The position numbers and the translations under genes were made by a program. This document shows positions 1-64,000 of a stretch of DNA of 64,000 bases, piece by piece (the stretch's first letter is position 1; each line of letters opens with the position of its first letter). Under the pieces are notes generated by a model. That model was not told where the DNA came from and ran no database searches. It was given only the letters and a program-made list of their open reading frames with translations. Source of the stretch: an uncultured Alphaproteobacteria bacterium (GTDB taxonomy: Bacteria > Pseudomonadota > Alphaproteobacteria > UBA6615); NCBI GenBank assembly GCA_964276015.1, contig CAXYDO010000014.1, positions 27,199 through 91,198 on the forward strand, in the 5' to 3' direction.

Positions 1-753
1 GAAGCACCCTGGGGTATGGCTCAGGTGGTGTTCATGCACGACACCGCCCATGTGAGCGCGCCACCGAAAAGCATCGCCGCGCTGCTCGAATGGGCCAAGG
101 CCAATCCCGGGCGTTACACCTATCCGCAGCCGCCTAATTTCCACGGCACCACTTTTCTCAAACAGGCTCTGATCGAGCTTGCCCCCGACCCGGCGGTGCT
201 CCTGAACCCGGCGGCAGATGTGGCCAAGCACACCGCTGCTCTCTGGGCCTATCTGGATGCGTTGCACCCGGTGATGTGGCGGCGGGGCGAAGTGTTTCCC
301 CAGAACGGCCCCGCGGTGCTTCGTTTGCTTGATGACGGCGAGGTGGCGATCGCCCTCTCGTTTCAGCCGGCAGAGGCGTCGGGTTTGATCGCGTCGGGAA
401 AATTGCCCGAGACCGTGCGCACTTTCGTGCTGGAGAACGGTACCATCGGCAACACCAATTTCGTCGCCATACCCTTTAACGCCAAGGCCCGTGAGGGCGC
501 GCAGGTACTCGCCAATTTCCTGATGTCCCCGGAGGCCCAGGCCCATAAACAGGACCCCGACGTCTGGGGCAGCTTTACCGTGCTCGATCTGGATCGAGTG
601 CCGGCTAAGGATCAGGCCACTTTCGCGAAACTCGACCTCGGGGTCGCAACTTTGTCTCCCGGGGAGCTCGGGTCGACCCAGCTCGAACCCAACCCGAGTT
701 GGGTGAAGGCGTTGGAGAGCGAATGGGCCAAGCGATATGCGAGCGGGAAGTAG
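1..753 (+). CDS. ABC transporter periplasmic substrate-binding protein (YnjB-like), C-terminal ~245 aa; the 5' end lies outside the window
   Basis: ORF 16..753 is open to the window edge. The sequence resembles a family-1 SBP C-terminus. It is followed by a fused two-domain ABC permease gene. Confidence 0.6.
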   Translation, partial: EAPWGMAQVVFMHDTAHVSAPPKSIAALLEWAKANPGRYTYPQPPNFHGTTFLKQALIELAPDPAVLLNPAADVAKHTAALWAYLDALHPVMWRRGEVFPQNGPAVLRLLDDGEVAIALSFQPAEASGLIASGKLPETVRTFVLENGTIGNTNFVAIPFNAKAREGAQVLANFLMSPEAQAHKQDPDVWGSFTVLDLDRVPAKDQATFAKLDLGVATLSPGELGSTQLEPNPSWVKALESEWAKRYASGK

Positions 754-766
754 TTCCGCCAGAAAA

Positions 767-909
767 CCCTCTCCGCCCTTTAGGGGAGAGAGGGTAGCGC
801 GCAGTTGCGTGCCGGGTGAGGTGGGTCGTGGGGTCACGATACGGCCCCTACCTGACACCCGTTGGCGCCCGCGACCTCACCCCGGCCCTCTCCTCTCGGG
901 AGGAGAGGG
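767..909. repeat. GC-rich nested inverted repeats (REP-like structured intergenic element) between the SBP and permease genes
   Basis: Hairpin 1 pairs CCCTCTC (767-773) with GAGAGGG (788-794). A long-range inverted repeat pairs GGGTGAGGT (814-822) with ACCTCACCC (874-882). Hairpin 2 pairs CCCTCTCCTC (886-895), loop TCGG, with GAGGAGAGGG (900-909), abutting the GGAGG SD at 910-914 before the TTG start at 921. Confidence 0.4.
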
Positions 910-920
910 GGAGGTGCTGA

Positions 921-2624
921 TTGTCTAGACACAACCCTTCTCCCGTGCGCTGGGTTCCCGCGCTGACGTTGGTCCTGTTGCTTGTGCCCGTGGCGGCGGG
1001 ATTGATCGGCACGGTGTTGCCGGCCTTCGGATACCTCCCCGCGCTTGGCGGCCATTCGGCCAGTCTGGAGCCTTGGAGGGCCTTGTTCGCAGCACCCGGT
1101 ATTTGGGAATCGGTCCGCCTGTCTTTCGTGACGGGGCTCGGTGTGACCGTGGTGTCCTTTACCGTGGTGATGCTCTTTGTGGCGGGCTGGCACGGCACGC
1201 GGGGCTTTGCGCGGCTCCAGCGGTTTCTCTCGCCGCTGCTTTCTGTCCCCCATGTGACTGTCGCCTTCGGGTTGGCCTTCCTGCTGGCCCCCTCAGGCTG
1301 GATTTTTCGCCTGACCTCGCCCTGGCTGACAGGGTTCGACCGACCCCCGGATCTGATCATCGTCCAGGACCCGGATGGGCTGGCCTTCATCGCCGGGCTG
1401 GCGGTCAAGGAAATCCCGTTTCTATTCCTGATGACCCTCGCGGCCATTGGTCAGGTCGATGCGGCGCGGACCCGAACCATGGCGCGCATAATGGGTTACG
1501 GCGCCACGACAGCCTGGCTGAAAGCGGTGTTCCCGCTGGTCTATTACCAGATCCGCCTGCCGGTATTTGCGGTGCTGGCCTATGCGGCCTCTGTGGTGGA
1601 TGTGGCGATTGTGCTGGCGCCCTCGACGCCGCCGCCGCTTGCCGTCCAGCTGCTGCGCTGGTTCAACGATCCTGAGCTGGCGACAAGGTTCCTTGCCTCG
1701 GCCGGGGCGGTGTTGCAGCTGGGCCTCGTGTTGGTGGTGTTCGCGGTCTGGTGGCTCGGGGAGCGGGGGGTGGCCTATCTGGGCCGTATGTGGATCCGCC
1801 GGGGCAGCCGGGGGCAGGCGGATGGACCGTTGCGTTACGGCGCGGCAGGCGCCCTGATTTTAAGTTTTCTGGTCGCCTTTTTGGGACTGGCGAGCATGGC
1901 GGTCTGGTCGATCACCGGGAGCTGGCGATTTCCTGATGCATTGCCGACGCGATTTTCCCTCGATCCGTGGATCAGCAATGCGCCGCGTCTGGGTGAGGCG
2001 AGTTTGAACACCGTAACGGTTGGTCTGGCAGCAGCTCTGGTCGGGTTGGTCCTCACTGTCGCGTGCCTGGAAAACGAAACCCGGTTTGGCAAGCGGGTGA
2101 CCAACCGCGCCCTGCTGCTGCTTTATATTCCTCTGCTGGTGCCCCAGATCGCGTTTCTGTTTGGGGGCCAGATCCTGCTGGTGATGAGCGGACTCGATGG
2201 CGCGTGGATCGCGGTCGCCTGGGCGCATCTGGTTTTCGTGCTGCCCTATGTTTTTCTGTCCCTGGCCGATCCTTATCGAGCCTGGGATGACCGCTACGCT
2301 CGTGCGGCGCGTTGCCTTGGGGCCTCACCGATGCGGGTCTTCTGCCGGGTAAAATTGCCGATGCTGCTACGCCCTATTCTGGTCGCAAGCGCCGTGGGCT
2401 TTGCCGTCTCGGTCGGGCTTTACCTGCCGACGCTTTTCGCCGGGGCCGGGCGGGTCGATACGCTGACCACCGAAGCCGTCGCGCTGGCCTCGGGGGCTGA
2501 TCGCCGCGCCATCGGGGTTTACGCTCTGGCGCAAATGACCCTGCCGTTTCTCGCCTTTGCCCTGGCCGCGATTATCCCGGCTTCGCTTTACCGAAACCGC
2601 AAGGGGCTGCGGGTGACGGCTTGA
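921..2624 (+). CDS. ABC transporter permease, fused duplicated transmembrane domains (YnjC-like)
   Basis: 567-aa ORF that is highly hydrophobic with two repeated permease modules. The TTG start is preceded by GGAGG. It is operonic with the upstream SBP gene. Confidence 0.7.
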   Translation: MSRHNPSPVRWVPALTLVLLLVPVAAGLIGTVLPAFGYLPALGGHSASLEPWRALFAAPGIWESVRLSFVTGLGVTVVSFTVVMLFVAGWHGTRGFARLQRFLSPLLSVPHVTVAFGLAFLLAPSGWIFRLTSPWLTGFDRPPDLIIVQDPDGLAFIAGLAVKEIPFLFLMTLAAIGQVDAARTRTMARIMGYGATTAWLKAVFPLVYYQIRLPVFAVLAYAASVVDVAIVLAPSTPPPLAVQLLRWFNDPELATRFLASAGAVLQLGLVLVVFAVWWLGERGVAYLGRMWIRRGSRGQADGPLRYGAAGALILSFLVAFLGLASMAVWSITGSWRFPDALPTRFSLDPWISNAPRLGEASLNTVTVGLAAALVGLVLTVACLENETRFGKRVTNRALLLLYIPLLVPQIAFLFGGQILLVMSGLDGAWIAVAWAHLVFVLPYVFLSLADPYRAWDDRYARAARCLGASPMRVFCRVKLPMLLRPILVASAVGFAVSVGLYLPTLFAGAGRVDTLTTEAVALASGADRRAIGVYALAQMTLPFLAFALAAIIPASLYRNRKGLRVTA

Positions 2625-2689
2625 CAGAACGGGCGGCAAAGCGGCCCACTGCGCGCAACAAATTCGACCAAACTCTTCAGGGGAATATA

Positions 2690-3343
2690 ATGCAACTCTT
2701 CAGCTATTGGCGCTCGCTCGCCGCCTTCCGGGTGCGTATCGCGCTTAATCTCAAGGGCCAGGCCTTTGACGTGGTGTCCACGGATCTGATCAAGGGTGAG
2801 CAGTTCGACCCCGCCTATCTGAAGATCAATCCCCAGGGTGTGGTTCCGGCGCTGGTCACCGATGACGGCGGCACGCTGACCCAGTCCATGGCGATCCTCG
2901 AATATCTCGACGAAGTCTATCCAGAGCCTGCGCTGATGCCGTCCGACCTGATGGCACGTGCCCGGGTGCGTGCCTTGTGCATGATCACCGTGGCCGACAC
3001 CCATCCGCTGGTGGTGCCGCGTATCCGCAAATACATCACCCAGGATATGGGCCACAGCGAGGACGAGCTGAACGCCTGGATCGGCAACTGGCAGATGGCC
3101 GGACTGGCCGCCCTGGAAGCCCATCTGGCCGATGACGGGACCTCGGGCAAGTTCTGCGAGGGCGATCAAATCACGCTGGCCGATCTCTGCCTGGTGCCCC
3201 AGGTTGGCGCGGCGATGCTGTTCAAGGTCGACATCTCGCCCTACCCGAACTGCAAGCGCGTCTTCGATGAGTGCATGACCCAGAGTGCTTTCTTCGATGC
3301 ACGCCCGCAAGCCCAGCCGGACTTCCCCGAAGAGATGAAGTAA
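2690..3343 (+). CDS. maiA: maleylacetoacetate isomerase (glutathione S-transferase zeta class)
   Basis: N-terminus MQLFSYWRSLAAFRVRIALNLKG with SxxxR and the GVVPAL motif typical of GST zeta/MaiA. The start was moved to the internal ATG at 2690, where similarity begins. Confidence 0.7.
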   Translation: MQLFSYWRSLAAFRVRIALNLKGQAFDVVSTDLIKGEQFDPAYLKINPQGVVPALVTDDGGTLTQSMAILEYLDEVYPEPALMPSDLMARARVRALCMITVADTHPLVVPRIRKYITQDMGHSEDELNAWIGNWQMAGLAALEAHLADDGTSGKFCEGDQITLADLCLVPQVGAAMLFKVDISPYPNCKRVFDECMTQSAFFDARPQAQPDFPEEMK

Positions 3344-3352
3344 GGGCGACCC

Positions 3353-3796
3353 ATGTCTGAATTCACCTCACCGTCCCGCAAGCTTACCCATAACGGAATC
3401 CGCGCGTTGATCGACGCCGCGGTCGACAAGGCCGACGAGATGGGGGTGCCCATGGGCATCGCTGTCGCCAATGACGGGGCCCGGGTCGTGGGCTATCTGT
3501 TGATGGATGGGGCCCGGGTGCTGGCCATGGAATCAGCCAGCGCCAAAGCGATGACAGCGGCCAGCCACCGGATGCCGACCCACGCGATCAAATACGACAT
3601 TGGTATGGGTCTGGCGGTGTCGACCCAGGGCAAGGTGTTGCCGCTCAAGGGCGGTGTCCCCATCGTCATCGACGGTTTTTGCGTTGGTGGGATCGGCTGC
3701 GGGTCAGGTACCGGTGAGCAGGATCTGGTCGTGGCCAAGGCCGCCCTCGCCGCGGTCGGGGCAGAAATCCCCGACGACGACGTGAGTGAAGGCTAG
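3353..3796 (+). CDS. GlcG/HbpS-like heme-binding protein (DUF336)
   Basis: 147 aa with the GIAVANDGARVVGYLLMDGA and GGVPIVIDGFCVGGIGCGSGTGEQD motifs characteristic of the DUF336/GlcG family. Confidence 0.6.
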   Translation: MSEFTSPSRKLTHNGIRALIDAAVDKADEMGVPMGIAVANDGARVVGYLLMDGARVLAMESASAKAMTAASHRMPTHAIKYDIGMGLAVSTQGKVLPLKGGVPIVIDGFCVGGIGCGSGTGEQDLVVAKAALAAVGAEIPDDDVSEG

Positions 3797-4413
3797 CCCG
3801 CTTTCGCGGCTCCCACTGAGTCCATGAACTGCACCAGCACTTCGTAAGGCTGTGCCCCGACGACACCCTGTCCTTCGGCGACATAGGTGGGAACCCCGGT
3901 GACGCCGTAGCCCCGTGACTTCTCCCAGTCAGCGTCGATCGTGGCCTCGAAGGTGCGGTTTTCGACCACGTCGCGGGCCGCGGCACCATCCAGTCCAACG
4001 CCCTCGGCAATCCTGACCAGCAGGTCGATATCGGCGATGTTTTTCTGGTCCACAAAATAGGCCTGATAAAGCTTCATGTGGATCGCATCGCCGCCGGGCT
4101 GGGTGTCGGCCCACTTCCCGAGCTCCTGTGCGAGGCGGCTGTTATAGGTGTGGGTGCGCTTGGCGTAAGGCAGGCCCTCTTCGTCCATCATGCCCTTCAT
4201 GCGCGTGTACATGGCATCCATGTCCATGTCGCGGCCAGCGAACAGCTCTTCGAGCGACAGGCCTTCCATGGGCGTGTCGGCGTGGAGCGGGAAATGCACT
4301 GTCTGCACGTCGACGTCGTAGGCTTCCTTGAGTTTTTCAATACGCACGGTACTGAGATAACACCAGGGTCAAACGTAGTCGGAGAAGACCTCGAGAACTT
4401 TGGGTTCGGACAT
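3793..4413 (-). CDS. DsbA/FrnE-family thiol:disulfide oxidoreductase with an in-frame TGA (4369..4371) at the first Cys of the CxxC motif; either a candidate selenoprotein (UxxC) or a nonsense pseudogene
   Basis: The track ORF 3793..4347 starts at GTG. Extending upstream in frame gives MSEPKVLEVFSDYV-TGA-PWCYLSTVRIEKL..., which is the FrnE N-terminus FSDxxCPWCY with TGA in place of the first Cys codon. The ATG is at 4411..4413. Confidence 0.5.
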
Positions 4414-4448
4414 GGAAGCGTCGCTTTCGATGGGGTTGCGTGTGGATA

Positions 4449-5663
4449 TTATAGCAGAGGTTCACGCTCTTTCGGGGCGACCAGTACGATAAAAAACAGC
4501 CAGGACAGGGTGGTACACGCGAACATCACAAGAGCCAGCTGCAGGAAAGAGGTGTGGATCAGAGCCACCACAACAAGGGTACTGATGAAACCGCTGCCCA
4601 TCTGAATGAAGCCACCCAGCGCAGCCGCAGAGCCGGCGGTGGCGGGTTTGACCGCCGTCAGTGCCCCGGCCAGGCAGTTGGGGGCCAAAAACCCCGACCC
4701 GATGGAATAGATCGCCAGGGGCAAGATCAGGGGAATCGGGGTGTCAAGGCCGATGAGGGACTGGGCGACCATGATGCCCGTCCCGGTGATGGCCAGCGCG
4801 CCGCCGATCCAGATCATGCGTCCCCGGCTGGTGCGGCGGGCCATCCGGCTAGAGATGAAATTACCGGCGATGTAGCCCATCGAGCCCGAAATGATGAAAT
4901 AGCCGAACACTTGCGGGCTCACCCCCATCAGCACGATCAGGGCAAAGGGCGAGCCGGCCAGAAACGCCTGAAAGGTTGAGCCCATCGCGCCGACGCTCAG
5001 GCTGTAGCCCATGAATTTTCGCATCCCGAACAGGCGCACATAGGTGCGGGCCAGAGCCGGGGCGGTCGTGAACTTGCGCGCTTCTGGCGGGAGGGTCTCG
5101 GCGAGGGTCAGATATGTGGCGAGCAGGGCTGTCGCGCCCATGGCGGCGGTTAACAGGAAATTGGCCTGCCAGCCAAAGAAACTCTCGAGCTGTCCCCCGA
5201 GCAGGGGCGCGAGGGTCGGGGCCACGGCCAGCGACATGCCGAGATAAGCCATGGCCCTTGTGGCGGCCGCGCCGTCACTGGTGTCGCGGACGATGGCCCG
5301 GCTGATGGCGATACAGACGCAGCCCCCGAAGGCCTGGATAATCCGCCCGGCTATCAGGAGCTCGATGCTCGTGGCGGCCGCGCAGGCCAGGCTCGCCAGG
5401 GTAAACAGGACAAGCCCGATCAGCATGGGCTTGCGCCGTCCGATAGCGTCTGAAATCGGCCCCACCACCAGTTGGGCAACGGCAAACGCCCCCAGATACG
5501 CCGACACGGTCAGCTGGACCAGCGACTGGGTGGTCCCCAGATCTTCGGCCATGCTGGGCATGGAGGGCAGAAAAATCGTGATCGCCACCTGACTGGTCAC
5601 CATCAGGGTGACCAATAGCGCCAGGGGTGCGCGGGGCTGCGCTATGGTTTCGCTCTGGGACAT
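4449..5663 (-). CDS. MFS transporter, Bcr/CflA drug-resistance family
   Basis: 404 aa with 12 predicted TM helices and a Bcr/CflA-like N-terminus (ITIFLPSMPSMAEDLG...GPISDAIGRRKP). Confidence 0.75.
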   Translation of the reverse strand: MSQSETIAQPRAPLALLVTLMVTSQVAITIFLPSMPSMAEDLGTTQSLVQLTVSAYLGAFAVAQLVVGPISDAIGRRKPMLIGLVLFTLASLACAAATSIELLIAGRIIQAFGGCVCIAISRAIVRDTSDGAAATRAMAYLGMSLAVAPTLAPLLGGQLESFFGWQANFLLTAAMGATALLATYLTLAETLPPEARKFTTAPALARTYVRLFGMRKFMGYSLSVGAMGSTFQAFLAGSPFALIVLMGVSPQVFGYFIISGSMGYIAGNFISSRMARRTSRGRMIWIGGALAITGTGIMVAQSLIGLDTPIPLILPLAIYSIGSGFLAPNCLAGALTAVKPATAGSAAALGGFIQMGSGFISTLVVVALIHTSFLQLALVMFACTTLSWLFFIVLVAPKEREPLL

Positions 5664-5692
5664 CGGGGGTTCTTGATCAGGCTGTACGTGTT

Positions 5693-5850
5693 AACGCGAC
5701 GAAGGCGTCTCGAAGTCGAGTGGCACACTTCCGAGCAGGCGCACAAGCTCAATCTGATTGCGGGTGCCGGTCTTCCCCAAGGCTTTGCCTGGCCAGCAAG
5801 GCTTTGGCAACCCGACACTCTGCGGGGGTCAGGCCGTAAACGGTCCGCCG
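5693..5850 (-). pseudogene. Remnant of a LuxR-type HTH regulator with an internal deletion
   Basis: The minus-strand frame reads GLTPAECRVAKALLAGKA-LGKTGTRNQIELVRLLGSVP. This keeps the LTPAE and KTGTRxQAELVRLL ends of the HTH but lacks the ~20 aa between them. No complete ORF exists. Confidence 0.25.
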
Positions 5851-6057
5851 CAAATCGTCGGATAGGCTTTTCCCGGTTGGGGTCACAGAACAGCAGCGCC
5901 ACAGCAGGTTGGCTGGTCAGGGTAGCCAAAGGGTTGGGCTCGGGAGCCGCGCGGGTCAGCGGCTCTGGGATGATTCCGTTGTGGTCCAACATCTTGACCG
6001 TTGCCCCGTCCGGCCTTACCCCAGAGGGGAAGATAGTCATTCCGTAGGGGAGACAGC

Positions 6058-7233
6058 ATGTTGAATTCATCTGAAACACGAAGCGGGCCGCTGGTGGGTC
6101 TGAAAGTCGTGGAGCTGGCCGGGATCGGGCCGGGGCCGTTTGCGGCCATGCTGCTCGCCGATCTGGGAGCCGAGATCGTGCGGGTCGACCGCCCGGCCGA
6201 TGCGGGGCTTGGCGTGCCGCGCGGCTATGAGTTCGATCTGGCCAGCCGCTCGCGTCCCTCCATAGCTGTGGATCTTAAAAACCCTGAGGGGGTAGAGACC
6301 GTGCTCAAGCTGTTGGAGAGTGCTGACGTCCTGATCGAGCCGTTCCGCCCCGGCGTCACCGAGAAGCTCGGCCTGGGCCCGGCAGATTGTATGGCCCGGA
6401 ACCCGAAGCTGGTTTATGCGCGGATGACCGGGTTTGGTGGTTCCGGCCCCCTGGCCAAGACCGCGGGTCACGACATCAATTACATCTCCCTGACCGGGGC
6501 GCTCCACGCCATCGGCCCGGCGGAGAAGCCGACCCCGCCCCTCAACCTGATCGGTGATTACGGCGGCGGTGCGCTTTATCTCGCTTTTGGCGTGATGGCG
6601 GCGATCTATGAGACCCAGCGCAGCGGGGAAGGTCAGGTGGTCGATGCAGGCATGGTCGATGGGGCGGCCAGTCTTATGATCCCGATTTATGGTCTGCACG
6701 CCTCGGGCTATTTCTCCGATGAGCGCGCGAGCAACATCCTCGATGGGGGTGCGCCTTTCTATGACGCGTTTGAGTGCGCCGACGGCAAGTTCGTCTCCAT
6801 TGGTTCGATCGAGAAGAAGTTTTATGCGTTGTTGCTCGAAAAACTTGGCCTGGAAAACGAAGACCTGCCCGACCAGATGGACCGGGACCGCTGGCCCGAA
6901 CTGCGGGCGCGTTTTGCGGAAGTGATCAAGGGCAAGAGCCGGGATGAATGGGTCGCGATCATGGGGGACAGCGATGTGTGTTTCGCCCCGGTCATGTCCA
7001 TGAGCGAAGCCCATACCCATCCCCACAACTTGGCGCGGGAGAACTTCGTGGAAGTCGCCGGTGTGACCCAGCCGGCCCCGGCACCAAAATTCTCGCGTAC
7101 CCCGGGGCGAATTCATTCGCCCCCCTCAAAGCCCGGGGAAAATACGGAAAGTACGCTCGAAGCCTGGGGGTTCGCGCCCGAGGACATTGCCGCCCTGAAA
7201 GCCAGCGGCGCGGTGGGGCGGAAAGACGGATGA
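6058..7233 (+). CDS. CoA-transferase family III protein (CaiB/BaiF; alpha-methylacyl-CoA racemase-like)
   Basis: 391 aa with N-terminus GPLVGLKVVELAGIGPGPFAAMLLADLGAEIVRVDRP, typical of family III CoA transferases. Confidence 0.75.
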   Translation: MLNSSETRSGPLVGLKVVELAGIGPGPFAAMLLADLGAEIVRVDRPADAGLGVPRGYEFDLASRSRPSIAVDLKNPEGVETVLKLLESADVLIEPFRPGVTEKLGLGPADCMARNPKLVYARMTGFGGSGPLAKTAGHDINYISLTGALHAIGPAEKPTPPLNLIGDYGGGALYLAFGVMAAIYETQRSGEGQVVDAGMVDGAASLMIPIYGLHASGYFSDERASNILDGGAPFYDAFECADGKFVSIGSIEKKFYALLLEKLGLENEDLPDQMDRDRWPELRARFAEVIKGKSRDEWVAIMGDSDVCFAPVMSMSEAHTHPHNLARENFVEVAGVTQPAPAPKFSRTPGRIHSPPSKPGENTESTLEAWGFAPEDIAALKASGAVGRKDG

Positions 7234-7370
7234 TGCATATTTCCGGTTCGTCGTGGCTCTCTTGTCATTGCGAGGAGCAACGCGACGAAGCAATCCAGTA
7301 TTGGGCCGGGTTAGCTCTGGATTGCTTCACCTTCGGTTCGGAATGACGCGGTAAAGCAGGAACTCCCATC

Positions 7371-8258
7371 ATGGCCACCGAAATCCCCTATAACCGCGAG
7401 CTCGAATTCGAGTACGGCAAGGCCGACCAGGTCACGCCTCTGATCCGCCGGGTGATCGCCCGCAACCCGAGCGCGTTTACCTTTCACGGCACCGGCACTT
7501 ACATCATCGGCACGGGCCAGGTGGCGATTGTCGATCCGGGCCCCGATCTGGCTGAACATGTGGATGCGCTGCTCAACGCCCTGCGCGGCGAGACCGTCAG
7601 CCATATACTGGTTACCCACACCCATACCGATCATTCGCCAGCGGTGAAGGCGGTCCAGGCCGCCACCGGCGCGCCGAGCTACGCCTATGGCCCCCACGGG
7701 ACAGCTCCCGCAGACGGTGCCAGCGAAGGCGGCGGCGATTATGATTTCATGCCCGACCACCGGGTGGGGGACGGCGACGTGGTCACGGGCAAAGGCTGGT
7801 CCGTGGAAGCGCTCCATACGCCCGGGCATTGCTCGAACCATCTTTGCTTCGCCCTGCGCGAGGAAGACACGCTGCTGTGCGGCGACCACGTGATGGGCTG
7901 GTCAACGAGCATCGTCTCACCGCCGGATGGCGACATGGCCGACTATATGGCCTCGCTGGAGAAGGTCGGAAAGTTCGGCGCTGGACGCTACATCCCGACC
8001 CACGGCGCCCCCATCGAGGACCCGGCCCCCTATGTAAAGGCGCTACTGTCCCACCGCCACGAACGCGAAGACCAGATCATGGCCGAGCTTGCCGCGGGCC
8101 CTGTGACCATCGCCGAAATGGTCCCGCGCATGTACGCCGCCGTTGATCCTAAGCTCTACCCAGCTGCGGCACGTTCGGTGCTGGCGCACCTGATTCACAT
8201 GGCGGAAACCGGGCGGGTAAAGGTGGATGGGGATGTGTATCGGTTGGCGGGGGGCTAA
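7371..8258 (+). CDS. MBL-fold metallo-hydrolase
   Basis: HTHTDH zinc-binding motif (VTHTHTDHSPA) plus downstream His/Asp ligands. 295 aa. Confidence 0.7.
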   Translation: MATEIPYNRELEFEYGKADQVTPLIRRVIARNPSAFTFHGTGTYIIGTGQVAIVDPGPDLAEHVDALLNALRGETVSHILVTHTHTDHSPAVKAVQAATGAPSYAYGPHGTAPADGASEGGGDYDFMPDHRVGDGDVVTGKGWSVEALHTPGHCSNHLCFALREEDTLLCGDHVMGWSTSIVSPPDGDMADYMASLEKVGKFGAGRYIPTHGAPIEDPAPYVKALLSHRHEREDQIMAELAAGPVTIAEMVPRMYAAVDPKLYPAAARSVLAHLIHMAETGRVKVDGDVYRLAGG

Positions 8259-8389
8259 CGCGACTAACAGTGGGATAGCCTCTTCGTTCTGCCCATCTGG
8301 ATACGTCTCGACCCGTTGACGTGGATGGCCGGAACAAGTCCTGCCGTCCACGTGGTCGAACAAGTGAGTGCCTGGTCAGGAGAGTCGCC

Positions 8390-9046
8390 TTACTCCGGTG
8401 CGATGGAGTACCGCCCGCGCAGGAACTTCGAGAGCGGGACGAGGCGTTCCGGGTTCGGCGCCTGGGGCACCGCAATCCAGCGTTCGAATTCGGCGAGTGC
8501 GATCCTTGTGATCCCTGCAATATCCAGCGCGCGGGTGTCGTCGATGGAGCGGAATTCTACATCGAGTAGTTCGCCGTCGCCGTCGCCTATCTCTCCCGCT
8601 AAATCCTCAGCCTCAGCCACCAGAAAACGCGCATCGAAGCGGCGAGACCGGCCCGGTGGGGTAATCGCTCGGAAGAAATAGTCGAGGCTGGCCAGAGCCG
8701 GGTGAAACCCGCCCGGAGCGTCATCGGCGATGTCTCCCAGCAATAAGCCGGCTTCTTCGAAGGTCTCGCGCACGGCCGCTGCGGCAATGGCCCGGGCGCG
8801 GGTGGGGTTGGCGGCGCGTTCGAGGCGAGCCTGTACGTCAGCGGCCAGCGGACTGGCGGGCTGCAATGCGGCATCGACAGGGTCCACGCGGCCGCCTGGG
8901 AACACATAGGCGTGGGGCATGAAGACGTGGTTGCGGTGTCGCCGCCCCATCAGGACCTCGAGGGTCCCGTTCCGGCGGCGGCGCCACAGCACCATGGTCG
9001 CGGCATCGACGGGACGCAGCGATTTCTTTTTGGGTTTCTCAGCCAC
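8390..9046 (-). CDS. NUDIX hydrolase
   Basis: Nudix-box-like GGRVDP...RETFEEAGL. 218 aa. Confidence 0.6.
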   Translation of the reverse strand: MAEKPKKKSLRPVDAATMVLWRRRRNGTLEVLMGRRHRNHVFMPHAYVFPGGRVDPVDAALQPASPLAADVQARLERAANPTRARAIAAAAVRETFEEAGLLLGDIADDAPGGFHPALASLDYFFRAITPPGRSRRFDARFLVAEAEDLAGEIGDGDGELLDVEFRSIDDTRALDIAGITRIALAEFERWIAVPQAPNPERLVPLSKFLRGRYSIAPE

Positions 9047-9699
9047 TATTTGATGGGCGAGAACTTTGTCGGCACCAGGTACCGGTTCTTCTGGTCGATC
9101 ACCCGGTGGCCGTTGCCGGCCTGGTAGACCGCCCAGCCCGGATCGGCGACGGCCTTGGCCTGACCAGCCTCGCGCTGGGCCTGATCATCCCAGTACCAGA
9201 GATGGACGACCTGATTGATCTGGCCGGTGATCGAGCTGAAATAGCCGATCAGTTGCCAGCCGGCCCGGTCGATCACCGGTTTGGCGAGCGCCTTGGTGAT
9301 CGCCACATAGTTCGGCACCTGGCCGTATTGGATCGTGTAGGTGCGCTCGTCGACGAAGCCTTTTGGGCTACCGTTGCCCATAAAAGCGAAGGGTTCGACC
9401 ACATCGGTGGCCTGCAGTAGGCGGTTTTCCTGGGAGACCAGCTTGTCGGAGCTGCCGTTGCGATAGTCGGTCCATTCCGGGTCGTTATAGAGAGAGGCCC
9501 GGCAGTCCTGGCGAGCTTGTGCGCTCTCCCATTTCCAGTAATGGACGACGGAGTTGATGGCCCCGGTCTCGACCGTGTAGTAGCCCGCCGGCTCGAAGCC
9601 ATGCTTGCGCTGCAGCGGTTGGCCGACCTCTTCGACATTTTTCAGAAATGTGGGCATCTGGCCCGGTTGGATGGCGTAGGTGCGCGCGTCGACGATCAT
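9046..9699 (-). CDS. NIPSNAP family protein (tandem NIPSNAP domains)
   Basis: Two repeats of the ...RTYxIQxGQ...VVHxWxW pattern. The start was set to the internal ATG (MIVDARTY), where the domain begins. Confidence 0.6.
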   Translation of the reverse strand: MIVDARTYAIQPGQMPTFLKNVEEVGQPLQRKHGFEPAGYYTVETGAINSVVHYWKWESAQARQDCRASLYNDPEWTDYRNGSSDKLVSQENRLLQATDVVEPFAFMGNGSPKGFVDERTYTIQYGQVPNYVAITKALAKPVIDRAGWQLIGYFSSITGQINQVVHLWYWDDQAQREAGQAKAVADPGWAVYQAGNGHRVIDQKNRYLVPTKFSPIK

Positions 9700-9803
9700 G
9701 GCGCTGTCTCCCGGTTTTCGTGTTTTCTCGAGCCGCGTGATCTTGCCGCCCGGTTGTGTCGGTGTATCGTGACACGGCTTGAGGTCATGGGAAAGACAGG
9801 CGA

Positions 9804-10727
9804 ATGCCGCAAATCGAAGACGCAAAGATTTTGAAGGTGATTGAGACTGGCGCGATTTTGGGGGAAAGCCCGGTCTGGTCGGTTGCCGAAGACGTGCTGT
9901 GGTGGCTCGATATCAAGGCACCGGCTTTGCACCGCCATAACCCGGGGACGGGAGCGAACAGCAGCTGGGCGTTGCCCCAGGAGACCGGCTCGATTGTGTT
10001 GCGCACGGGCGGCGGTCTTGTGGCGGGCCTGCGGGATGGGTTTGCGTATCTGACGCCCGGTGAAGACAGCGTGGCGGTGGAGTGGATCGTTAATCCAGAA
10101 CTCGACCGGCCCGAGAGCCGCCTGAACGATGGCCGCATTGATCGACAGGGGCGCTACTGGGCGGGCTCCATGCATGATCCTGAAGGACCCCCAGCGAGCT
10201 ATTTCGAGCGGGATCCGGTGGGGGTTTTCTATCGCCTCGACGGCGATGGCACGGTCCACCGGATGATCGACGGAACTCTGGTGTCCAACGGGCTGTGCTG
10301 GTCCCCGGATGGAACCACCATGTACGCGGCGGATTCCCCGACCCGCACGATACGGGCCTGGGACTACGACACCACGAGCGGTGATATCTCGGGCGAGCGG
10401 GTGTTTGCCGTGATCCCCGATGATCTCGGGCGCGGCACGCCGGATGGGGCCATTGTCGACGCCGAAGGGGGCGTGTGGACGGCGGAATTTCGCGGGTCGC
10501 GTATTACCCGGTTTGCGCCGGATGGCACCACGGATCGAATGATTTCCCTGCCCGTCAGTCGTCCCACCTGTCCGATGTTTGGCGGCCCGGATCTGCGTAC
10601 GCTGTACGTGACCTCGGCCAAAATCATGCTCAGCCCCGAAGAACTGGCCGGTGAACCTCTCGCCGGAGCGCTGTTTGCGCTGGATGTGGGGATGGCGGGC
10701 CTGCCGGAGGCCGAATTTCCGGGCTAA
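9804..10727 (+). CDS. SMP-30/gluconolactonase/LRE-family protein
   Basis: 307 aa with ESPVW...LWWLDI, NDGRIDRQGRYWAGSM and DGxxVD motifs of regucalcin/gluconolactonase beta-propellers. Confidence 0.75.
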   Translation: MPQIEDAKILKVIETGAILGESPVWSVAEDVLWWLDIKAPALHRHNPGTGANSSWALPQETGSIVLRTGGGLVAGLRDGFAYLTPGEDSVAVEWIVNPELDRPESRLNDGRIDRQGRYWAGSMHDPEGPPASYFERDPVGVFYRLDGDGTVHRMIDGTLVSNGLCWSPDGTTMYAADSPTRTIRAWDYDTTSGDISGERVFAVIPDDLGRGTPDGAIVDAEGGVWTAEFRGSRITRFAPDGTTDRMISLPVSRPTCPMFGGPDLRTLYVTSAKIMLSPEELAGEPLAGALFALDVGMAGLPEAEFPG

Positions 10728-10816
10728 GGGTTTTCCCGAAATTGCCTTAATCCGGCCCCGTCATGGCCGTGTTGCCGCAGCACCGTAGCTTCAGCTCTGT
10801 TTGGGAGGAGAAGACG

Positions 10817-11212
10817 ATGCGCGGACTTGCAGTAGTAGCCATGCTTATGGGCGGATTGCCCCTCGCGGTTTTTATCGCGACTCTCGTCCTGAGCGATGGC
10901 GCGCCGCTGCAGTCACCATTCCGCGGGTCGTCGACAGGGTCAGGGATGTCGGCGACGGTGCACGTGACGCCGGACATCAAGCCAGGGCAACCGGCGCCGT
11001 TTACGTCAGCCAACATCCCCACTCTTGTTGCTGTGTCACAGGCCCAGGGTTGGCAGCCGCCAAGGCGACAGAAACTCGCGCGCGACCGAACGGATGCAGC
11101 CTGGAATTGCCTGCATCGGATGGCCGCAGAGGGGAATCACGATGCGCTGATGTTTCGGACCTTGATGCAGGCCGCGGATTTCACGCGACCGCCCGGTCGA
11201 CTGAATCCTTGA
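10817..11212 (+). CDS. hypothetical secreted protein
   Basis: ORF with a signal-peptide-like N-terminus (MRGLAVVAMLMGGLPLAVFIATLVLS). No recognisable family. Confidence 0.3.
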   Translation: MRGLAVVAMLMGGLPLAVFIATLVLSDGAPLQSPFRGSSTGSGMSATVHVTPDIKPGQPAPFTSANIPTLVAVSQAQGWQPPRRQKLARDRTDAAWNCLHRMAAEGNHDALMFRTLMQAADFTRPPGRLNP

Positions 11213-11375
11213 AATTTTCCATTCCGGAACCAAATAGAGAGCAGGGTTAGAGGCTAAGATGAGCTCCGGCTCTAGGAACATAGGGCGCCGAATTCGGGCC
11301 CGCATGGTCTGCGCATTGTCAGACCCCGTGTCGCATGCGCAGCCCGGATCTCGCTCGCCAAGGAGGAGGGACGGC

Positions 11376-11834
11376 ATGAACAGATTATCTCCATTGCGAA
11401 ACCCGCTCTTGCTCGGATTCGACGAATTCGAGCGCACCCTCGAACGCATCACCAAGGCGTCTTCGGACGGCTATCCGCCCTACAATATCGAACGTACGGG
11501 GGAAACCCGTCTGCGGATCACTCTGGCTGTGGCCGGGTTTATCCGGGCGGATCTTGATATCGAGCTTGAAGACAACCAGCTCACAGTTTCCGGCCGACAG
11601 GCGGCTGAGGATGATCGCGAATATCTGCACCGCGGGATTGCCACGCGGATGTTTAAGCGCAGCTTTGTCTTGGCTGACGGTGTCGAAGTGACCTCCGCGA
11701 CGTTGGATAACGGGCTGCTCAACATCGACGTGGCCCTGCCGTTGCCCGAGCGCAATATCCGCAAAATTAAAATCGATGAAACCCCGTCTGAATCTCCCGA
11801 GATCGACGTTGAGAGCCGAGGAAGCACGTTATGA
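11376..11834 (+). CDS. Hsp20/alpha-crystallin family small heat-shock protein
   Basis: IbpA-like sequence (PPYNIERTGETRLRITLAVAGF...LDNGLLNIDV). A strong SD AGGAGGAGG lies 6 nt upstream of the ATG at 11376. A possible RpoH-type -35 CTTGAAA is at 11208-11214. Confidence 0.8.
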   Translation: MNRLSPLRNPLLLGFDEFERTLERITKASSDGYPPYNIERTGETRLRITLAVAGFIRADLDIELEDNQLTVSGRQAAEDDREYLHRGIATRMFKRSFVLADGVEVTSATLDNGLLNIDVALPLPERNIRKIKIDETPSESPEIDVESRGSTL

Positions 11835-12055
11835 CCCAAGATACGACGATCCAATTGCTGGAAGAGTTCTCCCCCGAGCAGTTCGCTGCTCTTGGGGTGG
11901 ATAAGGTGGCCTATGTTCGTCCGGCCGTCGTCGAGGGACAGAAGGTCTATGCGATCCACAGTGCTGATGGCAGCGAGATCGGCATGATGGCCGGTCGCGA
12001 TGTCGCCTTCGCGGCGGTCAAACAGCACGATATGGAACCGGTCAGCGTTCACTGA
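11831..12055 (+). CDS. DUF1150 family protein (the usual Hsp20 partner in alphaproteobacteria)
   Basis: 74 aa. A 4-nt ATGA overlap with the hsp20 stop indicates translational coupling. The sequence is typical of DUF1150. Confidence 0.6.
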   Translation: MTQDTTIQLLEEFSPEQFAALGVDKVAYVRPAVVEGQKVYAIHSADGSEIGMMAGRDVAFAAVKQHDMEPVSVH

Positions 12056-12092
12056 CACGGATGACGCCCAAAATAATTAATTGGTGGGTGGT

Positions 12093-12575
12093 TTAGCTCG
12101 CCACGCGGAGATGGTCGGTGGCCGACATGCCGGCTTCGACCAGCAATGCGTATAGCGCATCTGGGTTGTCGGTGCCGCGTAATTTCTCGCAGAAGGCCTT
12201 GTTGCGCAGGATGCGTGACACCCGGGCCAGGGCTTTCAGGTGATCCGCGCCGGCGCCTTCAGGGGCCAGCAGCAGGAACACCAGATCGACGGGTTGGTCG
12301 TCGATTGCATCGAACTCAACCGGTTTTTCGAGACGTGCAAATAAGCCGTGCAGGCCATCGACTCCGGGCAGCTTTCCGTGCGGGATCGCCAGACCCGAAC
12401 CCACGCCGGTCGACCCCAGACGTTCACGCTCGAGCAGAATATCGAAGACGTGACGGGCTTCGACGCCGAACGCAGTGCCGGCAGCCTTCGATAGTTCCTG
12501 CAGCAACTGCTTCTTGCTTGTGGCGTGCAGGTTCGCAATCACAGCGTTACGTGGAAGGATGTCTTCGATTTCCAT
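12093..12575 (-). CDS. ptsN: PTS IIA-like nitrogen regulatory protein (EIIA-Ntr)
   Basis: 160 aa with the active-site region GVGSGLAIPHGK. It lies downstream of hpf, the canonical rpoN-hpf-ptsN order. Confidence 0.8.
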   Translation of the reverse strand: MEIEDILPRNAVIANLHATSKKQLLQELSKAAGTAFGVEARHVFDILLERERLGSTGVGSGLAIPHGKLPGVDGLHGLFARLEKPVEFDAIDDQPVDLVFLLLAPEGAGADHLKALARVSRILRNKAFCEKLRGTDNPDALYALLVEAGMSATDHLRVAS

Positions 12576-12583
12576 GGATTAGG

Positions 12584-13165
12584 TTAGCTCGCGTCCGCCG
12601 GGGTATCGATCCAGCCGATGTTTCGATTGTCGCGGCGGCAGACCACGCCCAGGCCGCCATGCTTGGAATTGCGAAACACGAAGGCTGGCGCATCCGCCAG
12701 ATCGAGGTGCATGACCGCCTCGGATACCGTCAGGTTTTCGATCACGGTGTGGTTTTCGGCGATGATGACCGGATTGTCGTCATTGGGCTGGGTGTCTGCG
12801 TCATCCTCGGTCTGTGGCGCGAGAATGTATTCCGGCGCATTGGCCGATGCGGCGATGGTCTCGCGATCGCGATGGTGGTCCCGCAGGCGGCGTTTGTTAC
12901 GGCGCAGGCGTTTGGCAAAATGCGCCAGCGCGACATCGAATGCCGCATAGGCGTCATCGGCCTCTTCATGGGCGCGAACATGGATGCCACGTCCGACATG
13001 CACGCTGATCGTGGCCCGAATCCGGAAGCTTTCGCGCGAGAGAACGACGGTGGCCTCGATCGCGTCGGCGAAATACTTCTCGGTGGTGTCCGCGATCGTA
13101 TCCTCGATATGGGTGCGCAAGGCGTCGCCCACGTCAATCTGCTGTCCGGTCATGGTTATCTGCAT
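12584..13165 (-). CDS. hpf: ribosome hibernation promoting factor (long form)
   Basis: N-terminus MQITMTGQQIDVGDALRTHIE plus a long C-terminal extension. It sits between rpoN and ptsN. Confidence 0.85.
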   Translation of the reverse strand: MQITMTGQQIDVGDALRTHIEDTIADTTEKYFADAIEATVVLSRESFRIRATISVHVGRGIHVRAHEEADDAYAAFDVALAHFAKRLRRNKRRLRDHHRDRETIAASANAPEYILAPQTEDDADTQPNDDNPVIIAENHTVIENLTVSEAVMHLDLADAPAFVFRNSKHGGLGVVCRRDNRNIGWIDTPADAS

Positions 13166-13443
13166 GGTAGGAACACGGGTTGGTTATTGAAATTATAAGT
13201 GCCGGATCAATGGAACCCGGTCGCGACGCTTGATTTCGCTATTCCGTCTTGCCTCTTGCCCGGCGTTATCCAGGCCCGCCCGATACTGTTTTCGCGGTCA
13301 TGGGTGACCGTGCCGGAGCGGTGTTGTTGTGCGGCGCGGAACTTAGTCAGGGGCCCATAGAGTGTCAATACCGGGAAAGCCTTACCCCCTACATGGATAA
13401 AGGCCTTGGAAGTTCAATCAAATCATTGAAGTGGAGCAAAAAA

Positions 13444-14916
13444 TCAGTGTCCGGCGCGTTTCATGCGTCGACGCTCGACTGATGACGGAATCTTCAGCGA
13501 ATCCCGATACTTGGCAACAGTTCGGCGGGCGATTTCCACACCATCCTCGCGAAGGATTTTCACGATTTTGTCGTCGGAGAGGATCGCCTTCTCAGATTCG
13601 TTGTCGATCATCAGCTTGATCTTGTGCCGCACCGATTCCGAGGAATGCATTTCCCCGCCCTCACTGCTGCCGATTGCGGTGGTGAAGAAATATTTGAGTT
13701 CGAACAGGCCGCGCGGGGTCGCCATGTATTTGTTGGTGGTAACGCGGCTGATGGTGCTTTCGTGCAGTTTCACCTCAGCAGCGATATCGGCCAGCACCAA
13801 AGGTCGTAAGTGGGAGACCCCCCGGCGGAAAAAGGCGTCCTGCTGGCGAATGATTTCCGCGGACACTTTGAGAATCGTGCGCGCGCGCTGGTCGAGGGCC
13901 CGGACCAGCCAATTTGCGGATTGGTATTTCTCCTGGACGAAAGCCTTGTCTTCCTTTCCCTGGGCCTGATCGCTGATTTCCGCGAAATAGGCCCGGTTGA
14001 CCAAAACCCTTGGCAGGTTGTCGTTGTTGAGTTCGATTTCCCAGCCGCCGCCCTGTTTGGTCCGCATCATCACGTCTGCGGTGATGTATTCGACCGACCC
14101 CGTATCAAAACCGGAGGCTGGCTTGGGGTCGAGGGCCCGCAATTCGTTCAGCATATCTGCCAGATCTTCGTCGTCGACCCCGCAGGAATCGCGCAAGCCG
14201 GGCATATCGTGCATGGTCAGGTATTCGAGATTGGTGAGCAAAGCCTGCATCGCGGGATCGAAGCGGTCACGCTCAATAAGCTGCAGGGCAAAACATTCAA
14301 TCAGGTCCCGGGCGAAGACGCCTGTCGGCTCGAAATTTTGCACAATCTTTAGCACCGCCTCGACGTCGAGCGGATCACAGCCCAGCTGTTCGCCGAGTTC
14401 GTCCATTGAGGTGGTCAGGTATCCGCGGTCATCGAGGGAATCGATCAGGGCACGCCCGATCAGGCGTTGGGTCGGATCACCGATCGACAGATCAAGTTGC
14501 TCGGTCATATGTTCGCGAAGGGTGACTTCACTTGCGGCGGTCTGATCAATTCCCGGCAGAGAATCACTGTCGCCGCGGGCTGCAGGTGCAGAGCCACCGG
14601 CCGGTCGGAACGGGTCGTCGGGATAGACATTGGTGTAGTCGCTGTCGAGGGGCGCCTCGGTCGAGGAAAGCTCTTCCTTATCGCCCAGAGAGGCGGCGTC
14701 GCCATCATCACTGGTGGGTTGGGCCTCGGATTCGGGTGGGCCCGCATCGGCAATAGACTCTTCCCGCTCAAGCAGCGGGTTTTCTTCGAGTTCGCTTTCG
14801 ACGAAGGCAGCCAGTTCAAGATTCGACAGTTGCAGCAACTTGATTGCTTGCTGCAACTGCGGCGTCATGACCAGTGACTGCGTCTGACGGAAGTCTAGAC
14901 GTGGTGTCAGAGCCAT
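13444..14916 (-). CDS. rpoN: RNA polymerase sigma-54 factor
   Basis: 490 aa with the LQQAIKLLQLSNLEL region I and the C-terminal RpoN box ARRTVAKYR. Confidence 0.9.
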   Translation of the reverse strand: MALTPRLDFRQTQSLVMTPQLQQAIKLLQLSNLELAAFVESELEENPLLEREESIADAGPPESEAQPTSDDGDAASLGDKEELSSTEAPLDSDYTNVYPDDPFRPAGGSAPAARGDSDSLPGIDQTAASEVTLREHMTEQLDLSIGDPTQRLIGRALIDSLDDRGYLTTSMDELGEQLGCDPLDVEAVLKIVQNFEPTGVFARDLIECFALQLIERDRFDPAMQALLTNLEYLTMHDMPGLRDSCGVDDEDLADMLNELRALDPKPASGFDTGSVEYITADVMMRTKQGGGWEIELNNDNLPRVLVNRAYFAEISDQAQGKEDKAFVQEKYQSANWLVRALDQRARTILKVSAEIIRQQDAFFRRGVSHLRPLVLADIAAEVKLHESTISRVTTNKYMATPRGLFELKYFFTTAIGSSEGGEMHSSESVRHKIKLMIDNESEKAILSDDKIVKILREDGVEIARRTVAKYRDSLKIPSSVERRRMKRAGH

Positions 14917-14928
14917 GGTTAAGGACTT

Positions 14929-15714
14929 CTACAGACTGAATCTTTCGCCCAAGTAAACACGCCGAACGTCCGAATGAGAAACGATTTCCGACGGGTCACC
15001 ACTCATTAGCACCGAACCTTCATGCAAGATATAGGCCCGATCCACAATATCGAGTGTTTCCCGGACGTTGTGGTCCGTAATCAGGACCCCAATTCCCCGG
15101 TCTTTCAGGTGTTTGACGAGGTCGCGTATGTCCGAAACAGCGATCGGGTCGATACCGGCAAGGGGTTCGTCGAGCAGCATGAAATGGGGCTGACTGGCCA
15201 ACGCCCGGGCAATTTCCACCCGCCGACGCTCGCCGCCTGACAAGGCCAATGCCGGTGTGCGGCGCAAATGAGAGATCGAGAACTCGGCCAGCAGGTCGTC
15301 CAGCATGGCTTCGCGGCGATCGCGCTCCGACTCGATAACCTCGAGTACCGCGCGAATATTCTGTTCGACCGACAGACCCCGAAAGATCGAGGCTTCCTGG
15401 GGCAGATATCCCACACCCAGCCGCGCCCGGCGGTACATCGGCAATTCGGTAATGTCGTGACCATCGAGAGAGATGCTGCCAGCATCCGGTGTCAGCAATC
15501 CGGTGATGATGTAGAAGCAGGTTGTCTTGCCTGCCCCGTTCGGCCCGAGCAGCCCGACGGCCTCCCCCTGGCGAACCTGCAGCGAGACACCCCGGATCAC
15601 CGGGCGCTTGCGAAAACGCTTGCCCAGGTTTGTCGCGACGAGGCCCGGATTGTCGGCCACGAGACGTGGGGCGCCGTCGTCATCAAATATTCCTGTCATT
15701 CGCGGGTCGCTCAT
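14929..15714 (-). CDS. lptB: LPS export ABC transporter ATP-binding protein
   Basis: Walker A GPNGAGKTT, signature LSGGERRRVEIARAL and Walker B. It lies immediately upstream of rpoN. Confidence 0.9.
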   Translation of the reverse strand: MSDPRMTGIFDDDGAPRLVADNPGLVATNLGKRFRKRPVIRGVSLQVRQGEAVGLLGPNGAGKTTCFYIITGLLTPDAGSISLDGHDITELPMYRRARLGVGYLPQEASIFRGLSVEQNIRAVLEVIESERDRREAMLDDLLAEFSISHLRRTPALALSGGERRRVEIARALASQPHFMLLDEPLAGIDPIAVSDIRDLVKHLKDRGIGVLITDHNVRETLDIVDRAYILHEGSVLMSGDPSEIVSHSDVRRVYLGERFSL

Positions 15715-16574
15715 CGGGTTCCGGTTGCGCCTGGATTGGCGGGTTGAAGTGTAGGTTGTTGACCGGGGCCACCGCCAGTCTTGGCCTTGGGTAGGAATAT
15801 GCCGCGCACCCGCTCGCCCGAGCGCGAAGAGAGTATACGACTCTCGCCTGTGGTCAGGTTAACCTCTACACGTTCGCCGTTCAATTGTGTCTCGCCCCGG
15901 GTGATTTTGACATTTCCCGTTAACGTGGCCAGGCCACTATCCGGGTTGTAGTCGCCCTTTTCGGACCGAATGATATCTGTCGGCGTTGAAACCAGAACGT
16001 TTCCCGCGGCTTCGATCTGATCCATTGAGGCGCGGCGGCCGCCCTCGCCAAAATGCGCGGTCAGCGTATCGGCCCGCAACCGTCGGTCACCGCGAATGGC
16101 AAGAGCGTCGCCGCGGGCGATGGCGATCTGTCGTTGCTCGTAATAGTACAAGCTTTCACGGGCGATGATCGTGTCTTCGGCAGTGTCGAGACGCACGGTC
16201 TGTCCGGTCAGAAAAAGCACCCCGTCGTCGATGTCGTAGACGGCCTTGTCGGAGGTCGCGACTTCGGTGGCGGATGTGATGCGTACATTGCCGGTGGCGT
16301 CGATGCGATAGATTTCGTTCTCGCCGGCCGTGTTGGGGCGATAATGGGCAACCAGTTCATCGCCCTCGACGACGACACCACCCTGGGTGGCTTTGGCGTT
16401 GCCACGCGCGCGATAGAGCTGATTGGCGCGCTGCCACTCGATCCCTTCATCGGCCTCGATCTGAATCGGACCGTCACCGCCCTGGGAAAACCCCAGAGAT
16501 TGCGCAAATCCGGGAACCGGAACTGATGCGATCAGGGCCGCGCTGACGGCCAGGATTGTCCAGAGGCGGATCAT
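15711..16574 (-). CDS. lptA: LPS transport periplasmic protein LptA (OstA-like)
   Basis: Signal peptide followed by an OstA-like beta-jellyroll sequence. It overlaps lptB by 4 nt. The C-terminal Pro/Gly-rich tail is atypical. Confidence 0.7.
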   Translation of the reverse strand: MIRLWTILAVSAALIASVPVPGFAQSLGFSQGGDGPIQIEADEGIEWQRANQLYRARGNAKATQGGVVVEGDELVAHYRPNTAGENEIYRIDATGNVRITSATEVATSDKAVYDIDDGVLFLTGQTVRLDTAEDTIIARESLYYYEQRQIAIARGDALAIRGDRRLRADTLTAHFGEGGRRASMDQIEAAGNVLVSTPTDIIRSEKGDYNPDSGLATLTGNVKITRGETQLNGERVEVNLTTGESRILSSRSGERVRGIFLPKAKTGGGPGQQPTLQPANPGATGTR

Positions 16575-17272
16575 TGTGGCGGCGCTCCTTCAAATACGGT
16601 CAGCGTTGCAGGGCCAACAAAGAAAATGCGTTCACCGGATTCGAGAACCCGGAAGCCTTGAGCCTTCAGAATACCGAACGGCCCCTGCCCATCGATGGGT
16701 TCATCTCCCGAGGCGGTACTGTTTTCCAGGTCGACCCGTGCGGTCGCAGTCTGGAACTCGTAGCCTTGATCGTGGAACATGTTCACGTCGCCGCTCAGAT
16801 GCAGGGTATTCGAAAACGAATCGAAGCGTCCGTCATTGGCGTTCAGGGCAATCCACGATCCATCATTAAGAACGATATCGGCCTTCGGATTGGTCAGGGC
16901 GTAAACCTCTTCACCGGCATCGTTTTGCACCCGCGAACCCAGACCGGCGACGATTTGGAAAGGGCGTTTTTCGGCATCTATTCCCTGCAGGCGCGGGTTG
17001 AGAACTTGTGGCTTGCTGCCCCCGGTGGGTCCAATAGCGGCGAGATCAACCCGGAACCGGTCCTGATCGGGGAGCAGGCGTGGCCAGATCGCGACCAGCA
17101 CGAGCAGGGCAAAGGCCGCGCCCGGGAGCAAATACTTCATCGTGGAAACGATGCGTGACCGGGCAAAACTGCTGCGGCGACGGCGGGGCGCATTGCTCAT
17201 GCGCGTTTGCCGAGTGCGCCGGGATTCTTTGACGGGAACGTCTGTTGCGGCCGTGATGCCAGGGTCGCTCAT
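16571..17272 (-). CDS. lptC: LPS export system protein LptC
   Basis: Single N-terminal TM anchor followed by a periplasmic LptC-like domain. It overlaps lptA by 4 nt. The exact start codon is uncertain. Confidence 0.6.
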   Translation of the reverse strand: MSDPGITAATDVPVKESRRTRQTRMSNAPRRRRSSFARSRIVSTMKYLLPGAAFALLVLVAIWPRLLPDQDRFRVDLAAIGPTGGSKPQVLNPRLQGIDAEKRPFQIVAGLGSRVQNDAGEEVYALTNPKADIVLNDGSWIALNANDGRFDSFSNTLHLSGDVNMFHDQGYEFQTATARVDLENSTASGDEPIDGQGPFGILKAQGFRVLESGERIFFVGPATLTVFEGAPPQ

Positions 17273-17278
17273 ATCGGC

Positions 17279-18343
17279 TCAGACAAGTCCTGCTCGCAGA
17301 CAATCATGTATGTGCAGAATGCCGACCGGTTGACGGTCGTGAGCGACGAACAAGCTGGTGATCTGGGTGGCGTTCATCTGCCCGAGGGCCTCCGAAGCCA
17401 GCGCCTGTACCCGGATGGTTTTCGGATCCGCAGTCATGATTTCGCCGCAGCGCAAGCTGATCAGCGTGTCTGACATGTGACGGCGCAAATCGCCATCGGT
17501 AATGATTCCGACCAGCGCGCCGGCGTCATCCGTGACCCCGGCGCAGCCAAAGCCCTTATTGGTCATGACAAACAGCGCTTCGGAAACCGGGTCGGCCGGT
17601 CGCACGAGGGGCAGGTCCTGTCCGTCATGCATCAGGTCGCCGACGCGCAACAGGTTTTGACCGAGCTTTCCACCTGGGTGGAGAACCTGGAAATCCTCGG
17701 CGGTGAAGCCGCGTCGATCGAGCAGTGCGATTGCCAGAGCGTCTCCCATGGCCAACATCGCCGTGGTGGAGGTGGTCGGCGCGAGCCCCATCGGGCACGC
17801 TTCCGCCACCGCGGGCAGAAGCAGGGTGCAATCGCTGTTCTCGGCTAGCGTGCTGCCGGTGCGCCCGGTGATTGAAATCAGCGGCACTTCGAACCGCCGA
17901 CAGTAGTTGATCACGTCACCCAGCTCGGTGGTCTCACCGGAATTGGACAGTGCCAGTACGACATCTTCGCGTGTGATCATGCCGAGGTCGCCGTGACTAG
18001 CCTCGCCGGGATGGACGTAGAAAGAAGGGGTGCCGGTGCTCGACAGGGTCGAGGAAATCTTGTGTGCGATATGGCCACTTTTGCCCATGCCCGTGACCAC
18101 CGCACGGCCTTTGGCGCGGTGGATCAGGTCGACCGCATGAACGAACGTATCGTCCAGGGCTTCACCCATTGCGCGCAAGGCATCGCCTTCAAGGCGAAAG
18201 ACACGTTGTGCCGCCGCGATATCGCGGGCGGACGCTTGTGCGTCTCTCAGTTTCGGATTGGACTTTGCTGATCCGGTCACGCGCGTATCGATCGTTTCGT
18301 TGCGGCCTTGAATTGATGCGCTGGAATGGCAAGAAATCCACAC
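17279..18343 (-). CDS. kpsF: KpsF/GutQ-family arabinose-5-phosphate isomerase (SIS plus tandem CBS domains)
   Basis: SIS domain (VVTGMGKSGHIAHKISSTLSSTGTP), C-terminal CBS pair, and a position upstream of lptC. The start is possibly an internal codon. Confidence 0.8.
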   Translation of the reverse strand: MWISCHSSASIQGRNETIDTRVTGSAKSNPKLRDAQASARDIAAAQRVFRLEGDALRAMGEALDDTFVHAVDLIHRAKGRAVVTGMGKSGHIAHKISSTLSSTGTPSFYVHPGEASHGDLGMITREDVVLALSNSGETTELGDVINYCRRFEVPLISITGRTGSTLAENSDCTLLLPAVAEACPMGLAPTTSTTAMLAMGDALAIALLDRRGFTAEDFQVLHPGGKLGQNLLRVGDLMHDGQDLPLVRPADPVSEALFVMTNKGFGCAGVTDDAGALVGIITDGDLRRHMSDTLISLRCGEIMTADPKTIRVQALASEALGQMNATQITSLFVAHDRQPVGILHIHDCLRAGLV

Positions 18344-18424
18344 GAATCAATCGGTTTTAGTATGAGGTGAATGCCGAGTTTCGTCAAACTTCACCCTCTT
18401 GCCCGCATGCCTCGGCCCGATGGA

Positions 18425-19078
18425 TCAGCTGTGCGCGAGCAGGTCGATATCCGGCCAGCCTGCCAGATCAAGAGCGGCGCGCGCGGGCAGGAAGTCGAAA
18501 CAGGCCTGGGCCAGACCGACCCGGTCGTGGCGTTCCAGCATCACATCAAGCCGTGCCTTCAATTCATGCAGGAATAATACGTCATTGGCAGCATATTCCT
18601 GTTGCTCCCGGCTGAGCACGTCGGCGCCCCAGTCTGAGCTTTGCTGCTGCTTGGAAATTTCGACCCCCAGCAAGTCGCGACAAAGGTCTTTGAGACCATG
18701 CCGGTCTGTGAATGTACGAACCAGTCGGGAGGCGGTCCGGGTGCAGTAGCAGGGTCCGGCATCGACTTCGAGATAGCGCTGGATGGCAGCCAGATCGAAC
18801 CGGGCGAAGTGATACAGTTTGAGCGTGCTCGGGTTGCCCAAAAGCGCTTTCAGATTGGGCGCGTCATATGCATCGCCCTCGCTGGCCGGGAATTGCACGA
18901 GATGTGCGGTCCCGTCGCCCGCCGATAGCTGCACCAGGCAAAGCCGGTCCCGTAACAGGTTGAGGCCCATGGTTTCGGTGTCGACCGCGACGGTACCGCC
19001 AAGATCAAGGCCGTCTGGGAGGTCGTTATGGTGAAGTTCGATATCCAAAGCGCTGATCCGGTCTGTTGCGGCGCACAA
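18425..19078 (-). CDS. 3'-5' exonuclease domain protein (RNase D-like, short)
   Basis: DEDDy exonuclease motifs: VAVDTETMGL, YHFARFDLA and YAANDVLFL. Confidence 0.6.
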   Translation of the reverse strand: MCAATDRISALDIELHHNDLPDGLDLGGTVAVDTETMGLNLLRDRLCLVQLSAGDGTAHLVQFPASEGDAYDAPNLKALLGNPSTLKLYHFARFDLAAIQRYLEVDAGPCYCTRTASRLVRTFTDRHGLKDLCRDLLGVEISKQQQSSDWGADVLSREQQEYAANDVLFLHELKARLDVMLERHDRVGLAQACFDFLPARAALDLAGWPDIDLLAHS

Positions 19079-19200
19079 ACTGCACCCAGTCGTCGGTTGC
19101 TAACGTCTCCTGTTGGTTTGTGTCAACCGCTGTGCTTGGCAGGAGGTGTAACCCGGGGCTATACAGCGTTTCGGCCTATAACAGCAGGTGGCTTGGGAAC

Positions 19201-20157
19201 ATGGTGATGAATTTGCGGCGGGTGACAGTATTTGGCGGATCGGGCTTCCTCGGCCGCTATGTGGTGGAACGGCTGGCGGACCGTGATGTGGTGGTGAAAG
19301 CCGCCATGCGCGACCCTGAGGCTGCAAAACACCTCAAGACGCTGGGGCAGGTCAGCCAGGTTAATCTGATTGCCTGCGATGTGACCGACCCGGAAGCCGT
19401 CCGGCGTGCCGTTGCGGGCGCCGATGCGGTGATTAACCTGGTCGGTATTCGAGCCCCGCGAAAGCGTCAGACGTTCAAGGCTGTGCATGTGGATGCTGCG
19501 GCCACGATTGCCAGCGCGGCCCATGAACAGGGTTGCAAGGCTTTGGTCCATGTCTCGGCCATTGGTGCCTCAAGGACTTCGTTGTCGGAATACGGGCGTT
19601 CCAAGGCTGCCGGGGAGACCGCCATCCGCGATGCTTTCCCGGCCGCCTCGATTATCCGTCCGTCGGTGATTTTTGGCCGCGAAGATGGGTTTTTCAATCT
19701 GTTCGGTGGTTTGGCCCGGATGCTTCCGGCCCTGCCTCTATTTGGCGGCGGCAAAACCAGTTTTCAGCCGGTCTATGTTGCCGATGTTGCCGATGCGGTC
19801 ATCGCAGCGCTGTACGACCCGGCGGCCAACGGGAACGATTATGAGTTGGGAGGTCCTAAAGTTTACAGCTTTGCCGAGCTTATGGAGCTGCTGTTACACG
19901 AAATTCAACGCGATCGTTTTTTGGTGCCGGTGCCATTTTTCATCGGTGATATTCAGGCGACCTTCGCTGGGTTGTTGCCCAATCCGCCGTTCACACGTGA
20001 CGATATGAAGTCTCTGCGCGAGGATAATGTGGTGGCCGATGGTTCTTTGACGCTATCGGATCTTGGTGTGTCGGCAACGGCGGCGGAGGCCATTCTTCCG
20101 ACGTACGTCCATCGCTATCGCAAGGGTGGCCGGCTGGGCCGGAACTCGATTTCCTGA
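19201..20157 (+). CDS. NAD(P)H-binding protein, complex I NDUFA9-like / NAD-dependent epimerase family
   Basis: Rossmann motif VTVFGGSGFLGRYVV. The start was set to the ATG at 19201 (MVMNLRRV). Confidence 0.65.
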   Translation: MVMNLRRVTVFGGSGFLGRYVVERLADRDVVVKAAMRDPEAAKHLKTLGQVSQVNLIACDVTDPEAVRRAVAGADAVINLVGIRAPRKRQTFKAVHVDAAATIASAAHEQGCKALVHVSAIGASRTSLSEYGRSKAAGETAIRDAFPAASIIRPSVIFGREDGFFNLFGGLARMLPALPLFGGGKTSFQPVYVADVADAVIAALYDPAANGNDYELGGPKVYSFAELMELLLHEIQRDRFLVPVPFFIGDIQATFAGLLPNPPFTRDDMKSLREDNVVADGSLTLSDLGVSATAAEAILPTYVHRYRKGGRLGRNSIS

Positions 20158-20961
20158 TCAGAAGGCGCCGTAAGCCCAGGCGAGCAGAACCGCGCCAACA
20201 ACAATTCGATACACGACAAACACGCCGAAACCGGCGACACGCAGCCAGCGCATGAAGAGCGCGATCGCGGCGAAGGCCGTGATGAATGACAGGCCGGCGG
20301 CCAGCAGGGCGCCTCGGGTGAGTAGCGCGTTACCGGTTTCGAGGACCTGCATTCCGATCAGCAAACCAGCGCCCGCAATCGCGGGAACCGACAACAGCAT
20401 AGAAAAGCGCGCGGCATCGGCCCGTTCGTAGCCGAGGAACCGTGCCGCGGTAATCGTGATCCCGGATCGGCTTGTGCCCGGGATGAGGGCGAGGGCCTGG
20501 GCCAGACCAATGATCATTACATTGGGCAGGTTCAGATGCTCAAGGCGCAGGATTTTCATGCCGGTCCGGTCAGCGGCGAACAGCAGCAAGGCAAATCCGA
20601 TCGTGGTCCACCCAACGATCTCGATGGTGCGCAATGTGTTTTCGATCAGTGCCTGACCAAAAAATCCCGCCGCGGCGACAGGAATTGTAGCAATCACCAG
20701 ATAGCCCAGAATCTTACCGCCGTCATGGCGTCGGCCGCGCGCGGCCGACGCCAGCCCGCTGATCATGAAAAACAGGTCGCGCCAGAAATACAGCATGACA
20801 GCAAATAGGGTGCCGACATGGACCGCGACATCCATCACCAGGGTGTTTTCGGTCAGGCCCAGAATGTCGGACGCAATGCGCAAATGTCCCGACGAGCTCA
20901 CGGGGAGAAATTCCGTGATGCCCTGGATGGCGGAGAGAACAAATATTTCAAAGAACGTCAT
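20158..20961 (-). CDS. uppP: undecaprenyl-diphosphate phosphatase
   Basis: N-terminus MTFFEIFVLSAIQGITEFLPVSSSGHL and C-terminus PGTSRSGITI are BacA/UppP signatures. Confidence 0.85.
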   Translation of the reverse strand: MTFFEIFVLSAIQGITEFLPVSSSGHLRIASDILGLTENTLVMDVAVHVGTLFAVMLYFWRDLFFMISGLASAARGRRHDGGKILGYLVIATIPVAAAGFFGQALIENTLRTIEIVGWTTIGFALLLFAADRTGMKILRLEHLNLPNVMIIGLAQALALIPGTSRSGITITAARFLGYERADAARFSMLLSVPAIAGAGLLIGMQVLETGNALLTRGALLAAGLSFITAFAAIALFMRWLRVAGFGVFVVYRIVVGAVLLAWAYGAF

Positions 20962-21163
20962 AGCGTTTGGCCCGAAGACAACACGAACCGGCCTTATAGC
21001 ACCGGGTTATGTGGTCATTTAAGAGCTTCACGGACAAAATTGTGCCTGTTGTTCGCCTATCCTGATCGGGCTGGAAATGTTGTACAAACTTGACCCTATG
21101 GTGCGGGTTGAAGATCAATCTTCGGCCTCCGGTGCCGACGCACAACTTTTTTAGGAGCTCGAG

Positions 21164-22138
21164 ATGCCGAGTGATACCCAGTCCGACCCGACCACGCGGA
21201 TCAGCCCGCAACAAGCCGATGCATTGAAACGTAATGCGGAGATTGTCGCCGACCTTGGGGGGCCGGGTGAAGGCGTGGAACAGATTCGCGAGCGCGCAGA
21301 AGCAACCCGCTCGATTTGGAACGCGGGCGGGCCGGATTTGCCGACCAATGAAGCCCGAACCATCCCGGGGCCGTTCCGGGACGTGCCGGTCCAGCTTTAT
21401 AAACCATCTGAAGCAGGCGGGTTGCCGGTGTTTGTCTATCTGCATGGCGGCGGGTTCCGGATTGGCGGTCCACGGACCAATGATCGTCAGATGCGCGAAC
21501 TGGCGGCGAGCTGGGGCGGGGCGGTGATCAGTGCCGACTACCTCCATGTGCCCGAACACACCTTCCCGGATCCGGTTGATGAGATCGTCTCGGTCCTCGA
21601 ATGGATTGCCGAGAATGGTGAAAGCTGGGGCTTGGATTCAAACCGAATTGCTGTTGGCGGTGCCTCGGCCGGTGCGAGCATTGCACACGGCGCGGCGTTC
21701 ACATTGCGCGACAAGGGCCGCGGCGACCTGCTCAGCGCATTGGCCTCGCTTTACGGGGTGCTGGACTACAATCTGGAATCAGATTCGATGCGCGAACTTG
21801 GCGGCGGCGACTTCATGCTCACCAACGCCTATGTGCAGATGGTCTATGACGGGTATCTCCCGGAGGAAGCAGACCGGAGCGATCCGCGGGCCTTTGCCGA
21901 AAAGGGTGACCCGGCCGGGCTGCCGCCGGTGTTTATCGCAGCCGCGGAACTCGATCCGATCCGCGATGATTCTCTTACCTATGCCGAGAAACTGAAGTCG
22001 GTTGGACACCCCCATGAATTGGAAGTCTATGCCGGCGTGTTGCACGCCTATTTTGGCTACACCGGTGTGGTCGATGAGGCCCGGCGCTGTGTGGAAGACC
22101 TGGGTGTCTTCCTCGGCAAACATCTCGGGGAGGGCTGA
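21164..22138 (+). CDS. alpha/beta hydrolase (HSL-type esterase/lipase)
   Basis: Oxyanion-hole HGGGF (FVYLHGGGFRIGG) and nucleophile elbow GGASAGASIA. Confidence 0.75.
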   Translation: MPSDTQSDPTTRISPQQADALKRNAEIVADLGGPGEGVEQIRERAEATRSIWNAGGPDLPTNEARTIPGPFRDVPVQLYKPSEAGGLPVFVYLHGGGFRIGGPRTNDRQMRELAASWGGAVISADYLHVPEHTFPDPVDEIVSVLEWIAENGESWGLDSNRIAVGGASAGASIAHGAAFTLRDKGRGDLLSALASLYGVLDYNLESDSMRELGGGDFMLTNAYVQMVYDGYLPEEADRSDPRAFAEKGDPAGLPPVFIAAAELDPIRDDSLTYAEKLKSVGHPHELEVYAGVLHAYFGYTGVVDEARRCVEDLGVFLGKHLGEG

Positions 22139-22141
22139 TTC

Positions 22142-22306
22142 ATGGGCGTCGCGCTGGCCGCATTTTTCGTTTCGATCGTATTGATCTTTGTCGCGTTCCC
22201 GATCGGGATCGTCGTAACTCCCCTGACAGCCATTTGGGTCATCATTGCGTTTTGCGTGAAGGTCCTGGGCTGGAGCTTTGGCAGCAAGTCCAAATCCGAC
22301 GATTAA
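22142..22306 (+). CDS. small hydrophobic membrane protein (54 aa, two predicted TM helices); absent from the 60-aa ORF track
   Basis: The ATG at 22142 is 3 nt after the esterase stop. The protein is MGVALAAFFVSIVLIFVAFPIGIVVTPLTAIWVIIAFCVKVLGWSFGSKSKSDD. The call rests on hydrophobicity and gene context only. Confidence 0.35.
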   Translation: MGVALAAFFVSIVLIFVAFPIGIVVTPLTAIWVIIAFCVKVLGWSFGSKSKSDD

Positions 22307-22974
22307 TCCTCCAGGGCGCGGAGCAGCATGAACGCTTCGGCTGCCTGACACCCCGCTTCACTACCCCGTAAGGTCGCCAGGGCGCGCACGCTGTCCTCAC
22401 TGCGCGGAAACGGGTGGGGTGCGGATTCCTCGGCGTAGTGGGCAAGGGCGGCAACTTTCCCCGCGAGATGGTCGGGAATATCAATGTAGTGGTTCGGGCG
22501 GAAAGCGGTCATGGTCGGATCGATTCCGAACCCGGTTTCCGACAATGTTTCATAGGCGAAGACCTGCCGCTGCGAGCCGTAGCGGAACCATTTTGTGCAA
22601 GCGGCTGCAGCTTCGAGGGTAATTCGGTGGTCGCTGTGGGCATCGGCCGGATGCGGCAGAAACAGACGTTCCGGCGCGAGCGTTGAGATTACCTCCGAGA
22701 ATCCGCCGACCAGATCCGCGCGAGGTACCTGGTCGAGCTCGGCGGCCGCAAATCCCAACTGATGCACGCCGACAAAGCCGAAATGTTCGGCCACACTTGC
22801 GATGGTTTTGTCCCGCGCCTCAATCCGCTCGGTCGTAAACCCGGCGGCTTCGTGCATGGCGGTGACGATGCACCAATAGACGTCATCACCATTGGCGATA
22901 TGGCGCAGAATGGTGCCCCCAACGCCTAATGTTTCATCGTCGGGATGGGGGACGACAACAAGTACAACGCTCAT
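22303..22974 (-). CDS. PIG-L family deacetylase (LmbE-like)
   Basis: N-terminus VVLVVVPHPDDETLGVGGTI and a downstream HxDH motif. The start was set to the ATG at 22974. Confidence 0.7.
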   Translation of the reverse strand: MSVVLVVVPHPDDETLGVGGTILRHIANGDDVYWCIVTAMHEAAGFTTERIEARDKTIASVAEHFGFVGVHQLGFAAAELDQVPRADLVGGFSEVISTLAPERLFLPHPADAHSDHRITLEAAAACTKWFRYGSQRQVFAYETLSETGFGIDPTMTAFRPNHYIDIPDHLAGKVAALAHYAEESAPHPFPRSEDSVRALATLRGSEAGCQAAEAFMLLRALED

Positions 22975-23854
22975 AGATAGCTTCCTGTTTCGGGCAAGGG
23001 GTCGAAGGTGTGTTCGATGATTCGGAGCGCACCGAGGCCGCATTTGATGACAATTCCCGTCGGACTGGCTTCTAGAATTTTTCCGGGCTCCAAATCCTCA
23101 GCGGCCCCCGCCACGGTTTCGACCTGCCACACGATGCTTTCTGCGGTGCCGTTTCGGCAGGTCGCGCCGGGATAGGGCGGGCGGAGGGCCCGGACCAGGT
23201 TGCGGATGTTTTCGGCCGGCATTCGCCAGTCGATGCGCCCGTCATCGGGGGTGCGCTTGCGCCAGGAATTGCCGCTTGCTGGATCCTGTGCTTGAGGGTT
23301 GAGCGTGCCGTCAGTGAGCTGTGGCACGAAGCGGTGGAGCTGCCGGGGGGCGAGTTTCTGCAATCGGGCATAGAGCGTGCCGGCGTCGTCGTCATCATCC
23401 ATCGGGACGGGTTCCTGATCGATGATGGGGCCGGTATAGGCGCCGGTATCCATTCGGAAAACGTGGATGCGGTTTCGCTAAGACCGAGGAGAAGCGCCCA
23501 GATGATGGGGTGATGTCCGCGATTCGCGGGCAGGGCAGCCGGGTGGTATCCGATCACCCCGCGTGGCGGAATCGTCAAAACATCCGATCCGAGGAGCCGG
23601 TTTTAGCCAATGCAGAATATGGTGTCGGGTTCGTGTGCACCAATCCACGATGTCAGCGCCGCGGCGTCGACATCGTCGACTTCGAGGCAAGGAACGGCGA
23701 GGGCATCGGCGTCGCTTCGCAGGGACACGAAATCGCTGCCTTGGGGTGAATCACGGCGCGTGACGATACCCGCGATTGTGACGTCGGGCATGGATGAAAG
23801 TGTGTCGAGTACCGTACGGCTGAACATGACCGATCCGATAAAGACGATACGCAT
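22971..23854 (-). pseudogene. formyltransferase (Fmt-like) gene disrupted by an in-frame TAA (23603..23605) and a frameshift near 23465-23470
   Basis: Three collinear pieces align to methionyl-tRNA formyltransferase: the N-terminus MRIVFIGS...FCIG-TAA-NRLL..GVIGYHPAALPANRGHHPIIWAL, then a frame switch, then IHVFRMDTGAYTGPII...GTLYARLQKL. It overlaps the PIG-L start by ATGA. Confidence 0.5.
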
Positions 23855-24022
23855 GGTGTTGCATTCCCTGAGGGCAGGTATTGCCTGCGCCGGTCCTGTC
23901 GCTACTGTCTGGGCACATTCTCACGATCATTCGTGATTCGGCTCATGAGCATTAGCGGCATTCTCGGCCGGCGCGTCAGGGTCTTCCCTTGAATCGGGCC
24001 CCTCCGCTAGGGTCGCTGCGCT

Positions 24023-24706
24023 ATGCGGACCCTCTATCATCTCTGGCTTTGCCCTTTCGCACGCAAGGTTCGAATCGTGCTGGCCGAGAAGAAGCTCCCC
24101 TTCGAGTTGGAAATCGAAAAAGTCTGGGAACGTCGCGAGGGTTTTTTGGCCCTCAACCCGGCCGGCGAAGTGCCGGTGCTGATCGAAGCCAACGAGGCAG
24201 CTTGTGAGCCACAGGTGATCGTCGATTCCACCGCGATTTGTGAGTATCTTGAGGAGATCGAGCCCCAGCCCCCATTGCTCGGGGAAGGCGCCATCGAACG
24301 GGCCGAGATTCGCCGCTTGGTGGCCTGGTTTGATCTGAAATTCCAGCGCGAAGTGACGGTCAATCTCGTTGACGAGAAGGTTAACAAGCGCTTCTTGGGA
24401 TTGGGCGCACCATCTTCTTCTGCGATCCGGGCGGGACACACGAACATTGCCGTCCATCTCGCCTATATCGAGTATTTAATCGAACGACGGAACTGGCTCG
24501 CGGGTGAGAATTTCTCTCTCGCCGATGTGGCTGCCGCGGCGCAAATATCCGGCGTGGACTATGTCGGTGACGTTCCCTGGGAGGGCTTCCCAGAGGCCAA
24601 AACCTGGTATGCGCGGGTCAAGTCCCGGCCCAGTATGCGGCCGATTTTGGCTGACCATATTCCCGGAATTCCACCGCCCAAGCACTACGCCAACCCGGAT
24701 TTCTAA
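24023..24706 (+). CDS. glutathione S-transferase
   Basis: N-terminal thioredoxin-like fold (MRTLYHLWLCPFARKVRIVLAEKKLPFE...GEVPVL) plus a GST C-terminal domain. Confidence 0.8.
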   Translation: MRTLYHLWLCPFARKVRIVLAEKKLPFELEIEKVWERREGFLALNPAGEVPVLIEANEAACEPQVIVDSTAICEYLEEIEPQPPLLGEGAIERAEIRRLVAWFDLKFQREVTVNLVDEKVNKRFLGLGAPSSSAIRAGHTNIAVHLAYIEYLIERRNWLAGENFSLADVAAAAQISGVDYVGDVPWEGFPEAKTWYARVKSRPSMRPILADHIPGIPPPKHYANPDF

Positions 24707-24728
24707 ACCCGGGTCGCGTGGTTGGGCA

Positions 24729-25514
24729 CTAACGTTTCACATCCATCTGTTCGATGCCGGATTGGGCTGCTTTGGCCGCGGGTGAACCTGGGACATTATC
24801 GATCACCTGCAACCAAACAGCGCGTGCGTCGTCGAGCGCACCGGATTTTCGGTATAGCGCGCCGAGTTCGACCAGGGCGTCTGGTTGTTCAGGGGCGACG
24901 TCGAGAACCCGGTCGATGTCGTCGCGGGCGAGGTCATTGATGTCGAGCAGACGATAGGCCGCAGCACGAAAGATCAGCGCATCGAGATGGCCTGGTACAC
25001 GGTCGAGCGCGGACGAAAAATCGTCGATCGCCTCCCAGTATTTCCCCCCTCGTGCCAGAACCTCGCCCCGATCGATCCAGAGTTCGGGGTCACCTCCGTC
25101 CAGCTCTATCGACTTGCTCAAAAGCTCATGGGCCCGGCCGAGCTTGCGCAGGCGCAGCCAGACGCTCCCGGCCTGACCAAGAATTGAGGCGCGTTCGGCA
25201 TTCGAGGCGTCGGGAATTTCAGTGGCGAGTTCCTCGAGCCGGTCTGCAGCCTCCTCCATCTGTCCGAGACCGAACAGCGCGAGCGCCACACAATGCAGGG
25301 CCGGGGGGCCACCGCCTTCGTCGCGCCAGGCAATCGCCGCCTCGAACCCGGCTTCCGAGTTCTCCTGCGTCTGAATGATGCAGGCGCGGTAGGCGTCGGT
25401 GGAGGGTAAATCCGCAAGCCGTGTCGGGGTTTGGGCGTGTGCCGAACCCGCCAGCATAGATGTCGCGATGACGGTGGTAATTAAGGCGACGAGGATTAAT
25501 GGACGGCGCAACAC
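24729..25514 (-). CDS. tetratricopeptide-repeat protein, secreted
   Basis: Signal peptide followed by repeated TPR-like A/L/Y-rich 34-mers. Confidence 0.6.
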   Translation of the reverse strand: MLRRPLILVALITTVIATSMLAGSAHAQTPTRLADLPSTDAYRACIIQTQENSEAGFEAAIAWRDEGGGPPALHCVALALFGLGQMEEAADRLEELATEIPDASNAERASILGQAGSVWLRLRKLGRAHELLSKSIELDGGDPELWIDRGEVLARGGKYWEAIDDFSSALDRVPGHLDALIFRAAAYRLLDINDLARDDIDRVLDVAPEQPDALVELGALYRKSGALDDARAVWLQVIDNVPGSPAAKAAQSGIEQMDVKR

Positions 25515-25593
25515 GCAGGCTCCTATTGTGCGGGGAACGGTCTAGCAGCCGCGCGGAGTCTGCGCAAAATTCTGTCTGGCCCCGGAGGATCAA

Positions 25594-26469
25594 ATGTCTG
25601 GCAACGTGTTGTTCGTGTTCGGTCTCGGCTTTAGCGCGCGCGCGCTGGCCGCACGGTTGACGTGTGAAGGCTGGGAGGTGCGCGGCACGAGACGGGGAGC
25701 GAAATCCTCCCTTACGCTCACGGATGTCGGCCACACGACATATGCGTTCGACGGTGTGACACCGCTGGCTAATTTTTCTGAGGCGCTGGAGGGGGTGACC
25801 CATCTCCTCGTATCCGTGCCCCCGGGTGCCGACGGTGATCCGGTGCTCCGCCATCACAGCACTGAGATTGCCGCGTGCGCCGAAAAGATCAAATGGGTGG
25901 GTTATCTCTCAACAACAGGGGTCTACGGCGATCGCGCGGGAGATTGGGTGGATGAAAAATCGCCCCTCGACCCGGCGACCGAGCGTGGCGCGCGACGGGT
26001 TGCCGCCGAATCAGGATGGTGTGATCTCTGGCGCGATCATGAGCTGCCGGTTCATTTGTTTCGTCTCGCGGGCATCTACGGTCCCGGGCGCAACGTGCTC
26101 GACACGGTGCGGCAAGGCAAGGCACGCCGGATTGTGAAACCGGACCAGGTCTTCAGCCGCATCCATGTGGATGATATTGCTGCGGTCCTGACGGCCTCAA
26201 TCGCGCGACCCAATCCCGGCGCGGCTTATAATGTTTGTGATGATGACCCGACTTCGCCTCAGGACGTGGTGGTCCATGCCTGTGAATTGCTGGGTGTCGC
26301 ACTACCGCCCGAGATCGCCTTTGAAGATGCAGAACTTTCAGAGATGGCGCGCAGTTTTTACGCGGAATCCAAACGTGTTTCGAACACCCGGATCAAGGAA
26401 GAGCTCGGCGTCGAACTGATCTATCCGGATTATCGGGTCGGGCTGGCCGCTTTGCTGGCGGCCAGCTGA
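25594..26469 (+). CDS. NAD-dependent epimerase/dehydratase (SDR superfamily) protein
   Basis: N-terminal Rossmann region VLFVFGLGFSARALAARL. 291 aa. Confidence 0.6.
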   Translation: MSGNVLFVFGLGFSARALAARLTCEGWEVRGTRRGAKSSLTLTDVGHTTYAFDGVTPLANFSEALEGVTHLLVSVPPGADGDPVLRHHSTEIAACAEKIKWVGYLSTTGVYGDRAGDWVDEKSPLDPATERGARRVAAESGWCDLWRDHELPVHLFRLAGIYGPGRNVLDTVRQGKARRIVKPDQVFSRIHVDDIAAVLTASIARPNPGAAYNVCDDDPTSPQDVVVHACELLGVALPPEIAFEDAELSEMARSFYAESKRVSNTRIKEELGVELIYPDYRVGLAALLAAS

Positions 26470-27269
26470 TCGCACAGTTGCGCGATGATAGTGGTCATGC
26501 GGGTCAGATTGACCGGTTCGGAAAGTCGATGGTCGCCGTCTTTCACGAGGATCAGTTCCACATCGTCAGACGTGAGCGCGTGCATCAGTTTTTGCGACTG
26601 GGTCCAGGGTACGTCCGGGTCGGCGGTGCCGTGGATCAGCCGAACCGGAAGATCCAGAATGAGAGGCTCGCGCAGGACAAGATGGTCGCGTCCGTCTTCG
26701 AGCAGCGCGCGGGTGATGACATAGGGGTTCTCGGAATATTCCGAGGGGGCCTCGAAGAACCCGTCGGCTGCGATCTGCGCCAGTACGTCGGTACCCAGTC
26801 GGGCAGGCATCAAATCTTCGGTGAAGTCGGCCGCCGCTGCGATGGTGACCAGGCCAGCAACCCGAGGTCCGTTTTCGGAATTCTGCAGTTCCCGTGCTAC
26901 CAGGGTCGCGATCCAGCCGCCCATGGAGGAGCCGACCAATACAAGGTCTCCACTCAATCCAGGCATTGTTGCGCCGACGTGCCGGATGACCGTGAGCGCA
27001 TCGGTAAACCAGCGTCCGATCGTGCCATCACGGAACGCGCCGCCCGACTGGCCGTGGCCGGAATAGTCCAGGCGCAGAAAGCCGCGTCCGGTTTCTTGCG
27101 CCCGAGTCTCCAAAACGGTTGCCTTCTGGCCCGTCATGTCAGACATAAAGCCACCAAGGAACACGACGCCGGGTCCGGGGTCCGGATGCGTCGCCGGGGT
27201 TGCAAAGAATGCGAGCCGCGTGCCGTCTTCGGCCTCGATAAATTCGGGTGAGCTGTTGGTGGAAACCAT
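26430..27269 (-). CDS. alpha/beta hydrolase
   Basis: Only the C-terminal 279 aa of the 650-aa track ORF look real: nucleophile elbow GSSMGGWIA with a downstream Asp/His. The start was set to the ATG at 27269 (MVSTNSS). The rest of the ORF is antisense to the GT4 gene. Confidence 0.6.
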   Translation of the reverse strand: MVSTNSSPEFIEAEDGTRLAFFATPATHPDPGPGVVFLGGFMSDMTGQKATVLETRAQETGRGFLRLDYSGHGQSGGAFRDGTIGRWFTDALTVIRHVGATMPGLSGDLVLVGSSMGGWIATLVARELQNSENGPRVAGLVTIAAAADFTEDLMPARLGTDVLAQIAADGFFEAPSEYSENPYVITRALLEDGRDHLVLREPLILDLPVRLIHGTADPDVPWTQSQKLMHALTSDDVELILVKDGDHRLSEPVNLTRMTTIIAQLCDQLAASKAASPTR

Positions 27270-27290
27270 CGATATAGGAACGCTAACTGA

Positions 27291-28544
27291 ATGAACGACA
27301 GTCCCGAGCCTAGCACCGTCCCCGATCCCGGGCGAACAGCGGCGCACGCGGCGTTGGACACGGCTGCGCGTCTGCCGGTCGTGCTGCAGGTCCTGCCGTC
27401 TCTCGATGTTGGTGGGGGCGGGGTGGAGCGCAGCGCTATCGATGTTGCTGAAGCCCTCGTCCTGGCCGGAAAACGCGCCATTGTGGTCTCCGAAGGCGGT
27501 CGTCAGGTGGTCGAATTGGAACGCCGTGGCGGGATCCATATCGAATTGCCCCTGGCCTCCAAGAACCCACTGGTGATCCGTCGCAATATCCGTCGGCTGG
27601 CTGAGGTGATCGAACGCGAAAATATTGAGCTCGTCCACGCCCGCTCGCGGGCCCCAGCCTGGAGCGCCCGCGCGGCTGCCCGTCAGGAAGAATTGCCCTT
27701 TGTGACCACGTTTCACGGCACCTACAATTTTGGCACCGGCCTGAAGGGTGATCTGAAGAAACGTTATAACGCCGTGATGACCGATGCGGATGCGGTGATC
27801 GCCAACTCGCAGTTCATCGCCAACCATATTGACGAAAACTACGCCGTCTCCAGCAAGAAGGTGCACGTGGTGCCACGCGGCGTCGACACCGCACGGTTTG
27901 ATGCCGATGGCTTCAACCCGAACCGAATGGTCGAGATCGCGACCCAATGGCGTATGTCTGACGAGAATATGGTCATCATGCTGCCCGGACGTCTGACCCG
28001 CTGGAAAGGTCAGCTGCTGTTTATCGAAGCTTTGGCACGGCTCCGCGCGCAACGCGGCCCCGACAATTTCCGGGTAACCGGATTGCTTGTCGGCTCCGAT
28101 CAGGGGCGCGAAGCTTATCGTCGTGAACTCGAACAACAGGTGTCCGATAAGGGGCTGGGGGGCAGCGTGCAGATTGTCGGGCATTGCGACGACATGCCGG
28201 CAGCCTACATGCTCTCGGACGTGGTCGTGTCCGCCTCTACGGACCCTGAGGCGTTTGGCCGGGTTATTGCCGAAGCCCAGGCCATGGGGCGCCCGGTCGT
28301 CGTGGCTGATCATGGAGGGGCTGCCGAACAGGTCATTGATGGGGTCACCGGCTGGCGGTTCGCGCCGGGTGATCCGCAGCAATTTGCCGACGCGCTGGAA
28401 ACGGCCCTGTCACTCGACACCGGCGCGCGCGCTGCCCTGGCGGAGAAAGCGTCTGCGCATGCCCGCTCTCAGTACGCCAAGACCGGGATGTGCGCCGCGA
28501 CTTTGCGCATCTACGCCGCGGTCTTCGAAAAATCGAAATTGTGA
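27291..28544 (+). CDS. glycosyltransferase family 4
   Basis: GT4 C-terminal E-x7-E region (FGRVIAEAQAMGRPVVVADHGGAAEQVIDGVTGW). 417 aa. Confidence 0.8.
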   Translation: MNDSPEPSTVPDPGRTAAHAALDTAARLPVVLQVLPSLDVGGGGVERSAIDVAEALVLAGKRAIVVSEGGRQVVELERRGGIHIELPLASKNPLVIRRNIRRLAEVIERENIELVHARSRAPAWSARAAARQEELPFVTTFHGTYNFGTGLKGDLKKRYNAVMTDADAVIANSQFIANHIDENYAVSSKKVHVVPRGVDTARFDADGFNPNRMVEIATQWRMSDENMVIMLPGRLTRWKGQLLFIEALARLRAQRGPDNFRVTGLLVGSDQGREAYRRELEQQVSDKGLGGSVQIVGHCDDMPAAYMLSDVVVSASTDPEAFGRVIAEAQAMGRPVVVADHGGAAEQVIDGVTGWRFAPGDPQQFADALETALSLDTGARAALAEKASAHARSQYAKTGMCAATLRIYAAVFEKSKL

Positions 28545-28552
28545 GCGAACCG

Positions 28553-29473
28553 ATGAAACGTATTCTGGTGATTAAGCTCGGCGCGTTGGGCGACGTGGTG
28601 CAGGCGACGGGGCCCTTCTCGGCGATCCGCGCCCACCATCCCGACGCCCATATCACCTTGATGACCGGTCCGGCCTTCGCCGCATTTCTGGAGACGTCGA
28701 ATTGGTTCGACGATGTTTGGGTTGATGAACGACCGGGCTGGCGAAACTGGCGCCGCTGGTTTTATCTGCGCCACCGGATTCGGCGCGCTCGGTTCGACCG
28801 GGTCTACGACCTCCAGACCTCGGGCCGGTCGAGTAGCTATTTTCATATTCTGTTGCCCGGGCGGCGTCCGGAATGGTCCGGCATTGCGCGGCTGGCGTCG
28901 CATCCCCATGCCAACAAAAATCGCGACAAAATGCACACGATCGAACGTCAGGCCGAGCAGCTTGCCATGGCCGGAATTCCAGAGACCCCAGCACCGTCCC
29001 TGGATTGGGTCGAGGCCGATATCTCGCGCTTTGGAATCGAGAAGCCTTATGTGTTGCTAGTACCGGGCGGATCGGTCCACCGGCCCGAAAAGCGCTGGCC
29101 CGTGGGAGCCTATACCGAGCTGGCGCGCCGGCTTGCGGCTAAAGGGGTTACCCCGGTGCTGATTGGGGCGGGGGCGGATGCCCATGCGACAGGCACGGTG
29201 GATTCGTTTTGTGAGGCCGCGCGCGACCTCACCGCCGAAACCAGCTTTGCCGATATTGTCGCCCTGGCCCTCGGCGCGGCAGGTGCGGTCGGCAACGATA
29301 CCGGCCCCCTACACATCATCGCGACGGCAGGTTGTCCGACCGTCGCGCTCTATTCCTTTGCTTCGGATCCGGCGCTATGCGCACAAAAGGGTACCGATGT
29401 AACGATCCTGCGGCGTGACCTGTTAACGGAACTTTCCGTCGAAGAGGTTGAAGCGGCACTCAAGCTGGATTAA
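28553..29473 (+). CDS. glycosyltransferase family 9 (LPS heptosyltransferase-like)
   Basis: N-terminus MKRILVIKLGALGDVVQATGPFSAIR and C-terminus GNDTGPLHIIATAGCPTVALY are typical of GT9. The start was set to the ATG at 28553. Confidence 0.75.
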   Translation: MKRILVIKLGALGDVVQATGPFSAIRAHHPDAHITLMTGPAFAAFLETSNWFDDVWVDERPGWRNWRRWFYLRHRIRRARFDRVYDLQTSGRSSSYFHILLPGRRPEWSGIARLASHPHANKNRDKMHTIERQAEQLAMAGIPETPAPSLDWVEADISRFGIEKPYVLLVPGGSVHRPEKRWPVGAYTELARRLAAKGVTPVLIGAGADAHATGTVDSFCEAARDLTAETSFADIVALALGAAGAVGNDTGPLHIIATAGCPTVALYSFASDPALCAQKGTDVTILRRDLLTELSVEEVEAALKLD

Positions 29474-29512
29474 GTCCAGCCTTTACCTTTTATCTTTTAG
29501 TATGGGGACGAT

Positions 29513-31468
29513 ATGTCCGACCTAGCTTCCGCCGACCAAATCACGATCACGCTGCCCGATGGCAGCACGCGCACTCATGCGCGTGGCGTGACCGGCGCGG
29601 AGGTCGCAGCCGATATCGGCCCCGGCCTGGCCAAGGCTGCGTTGGCGGTGAAGGTCGATGGGGAGATGCGCGATCTCAACCGGGCGATCGAAGCGGACGC
29701 CCAGCTCGCGATTGTCACCATCAAGGATGACGACGCCCTGGAGTTGATCCGTCACGATGCGGCCCATGTGCTGGCGGAAGCAGTTCAGGAATTATTCTCG
29801 GGTACCCAGATCACTTTCGGCCCGTCGACCGAGGATGGTTTTTATTACGACTTCCACCGGGAGGAACAATTCTCGACCGAGGACTTCGAGGCCATCGAGA
29901 AGAAGATGGAAGAAATCGTCGGGCGCGACGAAGCGATCGAACGAGAAGTCTGGATCCATGAAGAGGTGCGCGAATTTTTTACCAAGCAAGGTGAGACGTT
30001 CAAGGCCGAATGGGTGACCGAGCTTCCCGCTGACGAAGCCATTACCATGTATCGCCAGGGTGACTGGGTCGATCTGTGCCGCGGGCCTCATCTGCCTTCC
30101 ACTGGCAAATTGCCGAAGGCCTTCAAGCTGATGAAGCTGGCGGGTGCCTATTGGCGCGGTGACTCGGGCAACCCGCAGCTGCAGCGTATCTACGGCACGG
30201 CGTGGCGGAATGAGAAGGAGCTCATGGCCCATCTCACCATGATTGAGGAGGCCGAGAAGCGCGACCATCGCCGCATCGGTCGCGAGATGAACCTGTTCCA
30301 CATCCAGGAAGAGGCTGTCGGTTCTGTGTTCTGGCACGCTAATGGCTGGACCCTCTATCGGATCGCTGAGGACTATATGCGCTCGCGTCTTGATGACGCC
30401 GGCTATATCGAAGTGAAGACACCGCAGCTGGTCGATCGGGCATTGTGGGAACGTTCGGGCCATTGGGAGAAATTCCGTGAGCACATGTTCACCATCGATG
30501 CTGAGGACGACCGGGTGCTCGCCGTTAAGCCGATGAACTGTCCGTGCCATGTGCAGATCTACAGCCATTCGGGCATGACCAGCTATCGTGACCTGCCGAT
30601 CCGAATGGCCGAGTTCGGCTCGTGCCATCGCTACGAACCCTCAGGTGCGCTGCATGGCATCATGCGGGTGCGGGCCTTCACCCAGGACGACGCCCATATT
30701 TTCTGTCGCGAAGATCAAATCGTGGCCGAGACCAAGGCCTTCTGCGAGCTGCTCCAGTCGGTCTACAAGGATTTCGGATTTACCGAAGTGGCGGTCAAAT
30801 TCTCCGATCGACCCGAAGTACGGGCCGGTGATGACGCGACCTGGGACCGCGCCGAAAAGGCGCTGATGGAGGCTACACGGGAAGCCGGTCTCGACTTCAT
30901 GCTCAATCCGGGTGAGGGCGCGTTCTACGGACCGAAGCTGGAATTTGTGCTGCGCGATGCGATCGGCCGCGACTGGCAATGCGGAACCCTGCAGGTGGAT
31001 TTCGTTCTGCCCGAGCGACTCGACGCAACTTATATCGCCGAAGATGGCGAGAAAGCCCGTCCGGTGATGTTGCATCGGGCGATTTTAGGCTCGTTCGAAC
31101 GGTTCCTGGGAATTCTGATCGAAAATTATGCCGGGCGTTTCCCGCTCTGGCTGGCGCCTGTGCAGGCGGTGGTTACGACGATCACCAGCGATGCAGATGA
31201 CTACGCCCGTGAAGTTGTTGCTGCCTGCCGGGCCGCGGGTTTGCGGGTCGAAATCGATACCCGCAACGAGAAAATCAATTATAAAATTCGCGAGCACAGC
31301 CATTTGCACGTGCCGGCGATCCTGGTTGTCGGGCGCCGCGAGGCCGAAGAGGGCACGGTTGCCATGCGTCGGCTGGGGACAAAGGATCAGGAAGTACTTG
31401 CGTTGGCGGACGTGGTCGGCAAACTTAGCGCCGAAGCGCAAAGCCCGGCGGCCCAAGACGCCGCCTGA
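29513..31468 (+). CDS. thrS: threonine--tRNA ligase
   Basis: 651 aa with a TGS domain, class II aaRS motifs and an anticodon-binding domain. The sequence is highly conserved. Confidence 0.95.
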
Positions 31469-31556
31469 CACACAACAGGTTAAACCTAAAAGACTGTACG
31501 AATAAGTCAGAACGAACCACACAAGGAGAACGGTAATCGCTAGACGCCCAGTAGAT

Positions 31557-32075
31557 GTGAGTCCCCCGAAAAGAGAGGGGCCACGGATTAACGAGGAAAT
31601 TGAGGCAACCGAAGTTCGCCTCGTTGATGAAAATGGAGAGCAGGCTGGCGTGGTGTCCTTCGAGGATGCGATGCAGCGCGCAACCGTAGCCCAGATGGAT
31701 CTGGTCGAGGTTTCGCCCAACGCCGCTCCCCCAGTTTGCAAAATCATCGATTACGGCAAGCTCAAATATCAGGAACAGAAGAAGAAGAACGAGGCGCGCA
31801 AGAAGCAGAAGACGATCGACGTCAAGGAGATCAAGCTTCGCCCCAACATCGACACGCATGATTACGACGTGAAGATGCGCAATGCGCGCCGGTTCATCGA
31901 TGATGGTGACAAGGTCAAAGTCACCCTTCGGTTCCGCGGTCGCGAGATGGCCCATCAGGATCTGGGCGCCCAGGTGCTCGAAAGAGTCCGTGGTGAACTC
32001 GACGAGGTCGCCAAGGTCGAGCAGATGCCGAAGATGGAAGGCCGTCAAATGGTGATGGTGATGTCACCGAGATAG
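31557..32075 (+). CDS. infC: translation initiation factor IF-3; the true start is probably the non-AUG codon AUC at 31536
   Basis: Conserved IF-3 sequence (PRINEEI...[10 protein letters not shown]). The track start GTG at 31557 is 27 nt from the only SD (AAGGAG at 31523-31528). An in-frame ATC at 31536 is 7 nt from that SD. Confidence 0.9.
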
Positions 32076-32102
32076 TCGGTTTCGTCTAAGGACAAAATGC
32101 AG

Positions 32103-32134
32103 AAGCCCCGCGCGGTCCCCGCCTGGGGCTTTTT
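32103..32134. terminator. rho-independent terminator between the convergent infC and methylesterase genes
   Basis: Stem AAGCCCC (32103-32109) pairs with GGGGCTT (32125-32131), followed by TTTT. The complement strand is followed by TTTTGT. Confidence 0.45.
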
Positions 32135-32176
32135 CGTGCCTGTTTTTGTCAAGCCCGGGGGTGACGAAATTTCAGA

Positions 32177-32914
32177 TTAGGTCTGCGTCCCTGCGATCTC
32201 GAGCAGAATTTTCGCCAACGCGCCCGGGGCCGAAAGTTGCGGCGCGTGGTCGGTGTCGAGGGAGTACAGATTAGCGCAGGGGGTTTCGGTGTACATGCGC
32301 TTCTGCAGCGCATTGAAGACGGACTGGTCGCGCAGGGTCTCGATATAGACGCGCGGCACGGCCCCAAATTTTTCTGCACTGAGCTGCATCTTCGAACGCC
32401 GCCCGCCTTCGGGTTGCGGGGTGAGCTGGGCGGCGGCGGCAATGGCATCGGCCGGGTCGGCGGTGTTGTAGAACACGTCGACAGCGGACTTCGGATCGAT
32501 CATCGAGGCGTAACCGTCCTCGCTATAGCTGACCCGCGCATGGGCGCCGGTCATCCAGTCCTCCCAGGCACGGCCGTAGAAATCGACGATTGATTCTCCG
32601 TCGGGAAGCAGGAAGGCACAGAGATAGACCGCGATAGCGATTTGGCCCGGGCAGAGCTCGGACACTTGGGAGGCGACCGTGCCCCCCATTGAATGGCCCA
32701 CCACAATGACGGGAGGCTCGGACGCCTCGATCAGTTCCGCGACCCGTTCGGCGTAAAGCATCGTGGTGACGTTTTCGGGGGTCGTGTCGTCGCTCCCGTC
32801 ACCAGGCAGGTCGACGGCGACGGCGGTGTGGCCAGCGGCTTCGAGAAGCGGTGCCAGCCGTTGCCAGGCCCAGGCACCCTGCCAAGCGCCGTGAATGAGG
32901 AGGAAGGTGGCCAC
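32177..32914 (-). CDS. alpha/beta hydrolase of the plant SABP2/MES methylesterase type
   Basis: N-terminus [37 protein letters not shown] and nucleophile elbow VGHSMGG parallel SABP2 ([33 protein letters not shown]...). Confidence 0.7.
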   Translation of the reverse strand: [245 protein letters not shown]

Positions 32915-32922
32915 AAACTGCC

Positions 32923-33915
32923 TCAGTCGTCCGCAGTCTCGAGCCGCGTCGAAGTGTATTTCGACACCCGGTAAGGACCCGAGAAGACCGGTGTGTATTT
33001 CGCCGGGTTGGCCGCGTCCGTGCAGGTCGGGAGGCAGGTGATTTCCGCGTCGTAATTTGGGTGATGAAAAAACACCACGGACAGGCGATCGGCGGCATCC
33101 CCGGCATCGGCCGGCGGAATGGCAACCCGATGGGGGTTGGAGATGAACCGGTCATTGGTCCAGCGCATCATCAGATCACCGATGTTGATCACGAAGGCAT
33201 TCTCGGGGGTCGAGACGTCGACCCAGCTGCCGTCACGTGTGTGCACCTGCAAGCCACCGGGGCGGTTCTCGCTGAGCAGCATGGTGAAGGTGCCGTAATC
33301 GGTGTGCGCCCCGGCGCGCCACTGGCCGGGCAGGGGCGTGGTCTCGGTCGGAGGGTAGCGAATGATGCGCAACGCCCCGATCTGGCGGTCGGTAAATTCA
33401 CGGAAAAACCCCGGTGGCAGGTCGAGGGCCAGCGCAAAGATTTCCTCGATGGTCTGGCTGAGGGTTTCAAGGCGTTTGTAGTAAGCCGTTGCGGCGTTGC
33501 GAAACGCTTTGGGTTCGCTCGGAAACACGTTCTCGATGAAGTGGCCAGCGGCTTCTGGGGCCATGTGATAGGCGTCGTCGGGGAAATCTGGCGGGCCCAT
33601 ATGGAAGACTTCCTTCAGGTCCGGGGGCGTTTCTTCGCCGGTACCAAGAGCCAGGCCTTCATCGCCGATCGCCCGGTAGCCGCGGGGCAGGGACGGGTCG
33701 GCATGGTGGATGGTGATTTTTTCATCCTTGAGTCGTGCGAAGAACGCGCGGGAATTGTGGCGCAGATTATCGATGATCTCCGGCTCGACCCCGTGTCCGA
33801 CAATGGTGAAAAAACCAACCCCCTCGCAGGCGGCACGCACCTCAGCGATGACGCGATCACGGTCGCCGTTGAGATACGGCGCGATGTCTATAACCGGGAC
33901 AGCTTGATTTACCAT
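32923..33915 (-). CDS. 2-oxoglutarate/Fe(II)-dependent dioxygenase (IPNS-like; DIOX_N plus 2OG-FeII_Oxy domains)
   Basis: N-terminus VPVIDIAPYL...VRAACEGVGFFTIVGHGV, an HxD...H triad (AHTDYGTFTML...NPHRV) and RxS. Confidence 0.75.
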   Translation of the reverse strand: MVNQAVPVIDIAPYLNGDRDRVIAEVRAACEGVGFFTIVGHGVEPEIIDNLRHNSRAFFARLKDEKITIHHADPSLPRGYRAIGDEGLALGTGEETPPDLKEVFHMGPPDFPDDAYHMAPEAAGHFIENVFPSEPKAFRNAATAYYKRLETLSQTIEEIFALALDLPPGFFREFTDRQIGALRIIRYPPTETTPLPGQWRAGAHTDYGTFTMLLSENRPGGLQVHTRDGSWVDVSTPENAFVINIGDLMMRWTNDRFISNPHRVAIPPADAGDAADRLSVVFFHHPNYDAEITCLPTCTDAANPAKYTPVFSGPYRVSKYTSTRLETADD

Positions 33916-33946
33916 GTGCGGATGTTAGCGAGTCTCGCGAGTCCCG

Positions 33947-34729
33947 TCAGGCCCGTACCGAACGGGAGTGCTGACCGCCATCGGCCATGATGATTGTGCC
34001 GGACACCCAGGACGCCCTGTCGCTGGCTAGATAGGCAGCGAGCCAGCCCATTTCTTCGGGCCGACCGGCGCGTCCGCCCGGTAGAGCCTTATGAGTTTCG
34101 CGCCAGCGTTTTTCATCGCCGAATTCCATATCCGCGTTGATCTTGGCCTGGCTGATCAGCCGATCCGTTTCGACCGGGCCGGGGTTGATGCCGACCACGC
34201 GAACCCCGTGATCATAGGATTCTGCCCCGAGGGCCCGGGTCAGCTGCATCAGGGCGGCGTTGCCCATGGAGCCGGCGATATAGGCCGCGCGCGGGCGTTC
34301 CCCGGCCATGCCGATGACGTTGACGATCACACCGGATCCGCGCTCGCACATCTTCGGATAAACCTCCCGAATCAGGCCGACAAACCCAAAGACCTTTAGG
34401 TCCCAGGCGCTCTTGATCGTGGCGTTGTCGAGCCGGGTGATATCGCCAGCCGGGATCGACCCGGCATTGTTGACCAGAATGTCGCAATCGCCTGCTGCTG
34501 CGGCCAATGTGCCGACGTCTTCCTCTTTGGAAAGGTCGAGGGCATGGACGGTGACCTGCGCTCCGAAGCGCTGGTTCAGATCGTCACGTACCTTGTTCAG
34601 GTCGGCTTCCGTGCGGGAGACAAGGTGGAGCGAACAGCCTTCCTCGGCCAAAACCTCGGCGACGGCACGGCCGATCCCCTTGCTGGCGCCCGTGACGAAT
34701 GCGGTCTTGCCGGACAGTTCCAGATCCAT
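33947..34729 (-). CDS. SDR family oxidoreductase, paralog 1
   Basis: TGASKGIGRAVA Rossmann motif, NNAG, and a YxxxK-type catalytic region (AYIAGSMGNAALMQ). About 70% identical to the adjacent SDR. Confidence 0.8.
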   Translation of the reverse strand: MDLELSGKTAFVTGASKGIGRAVAEVLAEEGCSLHLVSRTEADLNKVRDDLNQRFGAQVTVHALDLSKEEDVGTLAAAAGDCDILVNNAGSIPAGDITRLDNATIKSAWDLKVFGFVGLIREVYPKMCERGSGVIVNVIGMAGERPRAAYIAGSMGNAALMQLTRALGAESYDHGVRVVGINPGPVETDRLISQAKINADMEFGDEKRWRETHKALPGGRAGRPEEMGWLAAYLASDRASWVSGTIIMADGGQHSRSVRA

Positions 34730-34817
34730 AATTTCCCCCTCGGATGATGTTGCGTGTTTTGCGGCAGGCTAATCGCCGGACCGCGCGCAGGCAATGTCAC
34801 CAAAGGGAGTTTTAAGT

Positions 34818-35597
34818 CTATGCCGGGGGGCGTGAGTGCTGGCCGCCGTCGACCATGATGACCGTTCCTGAGACCCAGGATGCCCGCGGGCTCGCCATGA
34901 AGGCGGTCACGGCAGCCAGTTCTTCTGACAGGCCGCCACGGCCACCGGGCAGACCACCCATGGTTTCGCGCCAGCGTTCGGCATCCCCGAACTGCTTTTC
35001 CGCATTGGCCTTTGCCAGCAGCGTGAAGCGCTCGGTTTGGGTTGGCCCCGGATTGACGCCCAGTACACGAACCCCATGGTTCATGCTTTCCGCGCCGATG
35101 GTGCGGGACATCTGCATCAGGGCGGCATTGCCCATGGAGCCGGCGATATAGGCGGAACGGCCGCGCTCACCCGCCATGCCGATGACGTTAATGATCACCC
35201 CGTTGCCCCGTTCGCACATGCGCGGATAGAAATGCCGGACCAGGCCAACGGTGCCGAACACCTTGAGCTGCCAGCCTTCCTTGATGTCGTCATCGCTCAG
35301 CTTTGCCAGATCACCGCCCGGGATGGCCCCGGCATTGTTGATCAGGATATCCGCGTCACCCGCGGCGTCAGAAAGCGCCTGCACAGCTTCCGGCTTGGCC
35401 AGATCCAACGCCTGGACGGTCGCTTCGGCGCCGAAACGCTGGCTCAGATCGTCACGCACCGCGTTCAGATCGGCTTCCGTGCGGGAGACAAGATGAAGGT
35501 CACAACCTTCCTCGGCGAGCACTTCGGCGATGGCCTTGCCGATGCCCTTGCTGGCGCCGGTGATGATGGCGGTTTTTCCCTGCAGACCGAGATCCAT
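34818..35597 (-). CDS. SDR family oxidoreductase, paralog 2
   Basis: Same architecture as 33947..34729. The start was set to the ATG (MDLGLQGKTAIITGASKGIGKA). Confidence 0.8.
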   Translation of the reverse strand: MDLGLQGKTAIITGASKGIGKAIAEVLAEEGCDLHLVSRTEADLNAVRDDLSQRFGAEATVQALDLAKPEAVQALSDAAGDADILINNAGAIPGGDLAKLSDDDIKEGWQLKVFGTVGLVRHFYPRMCERGNGVIINVIGMAGERGRSAYIAGSMGNAALMQMSRTIGAESMNHGVRVLGVNPGPTQTERFTLLAKANAEKQFGDAERWRETMGGLPGGRGGLSEELAAVTAFMASPRASWVSGTVIMVDGGQHSRPPA

Positions 35598-35822
35598 GAC
35601 GTTCCCCTGATTATGTGTGTAATTGTTGTCGGGGAAGCTAGGGGCGCACTGCCGGAAAGGCAACGAAAACCGGGGGATATCCCTTGCCAGCCCCGTGTAG
35701 CGGGTCTATAACCCCGCGAATTCGAAATACCAACGGTCCGGCCGGGCGATTTGTAACGCCCAGGGCAGCCTACCCGTTGAACCATACGCGCAAGCGTTAA
35801 CCCGCAATAAGCGAGGTCCAAA

Positions 35823-36029
35823 ATGCCCAAGATGAAGACAAAGTCGTCTGCCAAGAAGCGATTCAGCTTTACGGCATCCGGCAAAATCAAAATGAAACCA
35901 GCCGGCATGCGTCACGGCTTACGCAAGCGCTCTCAGTCGATGAAGCGCAAGGCGCGTAAGATTGGCCTCATCGCGAAATCCGATGAGAAGATCCTGAAGC
36001 CGATGATGCCCTACCAGAGAAAGGGCTAG
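35823..36029 (+). CDS. rpmI: 50S ribosomal protein L35
   Basis: [14 protein letters not shown]... 68 aa. Conserved. Confidence 0.9.
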
Positions 36030-36033
36030 CTCC

Positions 36034-36399
36034 ATGTCACGCGCAAAAAGCACAGTTCAGCGCCACGCACGGCGTAAAAAAGTCCTGAAAGCTGCCAAGG
36101 GTTATCGGGGCCGGAATTCCAAGGTTTATCGCGTCGCGAAAGAACGCGTCGAGAAAGGCCTGCAATACGCCTATCGCGATCGGCGGGTGAAGAAGCGCAA
36201 TTTCCGCGCGCTCTGGATCCAGCGCATCAACGCGGGTGTTCGCGAGCACGGGCTGACCTATTCTCTGTTCATGCACGGAATGAAGCAGGCTGGTATCGAG
36301 CTCGACCGTAAGGTTCTCTCTGATCTCGCCATTCGCGAGCCGGAAGCCTTCAAGGAAATTGTCGACCAGGCGCAGAACGCCCTCAACGCATCCGCCTGA
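36034..36399 (+). CDS. rplT: 50S ribosomal protein L20
   Basis: 121 aa. [13 protein letters not shown]...[12 protein letters not shown] is a conserved L20 sequence. Confidence 0.9.
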
Positions 36400-36442
36400 A
36401 ACGGGACCCAACAGGGTCTTCAGGAAGAGCTATCGGTGAATC

Positions 36443-37531
36443 ATGACCGCGCCTGACACGTCCGAGTTGCAGGAGTCTCTGCTCGCCGATGTGGCCTCGG
36501 CGCACAGCCTCGATACGCTCGAGGCTGTGCGTGTGTCAGCGCTCGGCAAGAAGGGTGCGATCACGGCTCAAATGAAGGGCCTTGGCCAGCTCGACGGGGA
36601 CGCCCGCAAGGAAGCTGGCCAGGCGCTCAACCGGGTCAAGGATGCGGTCCAGGAAGCGATCACCGCCCGTCAGGCGGCGCTCGATTCCGTCGCGCTGGAA
36701 AATCGGCTCGCCCATGAGACGGTGGATATCACCCTGCCGCCGCGCCAGCGCTACGAAGGTCATCTGCACCCGGTCAGCCAGGTCACCGAAGAGTGCATCG
36801 CGATCTTCGGTGAGATGGGCTTTACCGTCGCTGAAGGTCCGGATATCGAGGATGATTTCCATAACTTCACCGCGCTGAACATTCCGCCCGAACACCCCGC
36901 GCGGCAGATGCACGACACTTTTTATCTGAACGCCGAAGAGGGCCGTCCGGCCCCGGTGTTGCGGACCCATACGTCGCCGGTTCAGATCCGTACGATGGAA
37001 ACCTCAAAGCCGCCGATCCGGATCATCGCGCCAGGGCGCACCTATCGAAGTGATTCCGACGCGACCCACACGCCGATGTTCCATCAGATTGAAGCGCTGG
37101 TCGTCGACGAGACGACCCATATGGGCCACCTCAAGGGCTGCATTATTGATTTCTGCCGGGCGTTCTTCGATATCCCCGATTTGCCCGTGCGTTTCCGCCC
37201 GAGCCATTTCCCGTTCACCGAACCTTCCATGGAGGTCGATATCGGTTGTTCCCGTGAAGGCGGCGAATTGCGGATCGGTAATTTCGGCGAAGGTGCGGAT
37301 AACTGGCTGGAAATTATGGGTTCGGGGATGGTGCACCCTAAGGTGCTCGAATATGGCGGGATCGACCCGACCCGGTATCAGGGTTTTGCCTTCGGCATGG
37401 GGATCGACCGGATCGCGATGCTGAAATACGGCATTCCTGATCTGCGCACGTTCTTTGACGCTGACATCCGATGGCTCAAGCATTACGGCTTCGTGCCGCT
37501 GGCTGTGCCGTCGATGGTTCGCGGTTTGTAG
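36443..37531 (+). CDS. pheS: phenylalanine--tRNA ligase alpha subunit
   Basis: 362 aa with class II motifs ([22 protein letters not shown]). Confidence 0.95.
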
Positions 37532-37540
37532 GGGGCGAGC

Positions 37541-39934
37541 ATGAAGTTCACCCTCGGTTGGCTGAAAGACCATCTCGACACCGAAGCCTCGGTGGGCGAG
37601 ATCGTTGAAACCCTGATTCAAATTGGTCTGGAGGTCGACTCGGTCGACGACCCGGCCGCCGAATTGTCGGCATTCCGGGTCGCCCATGTGATCGCCGCTG
37701 AGCCCCATCCTGACGCCGACCGCTTGCAGGTCTGCACTGTCGACACCGGCGAGGGCACCGTCCAGGTCGTATGTGGGGCTCCCAATGCGCGCGCCGGCAT
37801 GAATGGCGTGTTCGCTCCGGTAGGCACCTGGGTGCCGGGCATCGAGGTTGAGCTAAAAGCAGCAAAAATCCGCGGCGTTGAATCCAGCGGCATGCTCGTT
37901 TCCGAACACGAAATGGGCCTGTCCGACGAACATGATGGCATTATCGAGCTGCCCGAAGATGCGCCGCTCGGGGTACCGTTCGCCGAAATTCTCGGCATCG
38001 ATGACCCGGTCATCGATATTGAACTAACCCCGAACCGGCCTGATTGTACCGGCGTGCGCGGCATTGCCCGCGACCTGGCAGCGGCTGGTCTGGGACAGTT
38101 TAAACCGTTTGAGGCAGCCCCGGTCGGGGGCGGCTATGCCAGCCCGGTGAACTGGGCGATCGCCGGGGACGGCAATGCTTGTTCTTACGTGGTGGGACGT
38201 CATTTCCGCGGCGTGACCAACGGCCCGTCGCCGAAATGGCTGCAGGACCGCCTGCGCGCGGTTGGGCTGCGGCCGATCTCTGCGCTGGTCGATGTGACCA
38301 ATTATGTCTCGCTTGATCTGGGGCGCCCGCTCCATGTTTTCGATACGGCCAAGCTGAAGAACGACACCCTAACCATGCGTCGCGCGAAAGACGGCGAGGA
38401 TTTCATGGCGCTGGTCGAGCGGGCGTGTACCCTCGACAGTGAAATGACGGTGATCGGTGACGGCGATACGGTCGAAGCTCTGGCCGGTGTCATGGGTGGT
38501 CTCGAATCCAGCTGCACCGAGGAAACAACTGACGTGTTCCTCGAAGTCGCACTGTTCGATCCGGTCTCGGTGGCCACCACCGGGCGCAAGCTGCAAATGG
38601 AATCGGACGCCCGTTATCGTTTCGAACGCGGCGTCGATCCGGAATCTGCTGAATGGGGCGCCGAAGTTGCCGCCCGTCTGATCATCGAGTTCTGCGGCGG
38701 CGAGACCAGCGAACCGGTGCGCGCCGGCGAGATGCCCAATTGGCAGCGCAGCGTCGAGTTGCGCGCCGACCGGGTCGCGACCCTGGGTGGGGTTGAAGTT
38801 CCCCATGCGCGCCAGGCCAAGATTCTCGAAGGTCTCGGGTTTGGGGTTTCGCCAAGTGATGCCGGCGTGTCCGCCGACGTGCCATCCTGGCGGCCTGATA
38901 TTGGTGGCGAAGCTGACCTGGTGGAAGAAATTACCCGCATTCACGGCTTTGACCGGATTGCACCGGTATCCCTGGATCGGGATTCTGCGCTTCCCGCTGT
39001 GGCGATCACTCCGGAACAACGGCGTGCGGGCAATGTCCGTCGCGCCCTGGCCGCCGAGGGTCTCGACGAGGCGGTCACCTGGTCCTTCATGGGGCGGGCC
39101 CAGGCCGAGCTGTTCGGTGAGGTCCCCGAAACCATGATGCTGGCTAACCCGATTTCAAGCGAGCTCGACGCCATGCGGCCCTCGATCCTGGGCAATCTTC
39201 TGCTCGCGGCCGGTCGTAACGCCGATCGTGGTTTTGGCGACCTCGGTCTGTTCGAACTCGGACCAGCCTATCGCGACACCAGCCTCGACGGACAGCAGCT
39301 CGTGGCAGCCGGCGTGCGCCGGGGAAATGTGGATCTGGCCCATTGGTCGGGCCAGGCACGCAGTGCCGATGCGCTTGATGCAAAATCAGACGCGCTCGCT
39401 GCGATCGAAGCCGCCGGTGCGCCGGCGGGGAATGTTCAGGTCAGCCGCGACGCGCCAGACTGGTATCACCCGGGTCGCTCGGGGGCGCTGCGCCTCGGCA
39501 AGAACGTGCTCGGCTATTTCGGCGAAATCCATCCCGCCGTGTTGCGCGGTCACGATGTGCGCGGCCAGGCGGTGGGCTTTGAGGTCTTCCTCGATAATTT
39601 GCCGCCACGCAAGAATAAGGGCTCGGCCCGTCCGGCGCTGCATCTGGAAAGCCTACAGCCGGTGCGCCGTGACTTTGCGTTCCTGGTGAACACGGATGTT
39701 CAGGCCGGTGATTTGCTGCGCGCCGCCCGCGGAGCCGAACGAGAAGCCATCACGGATGTCACGTTGTTTGATGTCTATGAAGGCAATAATGTTGAAGACG
39801 GCAAGAAGTCCCTGGCCATCCAGGTGACCCTGCAGCCGACCGAAGCCACATTCACCGATGCCGAGATCGAGGATATCTCTGCAAAGATCGTCGCAGCTGT
39901 CGAAAAAGTGACCGGCGGGACACTTCGGGGTTAA
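37541..39934 (+). CDS. pheT: phenylalanine--tRNA ligase beta subunit
   Basis: 797 aa with tRNA-binding, B3/B4, B5 and FDX-ACB domains. It immediately follows pheS. Confidence 0.95.
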   Translation: MKFTLGWLKDHLDTEASVGEIVETLIQIGLEVDSVDDPAAELSAFRVAHVIAAEPHPDADRLQVCTVDTGEGTVQVVCGAPNARAGMNGVFAPVGTWVPGIEVELKAAKIRGVESSGMLVSEHEMGLSDEHDGIIELPEDAPLGVPFAEILGIDDPVIDIELTPNRPDCTGVRGIARDLAAAGLGQFKPFEAAPVGGGYASPVNWAIAGDGNACSYVVGRHFRGVTNGPSPKWLQDRLRAVGLRPISALVDVTNYVSLDLGRPLHVFDTAKLKNDTLTMRRAKDGEDFMALVERACTLDSEMTVIGDGDTVEALAGVMGGLESSCTEETTDVFLEVALFDPVSVATTGRKLQMESDARYRFERGVDPESAEWGAEVAARLIIEFCGGETSEPVRAGEMPNWQRSVELRADRVATLGGVEVPHARQAKILEGLGFGVSPSDAGVSADVPSWRPDIGGEADLVEEITRIHGFDRIAPVSLDRDSALPAVAITPEQRRAGNVRRALAAEGLDEAVTWSFMGRAQAELFGEVPETMMLANPISSELDAMRPSILGNLLLAAGRNADRGFGDLGLFELGPAYRDTSLDGQQLVAAGVRRGNVDLAHWSGQARSADALDAKSDALAAIEAAGAPAGNVQVSRDAPDWYHPGRSGALRLGKNVLGYFGEIHPAVLRGHDVRGQAVGFEVFLDNLPPRKNKGSARPALHLESLQPVRRDFAFLVNTDVQAGDLLRAARGAEREAITDVTLFDVYEGNNVEDGKKSLAIQVTLQPTEATFTDAEIEDISAKIVAAVEKVTGGTLRG

Positions 39935-40198
39935 TGTCGGAGTTGATGTTGCCCACTATACGTTGTGGACAACGTGGTGACCGGGAGGATGGATCGTGCG
40001 CGGTCTTGTTACAGTCGGATCGAAAACGACTAAACAGTTGAATTATAAAACTAAAACAAGATTATGCGTGTGTCATAATTCGGGAGTAAGATGCTTTTCA
40101 GAAACCTCGATAATCCGAATATGACAGTTATCCCCATATCTCACAGACTGTATGTCAGTGGCTATGTCCCCCAACGTTCGAGCTTTGTTCCCCTCTAG

Positions 40199-42001
40199 AT
40201 GACCGATCTTTCCCATATCCGAAATTTCTCCATCGTGGCCCATATCGACCACGGGAAATCGACGCTGGCCGACCGCCTGATCCAGGAGTGCGGCGGGCTG
40301 ACCGAGCGCGAGATGTCCGAGCAGGTGCTCGACAGTATGGAGCTCGAGCGCGAGCGCGGGATTACGATCAAGGCCCAGACCGTGCGGCTGACCTACAAGG
40401 CCAAGGACGGCAAGACCTATCATTTGAACCTGATGGACACGCCCGGGCATGTGGACTTCTCCTACGAAGTCTCCCGCTCGCTGGCGGCCTGTGAAGGTGC
40501 GCTGCTGGTGGTTGATGCCAGCCAGGGGGTCGAGGCCCAGACGTTGGCGAATGCCTATCTGGCCATCGACGCCGGTCTGGAGATGGTGCCGGTCCTTAAC
40601 AAAATTGATCTGCCCGCCGCCGAGCCGGAACGCATCCGTCAGCAGATCGAGGATGTGATCGGGATCGATGCCTCGGAAGCTCTGATGATTTCGGCCAAGA
40701 CCGGCATCGGCATCCCCGACGTTCTCGAAGCACTGGTGACAGAACTGCCCGCGCCTGAAGGCGATGCGGATGGCGAATTACAGGCCCTGCTCGTGGATAG
40801 CTGGTACGATCCCTATCTGGGTGTGGTGGCGCTGATTCGGGTGAAGCATGGCGTCATGAAGAAGGGCCAGAAGATCCGCATGATGTCGTCGGGCCACTCA
40901 TATTCCGTGGATCGGGTCGGTGTGTTTACCCCGGCGCGGACCGAGACGGGTATTCTGGGCCCGGGGGAAATCGGGTTTATCACGGCGTCGATCAAGACCG
41001 TGTCTGATTGCAATGTGGGCGATACCGTCACCGATGATCGCCTGCCGTCGGCTGAGCCGCTGCCGGGGTTCAAGCCTTCTGTGCCGGTGGTGTTTTCTTC
41101 CCTGTATCCGGCAGACACCTCGGAATACGAAGATTTGCGCGCCGCGCTCGAACGCCTGCATCTCAATGATGCGAGTTTCGAATTTGAAGCGGAAAGCTCG
41201 GCGGCGCTCGGGATGGGTTTTCGCTGTGGGTTCCTTGGCCTGCTGCATATGGAAATCATCCAGCAGCGGCTCGAACGGGAATTCGACCTTGAGATCATCG
41301 CGACGGCACCTTCGGTCGTCTATCATATCTCCCTGACCGACGGGTCCGAGATCGAGCTCCATAACCCGACCGACTATCCCGACGTGACCCGGATCGCGGA
41401 GATCGAAGAGCCTTGGATCAAGGCGTCGATCATGGTGCCGGATGAATACCTCGGCTCGGTCCTGCAGCTTTGCACGGAGCGGCGCGGTGAGCAGCTCGAC
41501 CTGACTTATGTGGGCGGGCGTGCGATGGCGGTGTATCGCCTGCCGCTCAACGAGGTCGTGTTCGATTTCTATGACCGGCTGAAATCAATCAGCCGGGGCT
41601 ATGCGAGCTTTGATTACGAGCTCGATGAGTACCGTATTGGCAATCTGGTCAAAGTCGACATCATGGTGAACAGCGAGGTGGTCGAGGCCCTCTCCATGGT
41701 GGTGCATCGCGACCAGGCCGAGGCCCGTGGCCGCCATCTGTGTGAGCGGCTCAAGGATCTCGTCCCCCGCCAGCTCTTCAAGGTGGCGCTCCAGGCCGCG
41801 ATCGGCGGCAAAGTGATCGCCCGGGAGACCGTTGGCGCCATGCGCAAGGACGTGACGTCGAAATGCTACGGCGGTGACATTTCCCGCAAGCGCAAGCTGC
41901 TGGATAAGCAGAAGGCGGGCAAAAAGAAGATGCGCGCCTACGGCAATGTGGAAATTCCGCAATCGGCCTTTATTCAGGCCCTGCGGATGGGTGACGAATA
42001 G
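40199..42001 (+). CDS. lepA: elongation factor 4
   Basis: 600 aa. The G domain ([29 protein letters not shown]) and the LepA C-terminal domain are conserved. Confidence 0.95.
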
Positions 42002-42025
42002 GGCGTTTCCCGCGTCGCGACTGTC

Positions 42026-42337
42026 TTACTTGAACATGCCTTCTCGACGGACCCGCTTGCGGGTCAGGCGGACCAGCAGAATGCCCGGGATGCCGAGCAC
42101 CATGGTGGCCGGCCAGAGCAAGATCGTCACGACCACCGGATCCCAGAGCGCGGGCAGGACGTAACGTTGGGTGACCGCCTGCATCAGGTTCAGGCTGCCA
42201 TTGTCGAGGCGGAACCAGAGTTCCCCGGCTGAGATCAGGATGAGCGTGCCCGCGTCAATCGATGTCAGAATATCGCGCGCAAAAAGTACGACCGATGCGA
42301 TCACGAGAATCCAGCCTATGACACGCAAGATAATCAT
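42026..42337 (-). CDS. small integral membrane protein, hypothetical (103 aa)
   Basis: Only the C-terminal part of the track ORF 42026..42730 is plausible. The ATG is at 42337 (MIILRVIGWILVIASVV...) with 3 TM helices. The upstream part of that ORF is the antisense of the tRNA. Confidence 0.4.
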   Translation of the reverse strand: MIILRVIGWILVIASVVLFARDILTSIDAGTLILISAGELWFRLDNGSLNLMQAVTQRYVLPALWDPVVVTILLWPATMVLGIPGILLVRLTRKRVRREGMFK

Positions 42338-42497
42338 CGACTTATAAGCCCCATGTTCTGGTTTAGCGGTTTTGGTACGTAGGTATACTAAACCGCAGAC
42401 CGGGTGTCGGACACAAGGCTTACCCTGATGGGAATTGGTTAAAACACCAGCAGTTGCCAGTACAGGCCTTGTTCGGCTATGCACTCTTCGACGTGCC

Positions 42498-42587
42498 GGA
42501 GGGGTGGCCGAGTGGCTGAAGGCGCACGCTTGGAAAGCGTGTATGCGGGTGACCGTATCGAGGGTTCGAATCCCTCTCCCTCCGCCA
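42498..42587 (+). tRNA. tRNA-Ser (anticodon GGA)
   Basis: GGAGGGGTGGCCGAGTGGCTGAAGGCGCACGCTTGGAAAGCGTG-[long variable arm]-GAGGGTTCGAATCCCTCTCCCTCCGCCA. The 7-bp acceptor stem, anticodon loop TTGGAAA, long extra arm, T-loop TTCGAAT and encoded CCA all fit. Confidence 0.9.
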
Positions 42588-42633
42588 ACATTATCATGCA
42601 TTGTGAGATTCATCGCTTCGGCCAACTGGCCAT
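42576..42633. repeat. Left 58-bp direct repeat (attL core) covering the last 12 nt of tRNA-Ser plus 46 nt downstream
   Basis: CTCCCTCCGCCAA[C]ATTATCATGCATTGTGAGATTCATCGC[T]TCGGCCAACTGGCCAT recurs at 49437..49494 with 56/58 identity. Confidence 0.8.
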
Positions 42634-42775
42634 GTAGTTCGAGTTCGAACTGCCCGCGCTGTTGCGCTGGATGGGCTATGATACGGTCGACCAGTCCACG
42701 CAGCGCTGCGGAAGCTTCATCGCGTACCATTGGATCTGCATGAAGGGCTTCTGACAGGTTTGCGATCTTTTGCTT

Positions 42776-43114
42776 TTAGAGGTCGGCCGCATTGGGGTGC
42801 CACTCGATCGTTGTCGGTTCCTCGTCGTTGAACACCACAAGGTCCGAGAGCCTTGCCTCGAGTTTCCGTAATTTCTCGCCGATAGCTCCGAGCTCGTTGA
42901 CGGTACCTTCGGCGATGGCGTCGACGAGACGCGCAATCTGTCGTTCAAGGTTTGCCCTTTCCTTGGCGTGCGTGTTGCGTCGGCGACGTGCGTCCTTTTG
43001 CAGTCTTTGCAGTTCCGCGTGGTACTCGTCCACAAACGTTTGAACGAGTTCGGGCTCCATCAGCTTGTCTTTCAGCCCACCCAGCACACGGTCCTCTATG
43101 TCTTTGGCAGGCAT
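42776..43114 (-). pseudogene. Fragment of a large serine recombinase (coiled-coil region only)
   Basis: FVDEYHAELQRLQKDA...ERQIARLVDAIAEG...WHPNAADL matches the central coiled-coil segment of recombinase-family proteins. The catalytic N-terminus and C-terminus are missing. Confidence 0.4.
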
Positions 43115-43136
43115 GGTTCGGTTGTTGGTGCAGGTG

Positions 43137-43595
43137 CCCTTCTGGCGCGCGGTCGATTACGGAGGCGAGGTGCTCGAAATTTTCGCGACGAAACGCGGGG
43201 ATCGTAGGGCTGCCCTTCAGTTTCTGAAGCGCGCGATGAAGCGGTATGGACATCCGAAAGTGGTTGTCACCGACCGGCTTCGGTCATACCGGGCAGCGAT
43301 GAATGTGATCGGGAATGCCGCCGATCAGGAATACGGCCGCTGGCTGAACAACCGGGCGGAAAACTCACATCAGCCGTTTCGAAGACGGGAAGGGGCGATG
43401 TCGAAATTCAGGGGTGTAAAAACCCTGCAGAAATTCGCCGCCGTTCATGGTTCAACCTTCAACCATTTTAATCTCGACCGCCACCTCAACAGCCGCTCCG
43501 TCTTCAAACAGAACCGCTCCTCCGCGCTGGCCGAGTGGCGTCAACTCCTGGCGCTCGCTAATTCGAGTCTTTTATGGCTTTTAAAAAAAACATGA
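43137..43595 (+). mobile_element. IS6-family (IS26-like) transposase, 5'-truncated remnant (C-terminal ~150 aa)
   Basis: WRAVDYGGEVLEIFATKRGDRRAALQFLKRAMKRYGHPKVVVTDRLRSYRAAMNVIG...GRWLNNRAENSHQPFRRREGAMSKFRGVKTLQKFAAVHGSTFNHFNLDRHL is collinear with IS26 Tnp from about residue 95 onward. Confidence 0.6.
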
Positions 43596-43738
43596 GGTGA
43601 GGGAACAATTTGCTCCCTCACGTCTCAAAACTACGATAAATTTTTATTTGATAGTCGTTCTCAAAACCAAAGATTATCTTTATACGTATAGATCCACATG
43701 TAAATTTGGGTGCTATTTAACAACAAACAGGGAATATC

Positions 43739-44455
43739 ATGGATAAGTTAATTATGCTTAACCCCGCCGATTATGTTGGGGTAAGTTTTTGGATCATTTC
43801 AGCTGCAATGGTCGCCGCTACGTTTTTCTTCTGGGTTGAGCGTGATAGAGCGGTTGGCAAATGGAAAACGTCCCTTACGGTCGCCGCGATGGTAACTGGT
43901 ATTGCGGCCATTCATTATATGTATATGCGCCAAGGTTGGGTCTACACCGGTGAAAGTCCAACGGTCCTTCGGTACGTAGACTGGTTGCTAACTGTCCCGC
44001 TACAGATTGTTGAGTTCTACCTCATCCTGGCTGCAATGACGGCCGTTGCGACCGGATTGTTTTGGCGGCTACTCGTCGCCTCTTTGGTGATGCTGATTGC
44101 TGGTTATCTCGGTGAGGTAAATAGCGCCAATCCAACGGCACTGTGGGGATTCTTCATCGTTGGTATGGCTGGCTGGATTTACATCCTGTACGAAATCTTC
44201 GCAGGCGAAGCGAGCCGCATTAATGCAAGTGAAGGCACTGTCGCTGGCCAGAAGGCTTTCGGGGCACTGCGTTTGATAGTCACCGTCGGGTGGGCTATTT
44301 ACCCGCTCGGCTACATCTACGGATATGTCGGTGGCGGCGATGTCGCTGGGCTTAATCTGATCTACAACTTGGCTGATTTTGTGAACAAAATCGCCTTTGG
44401 AGTAGTGATCTGGGCTGCTGCAACGTCTGATAGCGCCAGCAAACCGGCTTCTTAA
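43739..44455 (+). CDS. proteorhodopsin (light-driven proton pump, DTE motif, predicted blue-tuned)
   Basis: 238 aa with 7 TM helices. RYVDWLLTVPLQIVEF carries the D97/T101/E108 equivalents with Gln at the position-105 equivalent. The Schiff-base Lys is in NLADFVNKIAFG. The protein is collinear with SAR86 GPR/BPR. No signal peptide is present. Confidence 0.9.
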   Translation: MDKLIMLNPADYVGVSFWIISAAMVAATFFFWVERDRAVGKWKTSLTVAAMVTGIAAIHYMYMRQGWVYTGESPTVLRYVDWLLTVPLQIVEFYLILAAMTAVATGLFWRLLVASLVMLIAGYLGEVNSANPTALWGFFIVGMAGWIYILYEIFAGEASRINASEGTVAGQKAFGALRLIVTVGWAIYPLGYIYGYVGGGDVAGLNLIYNLADFVNKIAFGVVIWAAATSDSASKPAS

Positions 44456-44471
44456 TAGTCTGGTAAATGTC

Positions 44472-44512
44472 AAGGTATGTCCGACAGCTGTCGGACATAC
44501 CTTACTTTTTTT
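44472..44512 (+). terminator. rho-independent terminator after the rhodopsin gene
   Basis: Perfect palindrome AAGGTATGTCCGACAG/CTGTCGGACATACCTT (44472..44503) followed by ACTTTTTTT. Confidence 0.7.
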
Positions 44513-44525
44513 AAGGGGGACCGTC

Positions 44526-44930
44526 TTGCACAGGCAATTTGCCAAGAGCTTTCGCGGGGCTACGGAGCAAGCCGTGCCGCGAGTTGGTACAACACAGAGA
44601 TCCGAAGAAGCGTTGGAAGAAGCGATAATAGCGCTCTTGCCCACGAAGAAAAGTTCGCTCTTTAAGGTAGCGCATTCTCATTTTAGCCAATTTGGTAAAT
44701 TACTACGTGGTCGTACCGCATGGGCGGTAAGTGAAGCCGTAACGCTAAGCCCGGCCTGCGCGCAAAATTGGGCCGCGCGGTTACAGGAACAATTGAACAT
44801 CTGCCGCCAAGAATGCGATGTTCTTCCGGTTCAGATTCAATCCGCATTGGCACCATTAGTAAACTATCTCGAGCACGCTACAACGTCCGTTCGAGCACGC
44901 GCGATGGATACTGCGCGTATTTGCGTTTGA
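44526..44930 (+). CDS. hypothetical protein (134 aa) in the slot normally occupied by crtE
   Basis: TTG-start ORF whose TGA overlaps the crtI ATG (TGATG). It shares the island's low GC. No recognisable family. Confidence 0.3.
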   Translation: MHRQFAKSFRGATEQAVPRVGTTQRSEEALEEAIIALLPTKKSSLFKVAHSHFSQFGKLLRGRTAWAVSEAVTLSPACAQNWAARLQEQLNICRQECDVLPVQIQSALAPLVNYLEHATTSVRARAMDTARICV

Positions 44931-46471
44931 TGGAGGCAACCAGAATTTCCGATATTACGCTCGACGCAGAAAACAGCGCGGGACGGGTCATCGTCATTGG
45001 TGGCGGTTTTGGGGGCATGGCTGCAGCTTTGCGTGCACGAGCGATGGGGTTCTCGGTAACTCTTGTTGAGCGGCTCGATCATTTAGGTGGTCGCGCTCAA
45101 GTTTTTGAGCGCGACGGCTTTAAACATGACGCCGGTCCGACTGTTATCACAGCGCCATTTTTGTTTGAAGAATTGTACCAATTATTCGGCGAGAACCTGA
45201 AAGATCACCTCACCTTCACACCACTAGAGCCTTGGTATCGTTACTATTTCCAAGACGGTCGAAGCTTAGACTATAGCGGTGATCAAGACCGAATGGCGGC
45301 CGAAATTAGCAAATTTTGTCCCGCAGACGTGGCCGGTTACGCCGCTCTAGTGGCCGCATCCCGAAAGATTTTTGACGTTGGCTTCACCCAATTAGCCCAT
45401 CGCCCATTCATCAATTTTGGCTCGATGGTTAGACAAATACCGGCGTTGCTTCGTCTCCGCGCAGACCGCTCGGTGAGCGGCCTAGTCGCCAAGCATATCC
45501 GTCACCCTTTATTGCGGCGCGCCTTCTCGATTCAGCCACTTTTGGTTGGTGGCAACCCTTTTACAACAACCTCTATTTATTCTCTAATCCATTACCTTGA
45601 GAGAAAATGGGGGGTGTCTTTTTGCATGGGGGGAACCGGTGCTCTGGTTTCGTCACTTGTGGATTTAATGGCTCGACAAGGTATCGAAATTTTCACTGGC
45701 GTCGACGTTGAGCGCATCGCTATATCAGGGAATAGTGCTAGCGGAGTCATTCTTGCGGATGGCCGCAATTTTCCTGCAGATCACGTCATTTGTAACGCAG
45801 ATCCACCAAACGTCTACCGCACACTATTGTCTGATGGGGGGCGCGTTGCGCGGCGTCGCAAACGCTTGCTTCCCGAGTCGATGACGAAATATTCTATGGG
45901 GCTTTATGTGCTTTTTTTTGGTACCCGTCGGAAATACCCGGAGGTAGCGCATCATACTGTCTGGCTGGGTCAAAGATTTAAGGAATTACTTGCTGACATA
46001 TTTGACCGCGGTCAGTTGTCAGAAGACTTTTCTCTCTACATCCACCGGCCAACTGCGACCGACCCTAGTTTCGCCCCGGAGGGATGTGACAGTTTTTATG
46101 TACTTTGCCCCGTGCCTAATTTGCAGACCGACCTAAATTGGCCGGTAGTCGGTGAAGACCTTCGCAACCGCATCGTTGAAGCTCTTTCGGATACTATATT
46201 ACCCGATTTAAAAAGTCATATCACAAGCGAATTCTGGATGGATCCCAATGATTTTCGAAATGATTACCGCTCTCATCACGGCGCAGGATTCTCAATCGCT
46301 CCAATTTTGCGCCAATCAGCATGGTTCCGTTATCATAACCGCGATCCACATATCGGAAATCTCTACTTCGTTGGAGCCGGCACCCACCCAGGCGCTGGCC
46401 TGCCCGGGGTTGTAAGCTCCGCCAAGGTGGTCGAAACACTGCTCCGCGAAAAATCTATCGCTACCGTCTGA
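44930..46471 (+). CDS. crtI: phytoene desaturase
   Basis: FAD fold RVIVIGGGFGGMAAALR and the CrtI-typical GGNPFTTTSIYSLIHYLE and YFVGAGTHPGAGLPGV motifs. The start was set to the ATG at 44930 (MEATRISD). Confidence 0.9.
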   Translation: MEATRISDITLDAENSAGRVIVIGGGFGGMAAALRARAMGFSVTLVERLDHLGGRAQVFERDGFKHDAGPTVITAPFLFEELYQLFGENLKDHLTFTPLEPWYRYYFQDGRSLDYSGDQDRMAAEISKFCPADVAGYAALVAASRKIFDVGFTQLAHRPFINFGSMVRQIPALLRLRADRSVSGLVAKHIRHPLLRRAFSIQPLLVGGNPFTTTSIYSLIHYLERKWGVSFCMGGTGALVSSLVDLMARQGIEIFTGVDVERIAISGNSASGVILADGRNFPADHVICNADPPNVYRTLLSDGGRVARRRKRLLPESMTKYSMGLYVLFFGTRRKYPEVAHHTVWLGQRFKELLADIFDRGQLSEDFSLYIHRPTATDPSFAPEGCDSFYVLCPVPNLQTDLNWPVVGEDLRNRIVEALSDTILPDLKSHITSEFWMDPNDFRNDYRSHHGAGFSIAPILRQSAWFRYHNRDPHIGNLYFVGAGTHPGAGLPGVVSSAKVVETLLREKSIATV

Positions 46472-46485
46472 GGAGAAATTCGATC

Positions 46486-47421
46486 ATGGGCTGCACCTTC
46501 GGTTCGAAATCAGCTGAAACGGCGGCGAATGAGATTCTCGCAGCGCATGGTAAGTCTTTCTACTGGGCGCGGCGCTTTTTAGGGCCCGTAGCGGCAAGAC
46601 AAGCGACCTTACTCTACGCCTTTTGCCGACGACTTGACGATATCGCGGATGCCGATAGTCCTGGCGGACTAGAACGTTTAAAAGCGATTGATGCGGCCCT
46701 CGCCGTGGGCGTAGCTGACGGCGATGATCACGTCGCCACATTTCTTTCTCTCAGCAGCGAAATCAATCTTCCCGTGAACGCGGCTCGCGATTTAATCGCC
46801 GGGTTAATTTTTGACCAGGGCGAAGTGCTTTTGGCTGATGAAGATGCTCTGATCGTTTACGCGTACCAGGTAGCAGGGACCGTTGGGCTAATGATGTCGC
46901 CAATCCTGGGGCGTCACGACCCCGTAGCCGACGCTTTCGCTATCGACTTGGGGATAGCAATGCAGCTCACTAATATAGCCCGTGATGTCGCCGAAGACGC
47001 TGACTTAGGTCGACGCTATTTACCAGCATCTTGGTGTGGCCCGATCAGCCCGTCAGAGATTCGCCTGGCGAGCGCTTCCCCTCTATCTCCTGGCAGAGAT
47101 GAAGTCGCGGTGGCCGTAGCCAAGGTTCTGGTTCAAGCTGAAACTTTCTACACCTCTGGTCTTGCAGGGTTGGCCTATTTGCCGATCCGCAATGATCTTG
47201 CGATTGGCATTGCGGCAACCGTTTACCAAGCCATTGGCCACCGTTTACGCCGACGCCGCTATGCCTGGTGGAAAAAGCGACAGGTAGTTGGTGTTAGCGG
47301 AAAAATTCTGGCTACTGGGGCAAGCCTGCCGCGGCTCTTTAGCCGCCGTGCGCCAGGCCCTCATGATGAACGGCTTCACCGAGCCTTGAAGGGAATCGCG
47401 AGTGTCGATGCCTTGCACTGA
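46486..47421 (+). CDS. crtB: phytoene synthase
   Basis: Squalene/phytoene synthase motifs: YAFCRRLDDIAD, YQVAGTVGLMM and DLGIAMQLTNIARDV. Confidence 0.85.
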   Translation: MGCTFGSKSAETAANEILAAHGKSFYWARRFLGPVAARQATLLYAFCRRLDDIADADSPGGLERLKAIDAALAVGVADGDDHVATFLSLSSEINLPVNAARDLIAGLIFDQGEVLLADEDALIVYAYQVAGTVGLMMSPILGRHDPVADAFAIDLGIAMQLTNIARDVAEDADLGRRYLPASWCGPISPSEIRLASASPLSPGRDEVAVAVAKVLVQAETFYTSGLAGLAYLPIRNDLAIGIAATVYQAIGHRLRRRRYAWWKKRQVVGVSGKILATGASLPRLFSRRAPGPHDERLHRALKGIASVDALH

Positions 47422-48541
47422 ACAGGCAGCCTATAGAACTGCCGTGATCGGTGGCGGTTGCGCGGGGCTGACACTAGCCCGCCACTTAACCGCTGCTGGA
47501 GTTTCGCCGCTGGCAGTAATTGATCCCGGCGCCAGCCGGCCGGATCATATCTGGGGTTACTGGGATGACGGCGGAGCTAATTTAAGTCTTCCGCGGCCGC
47601 TTTCTTCCGCCTCCTGGCGGCGCTGGGCGGTAATCACGGAACGTCAGAAAGTTGTGTTGAACGGCGATCGCTTCTGCTACAGGGCTCTCTCATCACAGCA
47701 TTATGAAGAGAGTTTGCGCTCGGATATATCGGGCAGTTCGGGAACGTTTGTTAACGCAACTGCCAAGAGTTGCACGCCAACGAAAGACGGTTTTCGACTT
47801 ACCTTGGACAATGATTTTGAACTGTCTGCCGAAGCGGTTTTTGATAGCCGTCCACCAAAACCACCAGTCGGCGCCTTATTACAGCATTTTGGCGGCTGGC
47901 ATGTGCGGATGGAGCGACCAGTTTTTGATACAAAAACTGCGATTTTGATGGATTTTAGAGTTTCCCAGGATGAGGGAATACACTTTATCTACCTGTTACC
48001 CTTTAATGCCGAACATGCCTTGGTTGAATCTACAGTGTTCTCTCCGACGCCCAAGTCGTCGGAGTGGTATGATAGTCAAATCAAAGCCTACTTGTCCGAG
48101 CATTACTCAGGTGTACAAGCCACCATCGAGGGTCGCGAGGCCGGCGTCATCCCGCTTGCGCCGCTAGTTTCTCCGAATTCTTTTGGCACCGCCATTGGGC
48201 TCCGCGCCGCAACGCATAGAGCCTCCAGCGGCTACGCTTTCTCACAAATTCAGATACAGGCGGCAGACTTAGCGTTAGACCTGATAGCGGATCGGCCTGC
48301 GTGTCCACGGCCCGGCTGTGACAGCTTCGAAGCTTGGATGGACAACGTCTTCCTCTCGGTCCTCCGCCGGTCCCCCGACCGCGCCCCGGAAATTTTTCTC
48401 CGCGCGGCGCGTGCCCTTACCGGGGACCAATTCGCTACTTTCATGCGTGGTCAAAGCGGCTGGCCCACTCGCCTCCGGCTAATGTCTGGCCTCCCCCTCG
48501 TATTATTCCTCAGCGCAGCTTTGGACAGAGGGTCGCGATGA
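47402..48541 (+). CDS. crtY: lycopene beta-cyclase
   Basis: N-terminal FAD motif VIGGGCAGLTLA and the CrtY-like FIYLLPF region. It overlaps crtB by 20 nt. Its stop overlaps the blh ATG (ATGA). Confidence 0.8.
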   Translation: MSMPCTEQAAYRTAVIGGGCAGLTLARHLTAAGVSPLAVIDPGASRPDHIWGYWDDGGANLSLPRPLSSASWRRWAVITERQKVVLNGDRFCYRALSSQHYEESLRSDISGSSGTFVNATAKSCTPTKDGFRLTLDNDFELSAEAVFDSRPPKPPVGALLQHFGGWHVRMERPVFDTKTAILMDFRVSQDEGIHFIYLLPFNAEHALVESTVFSPTPKSSEWYDSQIKAYLSEHYSGVQATIEGREAGVIPLAPLVSPNSFGTAIGLRAATHRASSGYAFSQIQIQAADLALDLIADRPACPRPGCDSFEAWMDNVFLSVLRRSPDRAPEIFLRAARALTGDQFATFMRGQSGWPTRLRLMSGLPLVLFLSAALDRGSR

Positions 48542-49342
48542 GCTGGGAGGTATTAATTCCAATGTTGATGGTTTTGTTAGTCGGGTTTCCCCATGGCGCT
48601 GCTGACGGAGTGTTAGCAGTCAATCTAGCACGTCGAGGGACCATCGGGCTCGGCGCATTTTTTGCACTTTACGGAGTAATCACTCTGTCCGCGGCGGCCT
48701 TTTGGTTGTGGCTGCCTGTGCTGAGTTTAATCAGTTTTCTGCTGCTGTCGGTGGTTCATTTTGGGACCCTCGATAGCAGGCACGACCGCCTTGTGGGCCG
48801 GCGCACATTACGTACCCTCGTCCATGGAAGCACCCTTATTTGTATAATTCCGTGGGCGCATGAGAGGGAAGTGACTGAAATCTTCGGGCTTTTAATCAGG
48901 TTCGGAGGTCGTGTGGCTGGTCCAAATCTTGGCTGCCGCCGCTCTGGCATGGGCTATCGGGGTAGTGTGGCTCGGCCTGGCCTTTGGCCCGGCCGGTCAA
49001 CGTGCTGCCGGAGAATTGATTGTAGTAGCAGCCGTTTTAATAATTTTGCCGCCACTCTGGGGGTTCGCTTTATATTTCTGCACCGTTCACTCTTGGCGCC
49101 ATATGAACGCAATTGTGGCCACGCTGGCCCCCTTCGGCCCAGCAGCATTTCGTTTGGTGGCTTTGCTCACACTGGTCAGTTTTCTGCTAGTCATTGCCGG
49201 GGCGCTCGTCTTGCCGGCAGTAGATATCGACAGCGGGGTTATCCGGGCGACCTTTATTTCGCTGGCAGCCTTAACTGTGCCTCATTTTCTCCTGATTGAT
49301 GTTTACCGCGTTTTGTCACGTCTTAGAGCTACTAGTCGATAA
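48538..49342 (+). pseudogene. blh: beta-carotene 15,15'-dioxygenase (Brp/Blh family), split by a +1 frameshift near 48880-48915
   Basis: The N-terminal half (MSWEVLIPMLMVLLVGFPHGAADG...SVVHFGTLD) is in frame 1 from 48538. The C-terminal half (WLVQILAAAALAWAIG...FCTVHSWRHM...LTVPHFLL) is in frame 2 (track ORF 48911..49342). Conserved His motifs are split across the two frames. Confidence 0.55.
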
Positions 49343-49436
49343 GAGCCGTAATGGACCGCCACCATCCCCTCGCCGGGCAGCCGGTTCTGCGACTACGCGA
49401 TTGTCTGATGTATCCACTGGCGTTGCCGACAGCACC

Positions 49437-49494
49437 CTCCCTCCGCCAAGATTATCATGCATTGTGAGATTCATCGCCTCGGCCAACTGGCCAT
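49437..49494. repeat. Right 58-bp direct repeat (attR core)
   Basis: Copy of the tRNA-Ser 3' end plus downstream sequence. See 42576..42633. Confidence 0.8.
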
Positions 49495-49624
49495 TTCGGT
49501 GCCCTGCGGCATGGTCGACGGTCTCCCCGTCGGGCTGATGATCGTCGGCAAACGCTACGAAGAAGCCACCGTTTTGCGGGTTGCAGAGGCGTTCGAACAA
49601 TCGGGCGATTGGCACAGCATGTAA
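49481..49624 (+). pseudogene. 3'-terminal remnant of an amidase-signature gene (~45 codons)
   Basis: The frame reads ...GQLAISVPCGMVDGLPVGLMIVGKRYEEATVLRVAEAFEQSGDWHSM*, a typical amidase C-terminus (compare the intact amidase at 60716..62119). It starts inside the attR repeat. Confidence 0.35.
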
Positions 49625-49669
49625 CGATTTAGGCCTTTTTGAGTGTCGCGTATTACCGTGTGCGAAACT

Positions 49670-51541
49670 TTATTCCGTGAATTGATCTTCCGGTACATCG
49701 TCGAACGAAGCGTAGTTGAGGCCGTATAGGCGCGCGTAGAGCCCGCCTTGGGCGACCAGCGCTGCGTGGGCCCCGGTTTCGACGATGTGGCCGTTCTGCA
49801 GGACGATAATTCGATCGGCGCCGCGTACGGTAGCCAGCCGGTGGGCGATGACGATGCCGGTGCGGCCCTCAAGCAAGCGTTTGAGGGCCGTTTGAATTTG
49901 GCGCTCGGTCTGGCTGTCGATATTAGCTGTCGCTTCGTCGAGTATCAGAATCTTGGCGTCCGCCACCAAGGCGCGAGCAAAACTAAGCAACTGACGCTGG
50001 CCGAGGGACAGGTTGCGGGCCTGCTCTTCGAGAATTGTGTCGTAGCCGTTGGCGAGCAGGGTGATGAAATCATGAGCACCAACCACGCGCGCAGCACGTT
50101 CGACATCCTCTCGGGTCGCCCAGACGGTCCGGTAGCGGATGTTCTCGAATATGGTTCCGGTGAACAGGAAAGGGTCCTGCAAGACCATGGCGATATGCTT
50201 GCCCAGTGATGCCTTGGCGTAGTCGCGCACGTCGTGACCGTCGATCAGCACCGCGCCTTCATTGACCTCGTAAAACCGATGCAGCAGTGACGTAATACTG
50301 GTTTTCCCCGAGCCGGTTGGGCCGACTAGGGCCACAGTTTCGCCCGGCGCCACCACAAAATTTATATTCTGCAACACAGGCTGGTTCTCGACATAACGGA
50401 ACGTGACGTCGCGAAACTCGACCGATCCCTCAATGCTGTCGGGGTCGATGGCGTCGGGACCGTCGTCGATAGCCAGGGGGACGTCGAGAACTTCGAAGAT
50501 TCGTTTGCCTGACGCCATGGCCCGTTGCATCACGGAGTACTGGATGGTGAGCGAGCGGATCGGATCGAAAAACCGTTGCACGTAGAACAGGAAGGCGACC
50601 ATGACGCCGACATCAAGCGTACTATCGAGGACCTGGAGACCTCCGACCATGATCACGATCCCCATCGCGGCACCGGTAAGGGTGTCGACGATCGGCACCA
50701 TTACCTGGGCCATTTGAGCTGACTTCAGGTGAGCGCCGAGATTGTCCTGAACTTTCTCGTCGTAGAGATCGAAATTGACCGCCTCGCGTCGCATGCTCTG
50801 CACGGTCCGCACGGCACGAATCCCTTCGGCCAGGGCGCCATTGGCGCTGGAGTTGGTTTCGCGCGCGCGGCGGAATGCCACCCGCGCGCGTGGCAACCAG
50901 ATCATGCGGACAATGAACAAGGTCGGCACCACCGACAGGGTGAGGATGCCAAGTCCAAAATCCATCGTCAGCATGATGGCAACGATGCCAAACAGCAGTA
51001 CCAGATCGCCGAACGCGGTGATCGAGTTTTCGAGAAACTCCTGCAGTGAGTTCACGTCACCGGTGAGCCGCGACATCATGCGGCCGGTCTCGGTTTTGTC
51101 CATGAACGAAAGCGATACATTCTGCAGATGAGCGTACATGGCCTGGCGAAGATCGAAGATGACATGCTCGCCGGTTATCCCGATCAGACGGTCTTGCAGC
51201 CAGTTGGCGCCATAATTGACCGTAATGACGGCCGCGAACACCAAGACCACCAGAAATAGACCGGCAGCATCGCCATCGTTGGCCAAAATGACATTGTCGA
51301 TGCCGAACCGAATAATCAACGGTATGGCCAATTGGGCCGCGGTGACGACCAGGACGGCGGCGACCGCGAGCCAAACCTGTTTACGGTAGGGCTGCACATA
51401 GGTCATGAACCGGCGTACCACGCCCCCATCAAACAGCGCCCCGAACATCTCTTCGTCGAGACTGCTCTGCGAACCAACATAGGCCCGCGGCGGTCGTTCG
51501 CGCCCTGGCGGGTGCTTGGTGCCCTCAGTTTTCGTGGTCAT
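49670..51541 (-). CDS. ABC transporter ATP-binding/permease protein (type I exporter half-transporter)
   Basis: N-terminal 6-TM domain plus NBD (GPTGSGKTS, LSLGQRQLLSFARAL, ILILDEATA). Confidence 0.8.
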   Translation of the reverse strand: MTTKTEGTKHPPGRERPPRAYVGSQSSLDEEMFGALFDGGVVRRFMTYVQPYRKQVWLAVAAVLVVTAAQLAIPLIIRFGIDNVILANDGDAAGLFLVVLVFAAVITVNYGANWLQDRLIGITGEHVIFDLRQAMYAHLQNVSLSFMDKTETGRMMSRLTGDVNSLQEFLENSITAFGDLVLLFGIVAIMLTMDFGLGILTLSVVPTLFIVRMIWLPRARVAFRRARETNSSANGALAEGIRAVRTVQSMRREAVNFDLYDEKVQDNLGAHLKSAQMAQVMVPIVDTLTGAAMGIVIMVGGLQVLDSTLDVGVMVAFLFYVQRFFDPIRSLTIQYSVMQRAMASGKRIFEVLDVPLAIDDGPDAIDPDSIEGSVEFRDVTFRYVENQPVLQNINFVVAPGETVALVGPTGSGKTSITSLLHRFYEVNEGAVLIDGHDVRDYAKASLGKHIAMVLQDPFLFTGTIFENIRYRTVWATREDVERAARVVGAHDFITLLANGYDTILEEQARNLSLGQRQLLSFARALVADAKILILDEATANIDSQTERQIQTALKRLLEGRTGIVIAHRLATVRGADRIIVLQNGHIVETGAHAALVAQGGLYARLYGLNYASFDDVPEDQFTE

Positions 51542-53427
51542 TGCGCTGCCCCCTGAATGCTGGAGGGGTCGTCATCCAGTTCGTCGTCGAGACGGTTTTG
51601 TAAGGCATGGAGCTCGGCGTAGCGTCCGCCTTGAGCCACGAGGCTCTCATGTGTGCCCCGCTCAATGATTCGTCCGCCTTCGAGAAATATGATCTCGTCG
51701 GCATGGAGTAGGGTTCTCAGGCGGTGGGAAATAAAGATCGTTGCGCAGGATTGCATCGGCGCTTTCAGGAGCTCGCGGATCTGCTGCTCGGTACCAGCGT
51801 CGATCGCCGCAGTTGAATCATCGAGGATCAGCACCGCCGGATCGAGCATGGTGGTGCGGGCGATGGCGATGCGCTGCTTCTGCCCTCCCGACAGGGACAC
51901 GCCGCGTTCGCCGACCAGGGTGCTGTAGCCTCCCGGCAGGCTGCCGATGAACGTATCGATCTGCGCCAAAGAGGCCGCATTGGCGATGGACTCGTCTTCG
52001 GCCCATGGATCGCCATAGGCGATGTTGTTTTCTAGCGACGTCGTAAACAGGAACGGGTCCTGGGGGACCGTCAACACCTGGCGGCGGAGCGATTCCAAGG
52101 TGACATCGCGTACATCCTGACCATCCAGCGTAATGCGACCGTCCGTGCAATCGTAAAAGCGGGTTAGCAGATGGGCGATTGTCGATTTACCGCTGCCCGG
52201 CGGCCCAACAATCCCGAGCGACCGGCCACGGCGGACCTCGAACGAGACTCCATGCAGTGTTGGGAGGGCGTCATCGCCGTCATAGCCGAACGAGACATTT
52301 TCATAACGAACCAGGGAGTCCTTGATCTCCAACGGCTTTGCGCCGGGCCGGTCGGCGATCGTGGGCTCCAGATCGAGGACCGCAAACAGCCGGCGCCCGG
52401 TGGTCGAGGCCCGGGCGAACGAGTTCACCAATAACCCCAGTTGGCGGACTGGCGCTTGCAGGATCGTCATGAAGGTGAGGAATTCGGTTAAGTCGCCCAC
52501 GGTCAGACGCCCTTCGAGCACACGCAATCCGCCAACCCACAGAACAAGACCCATGGCGATGAAATAGGCGAAGGTCATGACCGTGGTCGACGCCACCCTG
52601 GTCTTGATGCGTCGGTCTGCAAGCGCCATCGCAGCGTCTGCCGCCTTCCCATACTTGGCGAGCTCATAGTTTTCGGCACCGAAAGCCCGTACCACCCGGA
52701 TACCTGTGAGGTTCTCATCCATGATCCGGCCGATGATCCCCATGCGCTCCTGCAAGGCCAGCCACAGAGACCGCAGTTTGAGTCGAGCCACGGCCGATTG
52801 CCAGGCGACGAACGGCACGAAGCTAAGACTCATGGCTCCGAGGAGCAGGTCGGCCGAGAGCAGTAGATAAGCGCCGGCACCGATCAGAATACTCAACAGG
52901 ACGAGGCGCACCAGGCCACTACTGACAAACATCCGTACGCCTTCCAGGTCGAGCATGCCGCGGGTGATCAGCTCTCCGGTATGAACCCGGTCGTGGAACG
53001 AAAAACTCAAACTTTGCAGCTTGTTGTAGAAGGCGAGCCGAAGATCGTAGGCCATCATATGGCCGACGGCTTCGCCCATATAATTGTGTATGAGGGTGAA
53101 CAAGCCGCGCATAATTGAGACGCCGAGTAGCAGCGCGGCAGTCTGGAACAATGCGGTGCGGGCTGCCGCTGCTGTGGCGTTCCCGGTGTCGAGTAGGCCC
53201 AGCGCGCCATCAACTGCACTGCCGAGAAGCGGTGGCACCGTGAGTTGGAACAGCGCTGCGATCACGGTTGCACCGACGGCGATGGCAACGCGTCCGCGAT
53301 AGCGTAGGCACAGTCGGATGATGCGCCACAATATCTGCGCGTCGTTACCTAACTGGCGATCGATATCGGAAGGCGAAGTCGTCAAGGGTTCATCCAGTTT
53401 AGAGTTCGGAAGCGACCTTAGTGGCAC
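51538..53427 (-). CDS. ABC transporter ATP-binding/permease protein (type I exporter half-transporter; partner of 49670..51541)
   Basis: TMD plus NBD (GPPGSGKST, LSGGQKQRIAIART, LILDDSTAA). It overlaps the downstream gene by 4 nt, suggesting a heterodimeric pair. Confidence 0.8.
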   Translation of the reverse strand: MPLRSLPNSKLDEPLTTSPSDIDRQLGNDAQILWRIIRLCLRYRGRVAIAVGATVIAALFQLTVPPLLGSAVDGALGLLDTGNATAAAARTALFQTAALLLGVSIMRGLFTLIHNYMGEAVGHMMAYDLRLAFYNKLQSLSFSFHDRVHTGELITRGMLDLEGVRMFVSSGLVRLVLLSILIGAGAYLLLSADLLLGAMSLSFVPFVAWQSAVARLKLRSLWLALQERMGIIGRIMDENLTGIRVVRAFGAENYELAKYGKAADAAMALADRRIKTRVASTTVMTFAYFIAMGLVLWVGGLRVLEGRLTVGDLTEFLTFMTILQAPVRQLGLLVNSFARASTTGRRLFAVLDLEPTIADRPGAKPLEIKDSLVRYENVSFGYDGDDALPTLHGVSFEVRRGRSLGIVGPPGSGKSTIAHLLTRFYDCTDGRITLDGQDVRDVTLESLRRQVLTVPQDPFLFTTSLENNIAYGDPWAEDESIANAASLAQIDTFIGSLPGGYSTLVGERGVSLSGGQKQRIAIARTTMLDPAVLILDDSTAAIDAGTEQQIRELLKAPMQSCATIFISHRLRTLLHADEIIFLEGGRIIERGTHESLVAQGGRYAELHALQNRLDDELDDDPSSIQGAAQ

Positions 53428-53783
53428 GCCACCGGCACCCGAAACGGCTGCTGTTGGAGCTTTGAATTTCGCCGCAGCGCTTAGCCCTATTCGCGATTAT
53501 ACAACTCTCGGGAGATTATGACTAAATCTTACATTGTTTGATATTCTCATCGGCCAACGATTAGTGGACAGTATGAAAACCCCTGTTCCAACCTGACGTG
53601 TCAGCCTCGACCAATGCAGGACCGGCTGCGCGAGAGGGTGCGGCCCTGCCGCAAGTTTTGCCAGAGGAAGAGGCCAATGTTTAAGGGTTCTGGCGCGTGC
53701 GAAGTCACGTTGAGTTCCTCTTCATTGATATGCGGGTGCATTTTTTGTTGGGCCGTGCCGCATTCATCCCGTAGAGGAACAGG

Positions 53784-54401
53784 ATGTCCCGCAAAGATAA
53801 AACATCAGGAACCAATGGACTGATCTGTGATTTCACAGGCGGCGCAGTTGCACACCGTTTTCGTTTTGGCGGGGGGCGCGGTCAGGCTTTGCCCAAGGCT
53901 GTCGGGATGAAGGGTGGGAAAACCCCAGGCGTGGTGGATGCGACGGCCGGTCTCGGCCGGGACGCCTTTTTGCTGGCTTCGCTGGGCGCCGAAGTGACCC
54001 TGATCGAACGGTCCCGCGAAATGCATGGTCTCTTGGCCGAAGGGCTGGAACGGGCCCTCAACGCTGGTGGTGATGTGGCAGAGGTCATCAGCCGCATGAC
54101 CCTGCTTTATGGTGATGCCAAGGATTTGTTGCCGAGCCTTTCGCCGGACGTGGTGCTGGTCGATCCGATGCACCCCGCGCGCAAAAAATCGGCCCTTGTG
54201 AAGAATGAAATGCGCCTGGTCCGCGAGATAGTCGGCACGGATGAGGATTCTGTAGAAGTTATGAAGGTCGCACTGGCCAACGCGCGCAAGCGGGTGGTCT
54301 TAAAGCGGCCCCTGCGGGCCGATCCGATGGAGGGTATCGGTGCTGCATCCCATCAGATCATAGGTAAATCCACGGCCTATGATGTGTTTATGGTGGGTTA
54401 G
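53784..54401 (+). CDS. class I SAM-dependent methyltransferase, RsmJ-like (16S rRNA m2G1516 family), short form
   Basis: DFTGGAVAHRFRFGGGRGQALPKAVG...VVDATAGLGRDAFLLASLG...VLVDPMHPARKKSALVKNEMR is collinear with RsmJ. The N-terminal ~60 aa found in E. coli RsmJ are not present in frame. Confidence 0.55.
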   Translation: MSRKDKTSGTNGLICDFTGGAVAHRFRFGGGRGQALPKAVGMKGGKTPGVVDATAGLGRDAFLLASLGAEVTLIERSREMHGLLAEGLERALNAGGDVAEVISRMTLLYGDAKDLLPSLSPDVVLVDPMHPARKKSALVKNEMRLVREIVGTDEDSVEVMKVALANARKRVVLKRPLRADPMEGIGAASHQIIGKSTAYDVFMVG

Positions 54402-54421
54402 CCCGCGTAAAAGCGCACTTT

Positions 54422-54862
54422 TCAACGCTCGACGCCTTCCCCTTCATGGGATGATATTTTGGCAACGAGCTCTTCCTGCAAGGGGACAGCGTTGCTCGTC
54501 GCCGCATCGACGTTGACCCAAACAACTTCGCCCGCGGTGCGGATGTCGTCAGCACCCTTGGGATGGATTTCAAGCAGAAAGGTCAGCGAGGATCTTCCGA
54601 TCCGTGAGGTTCGCACATGGACCTCAATGTCCTCGTCGAAGAGGATCGAACGCTTAAATTCGACGAGCGCACGAACGGTGTGGAAATCTTCACCGGTGCG
54701 GTTGACCTGCCCCATGTAGTCATAGGGCAGCGCGCGGAAATATTCCGTCACCGCGGTGTCGAAATACGTCAGGTAGTGCGCATTGAAAACGATTTTTTGC
54801 CCGTCCACTTCCGAGTAACGGACGCGGAACGGCCAGGCAAAACTGAAGTCGGACTTTGCCAA
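54422..54862 (-). CDS. acyl-CoA thioesterase (hotdog fold, YbgC/4HBT-like)
   Basis: 146 aa with the N-terminus FRVRYSEVDGQKIVFNAHYLTYF typical of the 4HBT family. Confidence 0.65.
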   Translation of the reverse strand: MAKSDFSFAWPFRVRYSEVDGQKIVFNAHYLTYFDTAVTEYFRALPYDYMGQVNRTGEDFHTVRALVEFKRSILFDEDIEVHVRTSRIGRSSLTFLLEIHPKGADDIRTAGEVVWVNVDAATSNAVPLQEELVAKISSHEGEGVER

Positions 54863-54865
54863 TGC

Positions 54866-55885
54866 TCAGCTCTTCTTGCGCGCGTGGATGACCCGGGTCA
54901 TACCGGGAACGACCTCATCCTCTTTGATACCCTTAAAGCCCGAAGCTGACATCCGGTCTTTCAGCCAGCCCGGGGTTACCGAGCGTGCTTCCGGCGTGAA
55001 GGCCATATGCTGCAACTGCCAGAGCGCGGCCAAATGTGGACCGGACCGGTCATCTTCGACCATAAAGTCGTGCAAAATGAGATGGCCATCGTCGGCGAGG
55101 CATTCAAAAGCGTATTCGATGACCCGTGTAATTTCGTCTTCGGGAATGCCGCTCAGGAGATAAGACATGAGTATGGCCCCTTGCTGCTTGGGCCATTCCG
55201 TCTTTAGGGCGTTCCCGGGAATGAAGCGGATACGGTCCGTCATGCCGGCTTCGCTGACAAACCGCCAACCAATTTCTGAAACATTTGGAAAGTCGATGAT
55301 CGTCGAAACGAGGTCGGGGTTGGCTTCCAATAGCCGGATGCTCATGGCGCCAGTGCCGCCGCCAACATCGAGAAGTTGACGCGCATCGGACAGGTCAACG
55401 ATGCGTGAGAGTGTTCGCCCCGGTCCGAGGGAGCCGGCATGCTGCGCATTACTGTAAATGCTCGCTTGTTCCGGATCTGACATCCAGTGCTGATAAGAAT
55501 CGACAGCCGCGGGGTCGAGCGTGCCGTCGATGACCTCATTCAGCTGGGTCATAAAGGGATACATCTGCTTGTCGATTTGATACCGCAGGTAGTCGCCAAA
55601 CTCGTGTTTCGACTCCCGCGATAGAAACGTGCTTGCGGCGGGCGCGTTTGTATAGGCTTCGTCGTTCAAGTCGATCAGGCCGATGCTGCTGAGGGCGGTA
55701 AGCACGGTCATAATGCGATTCTCAGGGACCCCGGTTTCAGCCGCGATCTCGGCAGCGGTTCCCGGCTTCCGGTCCAATAAGGTGAAGATGTCTATGTGGA
55801 GGCCAGCAAAAAGCGCTTTCGAGGCCATGAAGCCGAATGCGATTTGTGAAACTTCTTCAGCTGTATTGGCTAACTCTACCGACAT
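54866..55885 (-). CDS. class I SAM-dependent O-methyltransferase (family 2, with N-terminal dimerisation domain)
   Basis: SAM motif LLDVGGGTGAMSI and DFPNV... collinear with bacterial OMTs. The start was set to the internal ATG (MSVELANTAEEV) because upstream ORF sequence overlaps the neighbouring pseudogene. Confidence 0.6.
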   Translation of the reverse strand: MSVELANTAEEVSQIAFGFMASKALFAGLHIDIFTLLDRKPGTAAEIAAETGVPENRIMTVLTALSSIGLIDLNDEAYTNAPAASTFLSRESKHEFGDYLRYQIDKQMYPFMTQLNEVIDGTLDPAAVDSYQHWMSDPEQASIYSNAQHAGSLGPGRTLSRIVDLSDARQLLDVGGGTGAMSIRLLEANPDLVSTIIDFPNVSEIGWRFVSEAGMTDRIRFIPGNALKTEWPKQQGAILMSYLLSGIPEDEITRVIEYAFECLADDGHLILHDFMVEDDRSGPHLAALWQLQHMAFTPEARSVTPGWLKDRMSASGFKGIKEDEVVPGMTRVIHARKKS

Positions 55886-55955
55886 CGAAAATAAAACCCC
55901 CTGCGTGATAGGAATGCCCGCTTGGCGACTTGGTGCGGGTTCTAGTGGGGTATAC

Positions 55956-56908
55956 TTATCGGGTTGGACCCCTCCAATCAAATGCACCCAAGCTGTCATT
56001 TCCCGTCGGGGAGTACCACGCGTCGGGGTTTGCCCCGTCGATCCCACTGCCAAGCGTGTCGTTGTGTTTCAAGGCGATCGTAGTCCGGGAACCAGCGGCG
56101 ACGGCCATGACTTCTTTCAATATTGGCATCGGTGCGGTGTCGTAGCCGCGACCCCAGGCAACCAATGTACCGGTGGGGCGGATCGCCAAAGAATGAGATG
56201 AACCGGCCGCAATGGCCTTGGCACCGGACATGATCACGCTCCACCGGATCGCCTTGTCCCCCAAACCATGTATGCCAACCGGGCCGTTGATGTTGCCGCC
56301 GGTGTCCAAAACGTCTCCGTTTTGCAGGAGCATAATGGAGTGTCCGTTATGGGCTGTGATGTGGGCAGCGTTGGAGGCTGTTTGTACAAACCGATCTGTC
56401 GATTTCAGCTGGCCATCACCGTATTGCCCGCGATGAGCGCGGCCTTTGACGAACAGGTCGCCCGAAGATGTGACCTAGTAGTTTGCCCCATCCCCAACGG
56501 CGGCAACCGCGACGTCGGTGGCCACATGTTGCCTGGTTTCGTCCGATAGCCACCAAAGCGCGGAATCATTGGTAATCGCCAGCACGCCGCTGTCGCCAGC
56601 ACGCCGCTGTCGCCAGCCGAAAACCTCACTATACCCGCCATCAATAGGGTTTTCTGGTTCGTATTCCCACTGAAGACCATGAGATCATCGTTGTTTGTTA
56701 GCGCGTAATATTTGTCGCGCCCGACGCCGACCCGACGCGCTGTCACCGGCAGTATCATGGGTGAGTTTTGTCCCTTCCACGCATAAACCTGCCCGGCCAC
56801 AATCGCCATTTGCCGATCATAAAAAGCCGCAAGCTTTGGCGACGAGCTATCAGCCAAAGCCGTGCCGGACGTCAGCAGGATAATTAGAAATACTTGAACA
56901 CTACGCAT
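55956..56908 (-). pseudogene. secreted RCC1-repeat protein gene inactivated by a 17-bp tandem duplication (56581..56614) and an in-frame TAG
   Basis: Signal peptide MRSVQVFLIILLTSGTALA plus RCC1-like repeats (GSSHSLAI, GTLVAWG, GQYGDGQL). The reading frame is only continuous if one 17-bp copy is removed. Even then one TAG remains (approximately 56478..56480). Confidence 0.45.
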
Positions 56909-57045
56909 TCTCACGTCGCCACCTTGTTCGGTTGTGCGCTTGCGCATATAGGCCTGCGATAACAACACCTCGATCCGTGTCGCGTGTGACCCTGACAGGT
57001 GATCTGCTAAGGTTTGGCAAATTTTCGCAGCGTAGAAGGCCCCAT

Positions 57046-57672
57046 ATGGACCCCTTGAGCACAGACGTTCTGACATTTTGGTTTGGCGACACTGATCTCA
57101 CCCAGGAAATGGAACGGCGCGACGTTTGGTTTCGCTCCACGCCCGCCTTCGATACCGAGCTCACCGCGCGTTTTATTGAGATTCAGGAGCGGGCGGGCGG
57201 CGGCGCGTTTGACCATTTCGTCGACGACCCGGGGGATTGCCTCGCGCTGATCCTGATGCTCGATCAGTTTCCGCGCAATATGTATAGGGGGTCGCCGCGC
57301 GCGTTCGGCACCGATGCCAAGGCCCGCGAGATTGCCCGGATTGCCCTCGACCGGGGGTATGACCAGGGCATGGCCAGCTGGCGCCGGATTTTTCTCTATC
57401 TTCCGTTTGAGCACAGCGAGGATCTGGCCGACCAGGACCGGGCCTGCGCGCTTTACGAAAACCTCGGGCAGGAACGCTCGTACCAATCGGCGCTGGACCA
57501 TCGTGAGGCAATCCGGCGTTTCGGGCACTTCCCCCATCGGAACGACGTCCTCGGGCGGGTGAGCACTCTCGAAGAAGTGGCATATCTTGAAGACCCGCCG
57601 CTGTGGGGCAAAACCGAGGCTGAGGTTGCTGAGATAGAGCGAAGTAAGGCCGAAAAGGGCGCCTCCGGGTAG
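57046..57672 (+). CDS. DUF924 family protein
   Basis: LTFWFGD...DQFPRNMYRG... is the DUF924 signature. The start was set to the ATG at 57046. Confidence 0.65.
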   Translation: MDPLSTDVLTFWFGDTDLTQEMERRDVWFRSTPAFDTELTARFIEIQERAGGGAFDHFVDDPGDCLALILMLDQFPRNMYRGSPRAFGTDAKAREIARIALDRGYDQGMASWRRIFLYLPFEHSEDLADQDRACALYENLGQERSYQSALDHREAIRRFGHFPHRNDVLGRVSTLEEVAYLEDPPLWGKTEAEVAEIERSKAEKGASG

Positions 57673-57714
57673 GCGCTACCCGGGCGGAAGCCCCCTCCAA
57701 GTCAGCCCGAATAC

Positions 57715-58315
57715 TTAGTCGATAATTACGGATATCTGCGCCAACTGCCCAAATCCCGCCAGCGGATCGGTGATGCCGTGTCGGCGCAGGGCATACCAAT
57801 AGGTGGCGATATTGGTCGAAACGATAGAGCGTGCCAGTTCCTGTTCAAGCTCAGCAACCATGTCGACAATCCCCAATGCGGCGCCGACAAGCAGGAAGGT
57901 GTCGACATCCAAGCAGGAAGGTGTCGACATCATCGTGGTCGAGCGCGCGAAATCCAGCCACCGCATCTTCGATGGAAACCTTGATGATATCTTCGGTTTT
58001 TTTGACTTGCAGCCCGGAGTGGTAGGGCACTTCGAAAACCATCACCGTGTAGTATTTCTGCACGCTTTGGGAATAGACATCCGACATGGGTCACAGGGCG
58101 GCAATGCGCGTGGCCCCCACGAGTTTCAGCGCGGCAACTGCGGTATCTGTGGCCGTGACCAGGGGTATGTCACCGATCCCCTCCTGCAGCCTTCCTCGAT
58201 ATTCCGCGTGCTGATCGGGGGTCCAGTTTCGCATCTCGATATTGTTTCCGATGATGACCTGGTCAGGCCAGCAGCCGAGCCCGTCCTCGACGACACGTAC
58301 AATCGCGTCGGGCAT
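57715..58315 (-). pseudogene. Asp/Glu/hydantoin racemase superfamily gene (maleate isomerase / arylmalonate decarboxylase-like) inactivated by an in-frame TGA (58091..58093) and a 22-bp tandem duplication (57889..57932)
   Basis: The pieces ...VTATDTAVAALKLVGATRIAAL-TGA-PMSDVY...DVDTFLLGC[dup]...LGIVDMVAELEQELARSIVSTNIATYWYALRRHGI are collinear with the maleate isomerase C-terminal half. The duplicated codons DVDTFLL occur twice. Confidence 0.45.
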
Positions 58316-58686
58316 TGGGTTGGGTTCCCTCGAGTGGCGTTCGCGAATGCCGGTTTTGCCTCAGTATATTACGGCTGGGCAAGCATGGTCTGCGCCTGCT
58401 CTATCGGCAACTCGCTGGCGCCTGAAGCTCGCTTTGGGCGCCCCTGTATATGGCGCGCGTTTATGCAGCACCAAGAGAACCCGCATCCGGAGTAGCGTGT
58501 TGTGCAAGTCGGTCAGCACACCGGGCCTGGATGCTTCGCGGAACCGGCGTAAACGTTCGGTGAGAATGGACGCGGTGCCCCATCCGATTAACAGGGCCGC
58601 GCGCCCAATTTCTGCCTGGGCTGAATTCATCAGATCGGCAAGGTGCCCGATGACGCGTTGTCCAAGCGTCTCAAGCCGTTCGCAAT

Positions 58687-59865
58687 TTACCGGGTGTTAC
58701 GGAACGTCACGCCACGTTGACCATAGGCGTCGATCACATCCTGGCCAAAGCGGGATCGAATCAACTCCGTGACCTGCGGCGGCATCGAGATGTCGTTGTA
58801 GTCGTCGCGTGATGATCCGGTGATGACAACCAGCAGCCGCGCATCGGTATCGGAAATATTCTCGAACTGACGGTCGACCCCGGGCGGGACTGAAATCATG
58901 TCGAACGGCTTGAGGTCGATATGCTCGTGGCCGCCTTCACCCCATCGGATACGAAACTCACCGGTCAGGCACATAAAGTTCTCCACCGTGTGATGATGGG
59001 TGTGCAGCAGAGGTTTGTCGCCGGGGGGGCATTCGGCCACCAGGACGCTGATGTTTTCCGGTCCCGTGATCGCGGGCTTGTGCGCCATCGTGCCGCCCTG
59101 GTTTTCCGGGGCCATCAATAAGAAAAGGTTCTTTGCGGCGACCAACTCGCGGGCTTCGCGCGGGACGCTGATGGAATCTCCCGAGGAGGCCGAAAGGGGC
59201 TCAAGATCGGCAATTCGGGCGATCCGGGAGGCCATTTCGGATTGGGTGATTTCAATTGGCGCGGGCACGGGCGGACCGTCGATGGTGCTGTCCGGGTTGC
59301 GGAACGCCACGCCGACCTTGTTGTAGGCGTCGATCACCGACTGGCCGAAGCGCTCACGAATCATCGAAGTTTCATCGGGTGGCATGGAAATGTCGGCGAA
59401 CTCTTCATCTCCGGCGCCCGTGATGATCACCAGAAGTAGGGCTTCTTCGTCGCTGATATTTTCGAACTGGCGATCGACGCCCGGGGGCATGGCTATCATG
59501 TCGTGGGGATCGAGATCGATATGATGATCGGCCTGGCTGCCCCAGCGAATGCGAAACCGGCCAGTCAGGCACATGAAGGTTTCGATTGTGTAGTGATGGG
59601 CGTGCAGGAGTGGTTTGTCGCCGGGCGGGCAGCGCGCAATGATCACGCTCGCGCCGGGATCGCCGGGGATCGAGGGTTTTTGGGCCATAGGGCCGCCCTG
59701 TGATTCGGGCGCCATCATCAGATAGAGGGTCTTCGCGGCCATGATTTCGTAGGCTTCGCGGGGAATGCCGATCGTGTCGGCATAGTGGGCTGATTGAGAT
59801 TCCTGATCGGCAAAGCGAGCGATGCGCGGGGCCATCTCCTCCTGGGAAATTTCGATCGTGTCCAT
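58687..59865 (-). CDS. bicupin protein (two tandem ~195-aa cupin modules)
   Basis: The two halves are ~70% identical (....APRIARFAD...CPPGDKPLLHAHHYTIETFMCLTGRFRIRWG... versus ...ASRIARIAD...CPPGDKPLLHTHHHTVENFMCLTGEFRIRWG...). A cupin His cluster is present. Confidence 0.65.
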   Translation of the reverse strand: MDTIEISQEEMAPRIARFADQESQSAHYADTIGIPREAYEIMAAKTLYLMMAPESQGGPMAQKPSIPGDPGASVIIARCPPGDKPLLHAHHYTIETFMCLTGRFRIRWGSQADHHIDLDPHDMIAMPPGVDRQFENISDEEALLLVIITGAGDEEFADISMPPDETSMIRERFGQSVIDAYNKVGVAFRNPDSTIDGPPVPAPIEITQSEMASRIARIADLEPLSASSGDSISVPREARELVAAKNLFLLMAPENQGGTMAHKPAITGPENISVLVAECPPGDKPLLHTHHHTVENFMCLTGEFRIRWGEGGHEHIDLKPFDMISVPPGVDRQFENISDTDARLLVVITGSSRDDYNDISMPPQVTELIRSRFGQDVIDAYGQRGVTFRNTR

Positions 59866-60002
59866 GGGGCTCTCCTTTTAGCCAGTGAGCATAGTGTTGA
59901 ACCTTGTTCGAGGCCAAGAGGGGGGAAACTCTCACCTCGATTTCCCGAAAGGAAAAATGCTAGCGTTCGAACAGCAATATTGCCGTTAAGAGGAGAATTC
60001 AC

Positions 60003-60704
60003 ATGGTGCGCCGCATCATCGATCTAAGTCTCGACATCGAAGACAACATGCCGTCCCACAAGCTTTTTCAGAGCCCGGTTTATCTGAAAGCCATGACGCA
60101 CGAGAACACCAAGGCTCTCAATCTTGGCACGCCGGATGATCCGATCACGTTTCAGACCAATTTCATCAGCACGCTGGATCATGTGGGAACCCATGTGGAT
60201 GCGCTGCGCCATTTTGATCCAAACGGCGCGTCGATCGACGAGATGCCGATCGATCGGTTTTTCGGCAAGGCGGTGTGTTTCGATATGCAGCATATTCCCG
60301 ACCTCGGGGATATCGACGTTGCTGACATGGAGAAGGCCGAGGCGGAGTCCGGCGTGAAGCTCGATGGTCATATTGTTCTGCTCTGTTCGGGCCTGCACAA
60401 GCGTCATTATCCCGACCGTGAAGTGGTGCTGACCAATCCCGGTATCACGGTGGCTGCGACGCAGTGGATGTACGATCGCGGTTCGCGCCTGCACGGGGTC
60501 GAGGGGCCGTCGACCGACAAGCCGTCTGACAGCTTGTTCGCCCAGCATCGGATCTGTCGTGAGCTCGGTATCAGCCATATGGAATGGTTGGTAAACTTGG
60601 AAGAGCTGCTCGGTTTGGGTGAGTTCGAATTCTTCGGGGTTCCGTTGCGCTTCAAGGGCGGTTCCGGGTCGCCGATCCGCGCCTTTGCTATTGTCGACGA
60701 TTGA
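60003..60704 (+). CDS. cyclase family protein (kynurenine formamidase-like, PF04199)
   Basis: Motifs HVGTHVDALRHF and DxxxxxxxxH typical of putative cyclases. 233 aa. Confidence 0.7.
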   Translation: MVRRIIDLSLDIEDNMPSHKLFQSPVYLKAMTHENTKALNLGTPDDPITFQTNFISTLDHVGTHVDALRHFDPNGASIDEMPIDRFFGKAVCFDMQHIPDLGDIDVADMEKAEAESGVKLDGHIVLLCSGLHKRHYPDREVVLTNPGITVAATQWMYDRGSRLHGVEGPSTDKPSDSLFAQHRICRELGISHMEWLVNLEELLGLGEFEFFGVPLRFKGGSGSPIRAFAIVDD

Positions 60705-60715
60705 TTGGCACGTCG

Positions 60716-62119
60716 ATGGCTCACGATTTTGACTATATGAGCGCCACGGAAATGCGCCTGCGCGTCGCGCGCAAGGACATTTCTCCGGTGGCGTTGACCG
60801 AACGGGCTTTGGCACGTGCAGATGAGGTTGAACCCAGACTCAACGCGTTTTTCGAGCTGTTGCCCGAAGAGGCGATGAAGGCTGCCCGCGCGGCTGAAGA
60901 TGCGGTCATGAAGGGCGACACGCTGGGGGCGCTGCACGGCATTCCGCTTTCGGTGAAGGATCTGATCGCAGTCGGAGGAGCGCCGTTTTCTCTAGGATCC
61001 AAAACCATGGAGGGCAATATCGCCGCGGAAGATGCGCCGGCGGTTGAGCGTGTGCGAACTGCCGGCGGTGTCGTGATCGGTAAAACGACCACAAGCGAGT
61101 TCGGGTGCAAGCCGGTGGGGGATTCGCCCCTGACCGGGATCACCCGAAACCCTTGGGATACGGACAAGACGCCGGGCGGCTCCAGCGCCGGAGCTGCGGC
61201 CTCGGTGGCCGCCGGGGTGACACCGTTTGCGCTTGGCACCGATGGCGGCGGCTCGGTGCGTATTCCCAGTGCCTTTACGGGCTTGGCCGGGATCAAGGGG
61301 AGCTTTGCCCGGGTGCCGGTCTGGCCAACATCGGCGACACCGACGCTGGCGCATGTGGGTCCGTTGGCGCGAAATGTGCGTGACGCGGCGTTGCTGTTCT
61401 CCGCGATTGCTGGTTACGACGCCCGGGATCCGTTCAGCATCGCCAGCGATGTCCCCGATGTGATCGGCGCCTGTGATCAATCCGTCGAAGGTATGCGCGT
61501 GGCGTGGAGCCCGACACTTGGTTACGCTCGTCCCAACGCGGATGTGGTTGCCGTGGTCGAGGCAGCAGTCCGCAAATTCGAGGATGCCGGTGCCATCGTT
61601 GAGCAGGTTGATGATGTGTTCGAAGCCGACCCGGCAGATCTCTGGACGGCGGAATTTTACGCCGGGGTCGGCATCAAGTTGCGTGATTTTCTCGAGAACA
61701 AGCGCGACATGCTCGATCCGGCAGTCGCCGATATTCTTGAACCGGCTCTCGATCAGGAAATGCAGGATTATTACACCAAGGTCTTCACCCGCTACGCGTT
61801 GCGTGACCGGATGACGGCATTGTTCAGCAAATACGACGTGCTGCTCTCGCCGGTCTTGCCGGTGTCCTCGCTCGAGGTTGGGAAGAACATTCCCGACAGT
61901 CATGCAGACCGGAACCTGGTGTCCTGGGTCTATTATACTTACCCGTTCAACCTCACCGGCCAGCCGGCTGGCGCGGTCTGCGCCGGTCTGTCGCCTGACG
62001 GCATGCCGGTCGGGTTGCAGGCCGTCGGTCGCTATCTCGACGAGGCCTCGGTCGTGCGCGCCATGGCCTTTGTCGAGCGGATGCAGCCCACCGGCTACAA
62101 CATTTGTAATTTCGAGTGA
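60716..62119 (+). CDS. amidase (amidase-signature family)
   Basis: AS signature GGSSAGAAASVAAGVTPFALGTDGGGSVRIPSAFTGLAGIKGS with the Ser-cisSer-Lys triad context. The start was set to the ATG at 60716 (MAHDFDY). Confidence 0.8.
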   Translation: MAHDFDYMSATEMRLRVARKDISPVALTERALARADEVEPRLNAFFELLPEEAMKAARAAEDAVMKGDTLGALHGIPLSVKDLIAVGGAPFSLGSKTMEGNIAAEDAPAVERVRTAGGVVIGKTTTSEFGCKPVGDSPLTGITRNPWDTDKTPGGSSAGAAASVAAGVTPFALGTDGGGSVRIPSAFTGLAGIKGSFARVPVWPTSATPTLAHVGPLARNVRDAALLFSAIAGYDARDPFSIASDVPDVIGACDQSVEGMRVAWSPTLGYARPNADVVAVVEAAVRKFEDAGAIVEQVDDVFEADPADLWTAEFYAGVGIKLRDFLENKRDMLDPAVADILEPALDQEMQDYYTKVFTRYALRDRMTALFSKYDVLLSPVLPVSSLEVGKNIPDSHADRNLVSWVYYTYPFNLTGQPAGAVCAGLSPDGMPVGLQAVGRYLDEASVVRAMAFVERMQPTGYNICNFE

Positions 62120-62203
62120 GCCGCGGTCACGTGCTGCCGGAAAGAGCCTTGATTTCCGCTGCGGTTTAGCGGGGCGTGATGTATTTGGGCAATTCCATTC
62201 TAG

Positions 62204-62943
62204 CGCCGCCATGTCGATCACGAACCCGCGCATTATCGGGGGCGCGTCACCGGGGGGCGCCAACCGGTCTGTGAGACCGAGGTCCTGTCGGGCACGCTGA
62301 CCCTGTCGGCCTCGATGACGTTTGGCCGCTATGTGCTGGCCCCGGTCGTGGCTGGGTTTCTGGATGCGCATGCGCAGATCGGCGTGGCGATGCTGCAGGT
62401 AGAACGGATGGTCGACCTGATCGATGAAGGTGCAGGTCTCGCTGTGCGCATCGGGCCGTTACCGGATTCCACGCTGATGGCGCGGCGGGTCGGTTTTGTT
62501 CGACGCATGCTCGTGGCCAGCCCGGATTATGTTGCGTCACATAGTGCGCCAGGCACACCGTCAGGGTTGGCAGACCATCAGGTGATACGTTTACCGGTGT
62601 GATTCAAAAAGGTCTCTGGCGGTACCGGGACGGGGCGCGGGAGAAGACCCAGCTGGTAACGCCGCGTCTGGAAACCAATGATGCTGCGACCGCAATTCGG
62701 GCCGCTGAGGCCGGGCACGGGATCACCGGGGTGTATTCCTACACGGTGGCAAAATCGATCCAAGCCGGGCGGCTGGTGCCAGTGCTCGACACGGTGATCC
62801 CGCCGTCGGTTCCGGTTCATCTCGTTTATCCGCAAGGGCGTTTTGTGGACCCGAAAGTGCGCGCTTTCATGGCATTCGCCGCGCCGCTTCTAACGCAGGC
62901 ACTCGAAGGGCTGACGCCCGCGGGCGCGGGTCAGTCGTCGTAA
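62204..62943 (+). pseudogene. LysR-family regulator remnant: N-terminal HTH domain missing, and the substrate-binding domain frameshifted near 62590
   Basis: Frame A reads ...LSGTLTLSASMTFGRYVLAPVVAGFLDAHAQI...RIGPLPDSTLMARRVGF...LVASPDYVASH. Frame B reads ...WRYRDGARE...VTPRLETNDAATAIRAAEAGHGI...GRLVPVLD...PVHLVYPQGRFVDPKVRAFMAF. Both match the LysR C-terminal domain. A stop lies immediately upstream at 62201. Confidence 0.45.
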
Positions 62944-63770
62944 AAAGCGATCGTGCGGGTTTCGATGCTCTGGCGTCGCGCAGCGTTGGCGGGACTGGTC
63001 GGGTCTTCGAAGGCGGTATGCGCCGTCCAGCGGGCACGGCCGTCCAGCTCGGTGTCGTAGCATTTCAGCAGGATGAGTTCGTCGGGCTGCATCTGCGGGA
63101 AATAGACCCAGCGATGGTCCGGGCTGTAGCGGGTGCGGTGGATTTCGCCGACCCGGTCCTTGTATTTCAGGTCCATGAGAATCATGTCGTCGTCGACCAG
63201 AGACTGGGCGTCGCAGATGCCGAGCGGAATTTCTTCGACTGTGCCTTTGATCGAGCGCCAGACATTCACATAGACATAGCGTTTCTTCAGCGCCGCCGCG
63301 GCCTCGTCGGCGGGCAACAGATCTCGGATGCGCTGCGGCGCGGACAGGTCGGTGTAGTCGTTGTGGACCACATGTACCGGCTCGCGCAGCTTGTGGCTGG
63401 TGCGGGTGTCTTCGTCAGCCACCCGAAGCGTGTGGTCAAAGACGAGTACCCGCGACGCGCCGGTGGCCGCCGCCACGATCTTCTCGACTTCGGGGTTGTA
63501 AATGCTCTCGATCTGGCTTGAATCGAGGAAGTCCGTGACCGCAGTTTCCTGCCGTTGGAAGGCAAAGCCATTGCTGTCGAGGGTCAGCTGATCGGCGACA
63601 GGGCGAGCGTCATAGATCGGGACCGTGCGGTGGTCAGGCACCTCGTCGCGCCGGTTGGATTCACCCATCTCGGCGATATAGGTCACGGGCCGAATGCCGT
63701 TATCGACCACATAATTCACGGTGGCCTCGACGAACGGCAGGGTTTGGTTGTCGTAGGCGGACATGGTCAT
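62931..63770 (-). CDS. hypothetical protein (possibly a CmcJ/NvfI-like oxidoreductase)
   Basis: 279-aa ORF with coding-like composition and a conserved-looking core (VLVFDHTLRVADEDT...HVVHNDYTD). The family assignment is tentative. Confidence 0.35.
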   Translation of the reverse strand: MTMSAYDNQTLPFVEATVNYVVDNGIRPVTYIAEMGESNRRDEVPDHRTVPIYDARPVADQLTLDSNGFAFQRQETAVTDFLDSSQIESIYNPEVEKIVAAATGASRVLVFDHTLRVADEDTRTSHKLREPVHVVHNDYTDLSAPQRIRDLLPADEAAAALKKRYVYVNVWRSIKGTVEEIPLGICDAQSLVDDDMILMDLKYKDRVGEIHRTRYSPDHRWVYFPQMQPDELILLKCYDTELDGRARWTAHTAFEDPTSPANAARRQSIETRTIAFYDD

Positions 63771-63886
63771 CGGACGGCTTCCTTCTGCGGGTCTGTCCCT
63801 ATCAAATAGAGCAGATCGTCTGCTTGTCGAGCCTGAAATCATCAGGTCGGGACATTGCGAGGGTGAAACGGGCGCTTAGAGGCGCT

Positions 63887-64000
63887 TTAGACCGCCGCGC
63901 TGGGGCGTGCCTTGACCGCGTCGTACCAGCGCCGGGCATGGGTGGCGTCCTCGGACAGGCCCAGCTTGAGCCAGCCAGCGAATTCAACCGTGACGAAAGC
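63887..64000 (-). CDS. glutathione S-transferase, C-terminal end only (gene continues beyond the window)
   Basis: The minus frame reads ...AFVTVEFAGWLKLGLSEDATHARRWYDAVKARPSAAV*, a typical GST C-terminal helix ending in RPA. Confidence 0.35.
   Translation of the reverse strand, partial: AFVTVEFAGWLKLGLSEDATHARRWYDAVKARPSAAV

Follow-up and report, generated by a model that had tools for sequence, protein, structure and literature searches.

In the fdhF and fdnG genes of Escherichia coli, the SECIS element is a SelB-binding hairpin of the coding region that starts about 11-13 nt after the UGA. Among thiol-disulfide oxidoreductases, FrnE carries a second CxxxxC motif in its C-terminal tail. A selenoprotein family called 'DsbA-like protein' (COG2761, UXXC, nine sequences) was first reported in 2005 by Zhang, Fomenko and Gladyshev from the Sargasso Sea metagenome (PMC1088965), a member being recognised when its in-frame TGA aligns with a Cys that two or more Cys-containing homologs conserve. 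The family is entered in a 2026 review as 'DsbA-like protein form 1, PF01323, UxxC', and its functions remain uncharacterised according to the same review (PMC13188914). DsbA-like selenoproteins are also found in the cultured Sec-utilising bacteria Anaeromyxobacter dehalogenans and Desulfovibrio desulfuricans (PMC1794560).

The locus considered here belongs to a stretch of 64,000 nucleotides from an uncultured alphaproteobacterium, hereafter called the window. It very probably encodes a 206-residue cytoplasmic DsbA/FrnE-type oxidoreductase with selenocysteine as the N-terminal nucleophile of its CxxC (U15-P-W-C18). A first-pass annotation of this DNA had proposed a candidate UxxC selenoprotein with a bacterial SECIS, a proposal supported by the conservation of the TGA, by purifying selection, by a covarying hairpin and by published homologs.

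Organization of the gene and its redox motif

The predicted complete selenoprotein CDS occupies positions 3793..4413 of the minus strand, with 206 codons followed by the stop codon TAG at 3795..3793. Read from the ATG at 4413..4411, the frame gives MSEPKVLEVFSDYV-TGA-PWCYLSTVRIEKL before ending at this TAG. The ATG (4411..4413, minus strand), taken as the true start codon, stands 14 codons 5' of the TGA, which is found at 4369..4371 of the same strand. This putative selenocysteine codon is codon 15 and takes the place of the first Cys of the CxxC (FSDYV-U-PWCY), that is, position 1 of the U-P-W-C redox motif. By direct translation, the whole UxxC motif, Sec15-Pro-Trp-Cys18, spans 4360..4371 (minus strand). 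The mechanical ORF begins further downstream, at GTG 4347; this codon (4345..4347, minus strand), which corresponds to Val23 of the longer frame, is the start chosen by gene callers for a 184-aa product and sits within the loop of the putative SECIS. Every coordinate given by the first-pass annotation (ATG 4411-4413, TGA 4369-4371, ORF 3793-4413) is right on the minus strand, and its view that the UGA replaces the first redox Cys of a DsbA/FrnE CxxC is confirmed by translation, by PF01323 and by alignment to FrnE (5cnw).

When a Cys is placed at the TGA, residues 7-196 match the Pfam family DSBA (PF01323) with E=2.5e-33, covering profile positions 2-189 of 191. Translation shows Cys18 to be the sole cysteine of the 206-aa protein, so that U15-C18 is the only possible redox pair. 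The N-terminus, MSEPKVLEVFSDYVU, includes no hydrophobic leader or signal peptide, and residue 15 is already the first of the redox motif, so the best reading is a FrnE-type thiol-disulfide oxidoreductase with a probably cytoplasmic location.

The start codon is well preserved, the ATG being kept in 23 of the 25 distinct TGA-form genes. It is a GTG in one divergent TGA form (L178), and the gammaproteobacterial TGA forms start two codons farther upstream, after an AGGAG.

Relationship to the published family and to other oxidoreductases

Blastp against the sequences of the 2005 supplement aligned the window protein with AACY01473751 at 70% identity over 87 aa (E=1e-48), with AACY01601659 at 57% (E=3e-85) and with AACY01028493 at 53% (E=3e-81), the window TGA falling on the 'u' of the published Sargasso sequences. 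AACY01473751 reads ...DYV-u-PWCFLSTVRIEKLK... (PMC1088965, supplement), and its hairpin, CTCAGTACCGTGCGTATTGAA, is base-for-base identical to that of the window. The same stem, with the loop UGUAA, is found in AACY01601659 and AACY01028493, the latter coming from a 40%-GC gene as against 60% GC in the window. The domain PF01323, a UxxC located alike some 11-17 residues from the N-terminal end, and the downstream peptide LSTV(R/S)IEKLK are common to the window protein and to the 2005 family. There is no substantive difference between them, the window gene being an ortholog carried by a marine alphaproteobacterial lineage of higher GC (60%). Published members that are more distant (21-24% identity) keep the position of the hairpin but not its sequence.

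The window TGA aligns with TGC or TGT in 136 loci and with the Cys of the FrnE CPWC. The frame has its ATG upstream with no nearer stop, and both flanks of the TGA are conserved; the codon is followed by a stem-loop with a 7-bp stem and the 5-nt loop CGUGC, which provides a small apical loop with a G. As a published member is 70% identical and has an identical hairpin, the window gene is another member of the published family and not a new kind of gene. It leaves the knowledge of selenoproteins unchanged, both the family and this kind of gene being already described.

The best match among solved structures is FrnE of Deinococcus radiodurans (PDB 5cnw, 5cp1), with E=1.4e-21 for 5cnw over query residues 6-202. 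The CPWC of FrnE aligns with the UPWC of the window protein, and a signal peptide is absent from both. They differ by the residue itself, Cys in FrnE and Sec in the predicted window protein, and by their length, 260 aa versus 206, with an alignment that ends at FrnE residue 220. The Cys-containing C-terminal tail of the FrnE type is absent from the window protein, which ends at residue 206 and has C18 as its only Cys. Like the periplasmic DsbA of E. coli, the window protein has a thioredoxin fold that includes a helical insertion, and its CxxC-type motif opens helix 1. Unlike DsbA, however, it has no signal peptide, and its motif stands at residue 15, right after strand beta1, and reads UPWC instead of CPHC; its closest relatives are cytoplasmic proteins of the FrnE type.

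Conservation of the TGA and of its flanking codons

A search of 5.8 billion proteins returned about 25 nearest homologs (74-98% identity), all called as proteins of 184-185 aa covering 89% of the query and beginning at the same downstream codon as the mechanical ORF of the window, whereas homologs of 58-66% identity have full-length calls. For each locus the DNA was fetched and the codon aligned with the Cys was read. Among 171 loci gathered by genome and metagenome scans, this codon is TGA in 35 and TGC or TGT in 136. Six further TGA loci, at 67-71% identity and in other genomic contexts, bring the TGA total to 41 loci. Within a set of 25 distinct TGA-form genes, TGA stands at the aligned position in all 25. 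Its carriers include the window itself, four contigs encoding an identical protein, at least seven species represented by alphaproteobacterial MAGs and fifteen JGI/ENA metagenome contigs. TGA is also found in three more divergent lineages (67-71% identity), whose gene neighbourhoods differ, and in two MAGs of gammaproteobacteria, one of the Pseudomonadales and one of the OM182 clade.

The distribution of the two forms follows identity to the window protein. Between 64% and 69% both TGA and Cys forms occur, the Cys forms only at 68% or less, and lower down almost all are Cys forms. Close orthologs with Cys and with no conserved hairpin, an outcome envisaged by the first-pass annotation, are the opposite of what is seen, as every homolog at 71% identity or above has TGA and the same hairpin. 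A TGT or TGC upon resequencing had been envisaged as well; dozens of independent assemblies, including those of the four contigs with the identical protein, read TGA.

Purifying selection acts on both sides of the TGA. Over the 25 distinct TGA-form genes, the synonymous and non-synonymous pair fractions are 0.21 and 0.20 in the 14 codons before the TGA, versus 0.28 and 0.20 in the rest of the gene, and these 14 codons contain no indels. Upstream of the TGA, EVFSDYV is conserved at the protein level while its third bases vary. The codon is not immutable, two relatives carrying CGA (Arg) at the Sec position.

A putative SECIS hairpin within the coding region

A hairpin with the layout of a bacterial SECIS, a small coding-region hairpin that closely follows the UGA and carries G(U) in its small apical loop, begins 13 nt 3' of the UGA and extends over 4337..4355 of the minus strand. 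It consists of the 5' arm UCAGUAC (4355..4349), the loop CGUGC (4348..4344) and the 3' arm GUAUUGA (4343..4337), which form a 7-bp stem on the minus strand. The first-pass annotation had already placed a hairpin CAGUAC/CGUGC/GUAUUG at 4354..4338; this hairpin is present, and one extra U-A pair extends the stem to 4355..4337. The segment 4355..4337 is the core of both the MFE fold and the centroid fold. In the loop, G25 and U26 (4346..4347, minus strand) stand 22-23 nt past the UGA and would be expected to contact SelB; they are invariant in 13 of 13 aligned SECIS sequences, distant published members included. The small apical loop, a GU about 22-23 nt past the UGA and a C after the UGA are shared with the E. 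coli fdhF and fdnG elements. The stem sequence is different, the 7-bp stem of the window has no bulged U, and binding of SelB is here a prediction.

As the hairpin lies inside the coding region, the peptide L-S-T-V-(R/S)-(I/V)-E following the motif is also fixed. All TGA forms share one hairpin at one offset. Synonymous variation in its seven codons is 0.07 versus 0.28 over the 25 distinct TGA-form genes, the lowest in the gene, and the CTC (Leu), GTG (Val) and GAA (Glu) codons of the hairpin are invariant in all 25, whereas the Cys forms use many synonymous codons at these positions. The only synonymous change in the stem, AGU to AGC, is always accompanied by AUU to GUU, which converts a U-A pair into C-G, and in the divergent form L174 the G.U wobble becomes G-C. 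In L016 and L105 the stem loses one pair.

These changes were evaluated on an alignment of 13 SECIS sequences including published Sargasso Sea members, two of them at only 21-23% protein identity. Over the 7-bp stem, 98.9% of the cells are paired, versus 26-42% in slid controls. Pair 21-31 is variously UA, CG or GC, and pair 19-33 is AU, GC or GU. Two pairs thus display double-sided, compensatory changes, and two more have one-sided changes compatible with wobble; none of 500 shuffles reaches the observed covariation score.

The stability of the hairpin was considered as evidence and rejected. The 76-nt fold has a z-score of +0.81 against dinucleotide shuffles, 19 of 111 distinct Cys-form homologs have, downstream of the Cys codon, a generic stem of at least 6 bp whose loop contains GU, and the mean MFE is the same in TGA and Cys forms (-12.1 versus -11.7 kcal/mol). 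Stability beyond what composition provides is not known to be required of short bacterial SECIS hairpins. By itself the hairpin is not beyond chance, whereas chance falls far short of explaining where the TGA lies, how well it is conserved and how well this particular hairpin is.

In the selenoprotein reading, translation would start at ATG 4413 and the ribosome would pass the UGA at 4371..4369 without termination, the hairpin 13 nt downstream presumably recruiting SelB-GTP-Sec-tRNA(Sec) for the insertion of Sec. Translation would then run to the TAG at 3795..3793. The product may cycle between a selenol/thiol and a selenenylsulfide state (U15-C18), reducing or isomerising disulfides as FrnE-type proteins do with two cysteines. 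Sec insertion, SelB recruitment and this redox chemistry are what the sequence leads us to expect. TGA is the stop codon of 26 of the 60 gene-like ORFs of the window, so that no genome-wide reassignment is at work and recoding would be local to this codon.

Search for Sec machinery and other candidates

No selA, selB, selD or tRNA-Sec gene was found in the 1.9 Mb formed by the window and the fetched loci with their flanks, which were searched by tblastn with E. coli K-12 SelA, SelB and SelD and by ARAGORN; the tblastn searches gave only cross-hits to the LepA GTPase. The only tRNA of the window is a tRNA-Ser(GGA), ARAGORN and Rfam finding no tRNA-Sec there, nor does any SECIS family of Rfam match the window. 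Pfam analysis of 20 window ORFs of appropriate size revealed no sel genes and mostly housekeeping or ordinary metabolic functions (ThrRS, PheS/T, LepA, RpoN, ABC transporters). Other Sec-like in-frame TGAs of the window, sought through long flanking ORFs and read-through of ORF ends, give a noisy picture at 60% GC, and the DsbA-like gene is the only candidate with a redox motif.

Alternative explanations of the in-frame TGA

A TGA lies one base away from TGT and TGC, and a nonsense mutation of this kind could have inactivated a DsbA-like gene; gene callers end or start at the TGA, with 184-aa calls, and several other pseudogenes had been reported in the window by the first-pass annotation. The latter claim is not borne out in general by an ORF and Pfam survey. 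The window is tiled by 60 gene-like ORFs, and most of the 30 that were compared with Pfam are full-length: a family is matched by 29 of these 30, with one seemingly partial match to an IS240-type transposase, and the exception is a 303-aa ORF. The TGA is, moreover, kept in the 41 loci, whose identity falls to 67% among alphaproteobacteria and to about 58% among gammaproteobacteria, in a frame without indels whose upstream 14 codons are under purifying selection like the rest and whose start codon is conserved. This persistence, the intact frame and the upstream selection contradict a pseudogene born of a nonsense mutation, which is extremely improbable. The proximity to a Cys codon would equally suit a single-base error of sequencing or assembly, but the identical TGA is read in independent ENA, JGI, NCBI, Logan and Sargasso Sea shotgun assemblies, and the likelihood of such an error is practically negligible.

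The real product might also be the 184-aa protein starting at GTG 4347, a DsbA-like domain deprived of its CxxC, with an upstream conservation of regulatory origin. All public databases call this protein and the GTG is invariant in 25 close genes, but the codon falls within the hairpin loop and is not preceded by a Shine-Dalgarno sequence, and as a start it is not conserved, since the published AACY01028493 and AACY01601659 have GTA there. Variation upstream of it is codon-wise and concentrated at third positions, as is typical of translated sequence, and the short protein would miss strand beta1 and the whole active site, which align to FrnE from residue 13 onward; such a product is thus very hard to accept. 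A somewhat less remote but still improbable explanation is that the UGA is read through without Sec machinery, for instance by a near-cognate Trp or Cys tRNA, in genomes devoid of sel genes, the hairpin acting as a generic stimulator. The lack of sel genes in the 1.9 Mb searched agrees with it, as does the C that follows the UGA in all members, UGA followed by C being a weak termination context. It would leave aside, however, that the UGA coincides precisely with the redox Cys, as is characteristic of Sec/Cys pairs, and that the hairpin has the layout of a bacterial SECIS with an invariant GU in its loop. In addition, the family was classed among selenoproteins by the same criteria (PMC1088965), and the Anaeromyxobacter and Desulfovibrio strains that have DsbA-like selenoproteins are cultured Sec users (PMC1794560).

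Possible exchange between Sec and Cys forms

In a neighbour-joining tree, most alphaproteobacterial TGA forms gather in one clade. L174 and L178, two divergent TGA forms, have the Cys form L023 beside them, and the TGA forms of gammaproteobacteria cluster with gammaproteobacterial Cys forms despite having the alphaproteobacterial hairpin. The same hairpin is found across 60%-GC alphaproteobacteria, 40%-GC Sargasso genomes and OM182/Pseudomonadales gammaproteobacteria.

Some Cys forms (L026, L117, L111 and L072) continue to encode 'LST' and have retained part of the stem, in which they resemble SECIS fossils.

It is conceivable, although rather doubtful, that the Sec form, with its almost frozen 19-nt putative SECIS, moved between lineages or was repeatedly converted to Cys. 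A less likely variant is that some lineages are without sel genes and decode the UGA in a different way. The tree, the partial stems and the CGA codons agree with the 'dynamic Sec/Cys evolution' that has been described in bacteria before. Should transfer or repeated conversion be true, the family would offer a convenient natural series for the gain, transfer and loss of a coding-region SECIS.

Annotation of the family in public databases

All public entries of this protein, which is widespread in marine bacteria, are 184-185 aa long and are named either 'predicted DsbA family dithiol-disulfide isomerase' or 'hypothetical protein', and none is annotated as a selenoprotein. They span dozens of clusters, some present on 50 to 70 contigs. 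Only sub-threshold matches were obtained with NCBIfam, such as one of 35 bits to the Rcas_1661 seleno-lipoprotein family, for which the cut-off is 190, so that no curated model represents the family. Since all entries are truncated, the active-site residue and the probable selenium dependence of abundant marine alphaproteobacteria are invisible in annotation. The putative Sec codon and SECIS are recognisable from raw sequence alone, and the invariant nucleotide signature TGACCNTGGTGYTWYCTCAGYACYGTRMGTRYTGAA or the peptide U-PWC(Y/F)LSTV could be used to correct the calls automatically.

Genomic neighbourhood and upstream region

The gene is preceded by that of a Bcr/CflA-type MFS transporter (4449..5663, minus strand) and faces, on the plus strand, genes for an HbpS-like protein (3353..3796) and a GST (2690..3343); a family III CoA-transferase and an MBL-fold hydrolase are further neighbours. 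This neighbourhood is common to close alphaproteobacterial relatives but is not found around L174 or L178. The HbpS-like gene is placed differently in the window and in the relatives L001 and L005, so that no operon is deduced here. 'GST-like' being a published Sec family, the neighbouring GST was considered as a second selenoprotein and rejected: its N-terminus, MQLFSYWRSLAAF, contains no U/C-PW motif and has no notable upstream TGA extension.

A scan of the upstream region with the sigma-70 consensus gave no full -35/-10 site. A TATAAT at 4448..4453 of the minus strand, noticed by eye together with its conserved CTCTGCTAT context, may be a -10 box; it lies 35 nt 5' of the ATG and overlaps the stop codon of the upstream MFS gene. 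The motif CTCTGCTAT(A/G/T)xT is found at the same offset in the window, L001, L005 and L176 despite a different upstream gene.

Sec and Cys Forms at the Redox Site

Forms of the DsbA-like gene carrying TGA (Sec) at the first Cys position of CxxC are also found in gammaproteobacterial MAGs of the Pseudomonadales and OM182, namely at the homologous loci L063 (around position 8458) and L069 (around position 10040). The hairpin of both loci is nearly identical to the alphaproteobacterial one and includes the loop CGUGA. In a neighbour-joining tree, these two loci cluster with the gammaproteobacterial Cys forms L072 and L075, outside the alphaproteobacterial Sec clade. This grouping suggests either that the Sec/SECIS segment was transferred or recombined or that Sec-to-Cys conversion occurred repeatedly.

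Some Cys forms (L026, L117, L111, L114, and L072), in which TGC or TGT occupies the position of the Sec codon, still encode CPWCYLST(P/A). Within the first 45 nt or so after their Cys codon, these five loci retain UCAGUAC, exactly or nearly so, as the 5' arm, together with five of the seven stem pairs, and have lost the GU of the loop. Such partial stems may be what is left of an earlier SECIS.

The Sec position is occupied by Arg in two relatives, the locus L180 (protein P0031) and the protein P0036. The codon found in L180 (498-500) is CGA, a single base away from TGA, and the surrounding hairpin context is unchanged except for the loop, which reads CGGGC. This CGA could represent a dead variant, a step in the loss of Sec, or an error in what is a single contig of 1.2 kb.

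Upstream Region and Neighbouring Genes

A motif, CTCTGCTAT(A/G/T)xT, is located approximately 35-50 nt 5' of the ATG of the selenoprotein gene (window 4440-4460) and stands at the same offset in the homologous loci L001, L005, and L176, being kept across lineages despite a different upstream gene. The window copy yields TATAAT (4453..4448) and overlaps with the MFS gene at its stop codon; a consensus promoter scan made no call at this TATAAT. The motif may be a dedicated promoter or operator.

The HbpS-like gene (PF03928) of the window (3353-3796) lies downstream of the selenoprotein gene in a convergent orientation, with overlapping stop codons, whereas in L001 (9395-9838) and L005 (9376-9819), relatives at 88% and 76% identity, it is found upstream in divergent orientation, with the MFS gene on one side and the DsbA-like gene on the other. 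This difference in position is a small local rearrangement.

Annotation of the Clade in Databases

In public protein databases, all entries for the clade are truncated to 184-185 aa (clusters of P0001, P0003, P0004, P0020, and others), some of them being found on 57-67 contigs with lengths up to 1 Mb. As NCBIfam has no model for this DsbA-like selenoprotein family and every entry is truncated, the error is systematic.

Gene Content of the Window

The several other pseudogenes mentioned in the first-pass annotation are not evident among the 60 gene-like ORFs tiling the window, 30 of which were scanned against Pfam. A family match was obtained for 29 of these 30, mostly across the full profile length; the match of the IS240-type transposase ORF (43065-43595) is limited to profile positions 20-134 of 139, and the 303-aa ORF at 62931-63842 is without Pfam match. 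Split genes were seen in other assemblies (L002 and L010), and none among the surveyed window ORFs.

Within 42498-49299, tRNA-Ser(GGA) (42498-42587) is followed immediately by a block with a GC content of 0.51-0.54, versus about 0.60, to which the IS240-type DDE transposase piece belongs. The block also carries a bacteriorhodopsin-like gene (43739-44455) and genes for a crtI-like oxidase (44768-46471), phytoene synthase (46486-47421), lycopene cyclase (47402-48541), and beta-carotene 15,15'-dioxygenase (48334-49299). The whole resembles a proteorhodopsin and retinal-synthesis island acquired by lateral transfer.

What the first reader, a model, noticed from the sequence alone, without database searches (positions are those of the whole stretch)
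32177..35597. Four-gene plant-type cassette (SABP2-like methylesterase, 2OG/Fe dioxygenase, two tandem SDR paralogs) inserted antisense between infC and rpmI
infC, rpmI and rplT are normally contiguous, with thrS upstream and pheST downstream. Here 3.7 kb carrying four convergent genes separates infC from rpmI. A bidirectional terminator lies at the infC side (32103-32134). A 225-nt leader remains in front of rpmI. The methylesterase closely parallels plant SABP2/MES enzymes and the dioxygenase is IPNS/flavonol-synthase-like. The two SDRs are ~70% identical tandem duplicates. Together they suggest a small catabolic module for a methyl-ester, possibly a phytohormone-like compound. The insertion also means rpmI-rplT-pheST must now use their own promoter.
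Basis: partly seen in the sequence, partly recalled or inferred. Interest (0 to 1): 0.5.

Follow-up and report, generated by a model that had tools for sequence, protein, structure and literature searches.

The report
Accessory genes between infC and rpmI
Four ordinary bacterial enzyme genes sit in a gap between two translation genes that is often filled with unrelated genes in Alphaproteobacteria; they built up in steps rather than arriving as one plant-like cassette, and the ribosomal genes next door keep an older promoter and a conserved, apparently undescribed RNA leader.

Summary
Four minus-strand genes (esterase ABH, 2OG oxygenase DIOX, SDR1, SDR2) fill the 3,747 nt between infC and rpmI.

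- **Assembly:** relatives show six states of this gap: empty, SDR1 alone, SDR1+DIOX+ABH, that plus an alternative oxidase (AOX), that plus SDR2, and the window's form. So the set was assembled stepwise.
- **Functional unit:** DIOX→ABH is a conserved bacterial gene pair, adjacent in all nine other contexts examined. In a sister genome it lies elsewhere while SDR1 stays at infC/rpmI.
- **Not plant-derived or recent:** ABH is 34% identical to plant SABP2 but has 909 homologues in genome and metagenome data. GC3 matches the flanks, and no flanking repeats exist.
- **SDRs:** both lack the canonical Ser-Tyr-Lys catalytic residues.
- **Premise:** only 17 of 80 alphaproteobacterial infC loci have rpmI within 300 nt, and other lineages carry unrelated genes there.
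- **rpmI promoter:** TTGCCA-17-TATAAC is present even in the relative without an insert, so it predates the insertions.
- **rpmI leader:** the 5'UTR holds a covarying helix around an invariant GGGCAU(G)CC. Rfam 15 has no match. Its loop complements the start AUGCCC.

The substrate remains unknown. The cassette is of low interest; the leader is the more novel item.

The parts
31557..32075 (+). infC (IF3), left border of the gap
   Evidence: ORF. 63-86% identical (best tblastn segment) to IF3 in 80 alphaproteobacterial loci.
32101..32134 (+). Intrinsic-terminator hairpin after infC, facing the end of the leftward genes
   Evidence: Fold of -29.7 kcal/mol, z = -3.9 on the + strand, followed by U5. 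On the - strand z = -3.1 with a broken U-run. A 32-nt match at 91% identity lies about 30 nt after infC in L004, where AOX lies between it and ABH.
32177..32914 (-). ABH: Ser75-Asp196-His223 alpha/beta hydrolase of the SABP2/MES/PNAE/BioH3-like esterase subgroup
   Evidence: Pfam Abhydrolase_6 E = 1e-25. Best PDB match SABP2, E = 1e-26, 34% identity. Motif positions. 909 homologues.
32923..33915 (-). DIOX: Fe(II)/2-oxoglutarate oxygenase (His204, Asp206, His262; Arg277, Ser279), 8 nt upstream of ABH
   Evidence: DIOX_N plus 2OG-FeII_Oxy. PDB matches 9ovh, 5c3p, 3oox, 6jyv. Motifs. Directly upstream of the ABH orthologue in L081-L083, L085-L088, L092 and L093.
33947..34729 (-). SDR1: PRK06125-type SDR-fold protein, the older resident of the gap
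   Evidence: NCBIfam PRK06125, 349 bits. It is the orthologue of the single SDR in L001-L003 and L005-L007 (tree). Gly140/Gly153/Asn157 replace Ser/Tyr/Lys.
34818..35597 (-). SDR2: tandem paralogue of SDR1
   Evidence: 69% identical to SDR1. 868-nt DNA repeat. Also present in L004 and L089 only.
35684..35712 (+). Predicted sigma-70-type rpmI promoter, TTGCCA-17 nt-TATAAC
   Evidence: Read. The -35 CTTG and the -10 TATAA are invariant in all 10 aligned sequences, including the insert-free L009. The consensus scanner did not report it; its rule requires T at position 6 of the -10 hexamer, where this site has C.
35731..35779 (+). Structured rpmI leader element: P1 CAACGG/CCGUUG, GGC/GCC, inserted hairpin GGGCG/CGCCC, loop GGGCA
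   Evidence: Alignments A1, A2 and A4. Covariation. The minimum-energy fold shows P1 and the inserted hairpin. It is the top hit of model R2 in the 64-kb window. No Rfam match.
35823..36399 (+). rpmI (L35) and rplT (L20), right border. The rpmI start AUGCCC is complementary to the leader loop.
   Evidence: ORFs. Codon 2 is CCC in 46 of 46 loci with Pro at position 2.

Best explanation
The stretch between the infC terminator and the rpmI promoter is a transcriptionally insulated gap. Alphaproteobacteria repeatedly fill it with accessory genes. In this marine lineage it was filled in steps.

1. An atypical SDR gene (SDR1) came first and is shared by 14 of the 15 closest genomes examined, counting the window; only L009 lacks it.
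2. A pre-existing two-gene module, DIOX followed by ABH, then moved in beside SDR1. Some relatives also carry an alternative oxidase gene there.
3. SDR1 was duplicated to give SDR2.

Genes have since been lost and kept in different combinations, so this is not one imported cassette.

The four genes face leftward with gaps of 88, 31 and 8 nt. They are probably read as one unit, starting in the left part of the 225-nt spacer and ending near the hairpin shared with infC (inferred).

The conserved functional unit is DIOX plus ABH. DIOX is a 2-oxoglutarate/Fe(II) oxygenase with a complete metal and co-substrate site. ABH is a Ser-Asp-His esterase of the subgroup whose characterised members mostly hydrolyse methyl esters. 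Together they most likely hydroxylate and de-esterify the same small molecule, whose identity is unknown (inferred).

The two SDR-fold proteins keep the nucleotide-binding motif but lack the canonical catalytic Ser, Tyr and Lys. Their role in that chemistry is doubtful.

rpmI-rplT-pheST are driven by their own promoter and a structured leader. Both predate the insertions.
For: **Stepwise build-up of the gap**
- Empty in L009. SDR1 only in L001 and L005-L008. SDR1+DIOX+ABH in L090 and L091. Plus AOX in L002 and L003. Plus AOX and SDR2 in L004. SDR2+SDR1+DIOX+ABH in the window and in L089, which is 97.4% identical in DNA.
- The single SDR of relatives groups with SDR1, and SDR2 forms its own branch.

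**DIOX-ABH as an independent unit**
- The genome of L005 keeps SDR1 at infC/rpmI but carries DIOX-ABH (70% and 70% identity) at another place, L081.
- DIOX lies directly upstream of the ABH orthologue in all nine non-infC contexts seen.
- ABH relatives at 45% identity or less have no DIOX neighbour.

**Vertical descent rather than import**
- ABH and DIOX divergence follows that of infC, thrS and pheS.
- GC3 is core-like. The only repeat is the SDR duplication.

**The gap is generally variable**
- 17 loci adjacent, 31 with inserts of 0.3-6.6 kb, 32 with no rpmI found downstream, out of 80.
- The inserts encode GDPD, luciferase-like, EAL/GGDEF, RND, EF-hand and cation-efflux proteins.

**Catalytic residues**
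- ABH Ser75/Asp196/His223, with Gly (not Thr) after His8 and Ala (not Lys) after His223.
- DIOX His204/Asp206/His262 and Arg277/Ser279.
- SDRs Gly140/Gly153/Asn157.

**Promoter and leader predate the inserts**.
Against: - There are no expression data. The operon structure, the leftward promoter and the use of the shared hairpin are inferred from spacing only, and the minus-strand U-tract is poor.
- The substrate is unknown. No characterised member lies close to either DIOX or ABH.
- The same-species MAG L089 has a frameshift early in DIOX. If real, DIOX is dispensable there.
- SDR2 is about as far from SDR1 (61-71%) as the deepest SDR1 orthologues are from each other. The duplication may therefore be old with several losses, or SDR2 may have been acquired separately.
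- The direction of the DIOX-ABH move (into the gap, or out of it in the sister clade) is not resolved.
- Most comparison genomes are MAGs, where misassembly is possible.
Confidence: 0.65

Rival explanations
1. One four-gene plant-type cassette was inserted between infC and rpmI by horizontal transfer. It degrades a methyl-ester phytohormone such as methyl salicylate, methyl jasmonate or methyl-IAA. The esterase releases the acid, the oxygenase hydroxylates it and the SDRs oxidise it further.
For: - SABP2 is the best solved-structure match of ABH, and the catalytic triad is conserved.
- Plant jasmonate oxidase (6lsv), auxin oxidase (6kun) and other plant 2-ODDs appear among the DIOX matches.
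- The four genes are co-oriented and tightly spaced.
Against: - The set is not one unit.
- ABH is only 34% identical to SABP2 and has hundreds of homologues in genome and metagenome data.
- DIOX matches thymine dioxygenase and bacterial proteins of unknown function far better than any plant enzyme.
- Composition is core-like and there are no mobile-element marks.
- The SDRs lack catalytic residues.
- The relatives are pelagic marine MAGs.
Confidence: 0.07
2. The DIOX-ABH pair is an accessory step of N-heterocycle or nucleobase (pyridine- or pyrimidine-type) breakdown. The oxygenase hydroxylates a ring or a ring methyl group. The hydrolase then removes an ester, formyl or similar group, as alpha/beta hydrolases do in the nicotinate and picolinate pathways.
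For: - In soil-type Alphaproteobacteria the pair lies beside a three-subunit xanthine-dehydrogenase-family enzyme, an isochorismatase-family hydrolase and a Bmp-type ABC transporter (L082, L087, L088, L092, L093).
- In L083 it lies beside an AtzD/TrzD ring-opening amidohydrolase, an amidase and a flavin monooxygenase.
- Thymine dioxygenase is the second-best solved match of DIOX, E = 1e-42.
Against: - These neighbours are absent from the window and from the marine sister contexts L081 and L085.
- The xanthine-dehydrogenase contexts may all come from one clade, so they count as one or two observations.
- ABH did not reach the cut-off of any NCBIfam model.
- Adjacency alone does not show a shared pathway.
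Confidence: 0.2
3. The four genes have no shared function. The gap simply tolerates whatever lands there, and the SDR-fold proteins are non-catalytic nucleotide-binding proteins or relics.
For: - Unrelated genes occupy the same gap in other lineages.
- SDR1 occurs there alone.
- The SDRs lack Ser/Tyr/Lys.
- DIOX is frameshifted in L089.
Against: - DIOX and ABH are adjacent in every context examined, so at least those two are linked.
- SDR1 and SDR2 are intact and 61-92% conserved across the relatives compared, which argues against decay.
- PRK06125 is a recognised NCBIfam SDR subfamily with a curated model, which both SDRs match at 334-349 bits.
Confidence: 0.15

Closest known systems
SABP2 / MES / polyneuridine-aldehyde esterase / BioH3-type methylesterases and hydroxynitrile lyases (alpha/beta hydrolase subgroup)
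   Same: - Same fold and length.
- Ser-Asp-His triad at equivalent positions (GHSMGG, RDQ, DH).
- Gly rather than Thr after the first His-Gly, and no Lys after the catalytic His. From my own recollection of the esterase/lyase switch literature, this is the esterase pattern, not the lyase pattern.
- Best solved match is SABP2, E = 1e-26. The mycobacterial BioH isoenzyme 7wwf is also matched (PMC9302846).
   Different: - Only 34% identity to SABP2.
- It belongs to an orthologous group from genome and metagenome data (members at 56% identity or more in the contexts checked) that is always preceded by a 2OG oxygenase gene.
- No substrate is known, and no plant link was found.
Bacterial 'isopenicillin N synthase family' 2OG oxygenases of unknown function (PaIPNS 6JYV, 3OOX) and fungal thymine 7-hydroxylase (5C3P)
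   Same: - DIOX_N plus 2OG-FeII_Oxy architecture.
- HxD...H iron triad and RxS 2OG site.
- E-values of 1e-32 to 1e-42.
   Different: - It is not IPNS, flavonol synthase or ethylene-forming enzyme.
- The top match, 9ovh, is a reconstructed ancestor, not a natural enzyme. PaIPNS itself has no known substrate (PMC12329707).
- This protein is fixed in a pair with an esterase.
Classical short-chain dehydrogenases/reductases (for example FabG or sorbose reductase 3AI1); NCBIfam PRK06125
   Same: - Rossmann fold, TGASKGIG and NNAG motifs, about 260 aa.
- Full-length match to PRK06125, 334-349 bits.
   Different: - Gly, Gly and Asn stand at the positions of catalytic Ser, Tyr and Lys in both paralogues and in all orthologues aligned.
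The two canonical SDRs of L081 gave the same alignment.
L20-dependent control of rpmI-rplT: the E. coli translational operator at infC/rpmI, the Firmicutes L20 leader (Rfam RF00558) and the Deltaproteobacteria L20 candidate
   Same: A conserved structured RNA lies directly upstream of the L35-L20 genes, in the place where ribosomal-protein feedback operates in other phyla (PMC3616713, PMC7247131, PMC6097659).
   Different: - Different sequence and fold: a single long helix with an internal loop and the invariant GGGCAU(G)CC.
- It sits behind its own promoter rather than inside or after infC.
- No Rfam 15 match.
- The loop is complementary to the start codon plus the Pro codon.
- Protein binding is untested.

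Membership tests
SABP2/MES-type methylesterase (alpha/beta hydrolase) | Alpha/beta-hydrolase fold of the SABP2/HNL subgroup | tested here: met
   Abhydrolase_6, E = 1e-25. Full-length matches to SABP2, PNAE, HNLs and MKS1.
SABP2/MES-type methylesterase (alpha/beta hydrolase) | Ser-Asp-His catalytic triad at the family positions | tested here: met
   Ser75, Asp196 and His223 align with the SABP2 GHSLGG, EDK and DH motifs.
SABP2/MES-type methylesterase (alpha/beta hydrolase) | Esterase rather than lyase residues (Gly not Thr near the oxyanion hole; no Lys after the catalytic His) | tested here: met
   IHGAW and DHAPQ are read from the sequence. Which residues discriminate the two activities is taken from memory of the published SABP2/HbHNL switch work.
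SABP2/MES-type methylesterase (alpha/beta hydrolase) | Hydrolysis of a methyl ester such as MeSA, MeJA or MeIAA | not testable with these tools
   Needs an enzyme assay.
'Plant-type' origin of the hydrolase and oxygenase | Closest relatives are plant proteins, or composition is foreign to the host genome | tested here: not met
   909 homologues from genome and metagenome data, up to 96% identity, against 34% to SABP2. GC3 0.74-0.78 against 0.67-0.75 in the flanks.
Fe(II)/2-oxoglutarate oxygenase (DIOX_N + 2OG-FeII_Oxy) | HxD...H iron-binding triad and RxS 2OG-binding motif | tested here: met
   His204, Asp206, His262, Arg277 and Ser279.
Isopenicillin N synthase or flavonol synthase proper | Specific similarity to IPNS or FLS/ANS above other family members | tested here: not met
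   IPNS E = 1e-12 and ANS E = 1e-10, against thymine dioxygenase E = 1e-42 and bacterial 3oox E = 2e-35.
Classical SDR oxidoreductase | TGxxxGxG nucleotide-binding motif and NNAG | tested here: met
   TGASKGIG at residue 13 and NNAG at residue 87 in both proteins.
Classical SDR oxidoreductase | Catalytic Ser, Tyr-x-x-x-Lys | tested here: not met
   Gly140, Gly153 and Asn157 stand at those positions in SDR1, SDR2 and all nine orthologues aligned.
Mobile cassette or genomic island | Flanking repeats, an integrase or transposase, a tRNA target, or deviant composition | tested here: not met
   The only repeat is the internal SDR duplication. Only the four enzyme ORFs are identified in the gap. Composition is core-like.
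Ribosomal-protein leader (cis-regulatory RNA) | Conserved secondary structure with covariation in the 5'UTR of a ribosomal-protein operon | tested here: met
   On A4, 100% of cells in the counted pairs (four outer P1 pairs plus the invariant GGC/GCC) form standard pairs. There are 44 double-sided changes against 13 +/- 4.8 in shuffles (0 of 500 reach the observed value), and slid controls pair at 23-40%. A2 gives 95.8% paired. All 31 R2 hits in 1.35 Mb lie upstream of rpmI.
Ribosomal-protein leader (cis-regulatory RNA) | Membership of a described family (Rfam L20_leader or others) | tested here: not met
   No Rfam 15 match at E <= 1 in the window or in L009, L013 and L031.
Ribosomal-protein leader (cis-regulatory RNA) | Binding of L20 or L35 and feedback repression | not testable with these tools
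   Needs binding and reporter assays. A simple motif search of E. coli 23S rRNA found no GGCAUGC-type copy, so rRNA mimicry is neither shown nor excluded.

The most novel reading that the evidence does not exclude
The rpmI-rplT operon of most Alphaproteobacteria is controlled by an undescribed ribosomal-protein leader. It consists of a covarying helix that presents an invariant GGGCAU loop. That loop can pair with the equally invariant start AUGCCC of rpmI and so hide the start codon, probably under the control of L20 or L35. Because the operon carries its own promoter and leader, and infC has its own terminator, the infC-rpmI gap is insulated. That insulation would explain why it became a recurrent landing place for accessory genes such as the four seen here.
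Probability: 0.4. Interest if true: 0.55.

Novelty: new member of a known kind. Interest (0 to 1): 0.3.

Why it matters
The cassette matters little. It is a set of ordinary, uncharacterised enzymes in a variable spot. Its main lesson is a caution: 'plant-like' best hits and a broken textbook operon do not imply horizontal transfer.

Two by-products are more useful.
- **The DIOX-ABH pair.** It is a well-defined, widespread two-gene module with no known substrate. Its neighbours in some genomes are N-heterocycle breakdown genes. That gives a concrete handle on the unexplained bacterial 'IPNS-family' oxygenases.
- **The rpmI leader.** Known L20 leaders cover Gammaproteobacteria, Firmicutes and a Deltaproteobacteria candidate. 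If the leader is confirmed, it would add an alphaproteobacterial solution with a simple, testable mechanism.

Tried and rejected
- **Rfam scans.** The region, the whole window and three related loci gave only tRNAs and chance hits.
- **Promoter scanner.** It reported nothing in 31400-36100. Its rule requires T at position 6 of the -10 hexamer, where the comparative candidate has TATAAC. The promoter was found by alignment instead.
- **First covariance model (R1).** It was built from leaders without the inserted hairpin and missed the window's clade. A second model found the window's leader as the top hit, but weakly: 17.8 bits, E about 0.05.
- **L081 SDRs.** I tested whether the two SDRs beside DIOX-ABH in L081 are orthologues of SDR1 or SDR2. 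They are not (25-31% identity).
- **AOX in the window.** I looked for AOX or remnants of it in the window and found none.
- **Neighbour genes in the window.** I looked for the xanthine-dehydrogenase, isochorismatase, Bmp, AtzD and TRAP neighbours. None is present except an unrelated amidase match at 60.7 kb.
- **Metagenome scan with an ABH alignment.** It returned mostly distant paralogues and only three orthologues.
- **Top oxygenase match 9ovh.** It is a reconstructed ancestor and says nothing about function.
- **23S rRNA comparison.** E. coli 23S rRNA has no GGCAUGC motif. The key L20-mimicry paper (PMC1370305) is not held.
- **Literature.** Searches for an alphaproteobacterial rpmI/L20 leader found none.
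- **H-type pseudoknot.** I considered one between the loop GCAU and the AUGC box 1-4 nt after P1. I rejected it on geometry, because a 12-bp stem cannot be spanned by so short a linker. This is inference only.

Full report
**1. The observation**

The ORF map shows thrS (29513-31468), infC (31557-32075), four minus-strand genes, then rpmI (35823-36029), rplT, pheS and pheT. The four genes are 32177-32914 (ABH), 32923-33915 (DIOX), 33947-34729 (SDR1) and 34818-35597 (SDR2, counted from the ATG that matches its paralogue). The infC-rpmI distance is 3,747 nt.

Pfam and NCBIfam give an alpha/beta hydrolase, a DIOX_N + 2OG-FeII_Oxy oxygenase and two SDRs of subfamily PRK06125. The SDRs are 69% identical and form an 868-nt tandem DNA repeat.

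The hairpin at 32101-32133 is strong and has a U5 tail on the + strand. On the - strand the tail is interrupted. The '225-nt leader' is really a divergent spacer that contains a promoter.

**2. The proteins**

- **ABH.** Its best solved match is tobacco SABP2 (E = 1e-26), followed by hydroxynitrile lyases, polyneuridine-aldehyde esterase, pheophorbidase and a mycobacterial BioH isoenzyme (PMC9302846). Identity to SABP2 is 34%. Ser75, Asp196 and His223 align with the SABP2 triad. The residues that distinguish esterases from lyases in this subgroup (recalled from the literature) are of the esterase type.
- **DIOX.** It has His204/Asp206/His262 and Arg277/Ser279. Its best match, 9ovh, is a reconstructed ancestor of the ethylene-forming enzyme. 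The related bacterial protein PaIPNS has no known substrate (PMC12329707). Thymine dioxygenase comes next at E = 1e-42. IPNS and anthocyanidin synthase are far weaker.
- **SDR1 and SDR2.** Both keep TGASKGIG and NNAG. Gly140, Gly153 and Asn157 stand where Ser, Tyr and Lys should be. This holds in all orthologues aligned and resembles the nearest solved structure, 6jh7.

**3. Close relatives**

A scan of one genome per species with IF3 returned 80 alphaproteobacterial loci. I mapped them by tblastn and added contigs that encode close ABH homologues. The gap then shows six states:
- empty (L009, 212 nt);
- SDR1 only (L001, L005-L008);
- SDR1+DIOX+ABH (L090, L091);
- the same plus an alternative oxidase next to infC (L002, L003; PF01786, E = 7e-84 in L004);
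- AOX+ABH+DIOX+SDR1+SDR2 (L004);
- the window's form, shared with L089.

L089 is 97.4% identical over 7.5 kb and so is the same species (GCA_041891895.1). It has a frameshift early in DIOX.

The single SDR of relatives is the orthologue of SDR1. SDR2 forms a separate branch at 61-71% identity. The window has no AOX and no trace of one.

**4. DIOX-ABH is a unit of its own**

ABH has 909 homologues with E <= 1e-10. In the complete genome that gave L005 (SDR1 alone at infC/rpmI), the orthologues of DIOX (70%) and ABH (70%) lie together elsewhere (L081). There they sit beside unrelated SDRs (25-31% identity) and a TRAP transporter.

In every other context examined, DIOX lies directly upstream of ABH: L082, L083, L085-L088, L092 and L093. 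ABH relatives at 45% identity or less have no such neighbour.

The neighbours differ by lineage:
- a three-subunit xanthine-dehydrogenase-family enzyme, an isochorismatase-family hydrolase and a Bmp-type ABC transporter in L082, L087, L088, L092 and L093;
- an AtzD/TrzD hydrolase, an amidase and a flavin monooxygenase in L083;
- ABC exporters in L081 and L085;
- an integrase-rich region in L086.

None of these neighbours is in the window.

**5. The premise of contiguity**

Among the 80 loci, rpmI follows infC within 300 nt in 17. It follows after 0.3-6.6 kb in 31. It is not found in the available downstream sequence in 32, and 14 of those have essentially the full 10 kb of downstream sequence.

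The inserts of other lineages encode glycerophosphodiesterases, luciferase-like monooxygenases, EAL/GGDEF proteins, an RND pump, an EF-hand protein and a cation-efflux protein. A filled infC-rpmI gap is therefore common in this class.

**6. Origin**

GC3 of the four genes is 0.74-0.78, against 0.67-0.75 for thrS, infC, rpmI, rplT, pheS and pheT. The GC profile shows no step. No flanking repeats were found.

The divergence of ABH and DIOX between the window, L002-L004 and L081 parallels that of the housekeeping genes. This fits old residence in the lineage with relocation, duplication and loss. It does not fit a recent import.

**7. rpmI promoter and leader**

An alignment of the spacer from the window and L001-L009 (A1) shows TTGCCA (35684-35689), 17 nt, then TATAAC (35707-35712). 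The -35 CTTG and the -10 TATAA are invariant in all ten sequences, including the insert-free L009. From memory, this resembles the CTTGAC-N17-CTATAT promoters described for Sinorhizobium.

Downstream lies a helix. P1 is CAACGG/CCGUUG, followed by an internal loop and an invariant GGC/GCC. A variable hairpin is inserted in the window's clade, followed by a loop ending in GGGCA(U).

The same architecture was found upstream of rpmI in 46 of 49 loci that have rpmI.
- On a MAFFT alignment of 30 leaders (A4; the variable insert was removed, which I state as a manipulation), the four outer P1 pairs and the invariant GGC/GCC are paired in 100% of cells. There are 44 double-sided changes against 13 +/- 4.8 in shuffles (0 of 500 reach the observed value). 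Slid controls pair at 23-40%.
- The untouched 22-sequence alignment A2 gives 95.8% pairing, with four covarying pairs.
- Models R1 and R2 hit only rpmI leaders at their significant thresholds (E < 1e-5 for R1, E <= 0.1 for R2) in about 1.4 Mb. R2 ranks the window's element first in the 64-kb window, though weakly because of the 20-nt insert. The minimum-energy fold of the predicted 5'UTR contains P1 and the inserted hairpin.
- Rfam 15 has no match. The papers I could search list L20 leaders only for Gammaproteobacteria, Firmicutes and a Deltaproteobacteria candidate (PMC3616713, PMC7247131, PMC6097659).

The loop GGGCAU is the complement of AUGCCC. Codon 2 of rpmI is CCC in 46 of 46 loci with Pro at position 2, whereas CCC makes up 41% of the other Pro codons of rpmI. 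The three loci without the motif start AUGUC. These counts are not phylogenetically independent. The segment-picking step that preceded A4 chose, within a small range, the register with the most pairs.

**8. Synthesis**

- **Shown:** the gene content, the catalytic motifs, the six locus states, the independence and constant adjacency of DIOX-ABH, the core-like composition, the general variability of the gap, and a conserved promoter and covarying leader that predate the inserts.
- **Inferred:** co-transcription of the four genes; joint action of DIOX and ABH on one small molecule (hydroxylation plus ester hydrolysis); a doubtful catalytic role for the SDRs; feedback control of rpmI by pairing of the leader loop with the start codon under L20 or L35.
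- **Unknown:** the substrate. Plant-hormone esters are possible but nothing specific supports them. N-heterocycle intermediates have some support from context in other genomes.

**9. Verdict**

The finding is real but ordinary. It is a stepwise-assembled, vertically inherited accessory locus in a commonly variable gap, not a plant-type cassette insertion. The leader RNA noticed on the way is the more novel item and deserves its own test.

Noticed in passing
window 35684-35830; also L001-L079 upstream of rpmI (for example L013:11116-11161): A conserved rpmI promoter and a covarying 5'UTR helix surround an invariant GGGCAU(G)CC. The loop is complementary to the invariant rpmI start AUGCCC. Rfam 15 has no match. 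This is a candidate alphaproteobacterial L20/L35 leader.
   Followed up: yes
L004:10600-11274 (-), L002 and L003 about 10632-11290 (-): An alternative oxidase gene (PF01786, E = 7e-84) lies between infC and ABH in three relatives, co-oriented with the other genes. It is absent, without remnant, from the window.
   Followed up: partly
window 33947-34729 and 34818-35597: Both SDR paralogues, and all orthologues aligned, have Gly/Gly/Asn at the canonical catalytic Ser/Tyr/Lys positions but keep the nucleotide-binding motif. The nearest solved structure (6jh7) is similarly atypical. Whether they are enzymes is open.
   Followed up: partly
L089:3643-4647 (same species as the window, 97.4% DNA identity): The only indel in 7.5 kb of alignment falls near codon 32-42 of DIOX and splits the gene. 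It could be real pseudogenisation or a MAG assembly error.
   Followed up: partly
L082, L087, L088, L092, L093; L083: In other Alphaproteobacteria the DIOX-ABH pair lies beside a three-subunit xanthine-dehydrogenase-family enzyme, an isochorismatase-family hydrolase and a Bmp-type ABC transporter. In L083 it lies beside an AtzD/TrzD hydrolase and an amidase. This hints at N-heterocycle or nucleobase catabolism.
   Followed up: partly
L010-L066, between infC and rpmI: The same gap carries lineage-specific genes. A glycerophosphodiesterase (GDPD) gene was confirmed in L018, L026, L028 and L038, with a luciferase-like monooxygenase gene also in L018 and L038. Others are EAL/GGDEF (L035, L054), an RND pump (L064), an EF-hand protein (L012) and a cation-efflux protein (L043).
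   Followed up: partly
window 39750-40250: GC falls to 0.48 in the spacer after pheT (ends 39934) and before the next large ORF (40199-42001). This is the lowest value in the profiled stretch.
   Followed up: no
window 42498-42584 (+): This is the only Rfam gathering-level hit in the 64-kb window, a tRNA of 87 nt (a long-arm type by length).
   Followed up: no
window 34730-34817: An 88-nt spacer separates SDR2 from SDR1. The DNA duplication extends 11 nt upstream of both start codons. I did not check whether the spacer holds an internal promoter or terminator.
   Followed up: no

Follow-up and report, generated by a model that had tools for sequence, protein, structure and literature searches.

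Gene content of the locus

The window analysed here is a 64-kb stretch of DNA whose host is a marine Parvibaculales-like alphaproteobacterium; labels beginning with L denote the other strains, relatives and contigs used for comparison. Its part of interest runs from a tRNA-Ser gene to a pair of exporter genes and contains, in order:

42498-42587, plus strand: tRNA-Ser(GGA), intact (ARAGORN; Rfam)
42576-42633, plus strand: repeat, left copy (last 12 nt of the tRNA and 46 nt of recombinase 3' coding end)
42588-43155, minus strand: large serine recombinase, C-terminal fragment (75% identity to aa 332-530 of L040, 534 aa)
43143-43553, plus strand: IS6-family transposase gene, internal fragment (aa ~97-232 of 231-236)
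43554-43738, plus strand: junction sequence and proteorhodopsin upstream region (hairpin at 43597-43621)
43739-44455, plus strand: proteorhodopsin, 238 aa, intact (Bac_rhodopsin, Pfam E=2e-46)
44472-44503, plus strand: intrinsic terminator-like hairpin (14-bp stem, then a T run)
44526-44930, plus strand: crtE (GGPP synthase) remnant with an in-frame 624-nt internal deletion
44930-46471, plus strand: crtI (phytoene desaturase), 513 aa, length as in intact clusters
46486-47421, plus strand: crtB (phytoene synthase), 311 aa, length and domains as in intact clusters
47408-48541, plus strand: crtY (lycopene cyclase), 377 aa from ATG (379 aa from GTG at 47402)
48538-49342, plus strand: blh (beta-carotene 15,15'-dioxygenase), disrupted (+1 frameshift at 48897)
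49343-49436, plus strand: spacer, 94 nt; ends in 9-11 nt (CCGACAGCACC) similar to an IS6 right terminus
49437-49494, plus strand: repeat, right copy (12 nt of tRNA 3' end and 46 nt of recombinase 3' end)
49490-49624, plus strand: amidase-signature gene, 3' remnant (last ~44 codons and stop)
49670-53427, minus strand: two ABC-B type exporter genes (GC3 0.71-0.73, host-like composition)

Much of this layout had been recognized in a first-pass annotation, and several of its elements are borne out: the end of the tRNA at 42587, the serine recombinase fragment between the repeats (on the minus strand), the proteorhodopsin gene followed by a terminator, and the short amidase remnant and ABC exporter genes to the right. 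The best PDB match of the proteorhodopsin is the blue proteorhodopsin 4jq6 (E=3e-83), to which it aligns through RYVDWLLTVPLQIVEF, the segment holding the DTE motif (D..T..E), and through NLADFVNK, which contains the Schiff-base lysine. A histidine lies in AAIHYMYM and the spectral-tuning position is Gln (blue type). The protein is a homologue of blue-type DTE proton pumps and a predicted pump itself.

The downstream genes had been read as orfX-crtI-crtB-crtY-blh. The identities of crtI, crtB, crtY and blh hold, while orfX proves to be the crtE remnant and blh is split. CrtI, CrtB and CrtY have the domains found in intact clusters, and the crtY stop overlaps the blh start (ATGA). The deletion in crtE (junction ~44775) takes out residues ~84-291, including both DDxxD motifs, and is common to strain L003; a second crtE copy was not found in the 64-kb window. 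In blh, an extra C compared with the 98%-identical cluster of L025 shifts the frame, so that the Pfam BCD match is split between two frames (positions 2-115 and 135-265). This frameshift is known from one assembly, with no second copy found, and may be a sequencing error. The cluster had been described as a photosystem; as it reads from its genes, this is incomplete, crtE being deleted and blh frameshifted, and light-driven pumping would therefore need GGPP and retinal from elsewhere.

Recombinase, IS6 and repeat sequences at the island borders

The reading frame of the recombinase fragment continues into the antisense of the tRNA and contains an in-frame TAA (42776-42778) that is specific to the window's strain. 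The catalytic and Recombinase domains are gone, as is most of the zinc ribbon; none of the Pfam domains Resolvase, Recombinase and zinc ribbon matched the fragment, and no further tyrosine or serine recombinase lies elsewhere in the 64-kb window. The adjoining IS6 gene had been annotated as 5'-truncated. Its family assignment stands (DDE_Tnp_IS240, E=6e-25, profile positions 20-134 only; 93% identity to a full-length 231-aa transposase), while the gene is cut at both ends. Both joins are microhomologies of the TGGCG(C)GCG type, terminal inverted repeats and an 8-bp target duplication are absent at the fragment borders, and the fragment is missing from the sister strain L057. IS6 ends for comparison (GGCACTGTCAG.../...CTGACAGCACC) were defined from L037, L038 and L059. 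A scan of the whole window gave no significance to the terminus-like motif of 9-11 nt at 49426-49436.

The 58-nt repeat brackets the island, as first noted. Its copies agree at 56 of 58 positions and are the only two in the 64-kb window (0 expected from shuffles). The sequence is not scattered in many copies. The 12-nt tRNA part alone is not significant; the whole 58-mer is. Read on the minus strand, the recombinase end of the left copy is ...HGQLAEAMNLTMHDN. In the right copy the displaced tRNA 3' fragment CTCCCTCCGCCA (49437-49448, 12 nt) is followed by element sequence, not by chromosomal sequence. The left-copy allele is common to L003, L057, L043 and L055; the right copy differs from it at 49450 and 49478, and the C at 49478 is also found in other alleles of the recombinase family. 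L020 and L023/24 likewise have a tRNA fragment joined to a recombinase end with no tRNA body. Since the displaced tRNA piece measures 12 nt here and 20 nt in L020, its left edge may be a rearrangement breakpoint.

To the right, the amidase remnant corresponds to aa 463-499 of amidase 3a1i (521 aa; E=3e-10) in the frame of 49496, and it begins at ~49490, within the last bases of the repeat. The left half of the arrangement is backed independently by contigs L003 and L057. The right junction (blh-spacer-repeat-amidase) is backed by the window itself only, L005 beginning inside the repeat.

The tRNA-Ser site and its recombinase family

The tRNA-Ser(GGA) gene is the integration target. Synteny comparison shows that the order lepA-small membrane protein-tRNA-Ser is kept in relatives, in which the sequence 3' of the tRNA is unrelated. 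The cargo behind this conserved block comprises a NO synthase (L021/22), three IS6 copies with DLH/DUF4915 (L038), three IS6 copies with a TRAP transporter (L059), or an intact recombinase with metabolic cargo (L050). The site is an insertion hot spot with differing cargo among relatives, in keeping with the original view of a tRNA-Ser-associated island of foreign composition. The search for an empty site that had been proposed along with it found none: among ~40 relatives' loci with the lepA-small membrane protein-tRNA-Ser block or the recombinase, none had the amidase and ABC exporter flank beside the tRNA. The first-pass annotation also had the chromosome resuming to the right of the second repeat, which the relatives do not bear out. 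The sequence from 49495 onwards followed the tRNA-Ser in no relative examined, nor did the ABC exporter genes lie next to it in any of them.

Patterns from the C-terminal region of the recombinase, which hold no tRNA sequence, retrieved 30 metagenomic loci. A tRNA-Ser gene overlaps the 3' end of the recombinase gene in 21 of these 30 (11 GGA, 10 GCT), and homologues with a frame traceable to its end continue into antisense sequence of a tRNA gene or of a tRNA 3' fragment (...GGGRGIRTL...). Nine of the loci have a full-length open frame (536-642 codons). In the two proteins tested, from L040 (534 aa) and L050 (529 aa), Pfam finds Resolvase, Recombinase and Zn_ribbon_recom. The gene order Yrec-Yrec-S-Int is kept in five loci; either the serine recombinase or the tyrosine recombinases beside it may be what targets the tRNA. 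A complete element of this family with both ends was not recovered, and no displaced tRNA fragment lies within 10 kb in L040, L041 or L050. The fragment itself is 97.9-98.6% identical at the nucleotide level in L055 and L043, where lepA is only 85% and 80% identical. These near-identical copies in other species show, as far as sequence comparison can, that the recombinase end is mobile between species.

Lateral origin of the proteorhodopsin block

Intact PR-crtE-crtI-crtB-crtY-blh clusters with the same gene order occur in relatives L025-L036, in an unrelated context of ~52% GC, while the window's host has ~60% GC. The block in the window is 94-98% identical at the nucleotide level to that of L025 and 93-97% to those of L026-L033, where the gene neighbourhood is a different one. 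Homology to the intact cluster is clear from ~43626 and weaker from ~43577. Within the window, GC drops to 0.51-0.53 in the low-GC block against 0.60 in the rest; for the proteorhodopsin block as a whole the values are 0.53 against 0.60, with GC3 of 0.49-0.56 against 0.64-0.77. In tetranucleotide usage it lies nearer to the flank of L026 (distance 0.21) than to the host (0.33), and deviations of more than 2 SD are confined to windows with a start at 42-45 kb (together 42-48 kb). The sliding GC and tetranucleotide analysis suggested at the outset thus finds the block outlying in composition, and the relatives, instead of sharing one arrangement of uniform composition, differ. Lateral acquisition of the proteorhodopsin cluster, as first claimed, is strongly supported by the identity in another context, the GC3 and tetranucleotide values and the other cargo of relatives. 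The transfer is recent enough to show at 93-98% nucleotide identity. The event is of an ordinary kind, and the record it has left is unusually clear.

History of the locus

We think it probable, with some room for doubt, that a composite genomic island, shaped by serial integration and deletions, has decayed at this tRNA-Ser(GGA) hot spot. An integrative element first inserted at the 3' end of the tRNA-Ser gene, of a family with a large serine recombinase gene at the tRNA-proximal end, often after two tyrosine recombinase genes. At least two integrations may have followed one another, the newer element displacing downstream the end of the older one, which would have consisted of the displaced 12-nt tRNA tail and the recombinase 3' end. 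Deletions would then have left only a 58-nt stub of the older copy, now joined to the amidase remnant, and reduced the recombinase genes of the newer element to a 199-codon fragment fused to the internal IS6 piece. The right repeat copy is most plausibly a stub that remains of a second element after serial integration and later deletions. The 5.8-kb PR-crtE-crtI-crtB-crtY-blh block comes from a lineage of ~52% GC with an intact cluster. It now lies between the recombinase and IS6 debris and the stub, and could have arrived as cargo of the element or by IS6 activity. crtE was subsequently lost by in-frame deletion and blh is frameshifted, while the proteorhodopsin gene, crtI, crtB and crtY stayed intact.

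A larger role of IS6 is possible, although we consider it rather doubtful. The block would then have entered at an IS6 copy already present in the recombinase remnant, in the form of an IS26-like translocatable unit or cointegrate, most IS copies being deleted later and the tRNA-targeting element having no part in its arrival. The IS6 fragment lies ~25-75 nt from the left edge of the block, two to three direct IS6 copies stand between cargo modules at the same locus in L038 and L059, IS6 is also found beside family recombinases in L040, L041, L020 and L063, and the terminus-like motif adjoins the right repeat. However, that motif lacks significance, both junctions of the fragment are microhomology joins inside the transposase gene with no IS end, intact inverted repeats are missing, and in the other lineage no IS6 lies close to the intact cluster. 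As the window holds no target duplications, delivery by IS6 is not demonstrated.

The first-pass annotation had taken the repeats for a textbook attL/attR pair, produced when an element carrying proteorhodopsin integrated once, site-specifically, into a 58-bp attB at the tRNA 3' end. It is true that just two copies bracket the island, that an integrase remnant adjoins the tRNA and that the DNA in between is compositionally foreign. Yet 46 of the 58 nt code for the recombinase and so belong to the element and not to the chromosome, and relatives have unrelated sequence 3' of the tRNA, so that the attB would already have needed a recombinase stub. Moreover, serine recombinases do not need such long identity, and the right copy is a different allele, which a deletion has joined to a truncated amidase gene. 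In a canonical attR, chromosomal flank would follow the displaced tRNA end. The textbook label is unsupported, and we regard a single integration as unlikely. Judged by its make-up, the 58-nt repeat would be a leftover of stacked mobile elements and not a plain att core.

Direct repeats made of a shared homologous segment would also result from a single RecA-mediated crossover of the Campbell type with circular DNA carrying a tRNA/recombinase junction, which would duplicate the shared 58 or more nt, and near-identical recombinase ends do circulate among species. We hold this to be quite improbable: 58 nt is a short substrate, there is no evidence of a circle, and extra deletions would be needed anyway, with the right edge of the repeat at the truncated amidase and the left at unrelated spacer. 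An assembly artefact, in which the right junction is a chimeric join through the 58-nt repeat and the island bounds are not real, is very improbable. Breaks in short-read contigs do fall at the tRNA (L004), the edge of the IS6 piece (L002) and within the right repeat (L005), and no independent contig of the window's strain covers 45.2-49.5 kb. The right copy, however, carries two substitutions of its own between unique flanking sequences, the independent contigs L003 and L057 confirm the left half, and the source contig is 151 kb long.

Comparison with known systems

That tDNA islands occupy a single tRNA site one after another is well known. As in islands with the Islander-type signature (PMC4383910), the island in the window has an intact tRNA, an integrase-gene remnant beside it, foreign DNA and a displaced tRNA 3' end downstream. 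In contrast to them, the tRNA-proximal recombinase is of the large serine type and not a tyrosine integrase, and the repeat reaches 46 nt into the recombinase gene. A functional integrase is lacking (only aa 332-530 are left, with an in-frame stop); since just a fragment remains, the island should no longer be mobile. In marine bacteria, the cargo elements of tycheposons pile up by specific tRNAs and form hypervariable islands, and a large serine recombinase occurs in 27 of 937 tycheposon-type elements or islands (Hackl et al., 10.1101/2020.12.28.424599). The resemblance to such cargo islands is a general one, in that cargo elements are stacked at a specific tRNA and partial tRNA copies are left. 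The locus differs in that neither a replication module nor hallmark genes of tycheposons turned up, in its alphaproteobacterial host and in the prominence of IS6 arrays.

The PR-crtEIBY-blh cluster and its lateral transfer were reportedly described by Sabehi in 2005, Frigaard in 2006 and McCarren and DeLong in 2007. Gene order and content agree with those of the intact relatives, with evidence for transfer between lineages, whereas the window's copy has lost crtE and its blh is frameshifted. Harmer and Hall are said to have described pseudo-compound transposons and translocatable units of the IS26/IS6 family. Direct IS6 arrays likewise part the cargo modules in L038 and L059, while the window keeps only an internal IS6 fragment without ends. 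Finally, full-length members of the recombinase family resemble the S-Ints of phiC31, Bxb1 and A118 in their Resolvase, Recombinase and zinc ribbon domains and in their coiled-coil C-terminal region. For the known S-Ints, targeting of tRNA genes is not established; a computational survey lists 14 of 297 cases, for which 'experimental proof will be required' (PMC7192596). Unlike known S-Ints, the clade found here has a recombinase gene whose 3' end overlaps the tRNA-Ser gene, and this tRNA-Ser-associated clade is the more novel by-product of our analysis.

The tRNA-Ser locus

The island is flanked by housekeeping genes, namely pheS, pheT, lepA and a gene for a small membrane protein, with rsmJ further right. 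The closest species representatives are alphaproteobacterial and Parvibaculaceae MAGs (LepA identity 70-82%), and the order lepA-small membrane protein-tRNA-Ser(GGA) is kept in all nearest relatives, where the sequence 3' of the tRNA is unrelated to the 46 nt found in the window. Scanning the genome contigs of relatives for the small membrane protein gene beside the tRNA gave 14 with lepA, the small membrane protein and tRNA-Ser; in none of them (0/14) is the tRNA-Ser followed by the right flank of the window or by the 46 nt, and hence no empty site was found. The features of the locus are the following.

42498-42587, plus strand: tRNA-Ser(GGA), on which ARAGORN and Rfam agree
About 43155 to the tRNA, minus strand: serine recombinase fragment, a single frame running on into the tRNA antisense
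Between recombinase fragment and proteorhodopsin cluster: IS6 fragment (DDE_Tnp_IS240), transposase residues ~97-232, 93% identical to full-length 231-aa relatives
Between the repeat copies: proteorhodopsin (PR; Bac_rhodopsin gene), with DTE motif, Gln at the tuning position and Schiff-base lysine
44472-44503: strong terminator hairpin (z = -3.6)
Between the repeat copies, inside the PR block: crtI, crtB and crtY
49490-49621, plus strand: C-terminal ~44 residues of an amidase-signature protein (match to 3a1i, E = 3e-10)

Two ABC-B exporter genes come after the amidase remnant, and Rfam has no match in the whole window besides the tRNA. The same arrangement is seen in L003, a Fram Strait metagenome contig that matches 35238-45232 at 99.3%. 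In the sister strain L057 (LepA 99.3%, 98.3% nucleotide identity over 10.6 kb), PR also adjoins the recombinase fragment. At least three strains thus share the left half of the island, which confirms it as real. For 45.2-49.5 kb of this strain no independent spanning contig was found. In Parvibaculum-type relatives (L010-L019) a conserved motif, ccattttccttcagattcaaacacttacaattatgtcag, follows the tRNA-Ser directly, within the first ~40 nt, and is unlike the flank in the window; it may represent another att site or else a terminator. Elsewhere in the window, a sequence of ~93 nt (7259-7352), which has no Rfam match, is 76-79% alike to two intergenic places in the relative L059 (11039-11132 and 19377-19471) and may be a dispersed intergenic repeat.

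The proteorhodopsin cluster

The sliding-window analysis of GC and tetranucleotides proposed in the first-pass annotation sets the island apart. GC is 0.51-0.53 over 43-47 kb and 0.604 in the remaining window, and the tetranucleotide distance exceeds the mean by more than 2 SD only in 3-kb windows starting at 42-45 kb, which cover 42-48 kb. GC3 is 0.49-0.56 in the PR cluster genes, compared to 0.64-0.77 in pheS, pheT, lepA, the ABC genes and rsmJ. The PR, whose best match is the blue proteorhodopsin 4jq6, has hundreds of close relatives. Among these, the loci L025-L033 (PR proteins 96-97% identical to that of the window) hold PR-crtE-crtI-crtB-crtY-blh in a different gene neighbourhood, with nucleotide identities of 93-94% over 43626-44775 and 96-98% over 44755-49072. 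The flank of L026 has a GC of 0.52, the PR block 0.53, and the tetranucleotide distance of the block is smaller to this flank (0.21) than to the present host (0.33). The high identity in another gene context and the composition nearer to the L026 flank bear out the lateral acquisition that had been suggested earlier, and they are direct evidence of a recent transfer of the PR block between lineages. The most likely direction is into the lineage of the window.

The homology of L025 to the window ends at 49072, where DNA of 28.5% GC begins. On this 32-kb contig the PR cluster (6947-11685) stops abruptly inside blh (179 aa), reflecting either another insertion, into blh, or a chimeric contig. Scanning metagenomes with the C-terminus of Blh for the right boundary of the block in its donor context gave nothing, exact look-ups of the blh and crtY products of the window returned none on record, and neither the spacer of 94 nt nor the left junction of 77 nt matched any of the sequences compared. 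In the island-bearing strains the opsin region varies more than the adjoining housekeeping genes: window 43545-44253 is 93.5-97% identical to L003, L057 and the further locus L001, the core flanks 98-100%. Allele exchange, or read errors in the case of L003, are possible reasons. Between the IS6 fragment and the region upstream of PR there is a further hairpin (43597-43621, perfect 8-bp stem, GTGAGGGA...TCCCTCAC), which scores as a terminator of the minus strand; the other lineage has a divergent sequence at the corresponding place.

The cluster had been described as a complete photosystem with the order orfX-crtI-crtB-crtY-blh. While crtI, crtB and crtY stand, the two outer genes are damaged, and the photosystem is not complete. 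Compared to intact copies, crtE lacks 624 nt, and orfX is the remnant, an in-frame fusion of the first ~83 and last ~59 crtE codons with neither DDxxD motif; the deletion is also present in L003. In blh, an extra C at 48897 splits the gene, and its match to the beta-carotene dioxygenase family falls into two halves; this lesion is seen in this assembly only. No other crtE or blh was found within the window. The retinal-pathway genes are thus starting to decay soon after acquisition, with the opsin still intact.

The direct repeat

The 58-mer at 42576-42633 is identical in 56/58 positions to 49437-49494. As had been claimed, it is a genuine direct repeat at the tRNA-Ser: the window holds no further copy at ≤3 mismatches, and 0 are expected in shuffles. 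The signal lies in the whole 58-mer; taken by itself, the 12-nt tRNA tail would fall short of significance. Of the 58 nt, 46 are recombinase coding sequence and are therefore element-owned. The interpretation as a textbook attL/attR pair is not supported. A canonical attR consists of the displaced tRNA tail and chromosomal flank, whereas in the right copy the tail is followed by the start of another element copy that ends after 46 nt at the 5'-truncated amidase gene. The left copy carries exactly the allele found in L003, L057 and the more distant loci L043 and L055; the right copy differs from it at two positions, one of which is common to the alleles of L052 and L042. L020 (20-nt tail) and L023/L024 likewise have a tRNA fragment joined to a recombinase 3' end in the absence of a tRNA body. 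On balance, the repeat probably arose when elements integrated serially at one tRNA and deletions followed; we infer this rather than observe it, as none of the elements recovered was complete at both ends. In intact family members, the 3-10 kb available contained no displaced tRNA fragment of ≥11 nt that would mark the far end.

The serine recombinase clade

The recombinase remnant in the window is equivalent to residues 332-530 only, and its frame is broken by a TAA at 42776-42778, where L003, L057, L043 and L055 have TAC. Homologues with a traceable frame end share ...QFELELHGQLA.A.NL..H.N.GGGRGIRTL..., the ORF closing in the antisense of a tRNA 3' end. Two peptide patterns, neither containing tRNA sequence, were taken from the conserved C-terminal part of the recombinase and used to scan metagenomes; 30 loci were obtained. 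In 21 of the 30, a tRNA-Ser on the opposite strand overlaps the 3' end of the recombinase gene (11 GGA, 10 GCT). Among the nine others, at least five (L049, L051, L058, L064, L065) reach the contig end beside the recombinase match, L068 and L069 are distant relatives only, and L054 and L063 are short recombinase fragments, that of L063 being adjoined by IS6. A full-length open frame (536-642 codons) is kept in 9 of the 30 loci; in the two tested with Pfam, L040 (534 aa) and L050 (529 aa), Resolvase, Recombinase and zinc-ribbon domains are present. Five loci carry two tyrosine-recombinase genes ahead of the serine recombinase in conserved order.

This three-gene module (tyrosine recombinases of 589 and 353 aa and the large serine recombinase) is found at L040 6490-10921, L041 1541-5969, L043 149-4603, L045 and L047, and the serine recombinase is always the gene abutting the tRNA-Ser.

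The recombinase fragment of the window is 98.6% identical in nucleotides to that of L043 and 97.9% to that of L055, while lepA is only 80% and 85% identical; therefore, the element end spread between species recently. Comparison of island and recombinase with plasmid, phage and IMG/VR sequences gave no meaningful match, and such an origin was dropped, as only distant crtI and IS6 matches appeared.

IS6 elements and cargo

The IS6 fragment has an IS end at neither border and is joined there at TGGCG-type microhomologies. The fragment is bracketed by a 13-nt imperfect direct repeat (CTYCTGGCGCKCG; window 43139-43151 and 43545-43557; L057 698-710), and L057 has a precise deletion between the two copies, exactly without the fragment. 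At the same locus, downstream of the same tRNA-Ser, L038 (GCA_039980135.1, 1107-5888) and L059 (1161-9964) each hold three full IS6 copies in direct orientation (76-90% identical), with a dienelactone hydrolase and a DUF4915 gene in between in L038, and a TRAP transporter, GntR and cupin in L059. In L021 (2-430) and L022 (3-1166) a bacterial NO synthase oxygenase gene adjoins a longer recombinase remnant (LepA 89%). Because relatives hold IS6 arrays and other cargo there, the tRNA-Ser site is a hypervariable hot spot with active IS6. Candidate routes for the arrival of PR are element cargo or IS6.

An IS6-terminus-like CCGACAGCACC abuts the right repeat and is not significant in a window-wide scan. 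The IS ends of Sulfitobacter and of L038/L059 had pointed to a single copy of IS6, with its right terminus at 49436, that the PR block would have interrupted; as a window-wide gapped scan gave equal or better chance scores elsewhere, this is no more than a weak lead.

Discussion

It is established that islands are linked to tRNA genes, that one tRNA site can be occupied serially, and that PR photosystems form clusters and are transferred laterally. Since the lateral spread of PR is long established, the headline claim of lateral transfer is not new. What is unusual is the clarity of the record, with the same cluster in two lineages at 93-98% nucleotide identity, a hypervariable tRNA-Ser hot spot as recipient, and early decay of the retinal pathway beside an intact opsin. 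The pattern of decay bears on the fate of newly acquired PR, whether the full photosystem is kept or the opsin relies on scavenged retinal.

The serine-recombinase clade, tied to tRNA-Ser in 21 independent loci, may matter more than the PR transfer. We tentatively propose that a coherent clade of large serine recombinases, alone or behind two tyrosine recombinase genes, might specifically target the 3' end of tRNA-Ser (GGA, GCT) with the att site inside the 3' end of the recombinase gene, and that its elements might move between marine alphaproteobacterial species, giving rise to a hot spot in which cargo, the PR photosystem included, is then shuffled by arrays of IS6. It could instead be the neighbouring tyrosine recombinases that read the tRNA. 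The clade supplies candidate integrases with a conserved, predictable target and bears on a question from the mobile-element literature, namely if any serine integrases have become specialised for tRNA genes.

So far, reports of tRNA targeting by serine integrases are limited to a few computational cases that await verification. Of 297 serine-integrase elements, Mageeney et al. located 14 at t(m)RNA genes and called for experimental proof (PMC7192596), and a small minority of tycheposons has a large serine recombinase (10.1101/2020.12.28.424599). With 21 tRNA-Ser-linked loci, the clade would be a clear case. Genomic islands at tRNA genes are well described (PMC4383910), and the less expected feature here is the recombinase type, a large serine enzyme. 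The L038 and L059 arrays look like IS26-style accretion. The module of two tyrosine recombinases and one serine recombinase is unlike known serine-integrase modules and also unlike the 'recombinase in trio' elements, which consist of three tyrosine enzymes.

Follow-up and report, generated by a model that had tools for sequence, protein, structure and literature searches.

Results

A proteorhodopsin gene heads a six-gene cassette beside a tRNA-Ser gene

We analyzed a stretch of 64,000 nucleotides (64 kb) from an uncultured alphaproteobacterium, hereafter called the window, centering on a proteorhodopsin (PR) gene and its surroundings. PR opens a PR-crtE-crtI-crtB-crtY-blh cassette that occupies positions 43623-49343 and has a GC content of 52.7% (Table 1). 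To the left, the locus consists of pheT and lepA followed by tRNA-Ser(GGA); to the right, the cassette is followed by the 3' part of an amidase gene and then by two ABC transporters on the opposite strand. Within the cassette PR, crtI, crtB, and crtY are intact, crtE carries an internal deletion, and blh carries a 1-nt insertion. All six genes are intact in the donor-type copies described below and in some sibling copies.

Table 1. Features of the PR locus (positions in the window).
Feature	Position	Strand	Remarks
tRNA-Ser(GGA)	42498..42587	+	variable region starts at its 3' end
58-nt direct repeat, left copy	42576..42633	.	last 12 nt of tRNA-Ser plus 46 nt
Serine-recombinase-like gene, broken remnants	42600..43114	-	homologous ORF in relative L085 has Zn_ribbon_recom
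IS240/IS6-family transposase, internal fragment	43143..43546	+	both ends truncated, no terminal repeats
Conserved 5' leader/promoter region	43623..43738	+	left end of the stretch in common with donor-type cassettes
Proteorhodopsin (PR) gene	43739..44455	+	238 aa; DTE, Gln at tuning position 105, Schiff-base Lys217
Intrinsic-terminator-like hairpin and T-run	44472..44512	+	between PR and crtE remnant; kept in all cassette copies
crtE (GGPP synthase) remnant	44526..44930	+	open 134-aa ORF ending at crtI start
crtI, phytoene desaturase	44930..46471	+	513 aa from ATG at 44930; listed ORF from 44768 over-extended
crtB, phytoene synthase	46486..47421	+	assigned by homology
crtY, lycopene cyclase	47402..48541	+	assigned by homology
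blh, beta-carotene 15,15'-dioxygenase	48538..49343	+	extra C at 48897 shifts frame at ~codon 120
58-nt direct repeat, right copy	49437..49494	.	97% identical; 93 nt past blh stop
Amidase gene, 3' fragment	49495..49623	+	longer (148 aa) in sibling contig L183

The PR gene is bounded by a conserved leader and a strong hairpin. Homology to other cassette copies (L089, L090-L092, L186, and L189) starts at 43623-43627, i.e. 112-116 nt upstream of PR, and within this leader a promoter-like TTGATA-18-GATTAT at 43648-43677 was no better than chance. Window positions 43579-44501 are matched at 100% identity by a contig of sequencing run ERR9575721 (L002). Downstream of PR, the hairpin at 44472-44503 pairs perfectly over a 14-bp stem (palindromic arms of 16 nt), closes with a 4-nt loop, and leads into ACTTTTTTTA. 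It folds at -27.3 kcal/mol (z = -4.3), a stability reached by 0 of 200 shuffled sequences. Stem, folding energy, and T-run bear out a preliminary description of this DNA in which PR was assigned a strong terminator of its own (44472-44512). Strong folding of the 90 nt 3' of the PR stop was also found in reference-genome loci (-19 to -46 kcal/mol), and a terminator after PR is thus the rule. Such a hairpin would uncouple high expression of PR from that of the downstream carotenoid genes.

The simplest reading of the cassette is a recent horizontal transfer

The window segment 43623-49343 is 93-98% identical at the DNA level to segments of other contigs with unrelated flanks (L090-L092, L186, L179, L178, and L180-L182), and the shared stretch ends at 49343, exactly at the blh stop codon. 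Contigs encoding PRs that are 96-97% identical to the window PR have the same gene order, PR-crtE-crtI-crtB-crtY-blh. In donor-type contigs the cassette is flanked on the left by a 304-aa binding-protein-like gene and PAS genes and on the right by rpoH, purA, and serA-type housekeeping genes; their backbones, labelled Rhodospirillaceae or Alphaproteobacteria, have a GC content of ~52-54%, like the cassette itself. The corresponding GC values are 0.527 for the window cassette and 0.536 for the backbone of L179, compared to 0.604 for the window backbone. Thus, the 93-98% identity to copies on ~53% GC, Rhodospirillaceae-like backbones, despite unrelated flanks, argues that the cassette was acquired horizontally. 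The cassette is most simply read as having moved recently, and as a whole, from the ~53% GC lineage, or a relative of it, to a 60% GC alphaproteobacterium, with the direction taken solely from the match in GC content.

Contigs encoding a 95% identical LepA share the arrangement thrS...pheST-lepA-small ORF-tRNA-Ser, and beyond tRNA-Ser these relatives differ: some have a long recombinase ORF, others intact IS240 copies that bracket unrelated cargo. Because relatives carry other cargo there, the tRNA-Ser site is a variable hotspot of the host lineage, and the ~60% GC host would have taken up the cassette at this variable site. As would be expected of an integrative island targeting a tRNA gene, the block is enclosed by a 58-nt repeat that includes 12 nt of tRNA-Ser; however, the recombinase gene is fragmented, and siblings with the cassette are without the right repeat. 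The siblings L183 and L184 (98.3-98.8% identical) have the cassette at this site too, but in place of the right repeat they carry 432 nt of different sequence. The right repeat therefore looks like a derived patch and not like a classical attR, and we rejected the 58-nt repeat as a simple attL/attR pair, given that siblings with the cassette differ at the right-hand site. Mobilization in the style of IS6/IS26, with an IS6-family terminal repeat abutting the cassette, was likewise unsupported: neither end of the IS240 fragment is preserved, and between it and the cassette lie 76 nt without a match. Rhodopsins on viral contigs are only 42-50% identical to the window PR, so there is no sign of a phage carrying the cassette.

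One further copy, in L089, lies on a 28.5% GC Flavobacteriaceae backbone. Transfer across phyla was rejected for this contig, which is probably chimeric and in which the cassette is cut inside blh. Its assembly type was guessed to be long-read from the contig name (contig_5414), and it was used for sequence comparison only.

crtE is internally deleted in diverged strains

Compared with an intact 350-aa gene, the window crtE has lost 645 nt (215 codons) in frame, including LVHDDICD and the second Asp-rich region, so that both Asp-rich motifs, and with them the catalytic core, are gone, and the 134-aa remnant had no Pfam match. The deletion junction, which joins ...AAAATTGGGCCG to CGCGGTTACAGG..., is identical in L191, an independent contig from another sample that is 96.6% identical to the window. 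The deletion is thus real and common to diverged strains, and in both deleted strains the remnant is open up to the start of crtI. An intact crtE of 334 aa is present in a contig that shares the recombinase and IS240 fragments ahead of PR, which shows that intact and deleted alleles both circulate. No other polyprenyl synthase was found within the 64-kb window. With crtE gutted, retinal synthesis in this strain would have to draw its GGPP from elsewhere.

A second, possible lesion lies in blh. After removal of the extra base, the predicted product is 267 aa long and matches an intact 30-member protein cluster (P0241) with 97% identity along its entire length. The site of the insertion is polymorphic, reading AATAGG in donor-type copies, AACAGG in siblings, and AATCAGG in the window, and blh is intact in the sibling L183; the insertion may be an assembly or consensus artefact.

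To what extent the remaining genes are maintained is indicated by their substitution patterns. dN/dS was 0.2-0.4 for PR (0.20-0.26 against donor-type copies) and 0.12-0.13 for crtI, including the comparison between the two crtE-deleted strains, each value resting on 14-43 substitutions. These low ratios suggest that the remaining genes of the cassette are still under constraint. They bear on the possibility that the cassette is decaying, with PR an unused apoprotein on its way to being lost and the debris and direct repeats able to delete the whole block. The deletion in crtE is real and removed both Asp-rich motifs, but in both strains the remnant stays in frame to the crtI start, which fits downstream expression with GGPP supplied by a host enzyme, even though the 64-kb window holds no other polyprenyl synthase. 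Likewise, blh carries an extra base at 48897, but this base falls exactly on the T/C polymorphic site, where it may be a consensus error, and the L183 gene is intact. Finally, a 58-nt direct repeat does bracket the block, yet PR, crtI, crtB, and crtY inside it are all intact and show dN/dS of 0.2-0.4 (PR) and, between crtE-deleted strains, 0.13 (crtI). Altogether we regard decay towards loss as unlikely and favor an acquired cassette whose remaining genes are probably still maintained.

Given the crtE deletion and the possible frameshift in blh, the holoprotein may be absent in this strain unless retinal comes from outside. If the blh insertion is real, the cell would depend on external retinal. 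A tentative extension, doubtful as it stands and conditional on the insertion at 48897 being real, is that the strain is naturally auxotrophic for retinal and runs an acquired and constrained PR on scavenged chromophore. If true, the locus would offer a snapshot of a newly acquired photosystem cassette being pared down after transfer.

The window PR has the residues of a blue-type proton pump

The PR open reading frame begins at the first start codon after a stop, and thus has no possible upstream extension. Its product matches the Pfam family PF01036 (Bac_rhodopsin) with E = 1.8e-46 over residues 14-229 (profile positions 4-222 of 224), whereas a search of the NCBIfam profiles gave no model matching the window rhodopsin. 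No second rhodopsin was found elsewhere within the 64-kb window.

We aligned the protein to the green PR of SAR86 (GPR) and assigned the residues of the proton-transfer pathway. Helix C, residues 78-93, reads RYVDWLLTVPLQIVEF, in which Asp81, Thr85 (+4), Gln89 (+8), and Glu92 (+11) correspond to GPR D97, T101, position 105, and E108, and Arg78, ahead of the Asp-Thr-Glu (DTE) motif, to R94. In helix G, the DFVNK segment aligns with GPR 'ladfvnk', such that Asp213, Asn216, and Lys217 are equivalent to D227, N230, and K231. The preliminary description had proposed an Asp acceptor, a Thr, and a Glu donor in helix C, a Gln 8 residues past the Asp, and the retinal Lys in the DFVNK of helix G, and each of these residues is in place. 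Furthermore, His59 in AAIHYMYMR aligns with GPR H75 ('afwhymymr'), the helix-B partner of the acceptor Asp, and the pocket residues M118, G122, W146, W185, Y188, and P189 correspond to GPR M134, G138, W159, W197, Y200, and P201.

The closest solved structures are PRs as well. The best match was the blue PR (BPR) of Med12 (4jq6; E = 2.6e-83, 58% identity), an entry termed 'the BPR x-ray structure' in one report (PMC10807816), followed by GPR (2l6x; E = 2.3e-78, 56% identity) and the HOT75 BPR (4kly; E = 3.1e-76). The top seven distinct sequences in the PDB ranking were all PRs (256-282 bits), whereas xanthorhodopsin scored 66 bits and bacteriorhodopsin and the sodium pumps ~40 bits. Alignment to GPR, BPR, and xanthorhodopsin had been put forward as a check on the assignment, and it places PRs first, at 282-256 bits against only 66 for xanthorhodopsin. 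This ranking and the diagnostic residues were used to separate the alternative assignments.

From these residues we infer light-driven export of protons by the window PR, with absorption near 490 nm. All-trans retinal would be bound through a Schiff base to Lys217 of the seven-helix protein, and upon illumination protons would be pumped out of the cell. Asp81, paired with His59, would take the Schiff-base proton, Glu92 would re-protonate the Schiff base from the cytoplasmic side, and Arg78 and Asp213 would complete the counter-ion complex. Gln89 is expected to shift absorption to the blue, near 490 nm as opposed to ~525 nm. Gln versus Leu at position 105 is described as the established blue/green switch in two reports (PMC9325082, PMC10807816), and our estimate of ~490 nm follows from Gln89 at this switch, which is reported to work without co-evolving partners.

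We weighed two other assignments of the protein. The first is a pump that absorbs green light, with other residues offsetting the Gln at position 105. Measured BPRs are only ~58% identical to the window PR, and for Photobacterium angustum, a member of the same clade, blue absorption is itself only 'predicted' (PMC4498439). We found no spectrum or pumping assay in the literature for any member within ~70% identity of the window PR. Set against this, residue 105 is reported as a robust color switch with no co-evolving partners (PMC10807816), a shift of ~20 nm is credited to the position-105 substitution alone (PMC9325082), and a double mutant of a flotillin-associated rhodopsin (FAR) in which retinal binding was restored, and which has the Gln, still absorbs at 498 nm (10.1101/2025.04.29.651185). 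A green-absorbing pump is hence improbable, and a blue-absorbing pump remains our assignment. The second, a non-pumping PR paralog such as a retinal-less FAR or a sensory rhodopsin, is most improbable: FAR structures score nearly as high as PRs in the PDB search (9r23, 240 bits; 9r21, 234 bits; PsPR 9r22, 237 bits) and FARs also have Gln at the position-105 equivalent, but the window motif is DTE where FAR motifs are DTT, DTL, or DNI (10.1101/2023.01.04.522823), the window has His59, Glu92, Val86, and Gly122 where FARs have Phe, a donor replaced by Met, and a bulky His beside the motif Thr, its PR is the only rhodopsin within the 64 kb and is linked to a retinal-synthesis cassette, and its neighbors are an IS fragment and crt genes instead of a flotillin gene, so that the window PR lies on the pump side by every diagnostic. 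The proposal that this is a blue-type (Gln105) DTE proton-pump PR is therefore sustained, with PRs as the closest structures, the pump residues complete, and the residues that define FARs absent.

The short N-terminus and the DTE-Gln combination are normal in a large clade

The N-terminus of the window PR reads MDKLIMLNPADYVGVSFW. With helix A placed by alignment to 4jq6 and 2l6x, only ~12 residues precede it (MDKLIMLNPADY), all polar or weakly hydrophobic, and this leaves no room for a PR signal peptide. The earlier claim that this PR is without a cleavable signal peptide thus stands. Helix A would instead serve as an uncleaved N-out anchor for insertion of the protein, as is normal in its clade.

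To see how common these features are, we surveyed the 120 best homologs in a collection of 5.8 billion proteins, 119 of which were scorable. DTE together with Gln was found in every one of the 119, a count free of pattern bias since the search was word-based. Nearly all of the best homologs have ~10 residues before the DY.G motif and a length of 236-239 aa, and the named members among them are Parvularcula sp. IMCC14364, Pseudovibrio, Nisaea, 'Ca. Endolissoclinum' MAGs, and Halioglobus. A second set of 80 loci was taken from reference genomes with a peptide pattern that contains the Gln (QIVEFYLI), which biases the all-Gln outcome in that set. Here, essentially all PRs at least ~67% identical to the window PR begin just ahead of helix A. 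Short starts were seen in Pseudovibrio, SAR116, Shimia, Henriciella, Marinicaulis, Vibrio caribbeanicus, and Photobacterium angustum, and also in Glaciecola HTCC2999, Pseudoalteromonas, Methylophilaceae, and one Pelagibacteraceae subgroup. The remoter SAR11-type PRs of the same 80 loci (≤64% identity) have a signal peptide of the form MKKLKLFAL...ANA. The nearest relatives of the window PR, at 96-97% identity, are metagenome proteins, the best match in a reference genome is 86% identical (a SAR116 single-cell genome), and a scan of metagenome contigs with the PR protein gave none above 86% among the matches listed.

The distinctiveness that the preliminary description had implied for the combination of DTE, Gln, and a short N-terminus was thus not upheld: DTE and Gln occur in 119 of 119 scorable homologs, and the short start is clade-wide. 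The features that had been singled out are what a very large and already recognized clade normally shows. By itself the window rhodopsin adds nothing new, its function and color being predictable from textbook residues, and the genomic context is the only part of the locus that is out of the ordinary.

Discussion

Altogether, we put the probability at roughly 85% that the locus holds a blue-type PR pump heading a horizontally acquired photosystem cassette with a gutted crtE. What it contributes lies in the cassette. Two alphaproteobacterial lineages that differ in GC content share a ~6-kb PR cassette, 93-98% identical in nucleotide sequence but set between unrelated flanks, and this would as such be a clean and recent case of phototrophy spreading laterally, a process long inferred from phylogeny. 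Moreover, the coexistence of intact and deleted crtE alleles in one lineage shows that parts of such a cassette are dispensable after transfer.

Among characterized rhodopsins, the window PR resembles the Med12 BPR (4jq6) and the HOT75 BPR (4kly/4knf) in its DTE motif, Gln105, helix-B His, and Schiff-base Lys in DxxNK, although it is only ~58% identical to the Med12 protein. It also belongs to the same family as the SAR86 GPR (EBAC31A08; 2l6x, 7b03), with the same proton-transfer residues at 56% identity. GPR has a cleavable N-terminal signal peptide and Leu105, whereas the window PR has no signal peptide and has Gln at this position. From the short-start, Gln-type clade it shows no categorical difference: with members such as Pseudovibrio, Parvularcula IMCC14364, Nisaea, SAR116, Photobacterium angustum, Glaciecola HTCC2999, and Methylophilaceae it shares a length of 236-239 aa, the M..LLNP.DYVGVSFW start, DTE and Gln, and 68-86% identity.

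FARs such as PsFAR (9r21/9r23) are close to the window PR (~3e-70), with Gln at the tuning position and the Lys retained, but they have no donor Glu, no helix-B His, a retinal pocket blocked by an aromatic residue (His or Phe) beside the motif Thr, and an adjoining flotillin gene, and they are characterized by being a second rhodopsin of their genome. These proteins, with DTT, DTL, or DNI motifs, neither bind retinal nor pump (10.1101/2023.01.04.522823, 10.1101/2025.04.29.651185); in PsFAR, H84 beside the motif Thr fills the retinal pocket and F57 replaces the helix-B His (10.1101/2025.04.29.651185).

For the cassette as a whole, the nearest precedents are Vibrio sp. AND4 and V. campbellii BAA-1116, which acquired PR-crtEIBY-blh as a linked set; the clusters in Vibrio are flanked by transposase genes, some of them truncated, and have an ancestry unlike that of the flanking genes (PMC2860489, PMC3380642). 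As in these strains, PR and the retinal genes of the window would have been acquired together, and they lie beside the debris of mobile elements. The Vibrio PRs are green (Leu105), have a signal peptide, and are found next to IS5-family elements, whereas the window PR is Gln-type and without a signal peptide. Furthermore, and unlike in the Vibrio clusters, the window cassette lies at a tRNA-Ser hotspot among remains of serine-recombinase and IS6/IS240 genes, and its crtE has an internal deletion. The context is thus a known phenomenon with a modest twist, namely that the GGPP synthase, and perhaps the dioxygenase, has been lost while PR itself is intact.

Variability at the tRNA-Ser site

In the host lineage, strains differ in what they carry at tRNA-Ser(GGA), a hotspot that lies downstream of lepA. 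Where the window has the proteorhodopsin (PR) cassette, some relatives have a long serine-recombinase-like ORF; in other relatives the site holds two intact IS240/IS6 copies around CMAS, GntR, cupin, and TRAP-transporter genes. In the window, recombinase debris, an IS fragment, and the PR cassette lie between the two copies of a 58-nt direct repeat, which are 97% identical. The left copy comprises the tRNA-Ser 3' end and the stretch that encodes the C-terminus in a recombinase-like ORF, and the right copy stands in place of 432 nt that are present in L183 and L184, the sibling contigs with the cassette at the same site. The truncated IS240 fragment is separated from the cassette by 76 nt that matched nothing among the sequences compared, and within this stretch lies a terminator-like hairpin on the minus strand.

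Coordinates of features in the window and related contigs
Feature	Contig	Coordinates
Variable site at tRNA-Ser(GGA)	window	42498-43622
	relative L083	12300-21800
	relative L085	12345-13265
58-nt repeat, left copy	window	42576-42633
58-nt repeat, right copy	window	49437-49494
76-nt stretch	window	43547-43622
Hairpin	window	43597-43621
PR end of cassette	window	43623-44775
crtE remnant	window	44526-44930
crtI-blh part	window	44754-49072
crtI ORF as mechanically listed	window	44768-46471
blh	window	48538-49343
Extra base in blh	window	48897
Cassette	L089	853-6946

Gene state and divergence of the cassette

The GGPP synthase gene crtE has an in-frame internal deletion of 645 nt, and both Asp-rich motifs are gone. 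The deletion junction is identical in L191, an independent contig from another sample, whose crtE has additionally lost 12 nt in frame. In both contigs the crtI start codon coincides with the end of the crtE remnant ORF. The mechanically listed crtI ORF (567 aa) is 54 codons too long and reaches into this remnant; the true start is the ATG at 44930, which gives 513 aa as in relatives.

One added base causes a frameshift in the dioxygenase gene blh. Its position coincides exactly with a T/C polymorphism, which reads ATA in donor-type copies (cassettes in Rhodospirillaceae-like contigs of ~53% GC with unrelated flanks), ACA in the siblings, and ATCA in the window. The extra base could be a consensus artefact or a genuine frameshift, or could represent an intermediate on a path of insertion followed by compensating deletion.

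The same cassette, ending inside blh, was also found in contig L089 on a 28.5% GC backbone with genes labelled Flavobacteriaceae, a join that more likely reflects chimeric assembly than cross-phylum transfer. Compared to donor-type copies, nucleotide identity was 93-94% at the PR end of the window's cassette and 96-98% in the crtI-blh part, and this greater divergence at the PR end hints at a mosaic history or at faster change around PR.
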